From: Macrostomum lignano | Taxonomy: Eukaryota | Assembly (NCBI GenBank): GCA_002269645.1 | Contig: NIVC01002156.1 | Coordinates: forward strand, 62,001-126,000 | DNA length: 64,000 bases | Direction of reading: 5' to 3' | Shown here: one piece after another, positions 1 to 64,000 of the stretch | Layout: the number at the start of each line of letters is the position of its first letter | Numbering within the stretch: the first letter of the stretch is position 1 | Notes under the pieces: model-generated | Database searches by the model: none | Told to the model about the DNA's origin: nothing | What the model saw: only the letters and a program-made list of their open reading frames with translations | Position numbers and translations under genes: made by a program

Positions 1-349
1 GAGTGGGTGATTGAGTAGAGTGGATGATTGAGTAAAGTGAGTGATTGAGTAGAGTGAGTGATTGAGTAGGAGTGGCTGATTGAGTAGAGTGAGTGATTGA
101 GTAGAGTGGGTGATTGAGTAGAGTGGGTGATTGAGTAGAGTGGGTGATTGAGTAGAGTGGGTGATTGAGTAGAGTGAGTGATTGAGTAGAGTGGGTGATT
201 GAGTAGAGTGGGTGATTGAGTAGAGTGGGTGATTGAGTAGAGTGGGTGATTGAGTAGAGTGAGTGATTGAGTAGAGTGGGTGATTGAGTAAAGTGAGTGA
301 TTGAGTAGAGTGAGTGATTGAGTAGGAGTGGGTGATTGAGTAGAGTGGG
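1..349. repeat. 17-bp minisatellite GATTGAGTAGAGTG(G/A)GT, ~20 copies, runs off the window start
   Basis: Direct inspection of the tandem units. Confidence 0.95.
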
Positions 350-465
350 CAGGTAGGTACGATAGAGTGGTAGACTCTTCCAGGAGAAATAGATGATCAA
401 GCATCAAACAGTCTGAATCGCTCATTCCTAGAATCCCACCTGCCCTCCCCCCCGACCTTGTGCAG

Positions 466-910
466 CCGCCGCCTTAGCCCAGAGCGCCGCCCAGAGCACG
501 CCGTTCATGATCAAACCGGTGCCGTCGCCACACGTCCGACCAGTGCTGGTGTTCATCAACCCAAGGTCCGGCGGCAATCAGGGCGCCAAGCTGATGCACA
601 AATTCCTGTGGCTATTGAACCCGCGACAAGTGTTCGACATGGCCCAGCACGAGCCCTCGTTTGCCTTGGAACTGTTTCGCAAGGTGCCGAATCTGAGGAT
701 ACTGGTTTGCGGAGGCGACGGCACCGCGGGCTGGGTGCTGTCTACCATAGACAGGCTGGGCATCAGTCCCTGTCCACCGGTTGCCATCCTGCCGCTGGGC
801 ACCGGCAATGATCTGGCCAGAACGTTAAACTGGGGTGCCGGGTACACTGACGAGCCGTTGTCTAAGATTCTCTGCTGCGTTGAAGAGGGTCGGGTTGTGC
901 AGCTGGACCG
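466..910 (+). CDS. DGKZ: DGK exon: catalytic domain (DAGKc) with GGDGT ATP-binding motif
   Basis: [30 protein letters not shown]...[16 protein letters not shown]...VVQLDR. Donor CG|GTAAGC at 911. The acceptor at 465 (pyrimidine tract + TGCAG) is the best candidate; 432, 483 and 495 are in-frame alternatives. Confidence 0.93.
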
Positions 911-972
911 GTAAGCGGGGCTGCGTCTGTTACTGCCGCTTGTCCTAGAAAATTTTCCATAATGTACGACCT

Positions 973-1950
973 GAGAATCGCAGCTAATCTACCCATGAGA
1001 ATCGTGCCTAATCTACCCATGAGAATCGTGCCTAATCTACCCATTAGAATCGTGCCTAATCTACCCATGAGAATCGTGCCTAATCTACCCATGAGAATCG
1101 TGCCTAATCTACCCATGAGAATCGTGCCTAATCTACCCATTAGAATCGTGCCTAATCTACCCATTAGAATCGTGCCTAATCTACCCATTAGAATCGTGCC
1201 TAATCTACCCATGAGAATCGTGCCTAATCTACCCATTAGAATCGTGCCTAATCTACCCATTAGAATCGTGCCTAATCTACCCATGAGAATCGTGCCTAAT
1301 CTACCCATGAGAATCGTGCCTAATCTACCCATGAGAATCGTGCCTAATCTACCCATTAGAATCGTGCCTAATCTACCCATTAGAATCGTGCCTAATCTAC
1401 CCATTAGAATCGTGCCTAATCTACCCATTAGAATCGTGCCTAATCTACCCATTAGAATCGTGCCTAATCTACCCATTAGAATCGTGCCTAATCTACCCAT
1501 TAGAATCGTGCCTAATCTACCCATTAGAATCGTGCCTAATCTACCCATTAGAATCGTGCCTAATCTACCCATTAGAATCGTGCCTAATCTACCCATGAGA
1601 ATCGTGCCTAATCTACCCATGAGAATCGTGCCTAATCTACCCATGAGAATCGTGCCTAATCTACCCATTAGAATCGTGCCTAATCTACCCATTAGAATCG
1701 TGCCTAATCTACCCATTAGAATCGTGCCTAATCTACCCATTAGAATCGTGCCTAATCTACCCATTAGAATCGTGCCTAATCTACCCATTAGAATCGTGCC
1801 TAATCTACCCATGAGAATCGTGCCTAATCTACCCATTAGAATCGTGCATAATCTACCCATGAGAATCATGTCTAATCTACCCATGAGAATCGTGCCTAAT
1901 CTACCCATTAGAATCGTGCCTAATCTACGTATGAAATAGTGCCTAATATA
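973..1950. repeat. 24-bp minisatellite AGAATCGTGCCTAATCTACCCAT(G/T), ~40 copies
   Basis: Tandem units with one alternating G/T position; fills most of intron 911-2100. Confidence 0.97.
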
Positions 1951-2100
1951 CTCAGAAGCTACATGTAGTTTATTAAAAGATTTGTATTATATTCTTTGTT
2001 GGCTTCCCATCGAAGGGCGCTGATTGCTAGTAAATTTTGCACAGCTCAATTATTTTCTGTACGCGAATTCATCTACCTACCTGCTTGCCCCACTCATCAG

Positions 2101-2252
2101 GTGGAACATCACGGTGGAGCCCAACCAGGACTGCCAGCAGGAGCCGGACCCCACCGACAGGAGCACCGGCCGGCCGTACCTCAGCGTGTTTAACAACTAT
2201 TTCAGTCTGGGTGCTGACGCTGCCGTGGCTTTAGAATTTCACGAATCCAGAG
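2101..2252 (+). CDS. DGKZ: DGK exon: start of accessory domain
   Basis: CAG|G TGG; WNITVEPN...LSVFNNYFSLGADAAVALEFHESR; donor G|GTACAA at 2253. Confidence 0.93.
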
Positions 2253-2402
2253 GTACAAAAAAGTGTTTACCTATGGCCGTGTCGGATTTATTTACAACTG
2301 ACAGCTGACTTTTTCTATTTATTAGTTTCTTACTAACCGAATGTTTTCTGTGTGGGTGCTTTTAAACTTATTTATCTAACTGAGCCGCTCTCTTGTTTAC
2401 AG

Positions 2403-2458
2403 AAGCAAATCCGGAACGGTTTAACAGTCGGTTAAGGAATATCATGTTTTATGCTGGG
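2403..2458 (+). CDS. DGKZ: DGK exon
   Basis: TTTACAG| (E)ANPERFNSRLRNIMFYAG |GTAAGT, matching DGKZ-type EANPEKFNSRFRNKMFYAG. Confidence 0.93.
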
Positions 2459-2560
2459 GTAAGTTTTTAGTCACGTCTGTGAAGTAGCTATGGCTGTTTT
2501 TTATGTTTGAGATTTTGCAGAGATCTAATATTCGACAATTATGACTGATTAAGTAAATAC

Positions 2561-2594
<34 letters not shown>

Positions 2595-3045
2595 TGACTG
2601 ACTGACTGACTGACTGACTGACTGACTGACTGACTGACTGACTGACTGACTGACTGACTGACTGACTGACTGACTGACTGACTGACTGACTGACTGACTG
2701 ACTGACTGACTGACTGACTGACTGACTGACTGACTGACTGACTGACTGACTGACTGACTGACTGACTGACTGACTGACTGACTGACTGACTGACTGACTG
2801 ACTGACTGACTGACTGACTGACTGACTGACTGACTGACTGACTGACTGACTGACTGACTGACTGACTGACTGACTGACTGACTGACTGACTGACTGACTG
2901 ACTGACTGACTGACTGACTGACTGACTGACTGACTGACTGACTGACTGACTGACTGACTGACTGACTGACTGACTGACTGACTGACTGACTGACTGACTG
3001 ACTGACTGACTGACTGACTGACTGACTGACTGACTGACTGACTGA
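2561..3045. repeat. (ACTG)n microsatellite, ~120 copies, nearly perfect
   Basis: Direct inspection. Confidence 0.98.
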
Positions 3046-3104
3046 TAGACAGACCGAACTTCCGAACAAAGAAAGCGAACAAACCGAACTTCCGCATCCC
3101 GCAG

Positions 3105-3167
3105 GAAGGCTCGCGGTCCATAATTAAGCGTCCCTGGCGCGAACTGAGCCAAGTGGTTAACCTGGAG
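3105..3167 (+). CDS. DGKZ: DGK exon
   Basis: CCGCAG| EGSRSIIKRPWRELSQVVNLE |GTGAGC; phase 0-0; fills the gap between FYAG and CD(G/S) in the family alignment. Confidence 0.85.
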
Positions 3168-3927
3168 GTGAGCCAAATTTTTTTAAAAATTCCTTGTCGA
3201 TGACTAATCTTGCAGTTTAATTTGCAGTCTTCACTGTCAAACTAAGTTATAGAATGCCTGATTTTTGCCAATTAATTCTTTCTAACTGAACAAATTGCAT
3301 CTCAGTGTTTTTCCCATTTGACTCAAAATGTACTCAAATTGGGTAAAAAATACCATTTGAGTCGCATCCAAGTTTCTAAAGCTCTCACTTACTTAATTAG
3401 TTCTGCCTAATTAGCCGAGTTGCGTGCAAACAGATTTTCCTAATATAGAGAGAGAAAAAGTTTTCTAGACTCTTCTTCGCAGTGAGCTCAATTTTAATTG
3501 AAAACGGAATTGCCCCGGCAGCCCTATTGTTGATTCTGTGGGACTCCGCCTGTCTCCGCCTCCGTTAGTCATCGTGACATCGTGCGTGCGTCAGATTTTT
3601 GTCCCTTCCTACTCTCTCTATTCAATCAGTTATTTTATTCCAGTATTTAAAAGTCAATTATTTAGGCAAGGCAGGCATTAGGCGGGGGGGGGAGGGGCTT
3701 GTGTCACGGTCGGAATACTCATTTTTTCTATAGTCTGTCTAAATTAAAGTTGACTGGATTGTCTGTCTCTGTATTCAATTGCGGGAGAATAAATTCATTT
3801 ATTTCGAATTTCAAAACGTTTTTACATTTGCTTCCATTGTATTTTAGCATTATTTGTACTAGCTCGTAAATCAGTATTGAGAAACCGGGGTTGTACTTTT
3901 CTGCTCAATCATTTGTCTATCAACTCT

Positions 3928-4795
3928 GTTTTCTTAGAATTCACGTTAGAATTTCTTAGAATTTGTTTTTTTCTTTTTTCTTAGAAACCATCCGATTTTC
4001 TCGAAATCAGTTTTCAATTTTCTTAGAATCAATCCAGTTTTCTTGGAAAATTCTGTTTCTTAGAATCGATCCATCCAGATTTCTTTGAATCTGTTGCTAC
4101 TTTCTTAGAATTTAGCCAGTTTTCTTGGAATATTTTCTGTTTCTTAGAATTTAGCCAGTTTTCTTGGAATCTGTTTCTACTTTCTTAGAATCAATTCAGA
4201 TTTGTTGGAATCTTCTCTGTTTCTTAAAATCAATTCAGATTTATTTGTACTCTTTTCTATTTCTTAGAATCTACCCAGTTTTCTTGGAATCTTTTCTGTT
4301 TCTTAGAATCAATCCAGTTTTCTTGGAAACTTCTGCTTCTTAGAATCGATCCATTCAGATTTCTTTGAATCTGTTGCTACTTTCTTAGAATTTAGCCAGT
4401 TTTCTTTGTACTCTTTTCTATTTCTTAGAATCTACCCATATTTCTTGGAATATTTTCTGCTTCTTAGAATCAATCCAGTTTTCTTGGAAACTTCTGCTTC
4501 TTAGAATCGATCCATTCAGATTTCTTTGAATCTGTTGCTACTTTCTTAGAATTTAGCCAGTTTTCTTGGAATATTTTCTGTTTCTTAGAATTTAGCCAGT
4601 TTTCTTGGAATATATTTTCTGTTTCTTAGAATTTAGCCAGTTTTCTTGAAATCTGTTTCTACTTTCTTAGAATCAATTCAGATTTATTTGTACTCTTTTC
4701 TATTTCTTAGAATCTACCCAGTTTTCTTGGAATCTTTTCTGTTTCTTAGAGTTTAGCCAGTTTTCATGGAACCTTTTCTGTTTCTTAGAATCTAT
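3928..4795. repeat. Degenerate AT-rich minisatellite with TTTCTT(A/G)GAAT core (~19-20-bp subunits) and internal higher-order duplications
   Basis: Recurrent TTTCTTAGAAT/TTTCTTGGAAT cores. Longer blocks such as TTAGAATCGATCCAT(C/T)CAGATTTCTTTGAATCTGTTGCTAC recur near 4060, 4340 and 4500. Confidence 0.85.
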
Positions 4796-5343
4796 ACAGA
4801 TCAAGGATCATATATACACAAGATAAGCCACTCACTAACCATTTATTTGGACAAAGAAGATCATTTGAAAAATAATTGCAACTCGCGACAGCGGGAAAAT
4901 CAGTTATTGAATTCAGTTTCCTCAATAATCTCCGTAGTGCATGCATCATTTTTAATTCGATTAGGTATTTAATCTAAGATCTAAGATGAAGGTAATATAT
5001 AAGATTCATAATCCAGATTTCTTTGGATCTGTTGCATTTTAGAAGAAAATATCTTGATTTCTTAGAATCTGCCCGGTTTCCTTATAAACCATCTATATTT
5101 CTTATGTAGATTCCTATTTCTAGTTTTCTTGGAAAACCGCTCATATTTCGCAGGACCCACGTTAATATTCTCCTATCTTATAACCAACCTAGATTGCTTT
5201 ATATATTTTGTAATGTCTTAAACTCAAAATGAATTTTTCGGATAAAGATGACTCACAATCCAGTTCATTCTGGTTCTATCGTTAATCGTCATCTTGAAGC
5301 AAGGATATGCATTAAACTAATTGTGCCAACGAAACCATTCCAG

Positions 5344-5529
5344 TGCGACAGCGTCAACATGACTGATCGAATACGCGAACTTCGAGTCAATTCCATCCTG
5401 TTTTTAAACATTCCCAAGTACAGCGCCGGCGCCATGCCCTGGGGCAATCCGACTGGTAGTCAGGGGTTCGAACCCCAACGACCCGACGATGGTTACGTTG
5501 AAGTGATCGGATTCAGTTCGAGTCATTTG
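5344..5529 (+). CDS. DGKZ: DGK exon: accessory domain
   Basis: TTCCAG| CDSVNMTDRIRELRVNSILFLNIPKYSAGAMPWG...FEPQRPDDGYVEVIGFSSSHL |GTAATC. Confidence 0.93.
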
Positions 5530-5565
5530 GTAATCATTGGTTGTTTAAATGATTTTTATCGTTTA

Positions 5566-6565
5566 AAATTGAGCTTATAAGATGGTCAAATGGAGCTTAT
5601 AAGATGGTTAAATGGAGCTTATAAGATGGTTAAATGGAGCTTATAAGATGGTTAAATGGGAGCTTATAAGATGGTTAAATGGAGCTTATAAGATGGTCAA
5701 ATGGAGCTTATAAGATGGTCAAATGGAGCTTATAAGATGGTCAAATGGAGCTTATAAGATGGTCAAATGGAGCTTATAAGATGGTTAAATGGAGCTTATA
5801 AGATGGTCAAATTGAGCTTATAAGATGGTCAAATGGAGCTTATAAGATGGTTAAATGGAGCTTATAAGATGGTTAAATTGAGCTTATAAGATGGTTAAAT
5901 GGAGCTTATAAGATGGTCAAATGGAGCTTATAAGATGGTTAAATGGAGCTTATAAGATGGTCAAATGGAGCTTATAAGATGGTCAAATGGAGCTTATAAG
6001 ATGGTCAAATGGAGCTTATAAGATGGTCAAATGGAGCTTATAAGATGGTCAAATGGAGCTTATAAGATGGTTAAATGGGAGCTTAAAAGATGGTTAAATG
6101 GAGCTTATAAGATGGTTAAATTGAGCTTATAAGATGTTTAAATTGAGCTTATAAGATGGTTAAATGGAGCTTATAAGATGGTTAAATGGAGCTTATAAGA
6201 TGGTCAAATGGAGCTTATAAGATGGTCAAATGGAGCTTATAAGATGGTCAAATTGAGCTTATAAGATCGTCAAATGGAGCTTAAAAGATGGTCAAATTGA
6301 GCTTATAAGATCGTCAAATGGAGCTTATAAGATGATTAAATGAAGCTTATAAGATGGTTAAATGGAGCTTATAAGATGGTTAAATGGAGCTTATAAGATG
6401 GTTAAATGGAGCTTATAAGATGGGTAAATGGAGCTTATAAGATGGTTAAATGGGAGCTTATAAGATGGTTAAATGGAGCTTATAAGATGGTTAAATGGGA
6501 GCTTATAAGATGGGTAAATGGAGCTTATAAGAAGATGGTTAAATGGGAGCTTATAAGATGGTCAA
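5566..6565. repeat. 22-bp minisatellite AAATGGAGCTTATAAGATGGT(C/T), ~45 copies
   Basis: Direct inspection; fills intron 5530-6639. Confidence 0.97.
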
Positions 6566-6639
6566 GTGCAAAATTTTACCGCAAATTGCAATTAAAAATC
6601 GATGCTTGATAACAATACAACGCCTTGAACCCAACGCAG

Positions 6640-6726
6640 GCCACAGTGCAGATGGGCTGGCACGGGCACCGGATCTGCCAGTGCAAACGGGCGATAATAC
6701 GCACTAGTCGAATCATTCCCATTCAG
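6640..6726 (+). CDS. DGKZ: DGK exon: accessory domain
   Basis: CGCAG| ATVQMGWHGHRICQCKRAIIRTSRIIPIQ |GTACGC; equivalent to [29 protein letters not shown]. Confidence 0.92.
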
Positions 6727-6759
6727 GTACGCATACTTGCACAGTTTTTCATAAATGTC

Positions 6760-7550
6760 ATTGAGTCAGATTGGTCCTCATTGAGTCAGATTGGTTTTCA
6801 TTGAGTCAGATTGGTCTTTATTGAGTCAGATTGGTCTTCATTGAGTCAGATTGGTCTTTATTGAGTCAGATTGGTTTTCATTGAGTCAGATTGGTCCTCA
6901 TTGAGTCAGATTGGTCCTCATTGAGTCAGATTGGTCCTCAAATGAGTCAGATTGGTCCTCAAATGAATCAGATTGGTCCTCATTGAGTCAGATTGGTCTT
7001 TATTGAGTCAGATTGGTCCTCATTGAGTCAGATTGGTCTTTATTGAGTCAGATTGGTCCTCATTGAGTCAGATTGGTCTTTATTGAGTCATATTGGTCTT
7101 CATTGAGTCAGATTGGTCCTCATTGAGTCAGATTGGTCGTCATTGAGTCAGATTGGTCTTTATTGAGTCAGATTGGTCCTCATTGAGTCAGATTGGTCCT
7201 CAAATGAGTCAGATTGGTCCTCAAAAGAATCAGATTGGTCCTCATTGAATCAGATTGGTCCTCATTGAGTCAGATTGGTCTTTATTGAGTCAGATTGGTC
7301 CTCAAATGAGTCAGATTGGTCCTCAAATGAGTCAGATTGGTCTTCATTGAGTCAGATTGGTCCTCAAATGAGTCAGATTTGTCTTTATTGAGTCAGATTG
7401 GTTCTCAAATGAGTCAGATTGGTCTTCATTGAGTCAGATTGGTCTTCATTGAGTCAGATTGGTCCTCATTGTGCCAGATTGGTCCTCAAATGAGTCAGAT
7501 TGGTCTTCATTGAGTGAGATTGGTCCTCAAATGAGTCAGATTGGTCTTCA
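6760..7550. repeat. 20-bp minisatellite ATTGAGTCAGATTGGTC(C/T)T(C/T), ~39 copies
   Basis: Direct inspection; fills intron 6727-7687. Confidence 0.97.
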
Positions 7551-7687
7551 AAATAAGCAAGCAGTTTTTGCCAACAGAACAGCATAACAAAGCTACAAAG
7601 CAGAATATCCAAAACTTGCGGTCTACACTTAACTCTATTTCTAGCAACTTGTCAGATCTGACTATTTGACTATTTGATTATACTTAG

Positions 7688-7800
7688 ATTGACGGTGAGC
7701 CCTGGCGTCTCCAGCCGTCCGTAATTGACATATCGTTGCACAACCAGGCCAACATGATTCAGAAGCCCAAACGGCGGAATAGCATTCCACTGCTGACTGA
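7688..7800 (+). CDS. DGKZ: DGK exon: end of accessory domain
   Basis: CTTAG| IDGEPWRLQPSVIDISLHNQANMIQKPKRRNSIPLLT GA|GTAAGT. Confidence 0.93.
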
Positions 7801-8051
7801 GTAAGTTGAGATATTTTTTCGATTTTGTTATCTATTATTATACTACTGCTATTGTTAGTAGTTGAATAGGAGCTTATTGTAAAAAAGGCTAAACTATGAA
7901 AACCATTTTTATCATAAATTTCAGCCTGTCAATGTAAGACAATTGTGAAATAGAAAAAATAGTTCTTCGTTTTAATTTTGTCTTTCAAACCTGCATGCAG
8001 TTTTGTTGTCAAGTGTACATTTGGTTTAGTGGCAAATCGTTTCCTCGAAGC

Positions 8052-8217
8052 TTTACACACCTTGTGTCTACATGCATACATACTTTACATACCTTGTGAC
8101 TACATGTATACATACTTTACATACATTGTGGCTACATGCATACATACTTTACATACCTTGTGGCTACATGCATACATACTTTACATACCTTGTGGCTACA
8201 TGTATACATACTTTACG
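8052..8217. repeat. 32-bp minisatellite TACATGCATACATACTTTACATACCTTGTGGC, ~5 copies
   Basis: Direct inspection. Confidence 0.9.
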
Positions 8218-8361
8218 TAAGTTTCCAAGGTAGCTGGATTGCTTTAGCTTTTTGTAAATCTATTTTCTTCAAAGTTTGATTCTACTCGACGCGTTTTAAC
8301 CTTTAGACGATAGTTTGGAAGCCCCTGATAATTTTGCTTGCTAAGTTTCTTAACATGTGAG

Positions 8362-8723
8362 AGCTGTGCGAGCCACAGCCTGGTGTTGTAGCTGGCAGTA
8401 TGTGCCAGCGGCCCAGGCTCGATTCCAAGTGCAGTCACATTAATTTGGAGCTAAATTGGAATCTCGGCTTGGCTCTGCTCGTGCAATTAACGCCATTGAG
8501 AGCCAACCCCCCAAGGCGCAGTGCAGTGTACATGCCTAAGGTGTAATAAAGTTAGGGCCGCTGTACACTCCTGTGTGAGTGTGTGACTGCGTACGTATCC
8601 GCGCGCTTGTGTGCCTGCTCAGGGGAGTCGGCGGAATGGGCAGTAATGCCTCTCGCCGGTTGTGTGCTAATGTCGCTTAAAGTGCGCCAGGATGCACACA
8701 ACCCCCTGCTTCTATTAAAAATA
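8362..8723 (+). mobile_element. tRNA-derived SINE, copy 1 (5' head more degraded)
   Basis: Colinear with 13399-13757. B-box-like GGCTCGATTCC at 8416-8426; 3' stem GGTTGTGTGC (8658-8667)/GCACACAACC (8694-8703); A-rich tail. Confidence 0.8.
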
Positions 8724-9994
8724 ACATCGTCAGTCGTAAAAGTAAAGTGAACGTTTTGATTTTGTTGTGTATTTGAATAACAAATGTTGTAACATTTCCA
8801 TGAATTTCTTCCCGCACAAGAAGATGCTTCTGTCTTAGCTGCTGCCGCGGTGGCTTTCGCAGAAATTCCTATTTTATGTTGGATTTCGATAGCCAAGATC
8901 GCCAGGATCGTACGAATTCAACTACTACTACTAATATTAATAAGTGCGATTAAATTGATCATTCTCATTTGGCCTAATGCTGGTTACGTTTGCGCCTATT
9001 TAAACAAGAATTAGTCGGAAACCAATTTTGCTGATTAGTTTTTTGTCCAATTTTATTTTTTGTTTGATGGGATTAAGTTAAAGTCGCTAAAACACTACCT
9101 TTAATCATCCCTCTATCCGGCTGTCTGGAAAGCTTTTTGACCAATAATAATTAGTTAGAGCGAAAAAACATTATCTGTAATATTTTACTCAACAAAAATT
9201 CAATGAAACCCTTTTTCAAATCGTCTTCCACAATGTTTGTCAGAGTCTATGAGTAGTCTGAGTAGTATGTGCGAGTAGTAAGCTGGATACAGCAGCACCT
9301 CCCGGTCCAGCTGCAGGCTTAGCTGCTGAACTTCCAACTTTAAATATTTAGCGAGTGAAAAAGCACAAATTTTGAACTTTTTGTGAGTTTCAAATTCGCG
9401 GCAGAATTTTTTTTGTTTTAACAAATATTTGCGAGCGTAGAATGTGCCATGTAATTCATTCATAAAACCGCAAATTTTTATAATCAAGCTCTCAAATTTC
9501 TGAAGATAAAAGCCGCAAGCCAAGATTTTGAGCAATTTGCGAAGCCAAAAAAAGCGCAAAAAAACTTTATCTATCTAAAGTAGTTAAAGTAATTAAACAA
9601 AAATTTCCAGGTAGTTTTTTCAACAAAAAAATTTCATTGTCTTTATTCAAATCATTGAAGCATAAAGTCAATCATTTTAATATATGGAGTTAGTTTCATA
9701 ATTTCCTGGTATCTCCATAAAGTGCGCACATCTTTTAGAACCAACTAAGCCTTCAAAACCTTTCTTAGAAACGAAGTCATCCGTCTTTCGAATTCTATTT
9801 TGACTATTGAGCTCGTAAACATCCGATTATGTGTTGACCCTGAATCTAAAATTGGTTTTTTAAACTTTTACTAATATGGATCGTTTTTTTTCATTATTGC
9901 CTACTTATCTAGAATGTGTCAGTAATAGGAACCAAGCTTACATCTAAAATTAAACATTTGATTCTCGATAAGTAAACATGTTTTACATTTACAG

Positions 9995-10072
9995 TGCGCA
10001 ACGAATTAAAGCCAGACGTCAATTTGCCAGAAACGTTAGAAAATTTTGCCTGACTCCTATCCCAGCCGAGTA
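9995..10072 (+). CDS. Possible DGK cassette exon (78 nt, symmetric phase 2-2)
   Basis: TTTTACATTTACAG| ... TA|GTAAGG; open only in the phase needed to join exons 7688-7800 and 10295-10437: (D)AQRIKARRQFARNVRKFCLTPIPAE(Y). No homology support. Confidence 0.3.
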
Positions 10073-10294
10073 GTAAGGACAGCAGAGATTTTTCAAAATT
10101 AACCATGAAGAGTTAATTCAGAATTTTATTAAAATCATAACCAACGTTTTAAACTAAAATTCTGTGTTTAAACATTGTATTTACAGTTTAACAATTTAGC
10201 AATAACTTTGTGCGTGACTTCAAAAACTTTCGAAAATCCATCCGACTGCTGCCAACGCATTTTAATTGTGATTTTAAAAAAAAATATTTTTTAG

Positions 10295-10437
10295 CGACGG
10301 GGACTATGGATTCAGTCAGGGGGCCGCACCGAGTAGTCAGCCGCTAATTATGGAACGGCTGCGCATTCAGGTGTCCGTCATCTCCATGACCGATTACGAG
10401 AGTCTGCAGTACGACAAGGAAAAGCTGCGCCTAGCTT
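10295..10437 (+). CDS. DGKZ: DGK exon (post-catalytic conserved region)
   Basis: TTTTTTAG| ...LIMERLRIQVSVISMTDYESLQYDKEKLRLA T|GTAAGT; equivalent to [28 protein letters not shown]. Confidence 0.92.
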
Positions 10438-10511
10438 GTAAGTTTTACCGGAACTTGAAGTTTCATTTTGAGGTTTCTGAGATATTTTTATTAAATTGTT
10501 TTTTTTTGCAG

Positions 10512-10591
10512 CGTACCCTCTGGGTATCATCTTGGTTGAAGTGGACTCGGATCTCGAACACGTTCGAACCCATATTGATCGACTCGCATCG
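10512..10591 (+). CDS. DGKZ: DGK exon
   Basis: TTTTGCAG| (S)YPLGIILVEVDSDLEHVRTHIDRLAS |GTAAGC; equivalent to [25 protein letters not shown]. Confidence 0.92.
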
Positions 10592-10617
10592 GTAAGCTGT
10601 TCTGAATGTAGGTAGTT

Positions 10618-11523
10618 GTTGCTGTTGTTGAGACGGGGTGCCTAGCAGTGCTGGGGCGCGGATGAGCCCGGAAGAGGATTTGTCGTTGGGGTGGGGGGGG
10701 GCCTGGGTGGACTCGGTCCTAGCACCGTCCCTGATTCCACTATGGGTTGGCGGTGTCTTAGTCCATGGACATTGAGCTAGTAGCCCCAATTAGGTTTCGC
10801 TACCAGGCAATGAGTCCTGGTCCCAATCGTGGCCTCTCGGGCTTCGGCCCCTGGCAGTATGGCCCACTTCAATATCTTAGCGGCAGAGCCCTTCCCTGGG
10901 CTGATCCGCGGGGCCCCTAGGCTACCCACCCTCAACAACAACAAGAGGATTGCTGGAAGCAGAGTGGGTCCACCAGGGGTACTAGACCCGGGCCACTACC
11001 TGAGAAATTGGAATCCTCCTTTTCGTAGCACAAGGAAGAGAGCCTAAGCCATAATAGGCAAGATTGGGCTCCATCAAGGGCGAAAATTTTTGGGGGTCTT
11101 TACTGCGAAGCTCAGTTCTTAGTCTTAGTTTGTTGTTCAAGTCCGGCCTCCTCAGAGACCATCATCCACTGACGCAAAATACCCTTTAGACGGAGTCGCT
11201 GTAGGCAACCGAAAGAGATCGATTGCACTACTGGGCGGTGCCGCAGACAGGTATAATAGCCTGTCGCCAAGGCCGCCGAAAGCATTCCACAGCCTAGGAT
11301 CCCCGAATTCCTGGCGGGTCCCACTGGCAGGGTACCAGCTTCTGAGGCACAAGCCTTCTAGGTGGTCCATTTACCAGCTCCCAACTCAAGTAGGTTCACC
11401 TACTGGTAGCTCAAAGCCGCTCACCAGCAATGCAAGATCACCAGTCAGAAGCCCCATGCTGCACCACAACCCTCCGGGCTTAGTACGCCAACTCTGGCAA
11501 TCTCAAAGAGACCGTCTTTAATT
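10618..11523 (-). mobile_element. Non-coding non-LTR retroposon (SINE-like or 5'-truncated LINE) with (CAA)n tail, interrupted by a second element
   Basis: 9-bp direct repeat TAGGTAGTT at 10609-10617 and 11524-11532; minus-strand 3' end ...CTAGGCACCCCGTCTCAACAACAGCAAC; GC-rich relative to the intron. Confidence 0.7.
10681..10942 (+). mobile_element. 262-bp (CAA)n-tailed retroposon nested in the element above, opposite orientation
   Basis: 9-bp direct repeat AAGAGGATT at 10672-10680 and 10943-10951; 3' end ...GGGCTGATCCGCGG...CCTAGGCTACCCACCCTCAACAACAAC is homologous to the host element's 3' end; GGGC-TTCG-GCCC hairpin at 10839-10850. Confidence 0.7.
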
Positions 11524-11703
11524 TAGGTAGTTACGACAGCCTCAAAAAAAAAACTCGTCTAACTAACAAGCTTTCAAAGCAATGAAAATATGATAGTTGA
11601 TAGCCAGTCAACTTTACATGTGTTTCTTTTGATATTTTGTTTTAAACTCTGTAGTTCCTTTTCGATTACTAAAATTTTAATTGTGGAAAAATATCGTTTT
11701 AAG

Positions 11704-11767
11704 GACACCTGTTTGATCACGCAAACCGGAAAATCTCGACTGTCAAACAACTGGGTCTTTCTAGACT
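11704..11767 (+). CDS. DGKZ: DGK exon
   Basis: TTTTAAG| DTCLITQTGKSRLSNNWVFLD T|GTAAGT; equivalent to KLSPKWCFLD. Confidence 0.88.
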
Positions 11768-11857
11768 GTAAGTAAACACTGTTTAAAATGTGTCAGTTTT
11801 TATGACTAGCAGATATTGAAAACAAGCGTGATTAATCTGTGCACCTGTGTCCCACAG

Positions 11858-12095
11858 CCACCACAGCTGAACGATTCTTCCGAATTGACAAGCAGCAAGA
11901 GTCGTTGCACTTCATCACGGACATCAGCTCGGAAGATCTGTACGTTCTGGACCCGGAGCTGATCACTGGCAGCTCTGACGAACGACTGTTCCCAGTTGAG
12001 CGGGTGCACAGCGAGGAAACTCTGCCAAATATGCTAGTTCATAGCCCGGCTATTGAGGTTGCAGCCAGTCCCGATCCCGACTATCGCTGCTCCAG
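11858..12095 (+). CDS. DGKZ: DGK exon
   Basis: CCCACAG| (S)TTAERFFRIDKQQESLHFITDISSEDLYVLDPELI...YRCS AG|GTAAAG; equivalent to [36 protein letters not shown]. Confidence 0.92.
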
Positions 12096-12668
12096 GTAAA
12101 GTTATCTAATTTAGTTTCTGTGCTTTATTAATTCCTGGTTTTGTTAATATTTATACTAGGAGTAAAGTGCTACTATTCTTTAAGCAGTTCTAATGCATGC
12201 TTGATAAATTTGTTTAAATTGCGCGAGTGAAACAGTTTACTATTGAAAGTAAACTTGCATGTTTATTAACTTATAGCATGGTTTTTCGATAGAAAAAGTA
12301 CATGTATAGAATCTTATCGGCTTTTGAAATTAGTCTGCAGAAATTTATCCTATTTTAACCTTTTCTGCATGCGACAAGTGTATAGCTTGTCGTACTTTAC
12401 CTAATATAAATATTTCTAAATATATACTACTTAACATTCGAAGGCTATTTAATTTTTTTCGCTAATAAATTTAATGCACTAGCACTATATTAATCATCAT
12501 CTTTTCTAATCAGGTTATTGTATTAATTTAAATTTTGTGCGTTCTATATATTTACTTACACAACGACACGTTGTTGCACTTAATACGTTTAAAACGGATT
12601 TTCCGCGGAAATTCCGCGGTTTTTCCTTGTCTTAAATCACCTATACGAATATGTACAAATATATGTAG

Positions 12669-12812
12669 GCCATCAGCCAGAAAGGGCAGCGAGGCGGTTG
12701 CCAATCCGCCCCCTTCGGCTGGCTTGCGTCTTCGCTTGCGTCGAGCCACCGCCATTTCGGACAATTTTCTGGCCAAAACAACCGAACAGCAAGAGAAGCC
12801 GGCTTATTCGAG
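12669..12812 (+). CDS. DGKZ: Probable DGK exon (low-complexity linker)
   Basis: ATGTAG| (R)PSARKGSEAVANPPPSAGLRLRLRRATAISDNFLAKTTEQQEKPAYS AG|GTTGGG; GC-rich island in an AT-rich intron, phase 2-2. The donor is weak and there is no recognisable homology. Confidence 0.5.
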
Positions 12813-13398
12813 GTTGGGAAAGAAAGGGTTGCTCGTGAGATAGAGGCTTGCTAGTGTTGGAGAGTGAATGTATCGATTGTGTTATGTGTCATAACCTCAC
12901 TTTTCTGTCTATTTATGCCGCCATGTGAACTCTGGTATAGCAAGTAATGAAGTTCCAGTATCTAAAATGATAAATTATTAAGATTCGAAAATTCTAATTA
13001 TTGTAATGATGACTATTTGGGAATGACTCTCAAGGTCACTTTGAATGAAAGCACGCCACTGCCTCGTGGAATTATCTCAGATGTCCGCACAACACTAAGC
13101 AGTGAAGTGATTTCAAAGTGACCTTGATAGAATTTCCAGCATTTAGAAACCGACGGAAAAACATTTCAATGTCACCTGAGTTCACATGTCAGAATCAGAA
13201 TAATGTCACTGTTTTGCCTGGTTGGTTGTGTCATCTGACTTTTTTATTCATTTTGTTTTGATTAATTGATAATTAGTCAAAGCGCTTGCTGTTATTGTGA
13301 CGTTAAATTTTACGTGTCCGTACATGTACTTGTAACTTGTGACGTACTTTTCGATTTGTCGCTGCATAGTTTAGATAGTTTAGCGCATGCGTACGCTG

Positions 13399-13757
13399 GG
13401 GGCCGTAGCCCAGCGGTAGCGCAGCTGCTCTGGTGTGCCAGCGACCCAGGCTCGATTCCAAGTGCAGCCACATTAATTTGGGGCTGAATTGGAATTTCGG
13501 CTTGGCTCGCTTGTGCAATTAACGGCCTTGAGAGCCAACCCCCCAAGGCGCAGTGAAGTGTACATGCCTAACGATAATATAAAGTTAGGGCCGCTGTACA
13601 CTCCTGTGTGAGTGTGTGCCTGCGTAACGTATCCGCGCGCTTGTATGCCTGCTCAGGGGAGTCGGCGGAATGGGCAGTAATGCCTCTCGCCGGTTGTGTG
13701 CCAATGACGCTTAAATTGCGCCAGGGTGCACACAACCCCCCTGCCTCTAATAAAAAA
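13399..13757 (+). mobile_element. tRNA-derived SINE, copy 2 (intact Pol III head)
   Basis: A-box TAGCCCAGCGG (13406-13416); B-box-like GGCTCGATTCC (13449-13459); 3' stem GGTTGTGTGC (13692-13701)/GCACACAACC (13728-13737); tail TAATAAAAAA. Confidence 0.85.
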
Positions 13758-14311
13758 GGCCAATTTAAACAGATAAGGAAATTAAAGTTCTGGGACTATA
13801 AAACCGAGCAAATGTACATTCATTTAAGAGCTGTTGTTGGTTCTCGTCAACTTAAGGAATAAGGGCGAGGGTTTTTATTACCCCCAATGTACATTACATG
13901 CTTGTATATTGGAGATTAATTGCAAGATAAAAACAAGTGTACAACGTATCTTGGGTTGTTGGTAAGACATAATAATTAGGCTTAATGCGATTTATTTTAA
14001 GTTTTAGTGGGTGTTTAATTTTACAAATGAAAGTAATTAAACTTGTGCATCAAAAGTTATTGGATGGCTTTCAGTGTACATTAATGCAATCTACATAAGA
14101 GCATTTTATTTTACCGAAATACATGTACGTTAAGGACTTGAATCACAGACCATTCTAATAGATTGAAGTACGAACGCGAAAATGAAGAAAAACGCAATTT
14201 AATTTTCCTGACAAACGCTACAATTGATACTATAGCTATTGATAAATAGGAGCGCTAAATGCACACTTGTCACGGGATCCAAACGAATTTTTTTGTCTTA
14301 TCACTGTTTAT

Positions 14312-14670
14312 CAGTGGCGGCGCAGGGGGGGGGGGGGGGGGGGCGGGCTGCCCCCGGGTGACCACCCCTCACCACCCTCAGGGGGTGACCACCCACTTAA
14401 AAAAAATTGGTACTTTCGTCTTTACCATATTTTTTCAAAAGTGTGGTCACCCCATGGGGCATGGGGGTGGTCACCTGAGACCTCAGGGGGTGGTCACCCG
14501 GTAGGGCCTGTAGGCTGTAAGGGTGGTCACCCTTTGAGGGCGAACCGCGAACTGGGCCTGGGCGATAACGAATCCTAACGATTTTGGAAAGCTTTTTTTT
14601 TGATAATTTTTTCTGGGGGTGACCACCCAACCACCGCCCCCCCCCAGCTGGAGGTCCTGCGCCGCCACTG
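14312..14670. mobile_element. hAT-type MITE (359 bp, non-autonomous)
   Basis: Perfect 15-bp TIRs CAGTGGCGGCGCAGG/CCTGCGCCGCCACTG; perfect 8-bp TSD CTGTTTAT (14304-14311, 14671-14678); seven internal GGTGACCAC/GTGGTCACC motifs; no ORF. Confidence 0.9.
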
Positions 14671-15160
14671 CTGTTTATTATTGTACTTACAGTCCTGCTT
14701 GTAAACTTCACAGCTCGTCGTGTATAATGTCACAAATGCAAAGAGCACCATTCACTAGCATATTTGTCTTATATGCACTCTCTTTGGAAACTGTTTTTTA
14801 ATACTCGTAGTTGCAGATCTTAGTATAGTCTAGAAATTAATTACATAACTCTAATGTCTAATGTTGCTAATATAAAATAGACAGAAGATACAATTGTTAG
14901 ATAAAAGTTTGTTTGCTTGTTTGCGTTCTAAGTCTAGGGAAAATACTTTTGGGCGTTATTAGATATTCCTGAGTGGGACCATCGACAAAGTGTTGCGCTG
15001 TTACGCAGTCTCAAGTACCACAAAATGAATAGCTACTCACAAATGTCCCATATACTCTTATGTCTAGTAATTTATATAAACCTGTTTCGACTAATCATTG
15101 GTATAAATTATCAAAAACTATAGTTATTCTTGCTTGCTGTTTTAAGGATTTTTCGTCAGA

Positions 15161-15400
15161 CCATCCACCTCGTTTCGCGTCCTTGGGGAAGCCCCAGTTT
15201 ATTGGCTAATAGATTTTCAATCCATCCACCCCTCACTCCGCGTCCTTGGGGAAACCCCAGTTTATTGGCTAAAAGATTTTCGATCTTCCAACTATCATCC
15301 TCACTCCGCGTCCTTGGGGAAACCCCAGTTTATTGGCTAAAGGATTTTCCATCGTTCTATCCACAATGCTCCGCTTCAGAAGCCCCGGTTGCTTAGCTAA
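15161..15400. repeat. 3 copies (plus a decayed fourth) of a ~62-69-bp unit with core CGCGTCCTTGGGGAA(A/G)CCCCAGTTTATTGGCTAA
   Basis: Core starts near 15177, 15239 and 15308. Confidence 0.85.
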
Positions 15401-15460
15401 AGAACTTTCTCCCTTCCATTCCATGCAAATCTACCCAATCAACTTCCGCCATAATCACAG

Positions 15461-15723
15461 CTCGGAGCCCGGCTCGCCAGACTCTGACAACGCCGCGGCC
15501 GTCGGTCCCCCAGTCGGCCAGCTAGTGCGCAGGCGCAACAGTTTCCTATCGGCTATGAATAAAAATCTTATCGAAGCTTGCAAACGCGGCTCGCTAGACA
15601 AAATGCGATCGCTCAGAGACGAGGGCGCGGATCTGTGCGCCGCCGATGGAGCCGGCATGACCTGTCTGCATCATGCGACTCGCTTCGGCTACAAGGACAT
15701 TGTTGCCTATCTCATAGAGAATG
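15461..15723 (+). CDS. DGKZ: DGK exon: ankyrin repeats (N-terminal part)
   Basis: TCACAG| ...NLIEACKRGSLDKMRSLRDEGADLCAADGAGMTCLHHATRFGYKDIVAYLIEN G|GTGAGA. Confidence 0.9.
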
Positions 15724-15818
15724 GTGAGAGATCTTATTTTTTTATAAACTTGACATTTTATATACACCGTTCTACTTATATTAGGAGTAAACGAGACAAA
15801 ATTACCTAATAAATTCAG

Positions 15819-16019
15819 GCCCGCCACAGCTATTAGACATGATCGACACAGAGAAAGGTCAAACTGCCCTACACAAGGCTAGCTGGTATCAGCGAAGGCA
15901 GATCTGTCATCTGTTGGTGCAGGCGGGAGCCAGTCTGACCATTACAGATTTCTCCGGCCTGACGCCGAGACAGCAGGCGCAGCGGGCTGAGGACAGTGAG
16001 CTGGCACTGTGGCTTGAGA
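15819..16019 (+). CDS. DGKZ: DGK exon: ankyrin repeats (C-terminal part)
   Basis: TTCAG| (G)PPQLLDMIDTEKGQTALHKASWYQRRQICHLLVQAGASLTITDFSGLTPRQQAQRAEDSELALWLE A|GTGAGT. Confidence 0.92.
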
Positions 16020-16094
16020 GTGAGTCAAAAATGACCCCCATCATGAGCAAGTCGGAAGGGTCCTACCTGTTCAATTCTAAATGCAATAATGTGA

Positions 16095-18365
16095 TATTAT
16101 CTATGGCCTGCTACCCCAACCCCATTCTTATTATTTATGGCCTGCTACCCCAACCCCATTCTTATTATCTATGGCCTGCTACCCCACTCCCCATTCTTAT
16201 TATCTATGGCCTGCTACCCCACTCCCCATTCTTATTATCTATGGCCTGCTACCCCACTCCCATTCTTATTATCTATGGCCTGCTACCCCAACCCCCATTC
16301 TTATTATCTATGGCCTGCTACCCCACTCCCCATTCTTATTATCTATGGCCTGCTACCCCACTCCCCATTCTTATTATCTATGGCCTGCTACCCCACTCCC
16401 CATTCTTATTATCTATGGCCTGCTACCCCACTCCCCATTCTTATTATCTATGGCCTGCTACCCCACTCCCCATTCTTATTATCTATGGCCTGCTACCCCA
16501 ACCCCCATTCTTATTATCTATGGCCTGCTACCCCAACCCCCATTCTTATTATCTATGGCTTGCTACCCCAACCCCCATTCTTATTATCTATGGCCTGCTA
16601 CCCCACTCCCCATTCTTATTATCTATGGCCTGCTACCCCACTCCCCATTCTTATTATCTATGGCCTGCTACCCCACTCCCCATTCTTATTATCTATGGCC
16701 TGCTACCCCACCCCCATTCTTATTATCTATGGCCTGCTACCCCACTCCCCATTCTTATTATCTATGGCCTGCTACCCCACTCCCCATTCTTATTATCTAT
16801 GGCCTGCTACCCCACTCCCCATTCTTATTATCTATGGCCTGCTACCCCACTCCCCATTCTTATTATCTATGGCCTGCTACCCCACTCCCCATTCTTATTA
16901 TCTATGGCCTGCTACCCCACTCCCCATTCTTATTATCTATGGCCTGCTACCCCACTCCCCATTCTTATTATCTATGGCCTGCTACCCCAACCCCCATTCT
17001 TATTATCTATGGCCTGCTACCCCACTCCCCATTCTTATTATCTATGGCCTGCTACCCCACTCCCCATTCTTATTATCTATGGCCTGCTACCCCAACCCCC
17101 ATTCTTATTATCTATGGCCTGCTACCCCACTCCCCATTCTTATTATCTATGGCCTGCTACCCCACTTCCCATTCTTATTATCTATGGCCTGCTACCCCAA
17201 CCCCATTCTTATTATCTATGGCCTGCTACCCCAACCCCCATTCTTATTATCTATGGCTTGCTACCCCAACCCCCATTCTTATTATCTATGGCCTGCTACC
17301 CCAACCCCCATTCTTATTATCTACGGCTTGCTACCCCACTCCCCATTCTTATTATCTATGGCCTGCTACCCCACTCCCCATTCTTATTATCTATGGCCTG
17401 CTACCCCAACCCCCATTCTTATTATCTATGGCCTGCTACCCCACTCCCCATTCTTATTATCTATGGCCTGCTAGCCCAACCCCCATTCTTATTATCTAAG
17501 GCCTGCTACCCCAACCCCCATTCTTATTATCTATGGCCTGCTACCCCAACCCCCATTCTTATTATCTATGGCCTGCTACCCCACTCCCCATTCTTATTAT
17601 CTATGGCCTGCTACCCCACTCCCCATTCTTATTATCTATGGCCTGCTACCCCACTCCCCATTCTTATTATCTATGGCCTGCTACCCCACTCCCCATTCTT
17701 ATTATCTATGGCTTGCTACCCCAACCCCCATTCTTATTATCTATGGCCTGCTACCCCACTCCCATTCTTATTATCTATGGCCTGCTACCCCAACCCCCCA
17801 ATCTTATTATCTATGGCCTGCTACCCCACTCCCCATTCTTATTATCTATGGCTTGCTACCCCAACCCCCATTCTTATTATCTATGGCCTGCTACCCCAAC
17901 CCCCATTCTTATTATCTATGGCCTGCTACCCCAACCCCCATTCTTATTATCTATGGCCTGCTACCCCACTCCCCATTCTTATTATCTATGGCCTGCTACC
18001 CCACTCCCCATTCTTATTATCTATGGCCTGCTACCCCACTCCCCATTCTTATTATCTATGGCCTGCTACCCCACTCCCCATTCTTATTATCTATGGCCTG
18101 CTACCCCACCCCCATTCTTATTATCTATGGCCTGCTACCCCAACCCCCATTCTTATTATCTATGGCCTGCTACCCCACTCCCCATTCTCATTATCTATGG
18201 CCTGCTACCCCACTCCCCATTCTTATTATCTATGGCCTGCTACCCCACCCCATTCTTATTATCTATGGCCTGCTACCCCAACCCCCCAATCTTATTATCT
18301 ATGGCCTGCTACCCCACTCCCCATTCTTATTATCTATGGCTTGCTACCCCAACCCCCATTCTTAT
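16095..18365. repeat. 35-bp minisatellite CATTCTTATTATCTATGGCCTGCTACCCCA(C/A)(T/C)CCC, left part, ~65 copies
   Basis: Direct inspection; continues after the LTR element at 26821. Confidence 0.97.
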
Positions 18366-19191
18366 TGTCATGAATGTGTTATGACAATGTGCTCTTTGCT
18401 TAGTTGCTGCACCGGGCCAGTGGGCCGTCCTCTCCCCCTCCCCCCTCCTTAGATATTTTCTGACTCACTCACCTGCACTTCTGCGCGTGCGTACCCCTCC
18501 CCTCCCTGCCTAGACCTTTTCTGTTGAGTCAACCCCCCCATGCTCTGCGTGCGACCCCCCCCTGTGCGACCCCGCCCCATTATTTTGTTAGCTTTGCTGC
18601 CCCGCCCCTGTTTGTGATTGGCTGCCAGTCCCAGTCTGCCGTGCTGCGCCCCGGCGATTGGCTGGTACAGCTCATGCGTTGCCTTGGCTGATGTCTAAGC
18701 CCCCTTTTCTGCCTTTATCCCGCGCCCTCGACCCCCAGTTTGCTGCCTATTTATTCGGCCCCCTTGAGACCCCATTCTCGTCGTCTTCGTGGCTCCTCGG
18801 CGATTGTGCCAGCGTTGGTTGCTGAATTGCTATTCCTCGCAGAATTGCTAGACAAATATATAAGTAAAGAATATCGAGATCACCACTGCTCTGACGGCGC
18901 TGGTTCTTGTACGACTGAAATCGCGGCTGGTAAGCCTTCCAATTCGTACGTCATTTGGGTCTGCATCTGTACTAGGCACCTTAGAGGGATTAAGTGCGTC
19001 GTACGCCGGTCCCACCCCAAGCAGCTCTGCGTCGTACGCGAGTCTGTAGGCTGTCGTGCGTCGTACGCTCGAGCAGCCTAGTCCCGACGGACACCGCGTC
19101 GTACGCGTGTCAGTGGAGGACCGCAGCCAGGGTCAGTACACGAACCCGGGTCTGGGAAAGGGGCACGAAAGGACCGAGCCCCATCATCACA
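18366..19191 (+). repeat. 5' LTR (826 bp)
   Basis: TGTCATGAAT...CCATCATCACA. By eye it differs from the 3' LTR only by one substitution (T18861 vs C26490) and two 1-bp poly-C indels. Confidence 0.97.
18570..18868 (+). promoter_or_regulatory. Candidate LTR promoter elements: two GC boxes, two inverted CCAAT boxes, TATA-like TATATAA and AGTAAA hexamer
   Basis: CCCCGCCCC at 18570-18578 and 18600-18608; ATTGG at 18617-18621 and 18657-18661; TATATAA at 18857-18863; AGTAAA at 18863-18868. Motif match only. Confidence 0.4.
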
Positions 19192-19194
19192 AAT

Positions 19195-19212
19195 TGGCAT
19201 CCTTGGTGGGAC
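19195..19212 (+). promoter_or_regulatory. Primer-binding site (PBS)
   Basis: TGGCATCCTTGGTGGGAC, 3 nt after the 5' LTR. Its reverse complement GTCCCACCAAGGATGCCA has the form of a tRNA 3' end (T-stem, acceptor, G discriminator, CCA). tRNA-Arg is a guess. Confidence 0.8.
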
Positions 19213-19299
19213 CCTGCGCTGTGGAAGACTAAGCAAGGAAGAAAGCTCGAGGCGCGGAATATTGTGAGAAATTAAGGTTAGAAACTGTGACGCCGTGGT

Positions 19300-20355
19300 A
19301 TGGATGCTGGAGGTGCTGCTGGAGGTGCTGCTGGAGGTGCGGCTGGGGGTGCGGCTGGAGGTGCTGCTGGAGGTGCTGCTGGAGCCTTTGGTGTTAATGA
19401 TCTGGTCGCCGCCTTGACTGCCCAGATTCAGCAGAACATGCAGCAAGCGGGTGCCCTCAGGATTCAGAGGCCGGTGAAGTATGCTCCAGGAATGAATTTC
19501 GTGAAGTGGTTGAGGCTCTTCGTAGCTTATTGCGATGCCATGCAGATTCCGATGCAGAATCGGCGCGCTCAGTTGCTCAGCAATCTAGACTTCAGCACAT
19601 TCCAAGTTGTCGACAACATGAACCTTGGGGACGACTTGCAGTTCGAAGAATTTACCCAGGCCTTGAGGGATAGGTTCACTATGCACCGTACCGTCGTCGA
19701 CTACCGCACAGAACTGAGCAATAGAGAGCAGAGCGAGAAGGAGTCGGTAGAAGATTTCTCTGAAGCTGTGATTGAGTTGGTCGCAAACGCCTTTCCTGAT
19801 GCGCCTGCCGATGTGCGCGATGATCTTGCGAAAGAGCGATTTATGCGAGGCGTCCGTGCGGGGGTGGCTGTGCGGGAGCGATTGTACATGAGCCAGCCGG
19901 AGACCTTAGCAGACGCGATGCGTCTAGTGCATCAGCTGGAAGCGGCGGTTAGGGCAAGTCACGGTCCACCAGGTCAGGGATCAAAAAGAGCTACCGTCTG
20001 TGCTGTCACAGCTGAGACTAGAAATGAGGCTTCCGAAAGCAGTGAGGTCGAGATGCTTCGAAAACAGCTTGCGGCCATGGAGATGCGAATGAAAGAGATG
20101 GAGGAGCGGAGGTCTGGAGAAGCGGAAGAGCCGACCCCGGTGAGTCGGAAGGCTGTGCAGTGTTTTTCGTGTCGAGAGTGGGGCCATATCTCATCAAAGT
20201 GTCCCAAGAAAACCAGCCAGACAAGTGGAAACGGGAAATCGCCAGTACGATGTCACAAGTGCAACGGTGAAGGCCACCTATCCTTCAAGTGTCCGAAGTC
20301 GGGAAACGGGCCGAGGGGACCGACCGGGGAGAGTCGGGACCCTGCCAGGAAGTGA
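19300..20355 (+). CDS. gag: Gag: (GGAA)6 N-terminus, capsid-like domain, two CCHC zinc knuckles
   Basis: CFSCREWGHISSKC and CHKCNGEGHLSFKC; first ORF after the PBS. Confidence 0.92.
   Translation: MDAGGAAGGAAGGAAGGAAGGAAGGAAGAFGVNDLVAALTAQIQQNMQQAGALRIQRPVKYAPGMNFVKWLRLFVAYCDAMQIPMQNRRAQLLSNLDFSTFQVVDNMNLGDDLQFEEFTQALRDRFTMHRTVVDYRTELSNREQSEKESVEDFSEAVIELVANAFPDAPADVRDDLAKERFMRGVRAGVAVRERLYMSQPETLADAMRLVHQLEAAVRASHGPPGQGSKRATVCAVTAETRNEASESSEVEMLRKQLAAMEMRMKEMEERRSGEAEEPTPVSRKAVQCFSCREWGHISSKCPKKTSQTSGNGKSPVRCHKCNGEGHLSFKCPKSGNGPRGPTGESRDPARK
20301..20307 (+). promoter_or_regulatory. -1 programmed ribosomal frameshift heptamer G_GGA_AAC (gag to pol)
   Basis: X_XXY_YYZ pattern correctly phased in the gag frame, inside the gag/pro overlap; pro is in the -1 frame. 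Confidence 0.8.
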
Positions 20356-21408
20356 AGTCTCCCAGGGGCGAGGAACCGGTGTTGCTCACTAACTCTGTAA
20401 ATAAATCCAAGTGCGTCTCTGGTGATGGGAATTCAAAGAGCAACCTGGTTCATGAGGCGTGTTCGTCGGTATCAACGGAGCCTCTGACAGTTTTTATTTC
20501 CGGTGCGGTTTCCGGCAAGCCAGTGGCTCTGCTGTTAGACAGTGGTGCGAGTGTGTCAGTGCTGAGCTGTGATGTTTTCCTGAGGCTGCCGCAAGAGGTG
20601 AGGGAGAGACTGACTGCAATGGACGGTTCCCTTTCAACGGCCAATGGAGGTGCGATGAGGATGAGAGGCTGCATTGTGCTGGACGTGGAGATTGGCGGCG
20701 AGCGGTGGTCAGCGAATTTCTTCGTAGTGGACGGATTGCGTTATGATGTCATTCTCGGGTCCGAATTTTTCAAACAGCATCGTTGCGTCATCAACTATTC
20801 GGAGTTTGTCTTTCGAGTGGGCGATGTTAGAGTTCCGATACGGCAGAAAGGCGAGCTGCCCGTGGTGTGTCGAATCAAAGCCGAGACAACGGTATTTCTG
20901 GAACCGGCGCAAGAAGTGGTCATGCCAGCCAGGGTAGAGAAAAAGGGCGCAAGAAACTGCGGATCGGTCGGCATAACGGAAGAAAAGCCGGTGAAGGCCG
21001 CTGAGAAGGATTTGGCGATGGCTCGAGCTCTGGTAGCGCCCGGTGTGGATGGACGGCTGCCGATGAGATTGCTGAATACGTCCAGTTGTAGGAAGAGGGT
21101 CAAGAAAGGAGAGACGATTGGCTGGTTTATTCCTTTGGAACCGAACGGAGGTATCAACGTGGTGCGCTTGGACGACGACGTAGAGGCCAAGAATGAAGCG
21201 GAGGCATGGGACCCGATCGAAGAATTCCGCGAGTGGGGTTCATGTGGCCTGTCGGAGGAGGAGGAAGCCGACTTCAGGGAGCTGATTTCCCAACATCGGG
21301 CTGTCTTTGCTAAGGACTCCAAGGATCTCGGCTGTACGACGGTGATGAAGCACGAGATCGACACTGGAGATGCCAGGCCTGTGAAAGAAGCGGCGAGGCG
21401 GATTCCCC
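20301..21408 (+). CDS. pol: Pol segment 1: aspartic protease and linker (ORF 20289-21509)
   Basis: VALLLDSGASVSVL (DSG at 20538-20546) and YDVILGSEFF. The frame breaks at CCCC 21405-21408. Confidence 0.9.
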
Positions 21409-23345
21409 GTACCTGCGGCAGGAAGTGGACAAGGAGTTGGATGACTTGCTGGAAGCTGGGAGAATCAGCGAGGTTCAGTCCCCATGGTGCTCTCCGGTGG
21501 TGTGCGTGAAAAAGAAGGACGGTTCCCTGAGGTTCTGTTGTGACTACCGGAAACTGAATGAAGTGACCAAGAAGGATGCAGTGCCGTTGCCCAGGACAGA
21601 TGACCTGTTGGAGAGCCTAGGCGGTGCCAAGATTTTTTCGACCATGGACATGCAGTCGGGATACTGGCAGATGGCGGTGGAACCCAGCGACAGACTGAAG
21701 ACGGCCTTTGGCGTTTCACACCGGGTACAGCAGTACGCCTGGAACGTTATGCCATTTGGATTGACAAATGCACCGGCTTCATTCAGCCGGCTAATGAATG
21801 TGGTGTTGGGGAAGTTGTGCTGGAAGACGTGTTTGGTGTATCTGGACGACCTGCTAGTGTGGTCACGAACGGTAGAAGAGCACCTGGAACGGTTGCAAAC
21901 GGTTTTTCGACGGTTGCGAGCAGCGAACATCAAACTGAAGCCGAAGAAGTGCGCATTCCTGCTGAAGTCAGTGACCTTCCTGGGACACGTAGTGTCAGCT
22001 GATGGGATCGCCACGAGTCCAGAAAAGATTGCCGAAATTCGTGACTGGCCAACTCCGAGGAATGTGAAGGAAGTAAGGTCATTCCTGGGACTGTGCGGGT
22101 ATTACCGGCAATTCATCGCAGATTTTTCCCGCATTGCTGAGCCGATGCTGCGACGGACCCGACATGATTGCCCGTGGAGCTGGGATGAGGAGTGTCAAGC
22201 CGCATTCGAGGCCCTGAAGGAAAGGTTGCAGGGATCTGAGGTCATGGCGTTTCCAAACTTTGCGGAGGACGCTGGAGAATTCGTTTTAGACACAGACGGT
22301 AGCACAAAAGAAGGAATTGGCGCTGTGCTTTCGCAGGTGCAGAAAGATGGGAGTGAGAAGGTAATAGCTTACGGAAGCAGGACGTTGTCGCGAGAAGAAC
22401 GGAATTACTGCACGACACGAGTCGAGTTGCTGGCCGTGGTGTTTTTCGTACAGAAGTTTCGTTATTACCTGATGGGGCGAGAGTTTCTAGTGCGCACCGA
22501 TCACAGCAGCTTGAAGTGGCTGCATTCGCTGCGGGACGTAGAAGGACAACTGGCCAGATGGCTGGAACTCTTGGCTCCGTACAGGTATCGCATCGAACAT
22601 CGTCCGGGAGTGAAACATCAACACGCGGACGCTCTCTCCAGGAAGCCACGTCGGCGCCATCAAGGAAGCGAGAGTTGTCCTGGATGTGCACAAGAGCAGA
22701 TCGGCGTGAACGCGTTGGGATTGCAGAAGTGGACCTCGGAGGAGATCAGAGAGAGCCAGAAGATGGACAGCGACATTCGTCAGGCGATGGAGCTGCTGGC
22801 TCACGGCGACGGAGAGATAACCGAAGAGCATTTGCGGCGCATATCACCGACGGCAAGGAGGATTGTCGAAAGACGTCGTGACCTTGAGGTGTCGGACAGT
22901 GAGGTGTTGCTGTGTCATACGGCCAGTAGACGTCAGCCGCAAGTGGTGTTGCCACGGAATATGCTGAGAGCGGTGCTGGAAGAAGCTCATGGTGGACGGA
23001 GTGGAGGGCACGTTGGGATTTTCAAGACCAAGGAGAAGGTGCGGCAATCGTTTTGGAGGCCGGGACTTGGCCGCGAGGTCGAAGAGCACGTAAAAGCCTG
23101 TTTGGACTGCACCAAGGCCAAAGCTGGCAAGAAACCAATTGCACCGATGGAGCCGATTCCGAGTTCAAGCCCATTCGATATCGTGATGACGGACGTCATC
23201 GGGCCGCTGCCACGGAGCAAGAAAGGAAACTTCTACATCCTCACGGTGCAAGATGCGTTCTCAAAGTGGCCTGACGCTTATGCCATCCGGAACCAGAAGG
23301 CGGCAACGATCGCAAGGGTGCTATTCGAACGCTGGATTGCAATCA
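21409..23345 (+). CDS. pol: Pol segment 2: reverse transcriptase, RNase H, integrase zinc finger and first part of the core (ORF 21425-23431)
   Basis: LRFCCDYRKLN, MPFGLTNAP, YLDD (21839-21850), VLDTDGS, ELLAVV, TDHSSL, HGGRSGGH...CLDC, DVIGPLP, DAFSKW. Confidence 0.95.
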
Positions 23346-24495
23346 CGGGTGCCCCCGGGTACTTCACTCAGACCAAGGAAGGAACTTTGAGTCGGGGATC
23401 ATCAGGAAGCTGTGCGAGCTGTTGGGTGTGAAGAAGACCAGGACGAGCGCCTACCACCCAAGTGGCAACGGACAGGTGGAACGATTTAATGGGTTCCTGA
23501 AGAACAGTTTGCGCTCGTATCTGGTACAGAAGGGTCAGAACGCCTGGGAGGAGTACCTGCCAAGTGCATTGATGGCTTATCGATCGACGGTCCAGGCGTC
23601 CACCGGTTACACGCCCTACTACATGCTGCATGGTCAGGAGATGCCGCTGGGATTCGAACCAGAGGACCTTAGGCGAAAGACGGACAGCTATCCCTTGTTT
23701 GTGCAAGAGATTCAGCAGAACCTGCTTCATGCCCATGAACACGTTCGAGAAGGGCGCGAGACGGTTCAGCGACGCCAGAAAATGAACTACGATCGGAAAG
23801 TGAAGGGCAAGGCGATTCAGAAGGGCGACTCTGTCTTGCTGTACTATCCGTGCTTGGAGATGGGAGAGAAAAGCAAATTCCATATCAACTGGCGCGGCCC
23901 AGTGAAGGTCCTGGAGAAGCTGTCAGATGCGTTGTATCGAGTGCAGGATCCGACACAGCCGCAGAAGACCAAGGTGGTGCACTTCAACAATCTCCGGCCG
24001 GTTCAGGTTCAGACGGAGGCGGCAGACGATCAAGAGACAGGAGAGGAAATTGGGAGGGCCAGTTTGGGAAAAACCAGGCCGCGACGTAGTAATTCCGCTG
24101 CTGGACGAAGCCGAAGGCAGAGAGTGCAACGGGGCGAGACCCAGAGGTGGACCGCAGCGCGAGGGCCGCAGGACCAGGAATCCGAGCAGGAAGATGAAGA
24201 GTTTGAAGATCTTCAGCTGCGGTTTCAAGATCCAAGAGATCACGCTCCGCCGGACACCCGAAATCTGGCCGAGGACCGTGAGCCCGGACCTGAGCGTCCA
24301 GAAGCAGACGATGACGAAGAAGAGCACTTTGATGAGGCGCGGTACGACGAGGAGCAAAACGAAGAGGATGAGGCAGAGCCGAACGACGCCAACGTACCCG
24401 AGCAAGAAGTGAGGACGGCACAGGAGGAAGCAGGGCGACCAAGACGTCTGCGGCGACCGCCGGATCGGTTTGGGGTCCCGGTGTACTACTACTGA
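23346..24495 (+). CDS. pol: Pol segment 3: rest of integrase core, GPY/F region and acidic tail (ORF 23422-24495)
   Basis: After a 1-nt shift near 23338-23357: VLHSDQGRNFES...TSAYHPSGNGQVERFN, WRGP, VVHFNNLRP, terminal RRPPDRF; stop at 24493-24495. No chromodomain fused. Confidence 0.92.
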
Positions 24496-24593
24496 AGAAG
24501 GGTCCGGTGTACGGCGCTTGGATAGCCAAGGGGAAGGGAGGTACATGTCGTGCGTGTCTCATTGCTCATCGGAGTTAGGCCGGACTGTTACAG

Positions 24594-25580
24594 ATGGCGG
24601 ACCTCTACGAGTGTCTTGGAGTGCAGCTGTGGGCGTCTGCGGCACAGATTCGGAAAGCGTTCTACGGTCGAGCACGCGAACTGCACCCTGACAAGAGCGC
24701 AACAGAGGAGACGCGGAAGAGATTCCAGGAGTGCGAAGAGGCGTACCGAATACTGTCGTGTCCGTTCCTTAGAAAGCTGTACGATATCTTTGGAAATGCT
24801 GTTCGTGACCGGGATGAGATGCTTCGGCTCGCAGAAGGGATGTTAGAGGATGAAGACATGCCCGACGATCTCCGAGAAGAGATAGAAAGACTACAAGAGA
24901 GCGACCGATTAGCTGAGGAGGCGTACGAGAGAGAACAGGCGAGGAGGGATGAGGAGCACGTCAAGATGGAGGCAAGTGAGGAGGCCTCAGACGATGAGCA
25001 GGACGAAGAGATGAACGAGGCGAGTGAGACACTGCCGGAGGAGTACGAGGTCGAGAAGGTCTTAGGAGTACGAGTCACGGAGCGAGGAGCGGAGTATCTG
25101 CTGCAGTGGGCCGGTGTAGAGGAGCTTGAGACGTCATGGGAAGCGGAGGAAGATTGTGCCGGATGTAGAAACCTGATTGAAGAATATCTGCAGAGAGCGT
25201 ACCGGCTTCAGACAAGACCGTGCCGACCAGTGACCGTCGCGGAACTGGAGAACGTAGGACCCAGTCGGAAGAAACTGCACCAGGCAATGCGGAAGGGCGA
25301 CCCGTGGGGCATCTTTGAGGTGCTGCTAGCCCTGAAGGGGAAGTGCGCCACTGCCTCGGTGGATTTCAAGGAATTCGGTCCGGAGTTGATGCTGCAGATC
25401 CTGGGCTACTTGGAGCGAGACGGTCGCAAGTATCCGGGGCACGGAGTTCGTCGGTGGAGTCGCCAAGCGTGTCAAGCTGTCTACATGTCGGTGATGGTGA
25501 TGTTCCCGCTGTTTGACCTGCGACGCCAGGGCTTGGTCCTGGGTGCCCTCCGTAGGCTGTGGGATTCGTGCTCTGACTGA
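24594..25580 (+). CDS. Accessory ORF3 (328 aa): DnaJ J-domain + acidic/coiled linker + chromodomain + unknown C-terminal domain
   Basis: J-domain DLYECLGV...IRKAFYGRARELHPDK...RFQECEEAYRILS...RKLYD (HPD at 24684-24692). Chromodomain EEYEVEKVL...EYLLQWAG...TSWEAEEDC..CRNLIEEY (25038-25196). Intact intron-less ORF inside the LTRs. Confidence 0.9.
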   Translation: MADLYECLGVQLWASAAQIRKAFYGRARELHPDKSATEETRKRFQECEEAYRILSCPFLRKLYDIFGNAVRDRDEMLRLAEGMLEDEDMPDDLREEIERLQESDRLAEEAYEREQARRDEEHVKMEASEEASDDEQDEEMNEASETLPEEYEVEKVLGVRVTERGAEYLLQWAGVEELETSWEAEEDCAGCRNLIEEYLQRAYRLQTRPCRPVTVAELENVGPSRKKLHQAMRKGDPWGIFEVLLALKGKCATASVDFKEFGPELMLQILGYLERDGRKYPGHGVRRWSRQACQAVYMSVMVMFPLFDLRRQGLVLGALRRLWDSCSD

Positions 25581-25984
25581 GGCTATGTCTTCCTAGGGAC
25601 TTTGGGGCTAGGGACTTTGCAGTGCAGACCCAGGGACAGCGGAGCGGAGGTGGACCGGCCTTAACGGGTGCTGACGGAGCGACACGGCTGTGCAGCAACC
25701 GCAGGACTCGACGACCAGCGCAGAGCGACCAGAGCAACCGGCGACAGTAGCGACAGGGAGACGAGGCACCAGAGCGACGGCCGTACTCGGCGGGATGCAG
25801 GGAAGCAGTGCTAGTATTACTTGTGAGGGTAAATGTTTGACGGTTTCATTTTTTTGTTTTTTGTTCGAACTAGTTGCCATGCGAGTCCAAAATATTTTTC
25901 AAATGCGGTTTGTTCCTCTGTTCAATTTTTTTGTTATAGTAGCATCATTTCAATATTCGACTTTTCGAACTCGAACTTTTGTCT

Positions 25985-25996
25985 AGGGGGAGGGAG
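25985..25996 (+). promoter_or_regulatory. Polypurine tract AGGGGGAGGGAG
   Basis: Directly abuts the TG start of the 3' LTR. Confidence 0.92.
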
Positions 25997-26820
25997 TGTC
26001 ATGAATGTGTTATGACAATGTGCTCTTTGCTTAGTTGCTGCACCGGGCCAGTGGGCCGTCCTCTCCCCCTCCCCCCTCCTTAGATATTTTCTGACTCACT
26101 CACCTGCACTTCTGCGCGTGCGTACCCCTCCCCTCCCTGCCTAGACCTTTTCTGTTGAGTCAACCCCCCATGCTCTGCGTGCGACCCCCCCCTGTGCGAC
26201 CCCGCCCCATTATTTTGTTAGCTTTGCTGCCCCGCCCCTGTTTGTGATTGGCTGCCAGTCCCAGTCTGCCGTGCTGCGCCCCGGCGATTGGCTGGTACAG
26301 CTCATGCGTTGCCTTGGCTGATGTCTAAGCCCCCTTTTCTGCCTTTATCCCGCGCCCTCGACCCCCAGTTTGCTGCCTATTTATTCGGCCCCTTGAGACC
26401 CCATTCTCGTCGTCTTCGTGGCTCCTCGGCGATTGTGCCAGCGTTGGTTGCTGAATTGCTATTCCTCGCAGAATTGCTAGACAAATATACAAGTAAAGAA
26501 TATCGAGATCACCACTGCTCTGACGGCGCTGGTTCTTGTACGACTGAAATCGCGGCTGGTAAGCCTTCCAATTCGTACGTCATTTGGGTCTGCATCTGTA
26601 CTAGGCACCTTAGAGGGATTAAGTGCGTCGTACGCCGGTCCCACCCCAAGCAGCTCTGCGTCGTACGCGAGTCTGTAGGCTGTCGTGCGTCGTACGCTCG
26701 AGCAGCCTAGTCCCGACGGACACCGCGTCGTACGCGTGTCAGTGGAGGACCGCAGCCAGGGTCAGTACACGAACCCGGGTCTGGGAAAGGGGCACGAAAG
26801 GACCGAGCCCCATCATCACA
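25997..26820 (+). repeat. 3' LTR (824 bp)
   Basis: Direct repeat of 18366-19191. Confidence 0.97.
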
Positions 26821-27713
26821 TTATTATCTATGGCCTGCTAGCCCAACCCCCATTCTTATTATCTATGGCTTGCTACCCCAACCCCCATTCTTATTATCTA
26901 TGGCCTGCTACCCCACTCCCCATTCTTATTATCTATGGCCTGCTACCCCACTCCCCATTCTTATTATCTATGGCCTGCTATCCCACCCCCATTCTTATTA
27001 TCTATGGCCTGCTACCCCACTCCCCATTCTTATTATCCATGGCCTGCTACCCCACTCCCCATTCTTATTATCTATGGCCTGCTACCCCACTCCCCATTCT
27101 TATTATCTATGGCCTGCTACCCCACTCCCCATTCTTATTATCTATGGCTTGCTACCCCAACCCCCATTCTTATTATCTATGGCCTGCTACCCCACTCCCC
27201 ATTCTTATTATCTATGGCCTGCTACCCCACCCCCATTCTTATTATCTATGGCCTGCTACCCCACTCCCCATTCTTATTATCTATGGCCTGCTACCCCACT
27301 CCCCATTCTTATTATCTATGGCCTGCTACTCCACTCACTATTCTAATTATCCATGGCCTGCTACCCCACCCCATTCTTATTATCTATGGCCTGCTACCCC
27401 AACCCCCCAATCTTATTATCTATGGCCTGCTACCCCACTCCCCATTCTTATTATCTATGGCCTGCTACCCCACTCCCCATTCTTATTATCTATGGCCTGC
27501 TACCCCACCCCCATTCTTATTATCTATGGCCTGCTACTCCACCCCCATTCTTATTATTTATGGCCTGCTACTCCACTCCCCATTCTTATTATCTATGGCC
27601 TGCTACCCCAACCCCCATTCTTATTATCTATGGCCTGCTACCCCACTCCCCATTCTTATTATCTATGGCCTGCTACCCCACTCCCCATTCTTATTATCTA
27701 TGGCCTGCTACCC
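26821..27713. repeat. 35-bp minisatellite, right part, ~25 copies
   Basis: Same unit as 16095-18365; resumes in register after the TTAT duplication. Confidence 0.97.
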
Positions 27714-27770
27714 TTGCCAAAATGGTGCTATTTCTAGGAAAAGCAACAAAAACCGTTTTTCGTATTGCAG

Positions 27771-27823
27771 CTCAGGAGCACATGCAGCTGGTCAAGAAGG
27801 AGAACCAGGAGACTGAAGTCTGA
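27771..27823 (+). CDS. DGKZ: DGK terminal coding exon with class I PDZ-binding motif
   Basis: TATTGCAG|CT CAG GAG...GTC TGA gives (T)QEHMQLVKKENQETEV*, equivalent to the DGKZ end RQHYQMIQREDQETAV*. Phase 1 matches the donor at 16020. Confidence 0.92.
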
Positions 27824-28166
27824 TTTGCTAGTACATTTAATCGTTGTTGATTAATCGGCTTTTTTCTACCTATTTGAGTCCTTCGTGTCCTTGACGTCAT
27901 AGCCCTGACACTCTGGTATTACTGGCCGATACAAAAATCAAATCTTTTGAGATTTTCGGCTCAATAATATTCTAGGATATCATATAATTTTTTTCATTTT
28001 TATTCGAGCATTATTGTTTTATTTAGCATTGCACTATTTGCTGTGTTTGAGTTGCTTCCTCGGTTTCGGGAAATTCTTATTACTCTCAGATAGAACCATA
28101 TTTTATAGAGGTGAAGCTAAAATTCTGAGAGTAACTCTTACAATTGCTAATTAGACGTACAATTTG

Positions 28167-28930
28167 CCGTTGCTAAGCGGAATTCCCCGTTGCTAAGTGG
28201 AATTCCCCGTTGCTAAGCAGAACTCCACGTTGCTAAGTGGAATTCCCCGTTGCTAAGTGGAATTCCCCGTTGCTAAGCAGAACTCCCCGTTGCTAAGTGG
28301 AATTCGCCCTGTTGCTAAGTGAAATTCCCCGTTGCTAAGCAGAACTCCCTGTTGCTAAGACAAACTCGCCGTTACTAAGTAGACTTCTCCGTTACTAAGC
28401 CAAACCCTCATTGCCGAGCAGAACCGCCGTTACTAAGCCGAACTCCTCGTTGCTAAGCCAGACTACCGTTGCTAAGCCAAACTCCCGTTGCTAAGTAGAA
28501 TTATCCCTTGCTAAGCCGAACCCCCGTTACTAAGCTGAACTCCCCGTTACTAAGCCGAACCTTCCGTTGCTAAGCAGAACCCCCGTTGCTGAGCAGGACC
28601 CCCGTTGCTAGGTGGAACTCTCAGTTGCTAAGCAGAACCCCCGTTGCTAAGCCAAACTACCGTTGCTAAGCCAAACTCTCCGTTGCTAAATAGAATTCTC
28701 CGTTGCTAAATAGAATTCTCCGTTGCTAAGTAGAATTCTCCGTTGCTAAGTAGACTTCTCCGTTACTAAGCCGAACTCCCCGTTGCTAAGCCGAACTCCC
28801 CGTTGCTAAGCCAAACTCCCCGTTGCTAAGCCAAACTCCCCGTTGCTAAGCAGAAATTTTTATTGATTAACTAGTAGTCGTTGTTGCTAAGTGAAAATCC
28901 CGTTGCTAAACGAAGCTCCCAGTTGCGAAG
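28167..28930. repeat. Degenerate ~20-21-bp minisatellite with core CCGTT(G/A)CTAAG, ~37 copies
   Basis: Direct inspection. Confidence 0.9.
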
Positions 28931-29441
28931 CGCACTGGACTGATTGAAGGCCAGTTGTCATATCTGCTTGTTCCATTTCCTACATTTTTCTTTGACTTTT
29001 GCCAGATTCTGATTGTATTGTTACTAAATCTTTATCTGTAAATTATTTCGTGTGTTTTTTAGCTTTGTTGTCAGCTGTTTCTCAGTCGTTTTCTGAACTA
29101 GCTACTTAGCTTAGTAACCATGGACGAAAATTGTCGTAGTGAAGTGAAAATAATTATTTTGCTTTTATTTTAACAATACTTTGCTTGTATTATTATGTTT
29201 TTAAAAGAAATCATTGCGCGTGTAAGACTAGTTTCGTGTGCCACCCAATCACTGCAACTTTTTTAATGCACTGGTTTTAATGGATTTGCAGTTCTCAGCA
29301 GGATAAGGTATACTTATAGTTGTGAAAAAGCGTTTACATGTATCATGTTTCTTACCGCGCGGTTTTGCATTTATATTCTTTAACTACTGGACTTTATCAG
29401 GTCATACTTCTCTGAAAGTTCACGGCGAGCTCGAGCCCTTG

Positions 29442-30258
29442 CAGTAGTCAGGGGTCGCTTGCTATCGTTCTAGAAGTTTAGGGGTCGCTTGACCTCCCCC
29501 TCAGTAGTTCAGGGGTCGCTTGACCTCCCACTCAGTAGTTCAGGGGTCGCTTGACCTCCCCTTAGTAGTTCAGGGGTCGCTTGACCTCCCACTCAGTAGT
29601 TCAGGGGTCGCTTGACCTCCCCCTTAGTAGTTCAGGGGTCGCTTGACCTCCCACTCAGTAGTTCAGGGGTCGCTTGACCTCCCACTCAGTAGTTCAGGGG
29701 TCGCTTGACCTCCCACTCAGTAGTTCAAGGGTCGCTTGACCTCCCACTCAGTAGTTCAGGGGTCGCTTGACCTCCCCCTCAGTAGTTCAAGGGTCGCTTG
29801 ACCTCCCACTCAGTAGTTCAAGGGTCGCTTGACCTCCCCCTTAGTCCTTAGTAGTTCAGGGGTCGCTTGACCTCCCCCTTAGTAGTTCAAGGGTCGCTTG
29901 ACCTCCCACTCAGTAGTTCAGGGTCGCTTGACCTCCCACTCAGTAGTTCAGGGGTCGCTTGACCTCCCCCTCAGTAGTTCAAGGGTCGCTTGACCTCCCC
30001 CTCAGTAGTTCAAGGGTCGCTTGACCTCCCCCTTAGTCCTTAGTAGTTCAGGGGTCGCTTGACCTCCCACTCAGTAGTTCAGGGGTCGCTTGACCTCCCA
30101 CTCAGTAGTTCAAGGGTCGCTTGACCTCCTCCTTAGTCCTTAGTAGTTCAGGGGTCGCTTGACCTCCCCCTTAGTAGTTCAGGGGTCGCTTGTCCCCCTC
30201 TTAGTAGTTCAGGGGTCACAACCTCCCCAATAGTACAAGGGTCACTTGACCTCTCCCC
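29442..30258. repeat. 31-bp minisatellite TCAGTAGTTCA(G/A)GGGTCGCTTGACCTCCC(A/C)C, ~26 copies
   Basis: Direct inspection; some units carry a TTAGTCC micro-insertion. Confidence 0.95.
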
Positions 30259-31079
30259 CTTCCGAGTAAATTTGAATTATTGTGTGTAACTTTACAGGGT
30301 CAATAATCTAATATGTGCACTTTTATCGTTAGTGCACTGGCTCCTCTAGAATTTAAAAGTGCATTATTAGTCTGCACAGATAGTTTAGTAGGGTACCTAT
30401 TCCGCGTGTGTTAGCATTATTTAGAATTTTTATTGTGTGCAAATCACTAAATATTATTCCGTGCCATTGTAATGCAAATTGTAAGAGAATTATTTCTAAT
30501 CATGGCAATATTGTCAGACGTTTTTAAAAACCTAAATATTGACATTAATTTGTATTCACTTTGCCCAGTTCCAATTTCTCTTGGCAATTAATTTTTTGTA
30601 TTTGAAAGGGTTTCTATAAATATTTTACTGCGATAATTCTATTTATATCCGATATAAATTTATTGCAATCTTATTCATTTTTAACTCGTGTCTCACACAA
30701 CTGAGAGAGCAAATATTATTTTGTTATTTTTAATAACATTAAAAATATTTAATTGCGATTTTTAAACGGATTTTTATTAATAATAATAATAACTCTATAC
30801 TACTACTTCAGTGTGTCCGTATATTTTGCGAATATATATGCTTATATGGTTAATCAGCTGTCTGTAAAAGCGCTGACTGACCTGAGTTGACAGCTGTTGT
30901 GTTGCGCGTCTGGTCGCTTATTTTGAGAAACGAATTTAAACAAAATGTTTTCCTTGTCTCTCTTCATTTTTGTGAGGTTTTTCAGCTTGCAAACTGAATA
31001 TTAGCGGGGTTGTTTTACGATTTGGAAATGTCAAGCCTCTGAAAGTCACCTCTTCATGGCACAGTTTCTGGTGCGGGCG

Positions 31080-31329
31080 CCCCTGGTGCTAAAGCCCTTG
31101 GTGCTAAAGCCCCTGGTGCTAAAGCCCTTTGTGGTAAAGCCTTGGTGCTAAAGCCCCTGGTGCTAAAGCCCCTGGTGCTAAAGCCCCTGGTGCTAAAGCC
31201 CCTGGTGCTAAAGCCCCTGGTGCTAAAGCCCCTGGTGCTAAAGCCCCTGGTGCTGAAGCCCTGGTGCTAAAGCCCCTGGTGCTAAAGCCCTGGTGCTAAA
31301 GCCCCTGGTGCTGAAGCCCTGGTGCTAAG
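31080..31329. repeat. 15-bp minisatellite AAGCCCCTGGTGCTA, ~16 copies
   Basis: Direct inspection. Confidence 0.95.
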
Positions 31330-31789
31330 CGAAATCTGACAGAATCAATCAAACGTGTCCTGAGCTCAGCGCACAGAAAAACAAAGAAGTTTGGCAGTAA
31401 TGAGGGAGGCCCTGTCATATAGTAAAGAATCAATTACATTTGACTCGGCAGGGTCAAACAAAAAGAGTGCGCCCACCCTACAGTATGTTGTCCGATTCTG
31501 TTTAGCTATCAACCAGCTGCTTAGCTCGACTGCATGGGCGGTGCGATGACACATGCAGCGCGTGGGCGTATTTTTTTAGTGAGAAACTTCTCTCGCTTTC
31601 TTGCGTATAGATAAGATCCCATGCCTTCAGTGGTCATTTCTTCCCTGTAATTGACTGGTTGCACAGCTTGGCCATGTGCGTGGGAGGCTGGCACTTTGGG
31701 AGCTCTCTCAACAGCAGTGTCAACTTCATCCCATTCCTTTGATCCCCTCTTTGTCGCCTCCTTGTCTCAACTATCTTGTCTATCCCGTC

Positions 31790-34700
31790 TCATCCGTCTG
31801 CTCACCCCTCTGCCCAATACTCTGCTACATCCTGTCTGTTTCATCCTCTGCTTTATCCTCTGCTTCATCCTCTGCTTTATCCTGTCTGTTTCATCCTCTG
31901 CTTCATCCTCTGCTTCATCCTCTGCTTCATCCTGTCTGTTTCATCCTCTGCTTCATCCTCTGCTTTATCCTCTGCTTCATCCTGTCTGTTTCATCCTCTG
32001 CTTTATCCTCTGCTTTATCCTGTCTGTTTCATCCTCTGCTTTATCCTCTGCTTCATCCTGTCTGTTTCATCCTCTGCTTCATCCTCTGCTTTATCCTCTG
32101 CTTCATCCTCTGCTTCATCCTGTCTGTTTCATCCTCTGCTTCATCCTCTGCTTCATCCTCTGCTTCATCCTGTCTGTTTCATCCTCTGCTTTATCCTCTG
32201 CTTTATCCTGTCTGTTTCATCCTCTGCTTCATCCTGTCTGTTTCATCCTCTGCTTCATCCTCTGCTTTATCCTCTGCTTCATCCTCTGCTTCATCCTGTC
32301 TGTTTCATCCTCTGCTTTATCCTCTGCTTTATCCTCTGCTTTATCCTGTCTGTTTCATCCTCTGCTTCATCCTGTCTGTTTCATCCTCTGCTTTATCCTC
32401 TGCTTCATCCTCTGCTTTATCCTCTGCTTTATCCTCTGCTTCATCCTGTCTGTTTCATCCTCTGCTTTATCCTCTGCTTCATCCTCTGCTTTATCCTCTG
32501 CTTTATCCTCTGCTTCATCCTCTGCTTTATCCTCTGCTTTATCCTCTGCTTTATCCTCTGTTTCATCCTCTGCTTCATCCTCTGCTTCATCCTCTGCTTC
32601 ATCCTGTCTGTTTCATCCTCTGCTTTATCCTCTGCTTCATCCTCTGCTTTATCCTCTGCTTCATCCTCTGCTTTATCCTCTGCTTCATCCTCTGCTTTAT
32701 CCTCTGCTTTATCCTCTGCTTTATCCTCTGCTTCATCCTCTGCTTCATCCTCTGCTTCATCCTCTGCTTCATCCTCTGCTTCATCCTGTCTGTTTCATCC
32801 TCTGCTTTATCCTCTGCTTTATCCTCTGCTTCATCCTCTGCTTCATCCTCTGCTTTATCCTCTGCTTCATCCTCTGCTTCATCCTGTCTGTCTCATCCTC
32901 TGCTTCATCCTGTGTGTCTCATCCTCTGCTTCATCCTGTGTGTCTCATCCTCTGCTTCATCCTGTGTGTCTCATCCTCTGCTTCATCATGTGTGTCTCAT
33001 CCTCTGCTTCATCCTCTGCTTTATCCTGTCTGTTTCATCCTCTGCTTTATCCTCTGCTTCATCCTCTGCTTTATCCTCTGCTTCATCCTCTGCTTTATCC
33101 TCTGCTTTATCCTCTGCTTTATCCTCTGCTTCATCCTCTGCTTCATCCTCTGCTTCATCCTCTGCTTTATCCTCTGCTTCATCCTCTGCTTTATCCTCTG
33201 CTTCATCCTCTGCTTCATCCTGTCTGTCTCATCCTCTGCTTCATCCTGTGTGTCTCATCCTCTGCTTCATCCTGTGTGTCTCATCCTCCGCTTCATCCTG
33301 TGTGTCTCATCCTCTGCTTCATCCTGTGTGTCTCATCCTCTGCTTCATCCTGTGTGTCTCATCCTCTGCTTCATCCTGTGTGTCTCATCCTCTGCTTCAT
33401 CCTGTGTGTCTCATCCTCTGCTTCATCCTGTGTGTCTCATCCTCTGCTTCATCCTGTGTGTCTCATCCTCTGCTTCATCCTGTGTGTCTCATCCTCTGCT
33501 TCATCCTGTGTGTCTCATCCTCGCTTCATCCTGTGTGTCTCATCCTCTGCTTCATCCTGTGTGTCTCATCCTCTGCTTCATCCTGTGTGTCTCATCCTCT
33601 GCTTCATCTGTGTGTCTCATCCTCTGCTTCATCCTGTGTGTCTCATCCTCTGCTTCATCCTGTCTGTCTCATCCTCTGCTTCATCTGTGTGTCTCATCCT
33701 CTGCTTCATCCTGTGTGTCTCATCCTCTGCTTCATCCTGTGTGTCTCATCCTCTGCTTCATCCTGTCTGTCTCATCCTCTGCTTCATCCTGTGTGTCTCA
33801 TCCTCTGCTTCATCCTGTGTGTCTCATCCTCTGCTTCATCCTGTGTGTCTCATCCTCTGCTTCATCCTGTGTGTCTCATCCTCTGCTTCATCCTGTGTGT
33901 CTCATCCTCTGCTTCATCCTGTGTGTCTCATCCTCGCTTCATCCTGTGTGTCTCATCCTCTGCTTCATCCTGTGTGTCTCATCCTCTGCTTCATCCTGTG
34001 TGTCTCATCCTCTGCTTCATCCTGTGTGTCTCATCCTCTGCTTCATCCTGTGTGTCTCATCCTCTGCTTCATCCTGTGTGTCTCATCCTCTGCTTCATCC
34101 TGTGTGTCTCATCCTCTGCTTCATCCTGTGTGTCTCATCCTCTGCTTCATCCTGTGTGTCTCATCCTCTGCTTCATCCTGTGTGTCTCATCCTCTGCTTC
34201 ATCCTGTGTGTCTCATCCTCTGCTTCATCCTGTGTGTCTCATCCTCTGCTTCATCCTGTGTGTCTCATCCTCTGCTTCATCCTGTGTGTCTCATCCTCTG
34301 CTTCATCCTGTGTGTCTCATCCTCTGCTTCATCCTGTCTGTCTCATCCTCTGCTTCATCCTGTGTGTCTCATCCTCTGCTTCATCCTGTGTGTCTCATCC
34401 TCTGCTTCATCCTGTGTGTCTCATCCTCTGCTTCATCCTGTGTGTCTCATCCTCTGCTTCATCCTGTGTGTCTCATCCTCTGCTTCATCCTGTGTGTCTC
34501 ATCCTCTGCTTCATCCTGTGTGTCTCATCCTCTGCTTCATCCTGTGTGTCTCATCCTCTGCTTCATCCTGTCTGTCTCATCCTCTGCTTCATCCTGTGTG
34601 TCTCATCCTCTGCTTCATCCTGTGTGTCTCATCCTCTGCTTCATCCTGTGTGTCTCATCCTCTGCTTCATCCTGTGTGTCTCATCCTCCGCTTCATCCTG

Positions 34701-37700
34701 TGTGTCTCATCCTCTGCTTCATCCTGTCTGTCTCATCCTCTGCTTCATCCTGTGTGTCTCATCCTCTGCTTTATCCTCTGCTTCATCCTCTGTTTTATCC
34801 TCTGCTTCATCCTCTGCTTCATCCTCTGCTTCATCCTGTGTGTCTCATCCTCTGCTTCATCCTGTGTGTCTCATCCTCTGCTTCATCCTGTGTGTCTCAT
34901 CCTCTGCTTCATCCTGTGTGTCTCATCCTCTGCTTCATCCTGTGTGTCTCATCCTCTGCTTCATCCTGTGTGTCTCATCCTCTGCTTCATCCTGTGTGTC
35001 TCATCCTCTGCTTCATCCTGTGTGTCTCATCCTCTGCTTCATCCTGTGTGTCTCATCCTCTGCTTCATCCTGTGTGTCTCATCCTCTGCTTCATCCTGTG
35101 TGTCTCATCCTCTGCTTCATCCTGTGTGTCTCATCCTCTGCTTCATCCTGTGTGTCTCATCCTCTGCTTCATCCTGTGTGTCTCATCCTCTGCTTTATCC
35201 TCTGCTTCATCCTCTGCTTCATCCTCTGCTTCATCATGTGTGTCTCATCCTCTGCTTCATCATGTGTGTCTCATCCTCTGCTTCATCATGTGTGTCTCAT
35301 CCTCTGCTTCATCCTGTGTGTCTCATCCTCTGCTTCATCCTGTCTGTCTCATCCTCTGCTTCATCCTGTGTGTCTCATCCTCTGCTTCATCCTGTGTGTC
35401 TCATCCTCTGCTTCATCCTGTGTGTCTCATCCTCTGCTTCATCCTGTGTGTCTCATCCTCTGCTTCATCCTGTGTGTCTCATCCTCTGCTTCATCCTGTG
35501 TGTCTCATCCTCTGCTTCATCCTGTGTGTCTCATCCTCTGCTTCATCCTGTGTGTCTCATCCTCTGCTTCATCCTGTGTGTCTCATCCTCTGCTTTATCC
35601 TCTGCTTCATCCTCTGTTTTATCCTCTGCTTCATCCTCTGTTCATCCTCTGCTTCATCCTGTGTGTCTCATCCTCTGCTTCATCCTGTGTGTCTCATCCT
35701 CTGCTTCATCCTGTGTGTCTCATCCTCTGCTTCATCCTGTGTGTCTCATCCTCTGCTTCATCCTGTGTGTCTCATCCTCTGCTTCATCCTGTGTGTCTCA
35801 TCCTCTGCTTCATCCTGTGTGTCTCATCCTCTGCTTCATCCTGTGTGTCTCATCCTCTGCTTCATCCTGTGTGTCTCATCCTCTGCTTCATCCTGTCTGT
35901 CTCATCCTCTGCTTCATCCTGTGTGTCTCATCCTCTGCTTCATCCTGTGTGTCTCATCCTCTGCTTCATCCTGTGTGTCTCATCCTCTGCTTCATCCTGT
36001 GTGTCTCATCCTCTGCTTCATCCTGTGTGTCTCATCCTCTGCTTCATCCTGTGTGTCTCATCCTCTGCTTCATCCTGTGTGTCTCATCCTCTGCTTCATC
36101 CTGTGTGTCTCATCCTCTGCTTCATCCTGTGTGTCTCATCCTCTGCTTCATCCTGTGTGTCTCATCCTCTGCTTCATCCTCTGCTTCATCCTCTGTTTAT
36201 CCTCTGCTTCATCCTCTGTTCATCCTCTGCTTCATCCTGTGTGTCTCATCCTCTGCTTCATCCTGTGTGTCTCATCCTCTGCTTCATCCTGTGTGTCTCA
36301 TCCTCTGCTTCATCCTGTGTGTCTCATCCTCTGCTTCATCCTGTGTGTCTCATCCTCTGCTTCATCCTGTGTGTCTCATCCTCTGCTTCATCCTGTGTGT
36401 CTCATCCTCTGCTTCATCCTGTGTGTCTCATCCTCTGCTTCATCCTGTGTGTCATCCTCTGTTTATCCTCTGCTTCATCCTCTGTTTTATCCTCTGCTTC
36501 ATCCTCTGTTCATCCTCTGCTTCATCCTGTGTGTCTCATCCTCTGCTTCATCCTGTGTGTCTCATCCTCTGCTTCATCCTGTGTGTCTCATCCTCTGCTT
36601 CATCCTGTGTGTCTCATCCTCTGCTTCATCCTGTGTGTCTCATCCTCTGCTTCATCCTGTGTGTCTCATCCTCTGCTTCATCCTGTGTGTCTCATCCTCT
36701 GCTTCATCCTGTGTGTCTCATCCTCTGCTTCATCCTGTGTGTCTCATCCTCTGCTTCATCCTGTGTGTCTCATCCTCTGCTTCATCCTGTGTGTCTCATC
36801 CTCTGCTTCATCCTGTGTGTCTCATCCTCTGCTTCATCCTGTGTGTCTCATCCTCTGCTTCATCCTGTGTGTCTCATCCTCTGCTTCATCCTGTGTGTCT
36901 CATCCTCTGCTTCATCCTGTGTGTCTCATCCTCTGCTTCATCCTGTGTGTCTCATCCTCTGCTTCATCCTGTGTGTCTCATCCTCTGCTTCATCCTGTGT
37001 GTCTCATCCTCTGCTTCATCCTCTGTTCATCCTCTGTTTATCCTCTGCTTCATCCTCTGTTCATCCTCTGCTTCATCCTGTGTGTCTCATCCTCTGCTTC
37101 ATCCTGTGTGTCTCATCCTCTGCTTCATCCTGTGTGTCTCATCCTCTGCTTCATCCTGTGTGTCTCATCCTCTGCTTCATCCTGTGTGTCTCATCCTCTG
37201 CTTCATCCTGTGTGTCTCATCCTCTGCTTCATCCTGTGTGTCTCATCCTCTGCTTCATCCTGTGTGTCTCATCCTCTGCTTCATCCTGTGTGTCTCATCC
37301 TCTGCTTCATCCTGTGTGTCTCATCCTCTGCTTCATCCTGTGTGTCTCATCCTCTGCTTCATCCTGTGTGTCTCATCCTCTGCTTCATCCTGTGTGTCTC
37401 ATCCTCTGCTTCATCCTGTGTGTCTCATCCTCTGCTTCATCCTTGTGTCATCCTCTGCTTCATCCTCTGCTTCATCCTGTGTGTCTCATCCTCTGCTTCA
37501 TCCTGTGTGTCTCATCCTCTGCTTCATCCTGTGTGTCTCATCCTCTGCTTCATCCTGTGTGTCTCATCCTCTGCTTCATCCTGTGTGTCTCATCCTCTGC
37601 TTCATCCTCTGCTTCATCCTCTGTTATCCTCTGCTTCATCCTCTGTTCATCCTCTGCTTCATCCTGTGTGTCTCATCCTCTGCTTCATCCTGTGTGTCTC

Positions 37701-40700
37701 ATCCTCTGCTTCATCCTGTGTGTCTCATCCTCTGCTTCATCCTGTGTGTCTCATCCTCTGCTTCATCCTGTGTGTCTCATCCTCTGCTTCATCCTGTGTG
37801 TCTCATCCTCTGCTTCATCCTGTGTGTCTCATCCTCTGCTTCATCCTGTGTGTCTCATCCTCTGCTTCATCCTGTGTGTCTCATCCTCTGCTTCATCCTG
37901 TGTTCATCCTCTGCTTTATCCTCTGCTTCATCCTCTGTTCATCCTCTGCTTCATCCTGTGTGTCTCATCCTCTGCTTCATCCTGTGTGTCTCATCCTCTG
38001 CTTCATCCTGTGTGTCTCATCCTCTGCTTCATCCTGTGTGTCTCATCCTCTGCTTCATCCTGTGTGTCTCATCCTCTGCTTCATCCTGTGTGTCTCATCC
38101 TCTGCTTCATCCTGTGTGTCTCATCCTCTGCTTCATCCTGTGTGTCTCATCCTCTGCTTCATCCTGTGTGTCTCATCCTCTGCTTCATCCTGTGTGTCTC
38201 ATCCTCTGCTTCATCCTGTGTGTCTCATCCTCTGCTTCATCCTGTGTGTCTCATCCTCTGCTTCATCCTGTGTGTCTCATCCTCTGCTTCATCCTGTGTG
38301 TCTCATCCTCTGCTTCATCCTGTGTGTCTCATCCTCTGCTTCATCCTGTGTGTCTCATCCTCTGCTTCATCCTGTGTGTCTCATCCTCTGCTTCATCCTG
38401 TGTGTCTCATCCTCTGCTTCATCCTGTGTGTCTCATCCTCTGCTTCATCCTGTGTGTCTCATCCTCTGCTTCATCCTCTGCTTCATCCTCTGTTTTATCC
38501 TCTGCTTCATCCTCTGCTTCATCCTCTGCTTCATCCTGTGTGTCTCATCCTCTGCTTCATCCTGTCTGTCTCATCCTCTGCTTCATCCTGTGTGTCTCAT
38601 CCTCTGCTTCATCCTGTGTGTCTCATCCTCTGCTTCATCCTGTGTGTCTCATCCTCTGCTTCATCCTGTGTGTCTCATCCTCTGCTTCATCCTGTGTGTC
38701 TCATCCTCTGCTTCATCCTGTGTGTCTCATCCTCTGCTTTATCCTCTGCTTCATCCTCTGTTTTATCCTCTGCTTCATCCTCTGTTTTATCCTCTGCTTC
38801 ATCCTCTGCTTCATCCTCTGCTTCTTCCTGTGTGTCTCATCCTCTGCTTCATCCTGTGTGTCTCATCCTCTGCTTCATCCTGTGTGTCTCATCCTCTGCT
38901 TCATCCTGTGTGTCTCATCCTCTGCTTCATCCTGTGTGTCTCATCCTCTGCTTCATCCTGTGTGTCTCATCCTCTGCTTCATCCTGTGTGTCTCATCCTC
39001 TGCTTCATCTGTGTGTCTCATCCTCTGCTTCATCCTGTGTGTCTCATCCTCTGCTTCATCCTGTCTGTCTCATCCTCTGCTTCATCCTGTGTGTCTCATC
39101 CTCTGCTTCATCCTGTGTGTCTCATCCTCTGCTTCATCCTGTGTGTCTCATCCTCTGCTTCATCCTGTGTGTCTCATCCTCTGCTTCATCCTGTGTGTCT
39201 CATCCTCTGCTTCATCCTGTGTGTCTCATCCTCTGCTTCATCCTGTGTGTCTCATCCTCTGCTTCATCCTGTGTGTCTCATCCTCTGCTTCATCCTGTGT
39301 GTCTCATCCTCTGCTTCATCCTGTGTGTCTCATCCTCTGCTTCATCCTGTGCTTCATCCTCTGTTTTATCCTCTGCTTCATCCTCTGCTTCATCCTCTGC
39401 TTCATCCTGTGTGTCTCATCCTCTGCTTCATCCTGTCTGTCTCATCCTCTGCTTCATCCTGTGTGTCTCATCCTCTGCTTCATCCTGTGTGTCTCATCCT
39501 CTGCTTCATCCTGTGTGTCTCATCCTCTGCTTCATCCTGTGTGTCTCATCCTCTGCTTTATCCTCTGCTTCATCCTCTGCTTCATCCTCTGCTTCATCCT
39601 GTGTGTCTCATCCTCTGCTTCATCCTGTGTGTCTCATCCTCTGCTTCATCCTGTGTGTCTCATCCTCTGCTTCATCCTGTCTGTCTCATCCTCTGCTTCA
39701 TCCTGTGTGTCTCATCCTCTGCTTTATCCTCTGCTTCATCCTCTGTTTCCTCTGCTTCATCCTCTGCTTCATCCTCTGCTTCATCCTGTGTGTCTCATCC
39801 TCTGCTTCATCCTGTGTGTCTCATCCTCTGCTTCATCCTGTGTGTCTCATCCTCTGCTTCATCCTGTGTGTCTCATCCTCTGCTTCATCCTGTGTGTCTC
39901 ATCCTCTGCTTCATCCTGTGTGTCTCATCCTCCGCTTCATCCTGTGTGTCTCATCCTCTGCTTCATCCTGTGTTCTCATCCTCTGCTTCATCCTGTGTGT
40001 CTCATCCTCTGCTTTATCCTCTGCTTCATCCTCTGTTTTATCCTCTGCTTCATCCTCTGCTTCATCCTCTGCTTCATCCTGTGTGTCTCATCCTCTGCTT
40101 CATCCTGTGTGTCTCATCCTCTGCTTCATCCTGTGTGTCTCATCCTCTGCTTCATCCTGTGTGTCTCATCCTCTGCTTCATCCTGTGTGTCTCATCCTCT
40201 GCTTCATCCTGTGTGTCTCATCCTCTGCTTCATCCTGTGTGTCTCATCCTCTGCTTCATCCTGTGTGTCTCATCCTCTGCTTCATCCTGTGTGTCTCATC
40301 CTCTGCTTCATCCTGTCTGTCTCATCCTCTGCTTCATCCTGTGTGTCTCATCCTCTGCTTCATCCTGTGTGTCTCATCCTCTGCTTCATCCTGTGTGTCT
40401 CATCCTCTGCTTCATCCTGTGTGTCTCATCCTCTGCTTCATCCTGTGTGTCTCATCCTCTGCTTCATCCTGTGTGTCTCATCCTCTGCTTCATCCTGTGT
40501 GTCTCATCCTCTGCTTCATCCTGTGTGTCTCATCCTCTGCTTCATCCTGTCTGTCTCATCCTCTGCTTCATCCTGTGTGTCTCATCCTCTGCTTTATCCT
40601 CTGCTTCATCCTCTGTTTTATCCTCTGCTTCATCCTCTGCTTCATCCTCTGCTTCATCCTGTGTGTCTCATCCTCTGCTTCATCCTGTGTCTCATCCTCT

Positions 40701-43700
40701 GCTTCATCCTGTGTGTCTCATCCTCTGCTTCATCCTGTGTGTCTCATCCTCTGCTTCATCCTGTGTGTCTCATCCTCTGCTTCATCCTGTGTGTCTCATC
40801 CTCTGCTTCATCCTGTGTGTCTCATCCTCTGCTTCATCCTGTGTGTCTCATCCTCTGCTTCATCCTCTGCTTCATCCTCTGTTTATCCTCTGCTTCATCC
40901 TCTGTTTATCCTCTGCTTCATCCTCTGCTTCATCCTCTGCTTCATCCTGTGTGTCTCATCCTCTGCTTCATCCTGTGTGTCTCATCCTCTGCTTCATCCT
41001 GTGTGTCTCATCCTCTGCTTCATCCTGTGTGTCTCATCCTCTGCTTCATCCTGTGTGTCTCATCCTCTGCTTCATCCTGTGTGTCTCATCCTCTGCTTCA
41101 TCCTGTGTGTCTCATCCTCTGCTTCATCCTGTGTGTCTCATCCTCTGCTTCATCCTGTGTGTCTCATCCTCTGCTTCATCCTGTCTGTCTCATCCTCTGC
41201 TTCATCCTGTGTGTCTCATCCTCTGCTTCATCCTGTGTGTCTCATCCTCTGCTTCATCCTGTCTGTCTCATCCTCTGCTTCATCCTGTGTGTCTCATCCT
41301 CTGCTTCATCCTGTGTGTCTCATCCTCTGCTTCATCCTGTGTGTCTCATCCTCTGCTTCATCCTGTGTGTCTCATCCTCTGCTTCATCCTGTGTGTCTCA
41401 TCCTCTGCTTCATCCTGTGTGTCTCATCCTCTGCTTCATCCTGTGTGTCTCATCCTCTGCTTTATCCTCTGCTTCATCCTCTGTTTTATCCTCTGCTTCA
41501 TCCTCTGCTTCATCCTCTGCTTCATCCTGTGTGTCTCATCCTCTGCTTCATCCTGTGTGTCTCATCCTCTGCTTCATCCTGTGTGTCTCATCCTCTGCTT
41601 CATCCTGTGTGTCTCATCCTCTGCTTCATCCTGTGTGTCTCATCCTCTGCTTCATCCTGTGTGTCTCATCCTCTGCTTCATCCTGTGTGTCTCATCCTCT
41701 GCTTCATCCTGTGTGTCTCATCCTCTGCTTCATCCTGTGTGTCTCATCCTCTGCTTCATCCTGTGTGTCTCATCCTCTGCTTCATCCTGTGTGTCTCATC
41801 CTCTGCTTCATCCTGTGTGTCTCATCCTCTGCTTCATCCTGTGTGTCTCATCCTCTGCTTCATCCTGTGTGTCTCATCCTCTGCTTCATCCTCTGTTCAT
41901 CCTCTGCTTCATCCTCTGCTTCATCATGTGTGTCTCATCCTCTGCTTCATCCTGTGTGTCTCATCCTCTGCTTCATCTGTGTGTCTCATCCTCTGCTTCA
42001 TCCTGTCTGTCTCATCCTCTGCTTCATCCTGTGTGTCTCATCCTCTGCTTCATCCTGTGCTTCATCCTCTGTTTATCCTCTGCTTCATCCTCTGCTTCAT
42101 CCTCTGCTTCATCCTGTGTGTCTCATCCTCTGCTTCATCCTGTCTGTCTCATCCTCTGCTTCATCCTGTGTGTCTCATCCTCTGCTTCATCCTGTGTGTC
42201 TCATCCTCTGCTTCATCCTGTGTGTCTCATCCTCTGCTTCATCCTGTGTGTCTCATCCTCTGCTTCATCCTGTGTGTCTCATCCTCTGCTTCATCCTGTG
42301 TGTCTCATCCTCTGCTTCATCCTGTGTGTCTCATCCTCTGCTTTATCCTCTGCTTCATCCTCTGTTTTATCCTCTGCTTCATCCTCTGCTTCATCCTCTG
42401 CTTCATCCTGTGTGTCTCATCCTCTGCTTCATCCTGTCTGTCTCATCCTCTGCTTCATCCTGTGTGTCTCATCCTCTGCTTCATCCTGTGTGTCTCATCC
42501 TCTGCTTCATCCTGTGTGTCTCATCCTCTGCTTCATCCTGTGTGTCTCATCCTCTGCTTCATCCTGTGTGTCTCATCCTCTGCTTCATCCTGTGTGTCTC
42601 ATCCTCTGCTTCATCCTCTGTTCATCCTCTGTTTATCCTCTGCTTCATCCTCTGTTTATCCTCTGCTTCATCCTCTGTTCATCCTCTGCTTCATCCTGTG
42701 TGTCTCATCCTCTGCTTCATCCTGTGTGTCTCATCCTCTGCTTCATCCTGTGTGTCTCATCCTCTGCTTCATCCTGTGTGTCTCATCCTCTGCTTCATCC
42801 TGTGTGTCTCATCCTCTGCTTCATCCTGTGTGTCTCATCCTCTGCTTCATCCTGTGTGTCTCATCCTCTGCTTCATCCTGTGTGTCTCATCCTCTGCTTC
42901 ATCCTGTGTGTCTCATCCTCTGCTTCATCCTGTCTGTCTCATCCTCTGCTTCATCCTGTGTGTCTCATCCTCTGCTTCATCCTGTGTGTCTCATCCTCTG
43001 CTTCATCCTGTGTGTCTCATCCTCTGCTTCATCCTGTGTGTCTCATCCTCTGCTTCATCCTGTGTGTCTCATCCTCTGCTTCATCCTGTGTGTCTCATCC
43101 TCTGCTTCATCCTGTGTGTCTCATCCTCTGCTTCATCCTGTGTGTCTCATCCTCTGCTTCATCCTGTGTGTCTCATCCTCTGCTTCATCCTGTGTGTCTC
43201 ATCCTCTGCTTCATCCTCTGCTTCATCCTCTGTTTTATCCTCTGCTTCATCCTCTGCTTCATCCTCTGCTTCATCCTGTGTGTCTCATCCTCTGCTTCAT
43301 CCTGTGTGTCTCATCCTCTGCTTCATCCTGTGTGTCTCATCCTCTGCTTCATCCTGTGTGTCTCATCCTCTGCTTCATCCTGTGTGTCTCATCCTCTGCT
43401 TCATCCTGTGTGTCTCATCCTCTGCTTCATCCTGTGTGTCTCATCCTCTGCTTCATCCTGTGTGTCTCATCCTCTGCTTCATCCTGTGTGTCTCATCCTC
43501 TGCTTCATCCTGTGTGTCTCATCCTCTGCTTCATCCTGTGTGTCTCATCCTCTGCTTCATCCTGTGTGTCTCATCCTCTGCTTCATCCTGTGTGTCTCAT
43601 CCTCTGCTTCATCCTGTGTGTCTCATCCTCTGCTTCATCCTCTGTTCATCCTCTGCTTCATCCTCTGCTTCATTGTGTGTCTCATCCTCTGCTTCATCCT

Positions 43701-46700
43701 GTGTGTCTCATCCTCTGCTTCATCCTGTGTGTCTCATCCTCTGCTTCATCCTGTGTGTCTCATCCTCTGCTTCATCCTGTCTGTCTCATCCTCTGCTTCA
43801 TCCTGTGTGTCTCATCCTCTGCTTCATCCTGTGTGTCTCATCCTCTGCTTCATCCTGTGTGTCTCATCCTCTGCTTCATCCTGTGTGTCTCATCCTCTGC
43901 TTCATCCTGTGTGTCTCATCCTCTGCTTCATCCTGTGTGTCTCATCCTCTGCTTCATCCTGTGTGTCTCATCCTCTGCTTCATCCTGTGTGTCTCATCCT
44001 CTGCTTCATCCTGTGTGTCTCATCCTCTGCTTCATCCTGTGTTCATCCTCTGTTTATCCTCTGCTTCATCCTCTGCTTCATCCTCTGCTTCATCCTGTGT
44101 GTCTCATCCTCTGCTTCATCCTGTGTGTCTCATCCTCTGCTTCATCCTGTGTGTCTCATCCTCTGCTTCATCCTGTGTGTCTCATCCTCTGCTTCATCCT
44201 GTGTGTCTCATCCTCTGCTTCATCCTGTGTGTCTCATCCTCTGCTTCATCCTGTGTGTCTCATCCTCTGCTTCATCCTGTGTGTCTCATCCTCTGCTTCA
44301 TCCTGTGTGTCTCATCCTCTGCTTCATCCTGTGTGTCTCATCCTCTGCTTCATCCTGTGTGTCTCATCCTCTGCTTCATCCTGTGTGTCTCATCCTCTGC
44401 TTCATCCTGTGTGTCTCATCCTCTGCTTCATCCTGTGTGTCTCATCCTCTGCTTCATCCTGTGTGTCTCATCCTCTGCTTCATCCTGTGTGTCTCATCCT
44501 CTGCTTCATCCTGTGTGTCTCATCCTCTGCTTCATCCTGTCTGTCTCATCCTCTGCTTCATCCTGTGTGTCTCATCCTCTGCTTCATCCTCTGCTTCATC
44601 CTCTGTTTTATCCTCTGCTTCATCCTCTGCTTCATCCTCTGCTTCATCCTGTGTGTCTCATCCTCTGCTTCATCCTGTGTCTCATCCTCTGCTTCATCCT
44701 GTGTGTCTCATCCTCTGCTTCATCTGTGTCATCCTCTGCTTCATCCTGTCTGTTCATCCTCTGCTTCATCCTGTGCTCATCCTCTGCTTCATCCTGTCTG
44801 TTCATCCTCTGCTTCATCCTCTGCTTCATCCTCTGCTTCATCCTCTGCTTCATCCTCTGCTTCATCCTCTGCTTTATCCTCTGCTTCATCCTGTGTGTCT
44901 CATCCTCTGCTTCATCCTGTGTGTCTCATCCTCTGCTTCATCCTGTGTGTCTCATCCTCTGCTTCATCCTGTGTGTCTCATCCTCTGCTTCATCCTGTGT
45001 GTCTCATCCTCTGCTTCATCCTGTGTGTCTCATCCTCTGCTTCATCCTGTGTGTCTCATCCTCTGCTTCATCCTGTGTGTCTCATCCTCTGCTTCATCCT
45101 GTGTGTCTCATCCTCTGCTTCATCCTGTGTGTCTCATCCTCTGCTTCATCCTGTGTGTCTCATCCTCTGCTTCATCCTGTCTGTCTCATCCTCTGCTTCA
45201 TCCTGTGTGTCTCATCCTCTGCTTCATCCTGTGTGTCTCATCCTCTGCTTCATCCTGTGTGTCTCATCCTCTGCTTCATCCTGTGTGTCTCATCCTCTGC
45301 TTCATCCTGTGTGTCTCATCCTCTGCTTCATCCTGTGTGTCTCATCCTCTGCTTCATCCTGTGTGTCTCATCCTCTGCTTCATCCTGTGTGTCTCATCCT
45401 CTGCTTCATCCTGTGTGTCTCATCCTCTGCTTCATCCTCTGCTTCATCCTCTGTTTTATCCTCTGCTTCATCCTCTGCTTCATCCTCTGCTTCATCCTGT
45501 GTGTCTCATCCTCTGCTTCATCCTGTGTGTCTCATCCTCTGCTTCATCCTGTGTGTCTCATCCTCTGCTTCATCCTGTGTGTCTCATCCTCTGCTTCATC
45601 CTGTGTGTCTCATCCTCTGCTTCATCCTGTGTGTCTCATCCTCTGCTTCATCCTGTGTGTCTCATCCTCTGCTTCATCCTGTGTGTCTCATCCTCTGCTT
45701 CATCCTGTGTGTCTCATCCTCTGCTTCATCCTGTGTGTCTCATCCTCTGCTTCATCCTGTGTGTCTCATCCTCTGCTTCATCCTGTGTGTCTCATCCTCT
45801 GCTTCATCCTGTGTGTCTCATCCTCTGCTTCATCCTGTGTGTCTCATCCTCTGCTTCATCCTGTGTGTCTCATCCTCTGCTTCATCCTGTGTGTCTCATC
45901 CTCTGCTTCATCCTGTGTGTCTCATCCTCTGCTTCATCCTGTGTGTCTCATCCTCTGCTTCATCCTCTGCTTCATCCTCTGTTCATCCTCTGCTTCATCC
46001 TCTGCTTCATCCTGTGTGTCTCATCCTCTGCTTCATCCTGTGTGTCTCATCCTCTGCTTCATCCTGTGTGTCTCATCCTCTGCTTCATCCTGTGTGTCTC
46101 ATCCTCTGCTTCATCCTGTGTGTCTCATCCTCTGCTTCATCCTGTGTGTCTCATCCTCTGCTTCATCCTGTGTGTCTCATCCTCTGCTTCATCCTGTGTG
46201 TCTCATCCTCTGCTTCATCCTGTGTGTCTCATCCTCTGCTTCATCCTGTGTGTCTCATCCTCTGCTTCATCCTGTGTGTCTCATCCTCTGCTTCATCCTG
46301 TGTGTCTCATCCTCTGCTTCATCCTGTGTGTCTCATCCTCTGCTTCATCCTGTGTGTCTCATCCTCTGCTTCATCCTGTGTGTCTCATCCTCTGCTTCAT
46401 CCTGTGTGTCTCATCCTCTGCTTTATCCTCTGCTTCATCCTCTGTTTTATCCTCTGCTTCATCCTCTGCTTCATCCTCTGCTTCATCCTGTGTGTCTCAT
46501 CCTCTGCTTCATCCTGTGTGTCTCATCCTCTGCTTCATCCTGTGTGTCTCATCCTCTGCTTCATCCTGTGTCTCATCCTCTGCTTCATCCTGTGTGTCTC
46601 ATCCTCTGCTTCATCCTGTGTGTCTCATCCTCTGCTTCATCCTGTGTGTCTCATCCTCTGCTTCATCCTGTGTGTCTCATCCTCTGCTTCATCCTGTGTG

Positions 46701-49700
46701 TCTCATCCTCTGCTTCATCCTGTGTGTCTCATCCTCTGCTTCATCCTGTGTGTCTCATCCTCTGCTTCATCCTGTGTGTCTCATCCTCTGCTTCATCCTG
46801 TGTGTCTCATCCTCTGCTTCATCCTGTGTGTCTCATCCTCTGCTTCATCCTGTGTGTCTCATCCTCTGCTTCATCCTGTCTGTCTCATCCTCTGCTTCAT
46901 CCTGTGTGTCTCATCCTCTGCTTCATCCTCTGCTTCATCCTCTGTTTATCCTCTGCTTCATCCTCTGCTTCATCCTCTGCTTCATCCTGTGTGTCTCATC
47001 CTCTGCTTCATCCTGTGTGTCTCATCCTCTGCTTCATCCTGTGTGTCTCATCCTCTGCTTCATCCTCTGCTTCATCCTCTGCTTCATCCTGTCTGTTCAT
47101 CCTCTGCTTTATCCTCTGCTCATCCTCTGCTTCATCCTGTCTGTTCATCATCTGCTTCATCCTCTGCTTCATCCTCTGCTTCATCCTCTGCTTCATCCTC
47201 TGCTTCATCCTCTGCTTATCCTCTGCTTCATCCTGTGTGTCTCATCCTCTGCTTCATCCTGTGTGTCTCATCCTCTGCTTCATCCTGTGTGTCTCATCCT
47301 CTGCTTCATCCTGTGTGTCTCATCCTCTGCTTCATCCTGTGTGTCTCATCCTCTGCTTCATCCTGTGTGTCTCATCCTCTGCTTCATCCTGTGTGTCTCA
47401 TCCTCTGCTTCATCCTGTGTGTCTCATCCTCTGCTTCATCCTGTGTGTCTCATCCTCTGCTTCATCCTGTGTGTCTCATCCTCTGCTTCATCCTGTCTGT
47501 CTCATCCTCTGCTTCATCCTGTGTGTCTCATCCTCTGCTTTATCCTCTGCTTCATCCTCTGTTTTATCCTCTGCTTCATCCTCTGCTTCATCCTCTGCTT
47601 CATCCTGTGTGTCTCATCCTCTGCTTCATCCTGTGTGTCTCATCCTCTGCTTCATCCTGTGTGTCTCATCCTCTGCTTCATCCTGTGTGTCTCATCCTCT
47701 GCTTCATCCTGTGTGTCTCATCCTCTGCTTCATCCTGTCTGTCTCATCCTCTGCTTCATCCTGTGTGTCTCATCCTCTGCTTCATCCTGTCTGCTCATCC
47801 TCTGCTTCATCCTGTGTGTCTCATCCTCTGCTTCATCCTGTGTGTCTCATCCTCTGCTTCATCCTGTGTGTCTCATCCTCTGCTTCATCCTGTGTGTCTC
47901 ATCCTCTGCTTCATCCTGTGTGTCTCATCCTCTGCTTCATCCTGTGTGTCTCATCCTCTGCTTCATCCTGTGTGTCTCATCCTCTGCTTCATCCTGTGTG
48001 TCTCATCCTCTGCTTCATCCTGTGTGTCTCATCCTCTGCTTCATCCTGTGTGTCTCATCCTCTGCTTCATCCTGTGTGTCTCATCCTCTGCTTCATCCTG
48101 TGTGTCTCATCCTCTGCTTCATCCTGTGTGTCTCATCCTCTGCTTCATCCTGTGTGTCTCATCCTCTGCTTCATCCTGTGTGTCTCATCCTCTGCTTCAT
48201 CCTGTGTGTCTCATCCTCTGCTTTATCCTCTGCTTCATCCTCTGTTTTATCCTCTGCTTCATCCTCTGCTTCATCCTCTGCTTCATCCTGTGTGTCTCAT
48301 CCTCTGCTTCATCCTGTGTGTCTCATCCTCTGCTTCATCCTGTGTGTCTCATCCTCTGCTTTATCCTCTGCTTCATCCTGTGTGTCTCATCCTCTGCTTC
48401 ATCCTGTGTGTCTCCTGTGTTCCTGTGTGTGTCAGTGTGTCTCATCCTCTGCTTCATCCTGTGTGTCTCATCCTCTGCTTCATCCTGTGTGTCTCATCCT
48501 CTGCTTCATCCTGTGTGTCTCATCCTCTGCTTTATCCTCTGCTTCATCCTCTGTTTTATCCTCTGCTTCATCCTCTGCTTCATCCTGTGTGTCTCATCCT
48601 CTGCTTCATCCTGTGTGTCTCATCCTCTGCTTCATCCTGTGTGTCTCATCCTCTGCTTCATCCTGTGTGTCTCATCCTCTGCTTCATCCTGTGTGTCTCA
48701 TCCTCTGCTTCATCCTGTGTGTCTCATCCTCTGCTTCATCCTGTGTGTCTCATCCTCTGCTTCATCCTGTGTGTCTCATCCTCTGCTTTATCCTCTGCTT
48801 CATCCTCTGTTTTATCCTCTGCTTCATCCTCTGCTTCATCCTCTGCTTCATCCTGTGTGTCTCATCCTCTGCTTCATCCTGTGTGTCTCATCCTCTGCTT
48901 CATCCTGTGTGTCTCATCCTCTGCTTCATCCTGTCTGTCTCATCCTCTGCTTCATCCTGTGTGTCTCATCCTCTGCTTCATCCTGTGTGTCTCATCCTCT
49001 GCTTCATCCTGTGTGTCTCATCCTCTGCTTCATCCTGTGTGTCTCATCCTCTGCTTTATCCTCTGCTTCATCCTCTGTTTTATCCTCTGCTTCATCCTGT
49101 GTGTCTCATCCTCTGCTTCATCCTGTGTGTCTCATCCTCCGCTTCATCCTGTGTGTCTCATCCTCTGCTTCATCCTGTCTGTCTCATCCTCTGCTTCATC
49201 CTGTGTGTCTCATCCTCTGCTTTATCCTCTGCTTCATCCTCTGTTTTATCCTCTGCTTCATCCTCTGCTTCATCCTCTGCTTCATCCTGTGTGTCTCATC
49301 CTCTGCTTTATCCTCTGCTTCATCCTCTGTTTTATCCTCTGCTTCATCCTCTGCTTCATCCTCTGCTTCATCCTGTGTGTCTCATCCTCTGCTTCATCCT
49401 GTGTGTCTCATCCTCTGCTTCATCCTGTGTGTCTCATCCTCTGCTTCATCCTCTGCTTCATCCTCTGCTTCATCCTGTCTGTTCATCCTCTGCTTTATCC
49501 TCTGCTTCATCCTCTGCTTCATCCTGTCTGTTCATCTCTGCTTATCCTCTGCTTTATCCTCTGCTTCATCCTCTGCTTCATCCTCTGCTTCATCCTCTGC
49601 TTTATCCTCTGCTTCATCCTGTGTGTCTCATCCTCTGCTTCATCCTGTGTGTCTCATCCTCTGCTTCATCCTGTGTGTCTCATCCTCTGCTTCATCCTGT

Positions 49701-52700
49701 GTGTCTCATCCTCTGCTTCATCCTGTGTGTCTCATCCTCTGCTTCATCCTGTGTGTCTCATCCTCTGCTTCATCTGTGTGTCTCATCCTCTGCTTCATCC
49801 TGTGTGTCTCATCCTCTGCTTCATCCTGTGTGTCTCATCCTCTGCTTCATCCTGTTGTCTCATCCTCTGCTTCATCCTGTGTGTCTCATCCTCTGCTTCA
49901 TCCTGTGTGTCTCATCCTCTGCTTCATCCTGTGTGTCTCATCCTCTGCTTCATCCTGTGTGTCTCATCCTCTGCTTCATCCTGTGTGTCTCATCCTCTGC
50001 TTCATCCTGTCTGTCTCATCCTCTGCTTCATCCTGTGTGTCTCATCCTCTGCTTCATCCTGTGTGTCTCATCCTCTGCTTCATCCTGTGTGTCTCATCCT
50101 CTGCTTCATCCTGTCTGTCTCATCCTCTGCTTCATCCTGTGTGTCTCATCCTCTGCTTCATCCTGTGTGTCTCATCCTCTGCTTCATCCTGTGTGTCTCA
50201 TCCTCTGCTTCATCCTGTGTGTCTCATCCTCTGCTTCATCCTGTGTGTCTCATCCTCTGCTTCATCCTGTCTGTCTCATCCTCTGCTTCATCCTGTGTGT
50301 CTCATCCTCTGCTTCATCCTGTGTGCTCTCATCCTCTGCTTCATCCTGTGTGTCTCATCCTCTGCTTCATCCTGTGTGTCTCATCCTCTGCTTCATCCTG
50401 TGTGTCTCATCCTCTGCTTCATCCTGTGTGTCTCATCCTCTGCTTCATCCTGTGTGTCTCATCCTCTGCTTTATCCTCTGCTTCATCCTCTGTTCATCCT
50501 CTGCTTCATCCTGTGCTCATCCTCTGCTTCATCCTGTGTGTCTCATCCTCTGCTTCATCCTGTGTGTCTCATCCTCTGCTTCATCCTGTGTGTCTCATCC
50601 TCTGCTTCATCCTGTGTGTCTCATCCTCTGCTTCATCCTGTGTGTCTCATCCTCTGCTTCATCCTGTGTGTCTCATCCTCTGCTTCATCCTGTGTGTCTC
50701 ATCCTCTGCTTCATCCTGTGTGTCTCATCCTCTGCTTCATCCTGTGTGTCTCATCCTCTGCTTCATCCTGTGTGTCTCATCCTCTGCTTTATCCTCTGCT
50801 TCATCCTCTGTTCATCCTCTGCTTCATCCTGTGTGTCTCATCCTCTGCTTCATCCTGTGTGTCTCATCCTCTGCTTCATCCTGTGTGTCTCATCCTCTGC
50901 TTCATCCTGTGTGTCTCATCCTCTGCTTCATCCTGTGTGTCTCATCCTCTGCTTCATCATGTGTGTCTCATCCTCTGCTTCATCTGTGTGTCTCATCCTC
51001 TGCTTCATCCTGTGTGTCTCATCCTCTGCTTCATCCTGTGTGTCTCATCCTCTGCTTCATCCTGTGTGTCTCATCCTCTGCTTCATCCTGTGTGTCTCAT
51101 CCTCTGCTTCATCCTGTGTGTCTCATCCTCTGCTTCATCCTGTGTGTCTCATCCTCTGCTTCATCCTGTGTGTCTCATCCTCTGCTTCATCCTGTGTGTC
51201 TCATCCTCTGCTTCATCCTGTGTGTCTCATCCTCTGCTTCATCCTGTGTGTCTCATCCTCTGCTTCATCCTGTCTGTCTCATCCTCTGCTTCATCCTGTG
51301 TGTCTCATCCTCTGCTTTATCCTCTGCTTCATCCTCTGTTTTATCCTCTGCTTCATCCTCTGCTTCATCATCTGCTTCATCCTGTGTGTCTCATCCTCTG
51401 CTTCATCGTGTGTCTCATCCTCTGCTTCATCCTGTGTGTCTCATCCTCTGCTTCATCCTCTGCTTCATCCTCTGCTTCATCCAGTCTGTTTCATCCTCTG
51501 CTTTATCCTCTGCTTCATCCTCTGCTTCATCCTGTCTGTTTCATCATCTGCTTTATCCTCTGCTTCATCCTCTGCTTCATCCTCTGCTTCATCCTCTGCT
51601 TCATCCTCTGCTTTATCCTCTGCTTCATCCTGTCTGTCTCATCCTCTGCTTCATCCTGTGTGTCTCATCCTCTGCTTTATCCTCTGCTTCATCCTCTGTT
51701 TTATCCTCTGCTTCATCCTCTGCTTCATCCTCTGCTTCATCCTGTGTGTCTCATCCTCTGCTTCATCGTGTTGTCTCATCCTCTGCTTCATCCTGTGTGT
51801 CTCATCCTCTGCTTCATCCTCTGCTTCATCCTCTGCTTCATCCTGTCTGTTTCATCCTCTGCTTTATCCTGTTGCTCATCCTCTGCTTCATCCTGTCTGT
51901 TTCATCATCTGCTTTATCCTCTGCTTCATCCTCTGCTTCATCCTCTGCTTCATCCTCTGCTTCATCCTCTGCTTTATCCTCTGCTTCATCCTGTGTGTCT
52001 CATCCTCTGCTTCATCCTGTGTGTCTCATCCTCTGCTTCATCCTGTGTGTCTCATCCTCTGCTTCATCCTGTGTGTCTCATCCTCTGCTTCATCCTGTGT
52101 GTCTCATCCTCTGCTTCATCCTGTGTGTCTCATCCTCTGCTTCATCCTGTGTGTCTCATCCTCTGCTTCATCATGTGTGTCTCATCCTCTGCTTCATCCT
52201 GTGTGTCTCATCCTCTGCTTCATCATGTGTGTCTCATCCTCTGCTTCATCATGTGTGTCTCATCCTCTGCTTCATCCTGTCTGTCTCATCCTCTGCTTCA
52301 TCCTGTGTGTCTCATCCTCTGCTTCATCCTGTGTGTCTCATCCTCTGCTTCATCCTGTCTGTCTCATCCTCTGCTTCATCCTGTGTGTCTCATCCTCTGC
52401 TTCATCCTGTGTGTCTCATCCTCTGCTTCATCCTGTGTGTCTCATCCTCTGCTTCATCCTGTGTGTCTCATCCTCTGCTTCATCCTGTGTGTCTCATCCT
52501 CTGCTTCATCCTGTGTGTCTCATCCTCTGCTTCATCCTCTGCTTCATCCTCTGTTTTATCCTCTGCTTCATCCTCTGCTTCATCCTCTGCTTCATCCTGT
52601 GTGTCTCATCCTCTGCTTCATCCTGTGTGTCTCATCCTCTGCTTCATCCTGTGTGTCTCATCCTCTGCTTCATCCTGTGTGTCTCATCCTCTGCTTCATC

Positions 52701-55700
52701 CTGTGTGTCTCATCCTCTGCTTCATCCTGTGTGTCTCATCCTCTGCTTCATCCTGTGTGTCTCATCCTCTGCTTCATCATGTGTGTCTCATCCTCTGCTT
52801 CATCCTGTCTGTCTCATCCTCTGCTTCATCCTGTGTGTCTCATCCTCTGCTTCATCCTGTGTGTCTCATCCTCTGCTTCATCCTGTGTGTCTCATCCTCT
52901 GCTTCATCCTGTGTGTCTCATCCTCTGCTTCATCCTGTGTGTCTCATCCTCTGCTTCATCCTGTGTGTCTCATCCTCTGCTTCATCCTGTGTGTCTCATC
53001 CTCTGCTTCATCCTGTGTGTCTCATCCCTGCTTCATCCTGTGTGTCTCATCCTCTGCTTTATCCTCTGCTTCATCCTCTGTTTTATCCTCTGCTTCATCC
53101 TCTGCTTCATCCTGTGTGTCTCATCCTCTGCTTCATCCTGTGTGTCTCATCCTCTGCTTCATCCTGTGTGTCTCATCCTCTGCTTCATCCTGTGTGTCTC
53201 ATCCTCTGCTTCATCCTGTGTGTCTCATCCTCTGCTTCATCCTGTGTGTCTCATCCTCTGCTTCATCCTGTGTGTCTCATCCTCTGCTTCATCCTGTGTG
53301 TCTCATCCTCTGCTTCATCCTGTGTGTCTCATCCTCTGCTTCATCCTGTGTGTCTCATCCTCTGCTTCATCCTGTGTGTCTCATCCTCTGCTTCATCCTG
53401 TGTGTCTCATCCTCTGCTTCATCCTGTGTGTCTCATCCTCTGCTTCATCCTGTGTGTCTCATCCTCTGCTTCATCCTGTGTGTCTCATCCTCTGCTTCAT
53501 CCTGTGTGTCTCATCCTCTGCTTCATCCTGTGTGTCTCATCCTCTGCTTTATCCTCTGCTTCATCCTCTGTTTTATCCTCTGCTTCATCCTCTGCTTCAT
53601 CCTCTGCTTCATCCTGTGTGTCTCATCCTCTGCTTCATCCTGTGTGTCTCATCCTCTGCTTCATCCTGTGTGTCTCATCCTCTGCTTCATCCGGTGTGTC
53701 TCATCCTCTGCTTCATCATGTGTGTCTCATCCTCTGCTTCATCATGTGTGTCTCATCCTCTGCTTCATCATGTGTGTCTCATCCTCTGCTTCATCCTGTC
53801 TGTCTCATCCTCTGCTTCATCCTGTGTGTCTCATCCTCTGCTTCATCCTGTGTGTCTCATCCTCTGCTTCATCCTGTCTGTCTCATCCTCTGCTTCATCC
53901 TGTGTGTCTCATCCTCTGCTTCATCCTGTGTGTCTCATCCTCTGCTTCATCCTGTGTGTCTCATCCTCTGCTTCATCCTGTGTGTCTCATCCTCTGCTTC
54001 ATCCTGTCTGTCTCATCCTCTGCTTCATCCTGTGTGTCTCATCCTCTGCTTTATCCTCTGCTTCATCCTCTGTTTTATCCTCTGCTTCATCCTCTGCTTC
54101 ATCCTCTGCTTCATCCTGTGTGTCTCATCCTCTGCTTCATCCTGTGTGTCTCATCCTCTGCTTCATCCTGTGTGTCTCATCCTCTGCTTTATCCTCTGCT
54201 TCATCCTCTGCTTCATCCTGTCTGTTTCATCCTCTGCTTTATCCTCTGCTTCATCCTCTGCTTCATCCTGTCTGTTTCATCATCTGCTTTATCCTCTGCT
54301 TCATCCTCTGCTTCATCCTCTGCTTCATCCTCTGCTTCATCCTCTGCTTTATCCTCTGCTTCATCCTGTGTGTCTCATCCTCTGCTTCATCCTGTGTGTC
54401 TCATCCTCTGCTTCATCCTGTGTGTCTCATCCTCTGCTTCATCCTGTGTGTCTCATCCTCTGCTTCATCCTGTGTGTCTCATCCTCTGCTTCATCCTGTC
54501 TGTCTCATCCTCTGCTTCATCCTGTGTGTCTCATCCTCTGCTTCATCCTGTGTGTCTCATCCTCTGCTTCATCCTGTGTGTCTCATCCTCGCTTCATCCT
54601 GTGTGTCTCATCCTCTGCTTCATCCTGTCTGTCTCATCCTCTGCTTCATCCTGTGTGTCTCATCCTCTGCTTTATCCTCTGCTTCATCCTCTGTTTTATC
54701 CTCTGCTTCATCCTCTGCTTCATCCTCTGCTTCATCCTGTGTGTCTCATCCTCTGCTTCATCCTGTGTGTCTCATCCTCTGCTTCATCCTGTGTGTCTCA
54801 TCCTCTGCTTCATCCTGTGTGTCTCATCCTCTGCTTCATCCTGTGTGTCTCATCCTCTGCTTCATCCTGTCTGTCTCATCCTCTGCTTCATCCTGTGTGT
54901 CTCATCCTCTGCTTCATCCTGTCTGCTTCATCCTCTGCTTCATCCTGTGTGTCTCATCCTCTGCTTCATCCTGTGTGTCTCATCCTCTGCTTCATCCTGT
55001 GTGTCTCATCCTCTGCTTCATCCTGTGTGTCTCATCCTCTGCTTCATCCTGTGTGTCTCATCCTCTGCTTCATCATGTGTGTCTCATCCTCTGCTTCATC
55101 ATGTGTGTCTCATCCTCTGCTTCATCATGTGTGTCTCATCCTCTGCTTCATCCTGTCTGTCTCATCCTCTGCTTCATCCTGTCTGTCTCATCCTCTGCTT
55201 CATCCTGTGTGTCTCATCCTCTGCTTCATCCTGTCTGTCTCATCCTCTGCTTCATCCTGTGTGTCTCATCCTCCGCTTCATCCTGTGTGTCTCATCCTCT
55301 GCTTCATCCTGTGTGTCTCATCCTCTGCTTCATCCTGTGTGTCTCATCCTCTGCTTTATCCTCTGCTTCATCCTCTGTTTTATCCTCTGCTTCATCCTCT
55401 GCTTCATCCTCTGCTTCATCCTGTGTGTCTCATCCTCTGCTTCATCCTGTGTGTCTCATCCTCTGCTTCATCCTGTGTGTCTCATCCTCTGCTTTATCCT
55501 CTGCTTCATCCTGTGTGTCTCATCCGCTGCTTCATCCTGTGTGTCTCCTGTGTGTCCTGTGTGTGTGTGTAAAACAGAGGTGTGTCTCATCCTCCGCTTC
55601 ATCCTGTGTGTCTCATCCTCTGCTTCATCCTGTGTGTCTCATCCTCTGCTTCATCCTGTGTGTCTCATCCTCTGCTTTATCCTCTGCTTCATCCTCGTTT

Positions 55701-58700
55701 TATCCTCTGCTTCATCCTCTGCTTCATCCTGTGTGTCTCATCCTCTGCTTCATCCTGTGTGTCTCATCCTCTGCTTCATCCTGTGTGTCTCATCCTCTGC
55801 TTCATCCTGTGTGTCTCATCCTCTGCTTCATCCTGTGTGTCTCATCCTCTGCTTCATCCTGTGTGTCTCATCCTCTGCTTCATCCTGTGTGTCTCATCCT
55901 CTGCTTCATCCTGTGTGTCTCATCCTCTGCTTTATCCTCTGCTTCATCCTCTGTTTTATCCTCTGCTTCATCCTCTGCTTCATCCTCTGCTTCATCCTGT
56001 GTGTCTCATCCTCTGCTTCATCCTGTGTGTCTCATCCTCTGCTTCATCCTGTGTGTCTCATCCTCTGCTTCATCCTGTCTGTCTCATCCTCTGCTTCATC
56101 CTGTGTGTCTCATCCTCTGCTTCATCCTGTGTGTCTCATCCTCTGCTTCATCCTGTGTGTCTCATCCTCTGCTTCATCCTGTGTGTCTCATCCTCTGCTT
56201 TATCCTCTGCTTCATCCTCTGTTTTATCCTCTGCTTCATCCTGTGTGTCTCATCCTCTGCTTCATCCTGTGTGTCTCATCCTCTGCTTCATCCTGTGTGT
56301 CTCATCCTCTGCTTCATCCTGTCTGTCTCATCCTCTGCTTCATCCTGTGTGTCTCATCCTCTGCTTTATCCTCTGCTTCATCCTCTGTTTTATCCTCTGC
56401 TTCATCCTCTGCTTCATCCTCTGCTTCATCCTGTGTGTCTCATCCTCTGCTTTATCCTCTGCTTCATCCTCTGTTTTATCCTCTGCTTCATCCTCTGCTT
56501 CATCCTCTGCTTCATCCTGTGTGTCTCATCCTCTGCTTCATCGTGTGTGTCTCATCATCTGATTCATCCTGTGTGTCTCATCCTCTGCTTTATCCTCTGC
56601 TTCATCCTCTGCTTCATCCTGTCTGTTTCATCCTCTGCTTTATCCTCTGCTTCATCCTCTGCTTCATCCTGTCTGTTTCATCATTTGCTTTATCCTCTGC
56701 TTTATCCTCTGCTTCATCCTCTGCTTCATCCTCTGCTTCATCCTCTGCTTTATCCTCTGCTTCATCCTGTGTGTCTCATCCTCTGCTTCATCCTGTGTGT
56801 CTCATCCTCTGCTTCATCCTGTGTGTCTCATCCTCTGCTTCATCCTGTGTGTCTCATCCTCTGCTTCATCCTGTGTGTCTCATCCTCTGCTTCATCCTGT
56901 GTGTCTCATCCTCTGCTTCATCTGTGTGTCTCATCCTCTGCTTCATCTGTGTGTCTCATCCTCTGCTTCATCCTGTGTGTCTCATCCTCTGCTTCATCCT
57001 GTTGTCTCATCCTCTGCTTCATCCTGTGTGTCTCATCCTCTGCTTCATCCTGTGTGTCTCATCCTCTGCTTCATCCTGTGTGTCTCATCCTCTGCTTCAT
57101 CTGTGTGTCTCATCCTCTGCTTCATCCTGTGTGTCTCATCCTCTGCTTCATCCTGTCTGTCTCATCCCTGCTTCATCTGTGTGTCTCATCCTCTGCTTCA
57201 TCCTGTGTGTCTCATCCTCTGCTTCATCCTGTGTGTCTCATCCTCTGCTTCATCCTGTCTGTCTCATCCTCTGCTTCATCCTGTGTGTCTCATCCTCGGC
57301 TTCATCCTGTGTGTCTCATCCTCTGCTTCATCATGTGTGTCTCATCCTCTGCTTCATCATGTGTGTCTCATCCTCTGCTTCATCCTGTGTGTCTCATCCT
57401 CTGCTTCATCCTGTCTGTCTCATCCCTGCTTCATCCTGTGTGTCTCATCCTCTGCTTCATCCTGTGTGTCTCATCCCTGCTTCATCCTGTGTGTCTCATC
57501 CTCTGCTTCATCCTGTGTGTCTCATCCTCTGCTTCATCCTGTGTGTCTCATCCTCTGCTTCATCCTGTGTGTCTCATCCTCTGCTTCATCCTGTGTGTCT
57601 CATCCTCTGCTTTATCCTCTGCTTCATCCTCTGTTTTATCCTCTGCTTCATCCTCTGCTTCATCCTCTGCTTCATCCTGTGTGTCTCATCCTCTGCTTCA
57701 TCCTGTGTGTCTCATCCTCTGCTTCATCCTGTGTGTCTCATCCTCTGCTTCATCCTGTGTGTCTCATCCTCTGCTTCATCCTGTGTGTCTCATCCTCTGC
57801 TTCATCCTGTGTGTCTCATCCTCTGCTTCATCCTGTGTGTCTCATCCTCTGCTTCATCCTGTGTGTCTCATCCTCTGCTTCATCCTGTGTGTCTCATCCT
57901 CTGCTTCATCCTGTGTGTCTCATCCTCTGCTTTATCCTCTGCTTCATCCTCTGTTTTATCCTCTGCTTCATCCTCTGCTTCATCCTCTGCTTCATCCTGT
58001 GTGTCTCATCCTCTGCTTCATCCTGTGTGTCTCATCCTCTGCTTCATCCTGTGTGTCTCATCCTCTGCTTCATCCTGTGTGTCTCATCCTCTGCTTCATC
58101 ATGTGTGTCTCATCCTCTGCTTCATCATGTGTGTCTCATCCTCTGCTTCATCATGTGTGTCTCATCCTCTGCTTCATTATGTGTGTCTCATCCTCTGCTT
58201 CATCCTGTCTGTCTCATCCTCTGCTTCATCCTGTGTGTCTCATCCTCTGCTTCATCCTGTGTGTCTCATCCTCTGCTTCATCCTGTCTGTCTCATCCTCT
58301 GCTTCATCCTGTGTGTCTCATCCTCTGCTTCATCCTGTGTGTCTCATCCTCTGCTTCATCCTGTGTGTCTCATCCTCCGCTTCATCCTGTGTGTCTCATC
58401 CTCTGCTTCATCCTGTCTGTCTCATCCTCTGCTTCATCCTGTGTGTCTCATCCTCTGCTTTATCCTCTGCTTCATCCTCTGTTTTATCCTCTGCTTCATC
58501 CTCTGCTTCATCATCTGCTTCATCCTGTGTGTCTCATCCTCTGCTTCATCGTGTGTCTCTCATCATCTGATTCATCCTGTGTGTCTCATCCTCTGCTTTA
58601 TCCTCTGCTTCATCCTCTGCTTCATCCAGTCTGTTTCATCCTCTGCTTTATCCTCTGCTTCATCCTCTGCTTCATCCTGTCTGTTTCATCATCTGCTTTA

Positions 58701-61450
58701 TCCTCTGCTTCATCCTCTGCTTCATCCTCTGCTTCATCCTCTGCTTCATCCTCTGCTTCATCCTCTGCTTCATCCTCTGCTTCATCCTGTGTGTCTCATC
58801 CTCTGCTTCATCCTGTGTGTCTCATCCTCTGCTTCATCCTGTGTGTCTCATCCTCTGCTTCATCCTGTGTGTCTCATCCTCTGCTTCATCCTGTGTGTCT
58901 CATCCTCTGCTTCATCCTGTGTGTCTCATCCTCTGCTTCATCTTGTGTGTCTCATCCTCTGCTTCATCTTGTGTGTCTCATCCTCTGCTTCATCCTGTGT
59001 GTCTCATCCTCTGCTTCATCCTGTGTGTCTCATCCTCTGCTTTATCCTCTGCTTCATCCTCTGTTTTATCCTCTGCTTCATCCTCTGCTTCATCCTCTGC
59101 TTCATCCTGTGTGTCTCATCCTCTGCTTCATCCTGTGTGTCTCATCCTCTGCTTCATCCTGTGTGTCTCATCCTCTGCTTCATCCTGTGTGTCTCATCCT
59201 CTGCTTCATCATGTGTGTCTCATCCTCTGCTTCATCATGTGTGTCTCATCCTCTGCTTCATCATGTGTGTCTCATCCTCTGCTTCATTATGTGTGTCTCA
59301 TCCTCTGCTTCATCCTGTCTGTCTCATCCTCTGCTTCATCCTGTGTGTCTCATCCTCTGCTTCATCCTGTGTGTCTCATCCTCTGCTTCATCCTGTCTGT
59401 CTCATCCTCTGCTTCATCCTGTGTGTCTCATCCTCTGCTTCATCCTGTGTGTCTCATCCTCTGCTTCATCCTGTGTGTCTCATCCTCCGCTTCATCCTGT
59501 GTGTCTCATCCTCTGCTTCATCCTGTCTGTCTCATCCTCTGCTTCATCCTGTGTGTCTCATCCTCTGCTTTATCCTCTGCTTCATCCTCTGTTTTATCCT
59601 CTGCTTCATCCTCTGCTTCATCCTCTGCTTCATCCTGTGTGTCTCATCCTCTGCTTCATCGTGTGTGTCTCATCATCTGATTCATCCTGTGTGTCTCATC
59701 CTCTGCTTTATCCTCTGCTTCATCCTCTGCTTCATCCAGTCTGTTTCATCCTCTGCTTTATCCTCTGCTTCATCCTCTGCTTCATCCTGTCTGTTTCATC
59801 ATCTGCTTTATCCTCTGCTTCATCCTCTGCTTCATCCTCTGCTTCATCCTCTGCTTCATCCTCTGCTTTATCCTCTGCTTCATCCTGTGTGTCTCATCCT
59901 CTGCTTCATCCTGTGTGTCTTATCCTCTGCTTCATCCTGTGTGTCTCATCCTCTGCTTCATCCTGTGTGTCTCATCCTCTGCTTCATCCTGTGTGTCTCA
60001 TCCTCTGCTTCATCCTGTGTGTCTCATCCTCTGCTTCATCTTGTGTGTCTCATCCTCTGCTTCATCTTGTGTGTCTCATCCTCTGCTTCATCCTGTGTGT
60101 CTCATCCTCTGCTTCATCCTGTGTGTCTCATCCTCTGCTTCATCCTGTGTGTCTCATCCTCTGCTTCATCCTGTGTGTCTCATCCTCTGCTTCATCCTGT
60201 GTGTCTCATCCTCTGCTTCATCTTGTGTGTCTCATCCTCTGCTTCATCCTGTGTGTCTCATCCTCTGCTTCATCCTGTCTGTCTCATCCCTGCTTCATCT
60301 TGTGTGTCTCATCCTCTGCTTCATCCTGTGTGTCTCAACCTCTGCTTCATCCTGTGTGTCTCATCCTCTGCTTCATCCTGTCTGTCTCATCCTCTGCTTC
60401 ATCCTGTGTGTCTCATCCTCGGCTTCATCCTGTGTGTCTCATCCTCTGCTTCATCATGTGTGTCTCATCCTCTGCTTCATCATGTGTGTCTCATCCTTTG
60501 CTTCATCCTGTCTGTCTCATCCTCTGCTTCATCCTGTCTGTCTCATCCCCTGCTTCATCTTGTGTGTCTCATCCTCTGCTTCATCCTGTGTGTCTCATCC
60601 CCTGCTTCATCCTGTGTGTCTCATCCTCTGCTTCATCCTGTGTGTCTCATCCTCTGCTTCATCCTGTGTGTCTCATCCTCTGCTTCATCCTGTGTGTCTC
60701 ATCCTCTGCTTCATCCTGTGTGTCTCATCCTCTGCTTCATCCTGTGTGTCTCATCCTCTGCTTCATCCTGTGTGTCTCATCCTCTGCTTCATCCGGTGTG
60801 TCTCATCCTCTGCTTCATCCTGTGTGTCTCATCCTCTGCTTCATCCTGTGTGTCTCATCCTCTGCTTCATCCTGTGTGTCTCATCCTCTGCTTCATCCTG
60901 TCTGTCTCATCCCCTGCTTCATCTTGTGTGTCTCATCCTCTGCTTCATCCTGTGTGTCTCATCCTCTGCTTCATCCTGTCTGTCTCATCCCCTGCTTCAT
61001 CTTGTGTGTCTCATCCTCTGCTTCATCCTGTGTGTCTCAACCTCTGCTTCATCCTGTGTGTCTCATCCTCTGCTTCATCCTGTCTGTCTCATCCTCTGCT
61101 TCATCCTGTCTGTCTCATCCTCTGCTTCATCCTCTGCTTCATCCTGTGTGTCTCATCCTCTGCTTCATCCTCTGCTTCATCCTGTGTGTCTCATCCTCTG
61201 CTTCATCCTGTGTGTCTCATCCTCTGCTTCATCCTGTGTGTCTCATCCTCTGCTTCATCCTGTGTGTCTCATCCTCTGCTTCATCCTGTGTGTCTCATCC
61301 TCTGCTTCATCCTGTGTGTCTCATCCTCTGCTTCATCCTGTGTGTCTCATCCTCTGCTTCATCCTGTCGGTTTCATCCTCTACTTCATCCTGTGTCCCAC
61401 CCTCTTTCTCATCCTCTGCTACACCCTCTGTCTCACTCTGTCTCATCCTC
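31790..61450. repeat. ~29.7-kb pyrimidine-rich satellite built from 12-bp TCATCCTCTGCT and 14-bp TCATCCTGTGTGTC monomers, dominant 26-bp dimer
   Basis: Continuous array with degenerate edges; 12-mer-rich near the left edge, 26-mer-rich in the core. Confidence 0.98.
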
Positions 61451-61963
61451 TGTCTTACCCTCTATCTCATTGTTTGTCCTTTCCTTTGCCGCACCGCAGA
61501 AACGCTACAACCCAAAAACGCCAAACAATTATAAGGTATGACTAATATTTTCTACAAAAATTCGTACAAATTTACAGTTGATTGAACTCAAAAAATAGTC
61601 CATGAGTCCGCATGAAGCCCCCTACCCCGTCGTAGTCACATTTAGTGATTAAAGCATGTTGGATATGTTTTGGGAGAAGGGGGTAGGGGGGAACCTAAGG
61701 GCTAGAATCTAGATTAGGCTAGTGCTGAGGGGAGTACAGCGCATGCAGATGACCACCAGCCAAGGGTTGGGGCGCCAGACAGACAGGCCAGGCAGACTGA
61801 GGAATGGGGTGTGGGGTGAGCGTGGGAGAGAGTGTTTCTAGGAAGTGCACGTGGTGGGGAAGTGGGAAATGCGGCGCTCATGGAGACCGAATCAGAGAAC
61901 TCTCTGGATTGCCCAACTGCCAACTCATCAACAAGCAGTGCTGGTTGTTTGGCGTTGTAGCTT

Positions 61964-62007
61964 CTCTCCCCTCTCTCCTCTCTCCTCTCTCCTCTCTCCT
62001 CTCTCCT

Positions 62008-62039
<32 letters not shown>

Positions 62040-62118
62040 TCCCCTCCTTTCCCTTCCCCTCTTTCATCTCCTCTCTTCCCTCTCCCCTCTCATTATCCCC
62101 TTTCCCCTTCTCTCTCTC
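61964..62118. repeat. Low-complexity CT-rich tract, (CTCTC)n-like
   Basis: Direct inspection. Confidence 0.9.
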
Positions 62119-62587
62119 ATCAGTAATCAGTTGCCGACCTCTGCGCGGCCATAAATCGTGACTTTGACAATCGGCACTGCATGCAGATCCCTCGATCAAG
62201 ATCTCCTTGAATAGGATAGAGAAACAGAGGGAGAGGGGGTTCAGTGAATTGAAATTGGCTCGGGGGGGGGGGCAGAGGGGTAAAAGCTTTATTGGGAATG
62301 GACGAGACCCGAGCTTATGCTATTGGCTGGCTTGGTTCCGGGTGGGGCTAGAGAAGGGATGACAAACACAAGGGGTTGGTTGGTTGAAGGGAAGTGGGGA
62401 AGCACAGTTCAAAGAGCGTATTAAACCCCCCCCCACCCAACCACACCGAAAAAGCGTTCTGTCAGTTTCCTAATTTAGTGTATAAAACTGACTGACTGGA
62501 CAGGGGCTTAAGGAAGGGAGCAACCCGAACGGAAAGGTTTAGCTTAAACGGTGCATCGCGGTTCAAGACTTGCTTCTGTCCTGTAAG

Positions 62588-62657
62588 GTACGCGTCCTAC
62601 ACGTACGAGGGTACTACAGCGTTTGATAGTGGAAGACCGGGTCGGATATTAAAACAG
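62588..62657 (+). CDS. Candidate internal exon of an unidentified gene
   Basis: TTGCTTCTGTCCTGTAAG| ... CAG|GTAAGT (perfect donor); only one open frame, YASYTYEGTTAFDSGRPGRILKQ. No recognised homology. Confidence 0.35.
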
Positions 62658-62870
62658 GTAAGTTTCAGTTTGCACTTTTGCAGATGAATAATACTAGTTA
62701 GTTAGAACTGATGTCACGTAGTTGAAAACAGCTGTACCTGTTTATTATAAACAATTAGTAGTCGAATTACCGTGCATGAGTATGTTGTACTTTGTTGAAA
62801 TGTTTTGGATTGACAAGTGAGTAAATTAGCAATGAGTCATAGAAGTGCATTGCTCCTAACTCGTGTGTCC

Positions 62871-62941
<71 letters not shown>

Positions 62942-62945
62942 AGCC

Positions 62946-62998
<53 letters not shown>

Positions 62999-62999
62999 T

Positions 63000-63057
<58 letters not shown>

Positions 63058-63061
63058 AGCC

Positions 63062-63115
<54 letters not shown>
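62871..63115. repeat. (TCTG)n microsatellite, ~60 copies
   Basis: Direct inspection. Confidence 0.97.
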
Positions 63116-63116
<1 letters not shown>

Positions 63117-63220
63117 GTGTCCTCTCAATATTAATTAATAATCTCTCTCTCCCCACTGCCCTTTGTCCGGCCTCAATCATTCCCTGTCTAGGTCGCACTA
63201 CTCTGTTGTCAATTCACCAG

Positions 63221-63265
63221 ACTCGATTTAGGAGCAGGCTCACGAGCAAAGCTAAGCATGGATGA
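63221..63265 (+). CDS. Candidate terminal exon following 62588-62657
   Basis: TTCACCAG| TRFRSRLTSKAKHG* in phase 0; AATAAA at 63339-63344. Confidence 0.22.
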   Translation, partial: TRFRSRLTSKAKHG

Positions 63266-63407
63266 CGGGTCTATGAAGGGCAAGATTAGTCTTCAGTCTT
63301 TACCATCAGAGCACCTGGCCATCCATCAGGACGGACACAATAAAGAATGCTAATCTAGCTAGCTCACAAGGCTGTGCCGCACGGGTGCCAGGTTAAAAAA
63401 GGCCGTA

Positions 63408-64000
<593 letters not shown>

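What the first reader, a model, noticed from the sequence alone, without database searches (positions are those of the whole stretch)
24594..25580. Gypsy retrotransposon carries a stand-alone J-domain + chromodomain protein in the env position
Seen: an intact 328-aa intron-less ORF between the integrase stop (24495) and the PPT/3' LTR, in a different frame from pol. It has a four-helix J-domain with the HPD motif, an acidic linker, a chromodomain and a further ~125-aa domain. Established: HPD J-domains recruit and activate Hsp70. Chromoviruses carry their chromodomain fused to integrase, not in a separate ORF. Viral J-domains such as those of polyomavirus T antigens use Hsc70 to remodel host nuclear complexes. 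Inference: this could be an element-encoded chromatin-targeted Hsp70 co-chaperone that strips silencing complexes (HP1/PIWI/Polycomb) from the element, aids capsid or intasome disassembly, or guides integration. I know of no described LTR-retrotransposon accessory gene with this architecture, but I could not search databases.
Basis: partly seen in the sequence, partly recalled or inferred. Interest (0 to 1): 0.95.

Follow-up and report, generated by a model that had tools for sequence, protein, structure and literature searches.

The report
Flatworm retrotransposon encoding its own J-domain co-chaperone
A young Ty3/Gypsy retrotransposon of the flatworm Macrostomum lignano carries, after integrase, a third gene under purifying selection that encodes an Hsp70 co-chaperone (J-domain) with an HP1-like chromodomain, an accessory gene I could not find described for any LTR retrotransposon.

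Summary
The ORF at 24594-25580 (328 aa) lies inside an LTR retrotransposon (18366-26820) with 99.6% identical LTRs and a 4-bp target duplication. It sits between the integrase stop and the polypurine tract. Pfam finds a DnaJ domain (4.6e-16, HPD present) and a Chromo domain (1.4e-12).

The host is Macrostomum lignano. Two more full-length copies at other loci also keep ORF3 intact. A 76%-identical relative from another sample gives dN/dS 0.18.

More distant relatives (28-30% identity, colinear) also follow an integrase. Three have this context: a Logan contig, a gag-pol-J contig from a brackish-mat metagenome, and a further M. lignano gene model. Another M. lignano model has a related J-domain beside an integrase fragment. 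So a J-domain ORF3 is a lineage trait.

The conserved core is the J-domain plus an orphan helical C-terminal domain. The chromodomain is seen only in the window's family and its closest relative. It is closest to the HP1/Swi6 class but lacks the third aromatic cage residue.

A YAG directly precedes the ATG in three lineages, which suggests a spliced sub-genomic mRNA.

Function is inferred, not shown: Hsp70 recruitment to a client chosen by the C-terminal domain, with a chromatin tether in this family. I found no such gene in the literature searched.

The parts
16095..18365 (.). Host 35-nt satellite array, left flank of the insertion. It ends with the target duplication TTAT at 18362-18365.
   Evidence: TRF finds period 35, 65 copies. 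The flank is read.
18366..19191 (+). 5' LTR (826 nt, starts TG and ends CA)
   Evidence: Alignment of the two LTR regions shows 1 substitution and 2 one-base indels. Repeat families D5-D7.
19195..19213 (+). Primer-binding-site-like stretch that starts TGG, 3 nt after the LTR. This is inferred and was not matched to a tRNA.
   Evidence: Sequence read. No tRNA gene in the window to compare with.
19300..20355 (+). gag, one open frame of 351 aa with two CCHC zinc knuckles
   Evidence: zf-CCHC 2.4e-07; weak PNMA and Retrotrans_gag matches.
20289..24495 (+). pol (protease, RT, RNase H, integrase; no chromodomain). In this copy it is read in three frames: two frame changes within pol and no in-frame stop in the homologous stretches.
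   Evidence: Pfam on the separate reading-frame pieces. Frame counts.
24588..24593 (+). ttacag directly 5' of the ORF3 ATG; candidate 3' splice (or trans-splice) acceptor
   Evidence: The same YAG-then-ATG arrangement is in L003 and L006.
24594..25580 (+). ORF3, 328 aa, intact: J-domain, acidic linker, chromodomain, C-terminal helical domain
   Evidence: M. lignano proteins P0001 and P0004 are 99-100% identical.
24600..24785 (+). J-domain (residues 3-64); HPD codons at 24684-24692
   Evidence: Pfam DnaJ 4.6e-16. Ydj1, DnaJ and DNAJA/B J-domains at about 1e-10. Fold match at rmsd 0.9 A. HPD is invariant in 5 of 5 family members.
24786..25043 (+). Linker (residues 65-150). A short motif after the J-domain is shared with distant relatives, followed by a long acidic, helix-predicted stretch.
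25044..25196 (+). Chromodomain (residues 151-201), closest to the HP1/Swi6 class. Two of the three aromatic cage positions are kept; the third is Val.
   Evidence: Pfam Chromo 1.4e-12. Swi6 3.8e-10, CBX5 2.7e-09, and the residue alignment to Swi6.
25200..25577 (+). C-terminal domain (residues 203-328), predicted five-helix bundle, with no relatives outside this ORF3 family
   Evidence: pLDDT 73-81 over most of it. Searches found nothing outside the family. Colinear with P0033, P0035 and P0088.
25581..25985 (+). Non-coding stretch after ORF3. Copies L001 and L002 are about 150 nt longer here.
25986..25996 (+). Polypurine tract abutting the 3' LTR
25997..26820 (+). 3' LTR (824 nt)
26821..27713 (.). 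Same 35-nt satellite, right flank. It begins with the target duplication TTAT at 26821-26824.

Best explanation
ORF3 is a genuine accessory gene of a lineage of Ty3/Gypsy LTR retrotransposons in Macrostomum flatworms, and it is kept by purifying selection. It encodes a class-III (J-domain-only) Hsp70 co-chaperone.

Shown:
- The gene lies between integrase and the polypurine tract, inside a very young element.
- It is intact in three independent copies.
- dN/dS is 0.18 against a diverged relative.
- Colinear homologues follow an integrase in distant families.
- The HPD J-domain and the C-terminal helical domain are the conserved core.
- An HP1-like chromodomain with an acidic stretch sits between them in the window's family.

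Inferred:
- The J-domain docks on host Hsp70 and triggers ATP hydrolysis.
- The orphan C-terminal domain selects the client. This is most likely the element's own nucleoprotein complex (capsid or integrase-cDNA complex), which Hsp70 would help assemble, take apart or import.
- In this family the chromodomain ties that complex to chromatin. It would do in trans what the integrase-fused chromodomain does for chromoviruses, that is, bias where the element lands.
- The protein is probably made from a spliced or trans-spliced sub-genomic mRNA, because a YAG acceptor-like site directly abuts the ATG in three lineages.
For: - Domains and position.
- Host and copies: (98.6-99.1% identical full-length copies). 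Target duplications are TTAT, GCTT and CTTA. A fourth copy lies inside a MutS gene model.
- Selection: dN/dS 0.18 with dS 0.78; J 0.13, linker 0.31, chromo 0.13, C-terminal 0.15.
- No indel in ORF3 in any pair of copies, against 4-10 frame-disrupting indels per pair in pol.
- Lineage trait:
  - L006 has an integrase C-terminus (40% identical to the window's) followed by a J ORF that is 29% identical and colinear.
  - A metagenome contig has gag, an uninterrupted 1254-aa pol and a J ORF in that order.
  - M. lignano model P0088 has integrase followed by a full ORF3 homologue.
  - M. lignano model P0009 has J-domains beside an integrase fragment.
- J-domain quality: HPD invariant in 5 of 5, 20 of 70 columns invariant; fold match to Ydj1.
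- Chromodomain is closest to Swi6, CBX5 and HP1.
- YAG before the ATG. Trans-splicing is common in M. lignano: 38.8% of genes, with polycistronic precursors (PMC5730564).
- The NCBI gene models for ORF3 come from that genome's annotation. I assume, but did not check, that they derive from the paper's transcriptome-guided assembly.
- Insertion sites: the window copy sits inside a satellite, and L001 sits at the edge of a (CT)n array.
Against: - No direct evidence of protein, of splicing, of Hsp70 binding or of any client.
- The chromodomain lacks the third cage aromatic (Val here, Leu in P0002), so methyl-lysine reading is uncertain.
- The chromodomain is missing or unrecognisable in the other lineages, so chromatin tethering cannot be the ancestral role.
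- Two of three copies near tandem arrays is weak evidence in a genome with 15% simple and tandem repeats.
- The structure models are of modest confidence (mean pLDDT 56-60), and the chromodomain was not folded by them.
- Every genomic copy examined has pol in more than one frame, so none is shown to be autonomous. Part of this may be long-read assembly error.
Confidence: 0.65

Rival explanations
1. Anti-silencing factor. The chromodomain brings ORF3 to heterochromatin marks laid on element copies. The J-domain then makes Hsp70 dismantle HP1-, PIWI- or Polycomb-type repressor complexes, keeping the element transcribed.
For: - The chromodomain is closest to the HP1 class and is preceded by an acidic stretch.
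- A chromatin reader coupled to a J-protein and Hsp70 does act on the silencing state in Arabidopsis (MBD5/6-SILENZIO: PMC8616336; PMC10651127).
Against: - The conserved core of the family has no chromodomain.
- The third cage residue is aliphatic.
- The known reader-plus-J system promotes silencing rather than relieving it.
- No expression or localisation data are available.
Confidence: 0.15
2. Self-limiting or host-serving gene. ORF3 is kept because it dampens the element (for example by promoting compaction of its own copies, as SILENZIO does) or because the host has begun to use it. Selection would then act on ORF3 even in copies whose pol is broken.
For: - ORF3 has no indel in three copies, whereas gag plus pol carry about 18 indel events in 5.2 kb. 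This gives a Poisson chance of about 0.03 for none in 1 kb (my arithmetic on the counts).
- The SILENZIO precedent.
Against: - The indel contrast is marginal and may reflect homopolymer errors of long-read assemblies.
- Substitution rates in ORF3 (0.61%) are no lower than in pol (0.6-1.1%).
- The gene always lies inside LTR pairs and after an integrase, never as a solitary host locus.
Confidence: 0.1
3. Neutral passenger. A host J-protein gene was transduced once and is simply carried along without serving the element.
For: - LTR retrotransposons do pick up foreign ORFs (bdelloid rotifers, PMC5408684).
- A DnaJ plus Chromo protein exists in a non-transposon context (P0102).
Against: - dN/dS is 0.18 over dS 0.78 in every domain.
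- Colinear homologues at 28-36% identity sit in the same position in families whose integrases are only 40% identical.
- The best matches in the exhaustive search are 51-54% identical over the J-domain alone and 37% over the chromodomain, and none outside the family covers the whole protein. So there is no sign of a recently captured host gene.
Confidence: 0.04
4. Envelope substitute: ORF3 plays an env-like role in cell-to-cell spread.
For: Position only (between pol and the 3' LTR).
Against: - No envelope-type family comes up in Pfam.
- By eye I see no signal-peptide-like start and no long hydrophobic segment in the translation. This was not run through a predictor.
- The recognisable domains are a cytosolic or nuclear co-chaperone domain and a chromatin reader.
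Confidence: 0.01

Closest known systems
Chromoviruses (chromodomain-bearing Ty3/Gypsy elements)
   Same: A Ty3/Gypsy element that carries a chromodomain. By established knowledge, the chromoviral chromodomain directs integration to heterochromatin.
   Different: Here the integrase has no chromodomain. The chromodomain sits in a separate ORF fused to a J-domain. By sequence it is closest to HP1/Swi6 among solved structures. According to PMC12801592, M. lignano families fall in the Mag, CsRN1, Gmr1/Osvaldo and Mdg3 clades, not chromoviruses. I could not place this family myself.
Non-envelope ORF3s of LTR retrotransposons (bdelloid rotifer GDSL esterase and DEDDy exonuclease ORF3s, PMC5408684; orchid Ty3/Gypsy m6A-demethylase domain, PMC9289625)
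   Same: An extra, non-env gene between pol and the 3' LTR that is shared by related families.
   Different: The content is new: a J-domain co-chaperone with an orphan domain and, in one branch, a chromodomain. None of these papers mentions a J-domain (0 occurrences).
Virus-encoded J-domains (polyomavirus T antigens) and virus-encoded Hsp70 homologues (closteroviruses); from my own knowledge
   Same: A mobile genetic parasite that brings its own handle on the host Hsp70 machine.
   Different: No T antigen was among the 60 of 68 solved-structure matches shown. The J-domain here resembles cellular DnaJA/B-type J-domains. The element is a retrotransposon and the partner domains are different.
Arabidopsis MBD5/6-SILENZIO complex (PMC8616336, PMC10651127)
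   Same: A chromatin-mark reader coupled to a J-domain protein and Hsp70s, acting at transposons.
   Different: It is a host silencing complex of separate proteins. There is no sequence relationship beyond the J-domain, and the direction of effect may be opposite.
HP1 / Swi6 / CBX5 chromodomain proteins
   Same: Best sequence matches for residues 127-205, including the acidic run before the chromodomain.
   Different: No chromoshadow domain. The third cage aromatic is replaced by Val or Leu.
P0102, an unnamed 263-aa metagenomic protein with DnaJ then Chromo
   Same: The same order of the two Pfam domains, at 30% identity over residues 3-201.
   Different: It lies on a compact gene-dense contig with no gag or pol nearby. 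It ends right after the chromodomain, so it lacks the family's C-terminal domain.

Membership tests
Ty3/Gypsy (Metaviridae) LTR retrotransposon | Paired LTRs that start TG and end CA, flanked by a short target duplication | tested here: met
   826- and 824-nt LTRs, 99.6% identical, with the duplication TTAT. Copies L001 and L002 have GCTT and CTTA.
Ty3/Gypsy (Metaviridae) LTR retrotransposon | gag with CCHC knuckles; pol in the order PR-RT-RNase H-IN | tested here: met
   Pfam on the separate reading-frame pieces.
Ty3/Gypsy (Metaviridae) LTR retrotransposon | PBS next to the 5' LTR and PPT next to the 3' LTR | tested here: inconclusive
   An 11-nt purine tract abuts the 3' LTR. A stretch starting TGG lies 3 nt after the 5' LTR, but it was not matched to any tRNA.
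Chromovirus clade | Chromodomain fused to the C-terminus of integrase | tested here: not met
   The last pol piece has Integrase_p58_C/SH3 only and no Chromo match.
Chromovirus clade | RT/IN phylogeny inside the chromovirus clade | not tested
   No reference set could be obtained without typing sequences from memory. The published census places M. lignano families in other clades.
J-domain proteins (Hsp40), class III | J-domain fold with the HPD loop between helices II and III | tested here: met
   Pfam DnaJ 4.6e-16. Four helices. rmsd 0.9 A to Ydj1 J. HPD invariant in 5 of 5.
J-domain proteins (Hsp40), class III | No G/F region, zinc-finger or DnaJ C-terminal domains (these would make it class I or II) | tested here: met
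   Only DnaJ and Chromo were found by Pfam at E up to 0.1, plus one sub-threshold hit.
J-domain proteins (Hsp40), class III | Stimulates Hsp70 ATPase | not testable with these tools
   This is a biochemical property, inferred from the intact HPD only.
HP1-family methyl-lysine readers | Chromodomain | tested here: met
   Pfam Chromo 1.4e-12. Swi6, CBX5, CBX1, HP1 and Rhino at 4e-10 to 1e-6.
HP1-family methyl-lysine readers | Three-aromatic cage | tested here: not met
   In the alignment to Swi6 the first Tyr and the Trp are kept. The third aromatic position is Val, and Leu in P0002.
HP1-family methyl-lysine readers | Chromoshadow dimerisation domain | tested here: not met
   No Chromo_shadow match. 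The C-terminal domain is predicted to be all-helical.
Env-bearing Gypsy elements (errantivirus-like) | ORF3 is a membrane fusion glycoprotein | tested here: not met
   No envelope family in Pfam. The recognised domains are a co-chaperone domain and a chromatin reader.

The most novel reading that the evidence does not exclude
A retrotransposon lineage has evolved its own Hsp70 co-chaperone. In one branch this is fused to a chromatin reader that acts in trans to steer or protect the element on chromatin. This would be the first transposon-encoded J-protein. It occurs in an animal whose LTR elements are already known to plug into the heat-shock response (PMC12801592).
Probability: 0.35. Interest if true: 0.85.

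Novelty: new variant of a known kind. Interest (0 to 1): 0.72.

Why it matters
Accessory genes show what limits a retroelement in its host. A J-domain is a compact way to commandeer Hsp70. DNA tumour viruses use it, but I found no report of it for a retrotransposon.

Here the gene is old: several lineages at about 30% identity. It is under selection, and it sits in an experimentally tractable flatworm in which other LTR families are strongly heat-induced (PMC12801592).

If ORF3 couples Hsp70 to the element's particle or integration complex, it offers a defined entry point to how chaperones serve retroelement replication.

The branch with the chromodomain would be a natural contrast to chromoviruses, with the chromatin reader in trans rather than fused to integrase. 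It would also offer a paired comparison, with and without the chromodomain, inside one genome.

Tried and rejected
- **Heat-shock elements in the LTR.** None found. There were 3 one-mismatch hits in the whole window against 13 expected, and none lies in the element. So there is no sign that this family shares the heat-inducible promoters of PMC12801592.
- **Relatives of the C-terminal domain.**
  - A region-restricted search and a profile search without the J-domain returned only the family itself.
  - A PDB profile search returned noise.
  - Foldseek on the model returned J-domain matches only.
- **Structure prediction.** Two runs with 4-sequence alignments gave mean pLDDT 56 and 60. The chromodomain was not folded, so no structural claim is made for it.
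- **P0006 and P0039.** These are proteins with 6 and 2 tandem J-domains on an 809-kb metagenomic contig. The similarity is to the J-domain only, with no gag or pol nearby, so I do not count them as family members.
- **Supplementary tables of PMC12801592.** These might list domain structures of the 137 families, but they are not held.
- **Identity of the Logan samples.** SRR24204725 and SRR31628392 were not found in any paper. Only the JGI co-assembly could be traced, to a brackish microbial mat at Etang de Berre.
- **Clade placement of pol.** Not done.
- **First count of broken frames.** A count by long sense ORFs was polluted by spurious GC-rich ORFs. It was replaced by piece-wise tblastn and indel counts.
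Full report
**1. The observation**

- Pfam gives DnaJ at residues 3-64 (E 4.6e-16) and Chromo at residues 151-201 (E 1.4e-12). Both are well above the curated cut-offs.
- HPD is at residues 31-33.
- The stretch between the domains is very acidic, and about 125 residues follow the chromodomain.
- Overlapping ORFs on either strand have no family match.
- No Rfam family and no tRNA lie in the neighbourhood.

**2. The element**

- The LTRs (18366-19191 and 25997-26820) differ by one substitution and two one-base homopolymer indels. They start TG and end CA.
- The target duplication is TTAT. The two flanks join into one unit of a 35-nt host satellite (16095-18365 and 26821-27713), so the element inserted into a satellite array.
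- An 11-nt purine tract abuts the 3' LTR. A stretch starting TGG lies 3 nt after the 5' LTR.
- gag (19300-20355) is one open frame with two CCHC knuckles.
- pol (20289-24495) has protease, RT, RNase H, integrase zinc-binding, core and p58-C/SH3 domains, and no chromodomain.
- In this copy pol is read in three frames: two frame changes and no in-frame stop. ORF3 is in yet another frame relative to the last pol piece.
- One of the two frame changes is shared by all three copies compared, so it may be a native feature of the family. Both LTR indels are homopolymer errors, so part of the frame breakage may be assembly error. I cannot tell which.

**3. Host and copies**

- ORF3 is 99-100% identical to two Macrostomum lignano proteins, PAA78660.1 and PAA83624.1. 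An 80-aa fragment, PAA71432.1, belongs to the same cluster.
- Their loci, L001 and L002, hold full-length copies that are 98.6% and 99.1% identical to the window element. They have different flanks and their own 4-bp duplications, GCTT and CTTA. These are three independent, recent insertions.
- A fourth copy is swallowed by a 2698-aa MutS gene model. Its domain order is zinc knuckle, integrase, DnaJ, Chromo, all between MutS domains.
- Breaks relative to the window copy:
  - L001: 4 frame-disrupting indels in pol and 3 in-frame stops; gag has only in-frame indels.
  - L002: 10 frame-disrupting indels in pol and 4 in gag, plus 1 stop in gag.
  - ORF3 has no indel and no stop in any copy.
- With about 18 indel events in 5.2 kb of gag plus pol, none in 1 kb has a Poisson chance of about 0.03. 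This is suggestive only.

**4. Selection**

A 1134-nt Logan contig (L003, protein P0002) carries an ORF3 that is 76% identical in protein and 80% in DNA. Against it dN/dS is 0.18 with dS 0.78. By part the values are J 0.13, linker 0.31, chromodomain 0.13 and C-terminal domain 0.15. This rules out neutral decay. P0002 stops about 45 residues earlier than ORF3, but that tail is conserved in more distant relatives.

**5. The wider family**

An exhaustive phmmer scan of 1.84 billion representatives found only P0002 as a close full-length relative. It also found several weaker, informative hits.
- **P0033 (L006).** An integrase C-terminus that is 40% identical to the window's, then 245 nt, then a 309-aa ORF. 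The ORF is 29% identical to ORF3 and colinear over the J-domain, the post-J motif and the whole C-terminal domain. It has no Pfam chromodomain.
- **P0035.** It lies on a 7-kb contig of a brackish-mat metagenome (Etang de Berre, a DNA co-assembly). The gene order is a 178-aa ORF, a gag with a faint CCHC match, an uninterrupted 1254-aa PR-RT-RH-IN pol, then the 264-aa J ORF. P0035 is 39% identical to P0033 over its full length and lacks the middle segment altogether.
- **P0088.** A chimeric 3375-aa M. lignano model that holds an integrase C-terminus followed by a full ORF3 homologue, 33% identical to P0033.
- **P0009.** Another chimeric M. lignano model. It has J-domains 51% identical to ORF3's J-domain, next to an integrase zinc-binding domain 48% identical to the window's.

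The gag-pol-J ORF arrangement is therefore a trait of a diversified lineage. At least three divergent branches occur in M. lignano itself.

Across five members HPD is invariant. Twenty of 70 J columns and 7 of 123 C-terminal columns are invariant. Under the chromodomain columns the distant members share only 2-9 of 54 residues. Whether the chromodomain was gained in the window's branch or lost elsewhere cannot be decided without a rooted tree.

**6. The domains**

- **J-domain.** It resembles cellular DnaJA/B-type J-domains (Ydj1, Thermus DnaJ2, DNAJA2, DNAJB9; about 1e-10) and superposes on them. No G/F, zinc-finger or DnaJ C-terminal domain is present, so it is class III.
- **Chromodomain.** Its best matches are Swi6, CBX5, CBX1, Drosophila HP1 and Rhino. 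In the Swi6 alignment the first Tyr and the Trp of the aromatic cage are kept. The third aromatic is Val here and Leu in P0002. There is no chromoshadow domain.
- **C-terminal domain.** It is predicted as a five-helix bundle with pLDDT of roughly 75. It has no relative outside the family by sequence or fold.

**7. Expression route (inferred)**

The ATG of ORF3 is directly preceded by ttacag in the window, ttttag in L003 and ctgtag in L006. The upstream spacers are otherwise unalignable. A 3' splice acceptor at the start codon fits two routes. One is a sub-genomic mRNA spliced from the leader, where two GT candidates lie at 19264 and 19277. The other is spliced-leader trans-splicing, which affects 38.8% of M. 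lignano genes and resolves polycistronic precursors (PMC5730564). The NCBI gene models for ORF3 come from that genome's annotation. I assume they derive from the paper's transcriptome-guided assembly, which would be indirect evidence of transcription, but I did not check this.

**8. Mechanism**

What is shown is a selected, element-borne, HPD-bearing J-protein with a private second domain. The rest is inferred.
- The J-domain recruits and fires host Hsp70.
- The private domain chooses the client, most simply the element's own particle or integration complex.
- The chromodomain, where present, adds a chromatin tether comparable in purpose to the integrase-fused chromodomain of chromoviruses.

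The window copy sits in a satellite and L001 at the edge of a (CT)n array, while L002 is in unique sequence. Against a 15% repeat background this is weak support.

Rivals are an anti-silencing role, a self-limiting or host-serving role (compare Arabidopsis MBD5/6-SILENZIO), a neutral passenger, and an env substitute. The last two are disfavoured.

**9. Novelty**

Full-text searches combining retrotransposon or LTR terms with J-domain, DnaJ, chromodomain, ORF3 or co-chaperone found no description of such a gene. The recent census of M. lignano LTR elements does not mention DnaJ, J-domain or chromodomain in its text. Non-env ORF3s as a class are known (PMC5408684). I therefore rate this as a new variant of a known kind.

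**10. Conduct**

- Copies were obtained only through look-ups of ORF3 relatives returned by the search tools. Nothing was fetched by accession.
- One slip. While working I reasoned from the ORF table about where pol changes frame and in which domain. No such place is given in the notes, in script output or in this report, and nothing was deleted.
- The contig is not human.

Noticed in passing
window 31790-61452: A tandem array of about 29.7 kb with a 26/52-nt period (over 1100 copies, 91% matches). It has extreme strand asymmetry: GC skew about -0.43 and AT skew about -0.69.
   Followed up: no
window 15839-18373 and 26685-27823: Long 'ORFs' (up to 844 aa) that are artefacts of the stop-free 35-nt satellite hosting the insertion.
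   Followed up: partly
window 1-15400, 28100-31400, 62800-64000: Outside the element, at least a dozen further tandem arrays (periods 4, 15, 17, 20, 22, 24, 31, 32, 39/161, 68) are spread through the window. No ORF of 120 aa or more lies between about 3200 and 15300, and no Rfam or tRNA hit was found.
   Followed up: no
L001 4667-4793; L002 4721-4800; window about 19300-19340: A 12-nt tandem repeat at the start of gag varies in copy number between copies: 10.6 in L001, 6.7 in L002, and fewer in the window.
   Followed up: no
window 25581-25985 compared with L001 and L002: The non-coding stretch after ORF3 is about 150 nt longer in L001 and L002 than in the window copy.
   Followed up: no
window 19170-19191 and 26800-26820 compared with L001 and L002: Both LTRs of the window copy lack a short (about 8-nt) segment near their 3' end that both LTRs of L001 and L002 have. 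This is a sub-lineage marker copied into both LTRs, as expected from replication.
   Followed up: partly
P0005, P0009, P0088 (M. lignano gene models in UniRef/MetaClust): Older M. lignano gene models fuse retrotransposon pieces, including J ORFs, with host genes. One merges MutS domains, an element copy and a ubiquitin-conjugating domain.
   Followed up: partly
L004 794-1585 (P0102): A 263-aa DnaJ plus Chromo protein on a compact, gene-dense metagenomic contig with no transposon genes nearby. This is an independent occurrence of the two-domain order.
   Followed up: partly
L005 10001-12040 and 16473-17966 (P0006, P0039): Proteins with six and two tandem J-domains on an 809-kb metagenomic contig whose other genes have no Pfam match. 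The origin is unknown.
   Followed up: no
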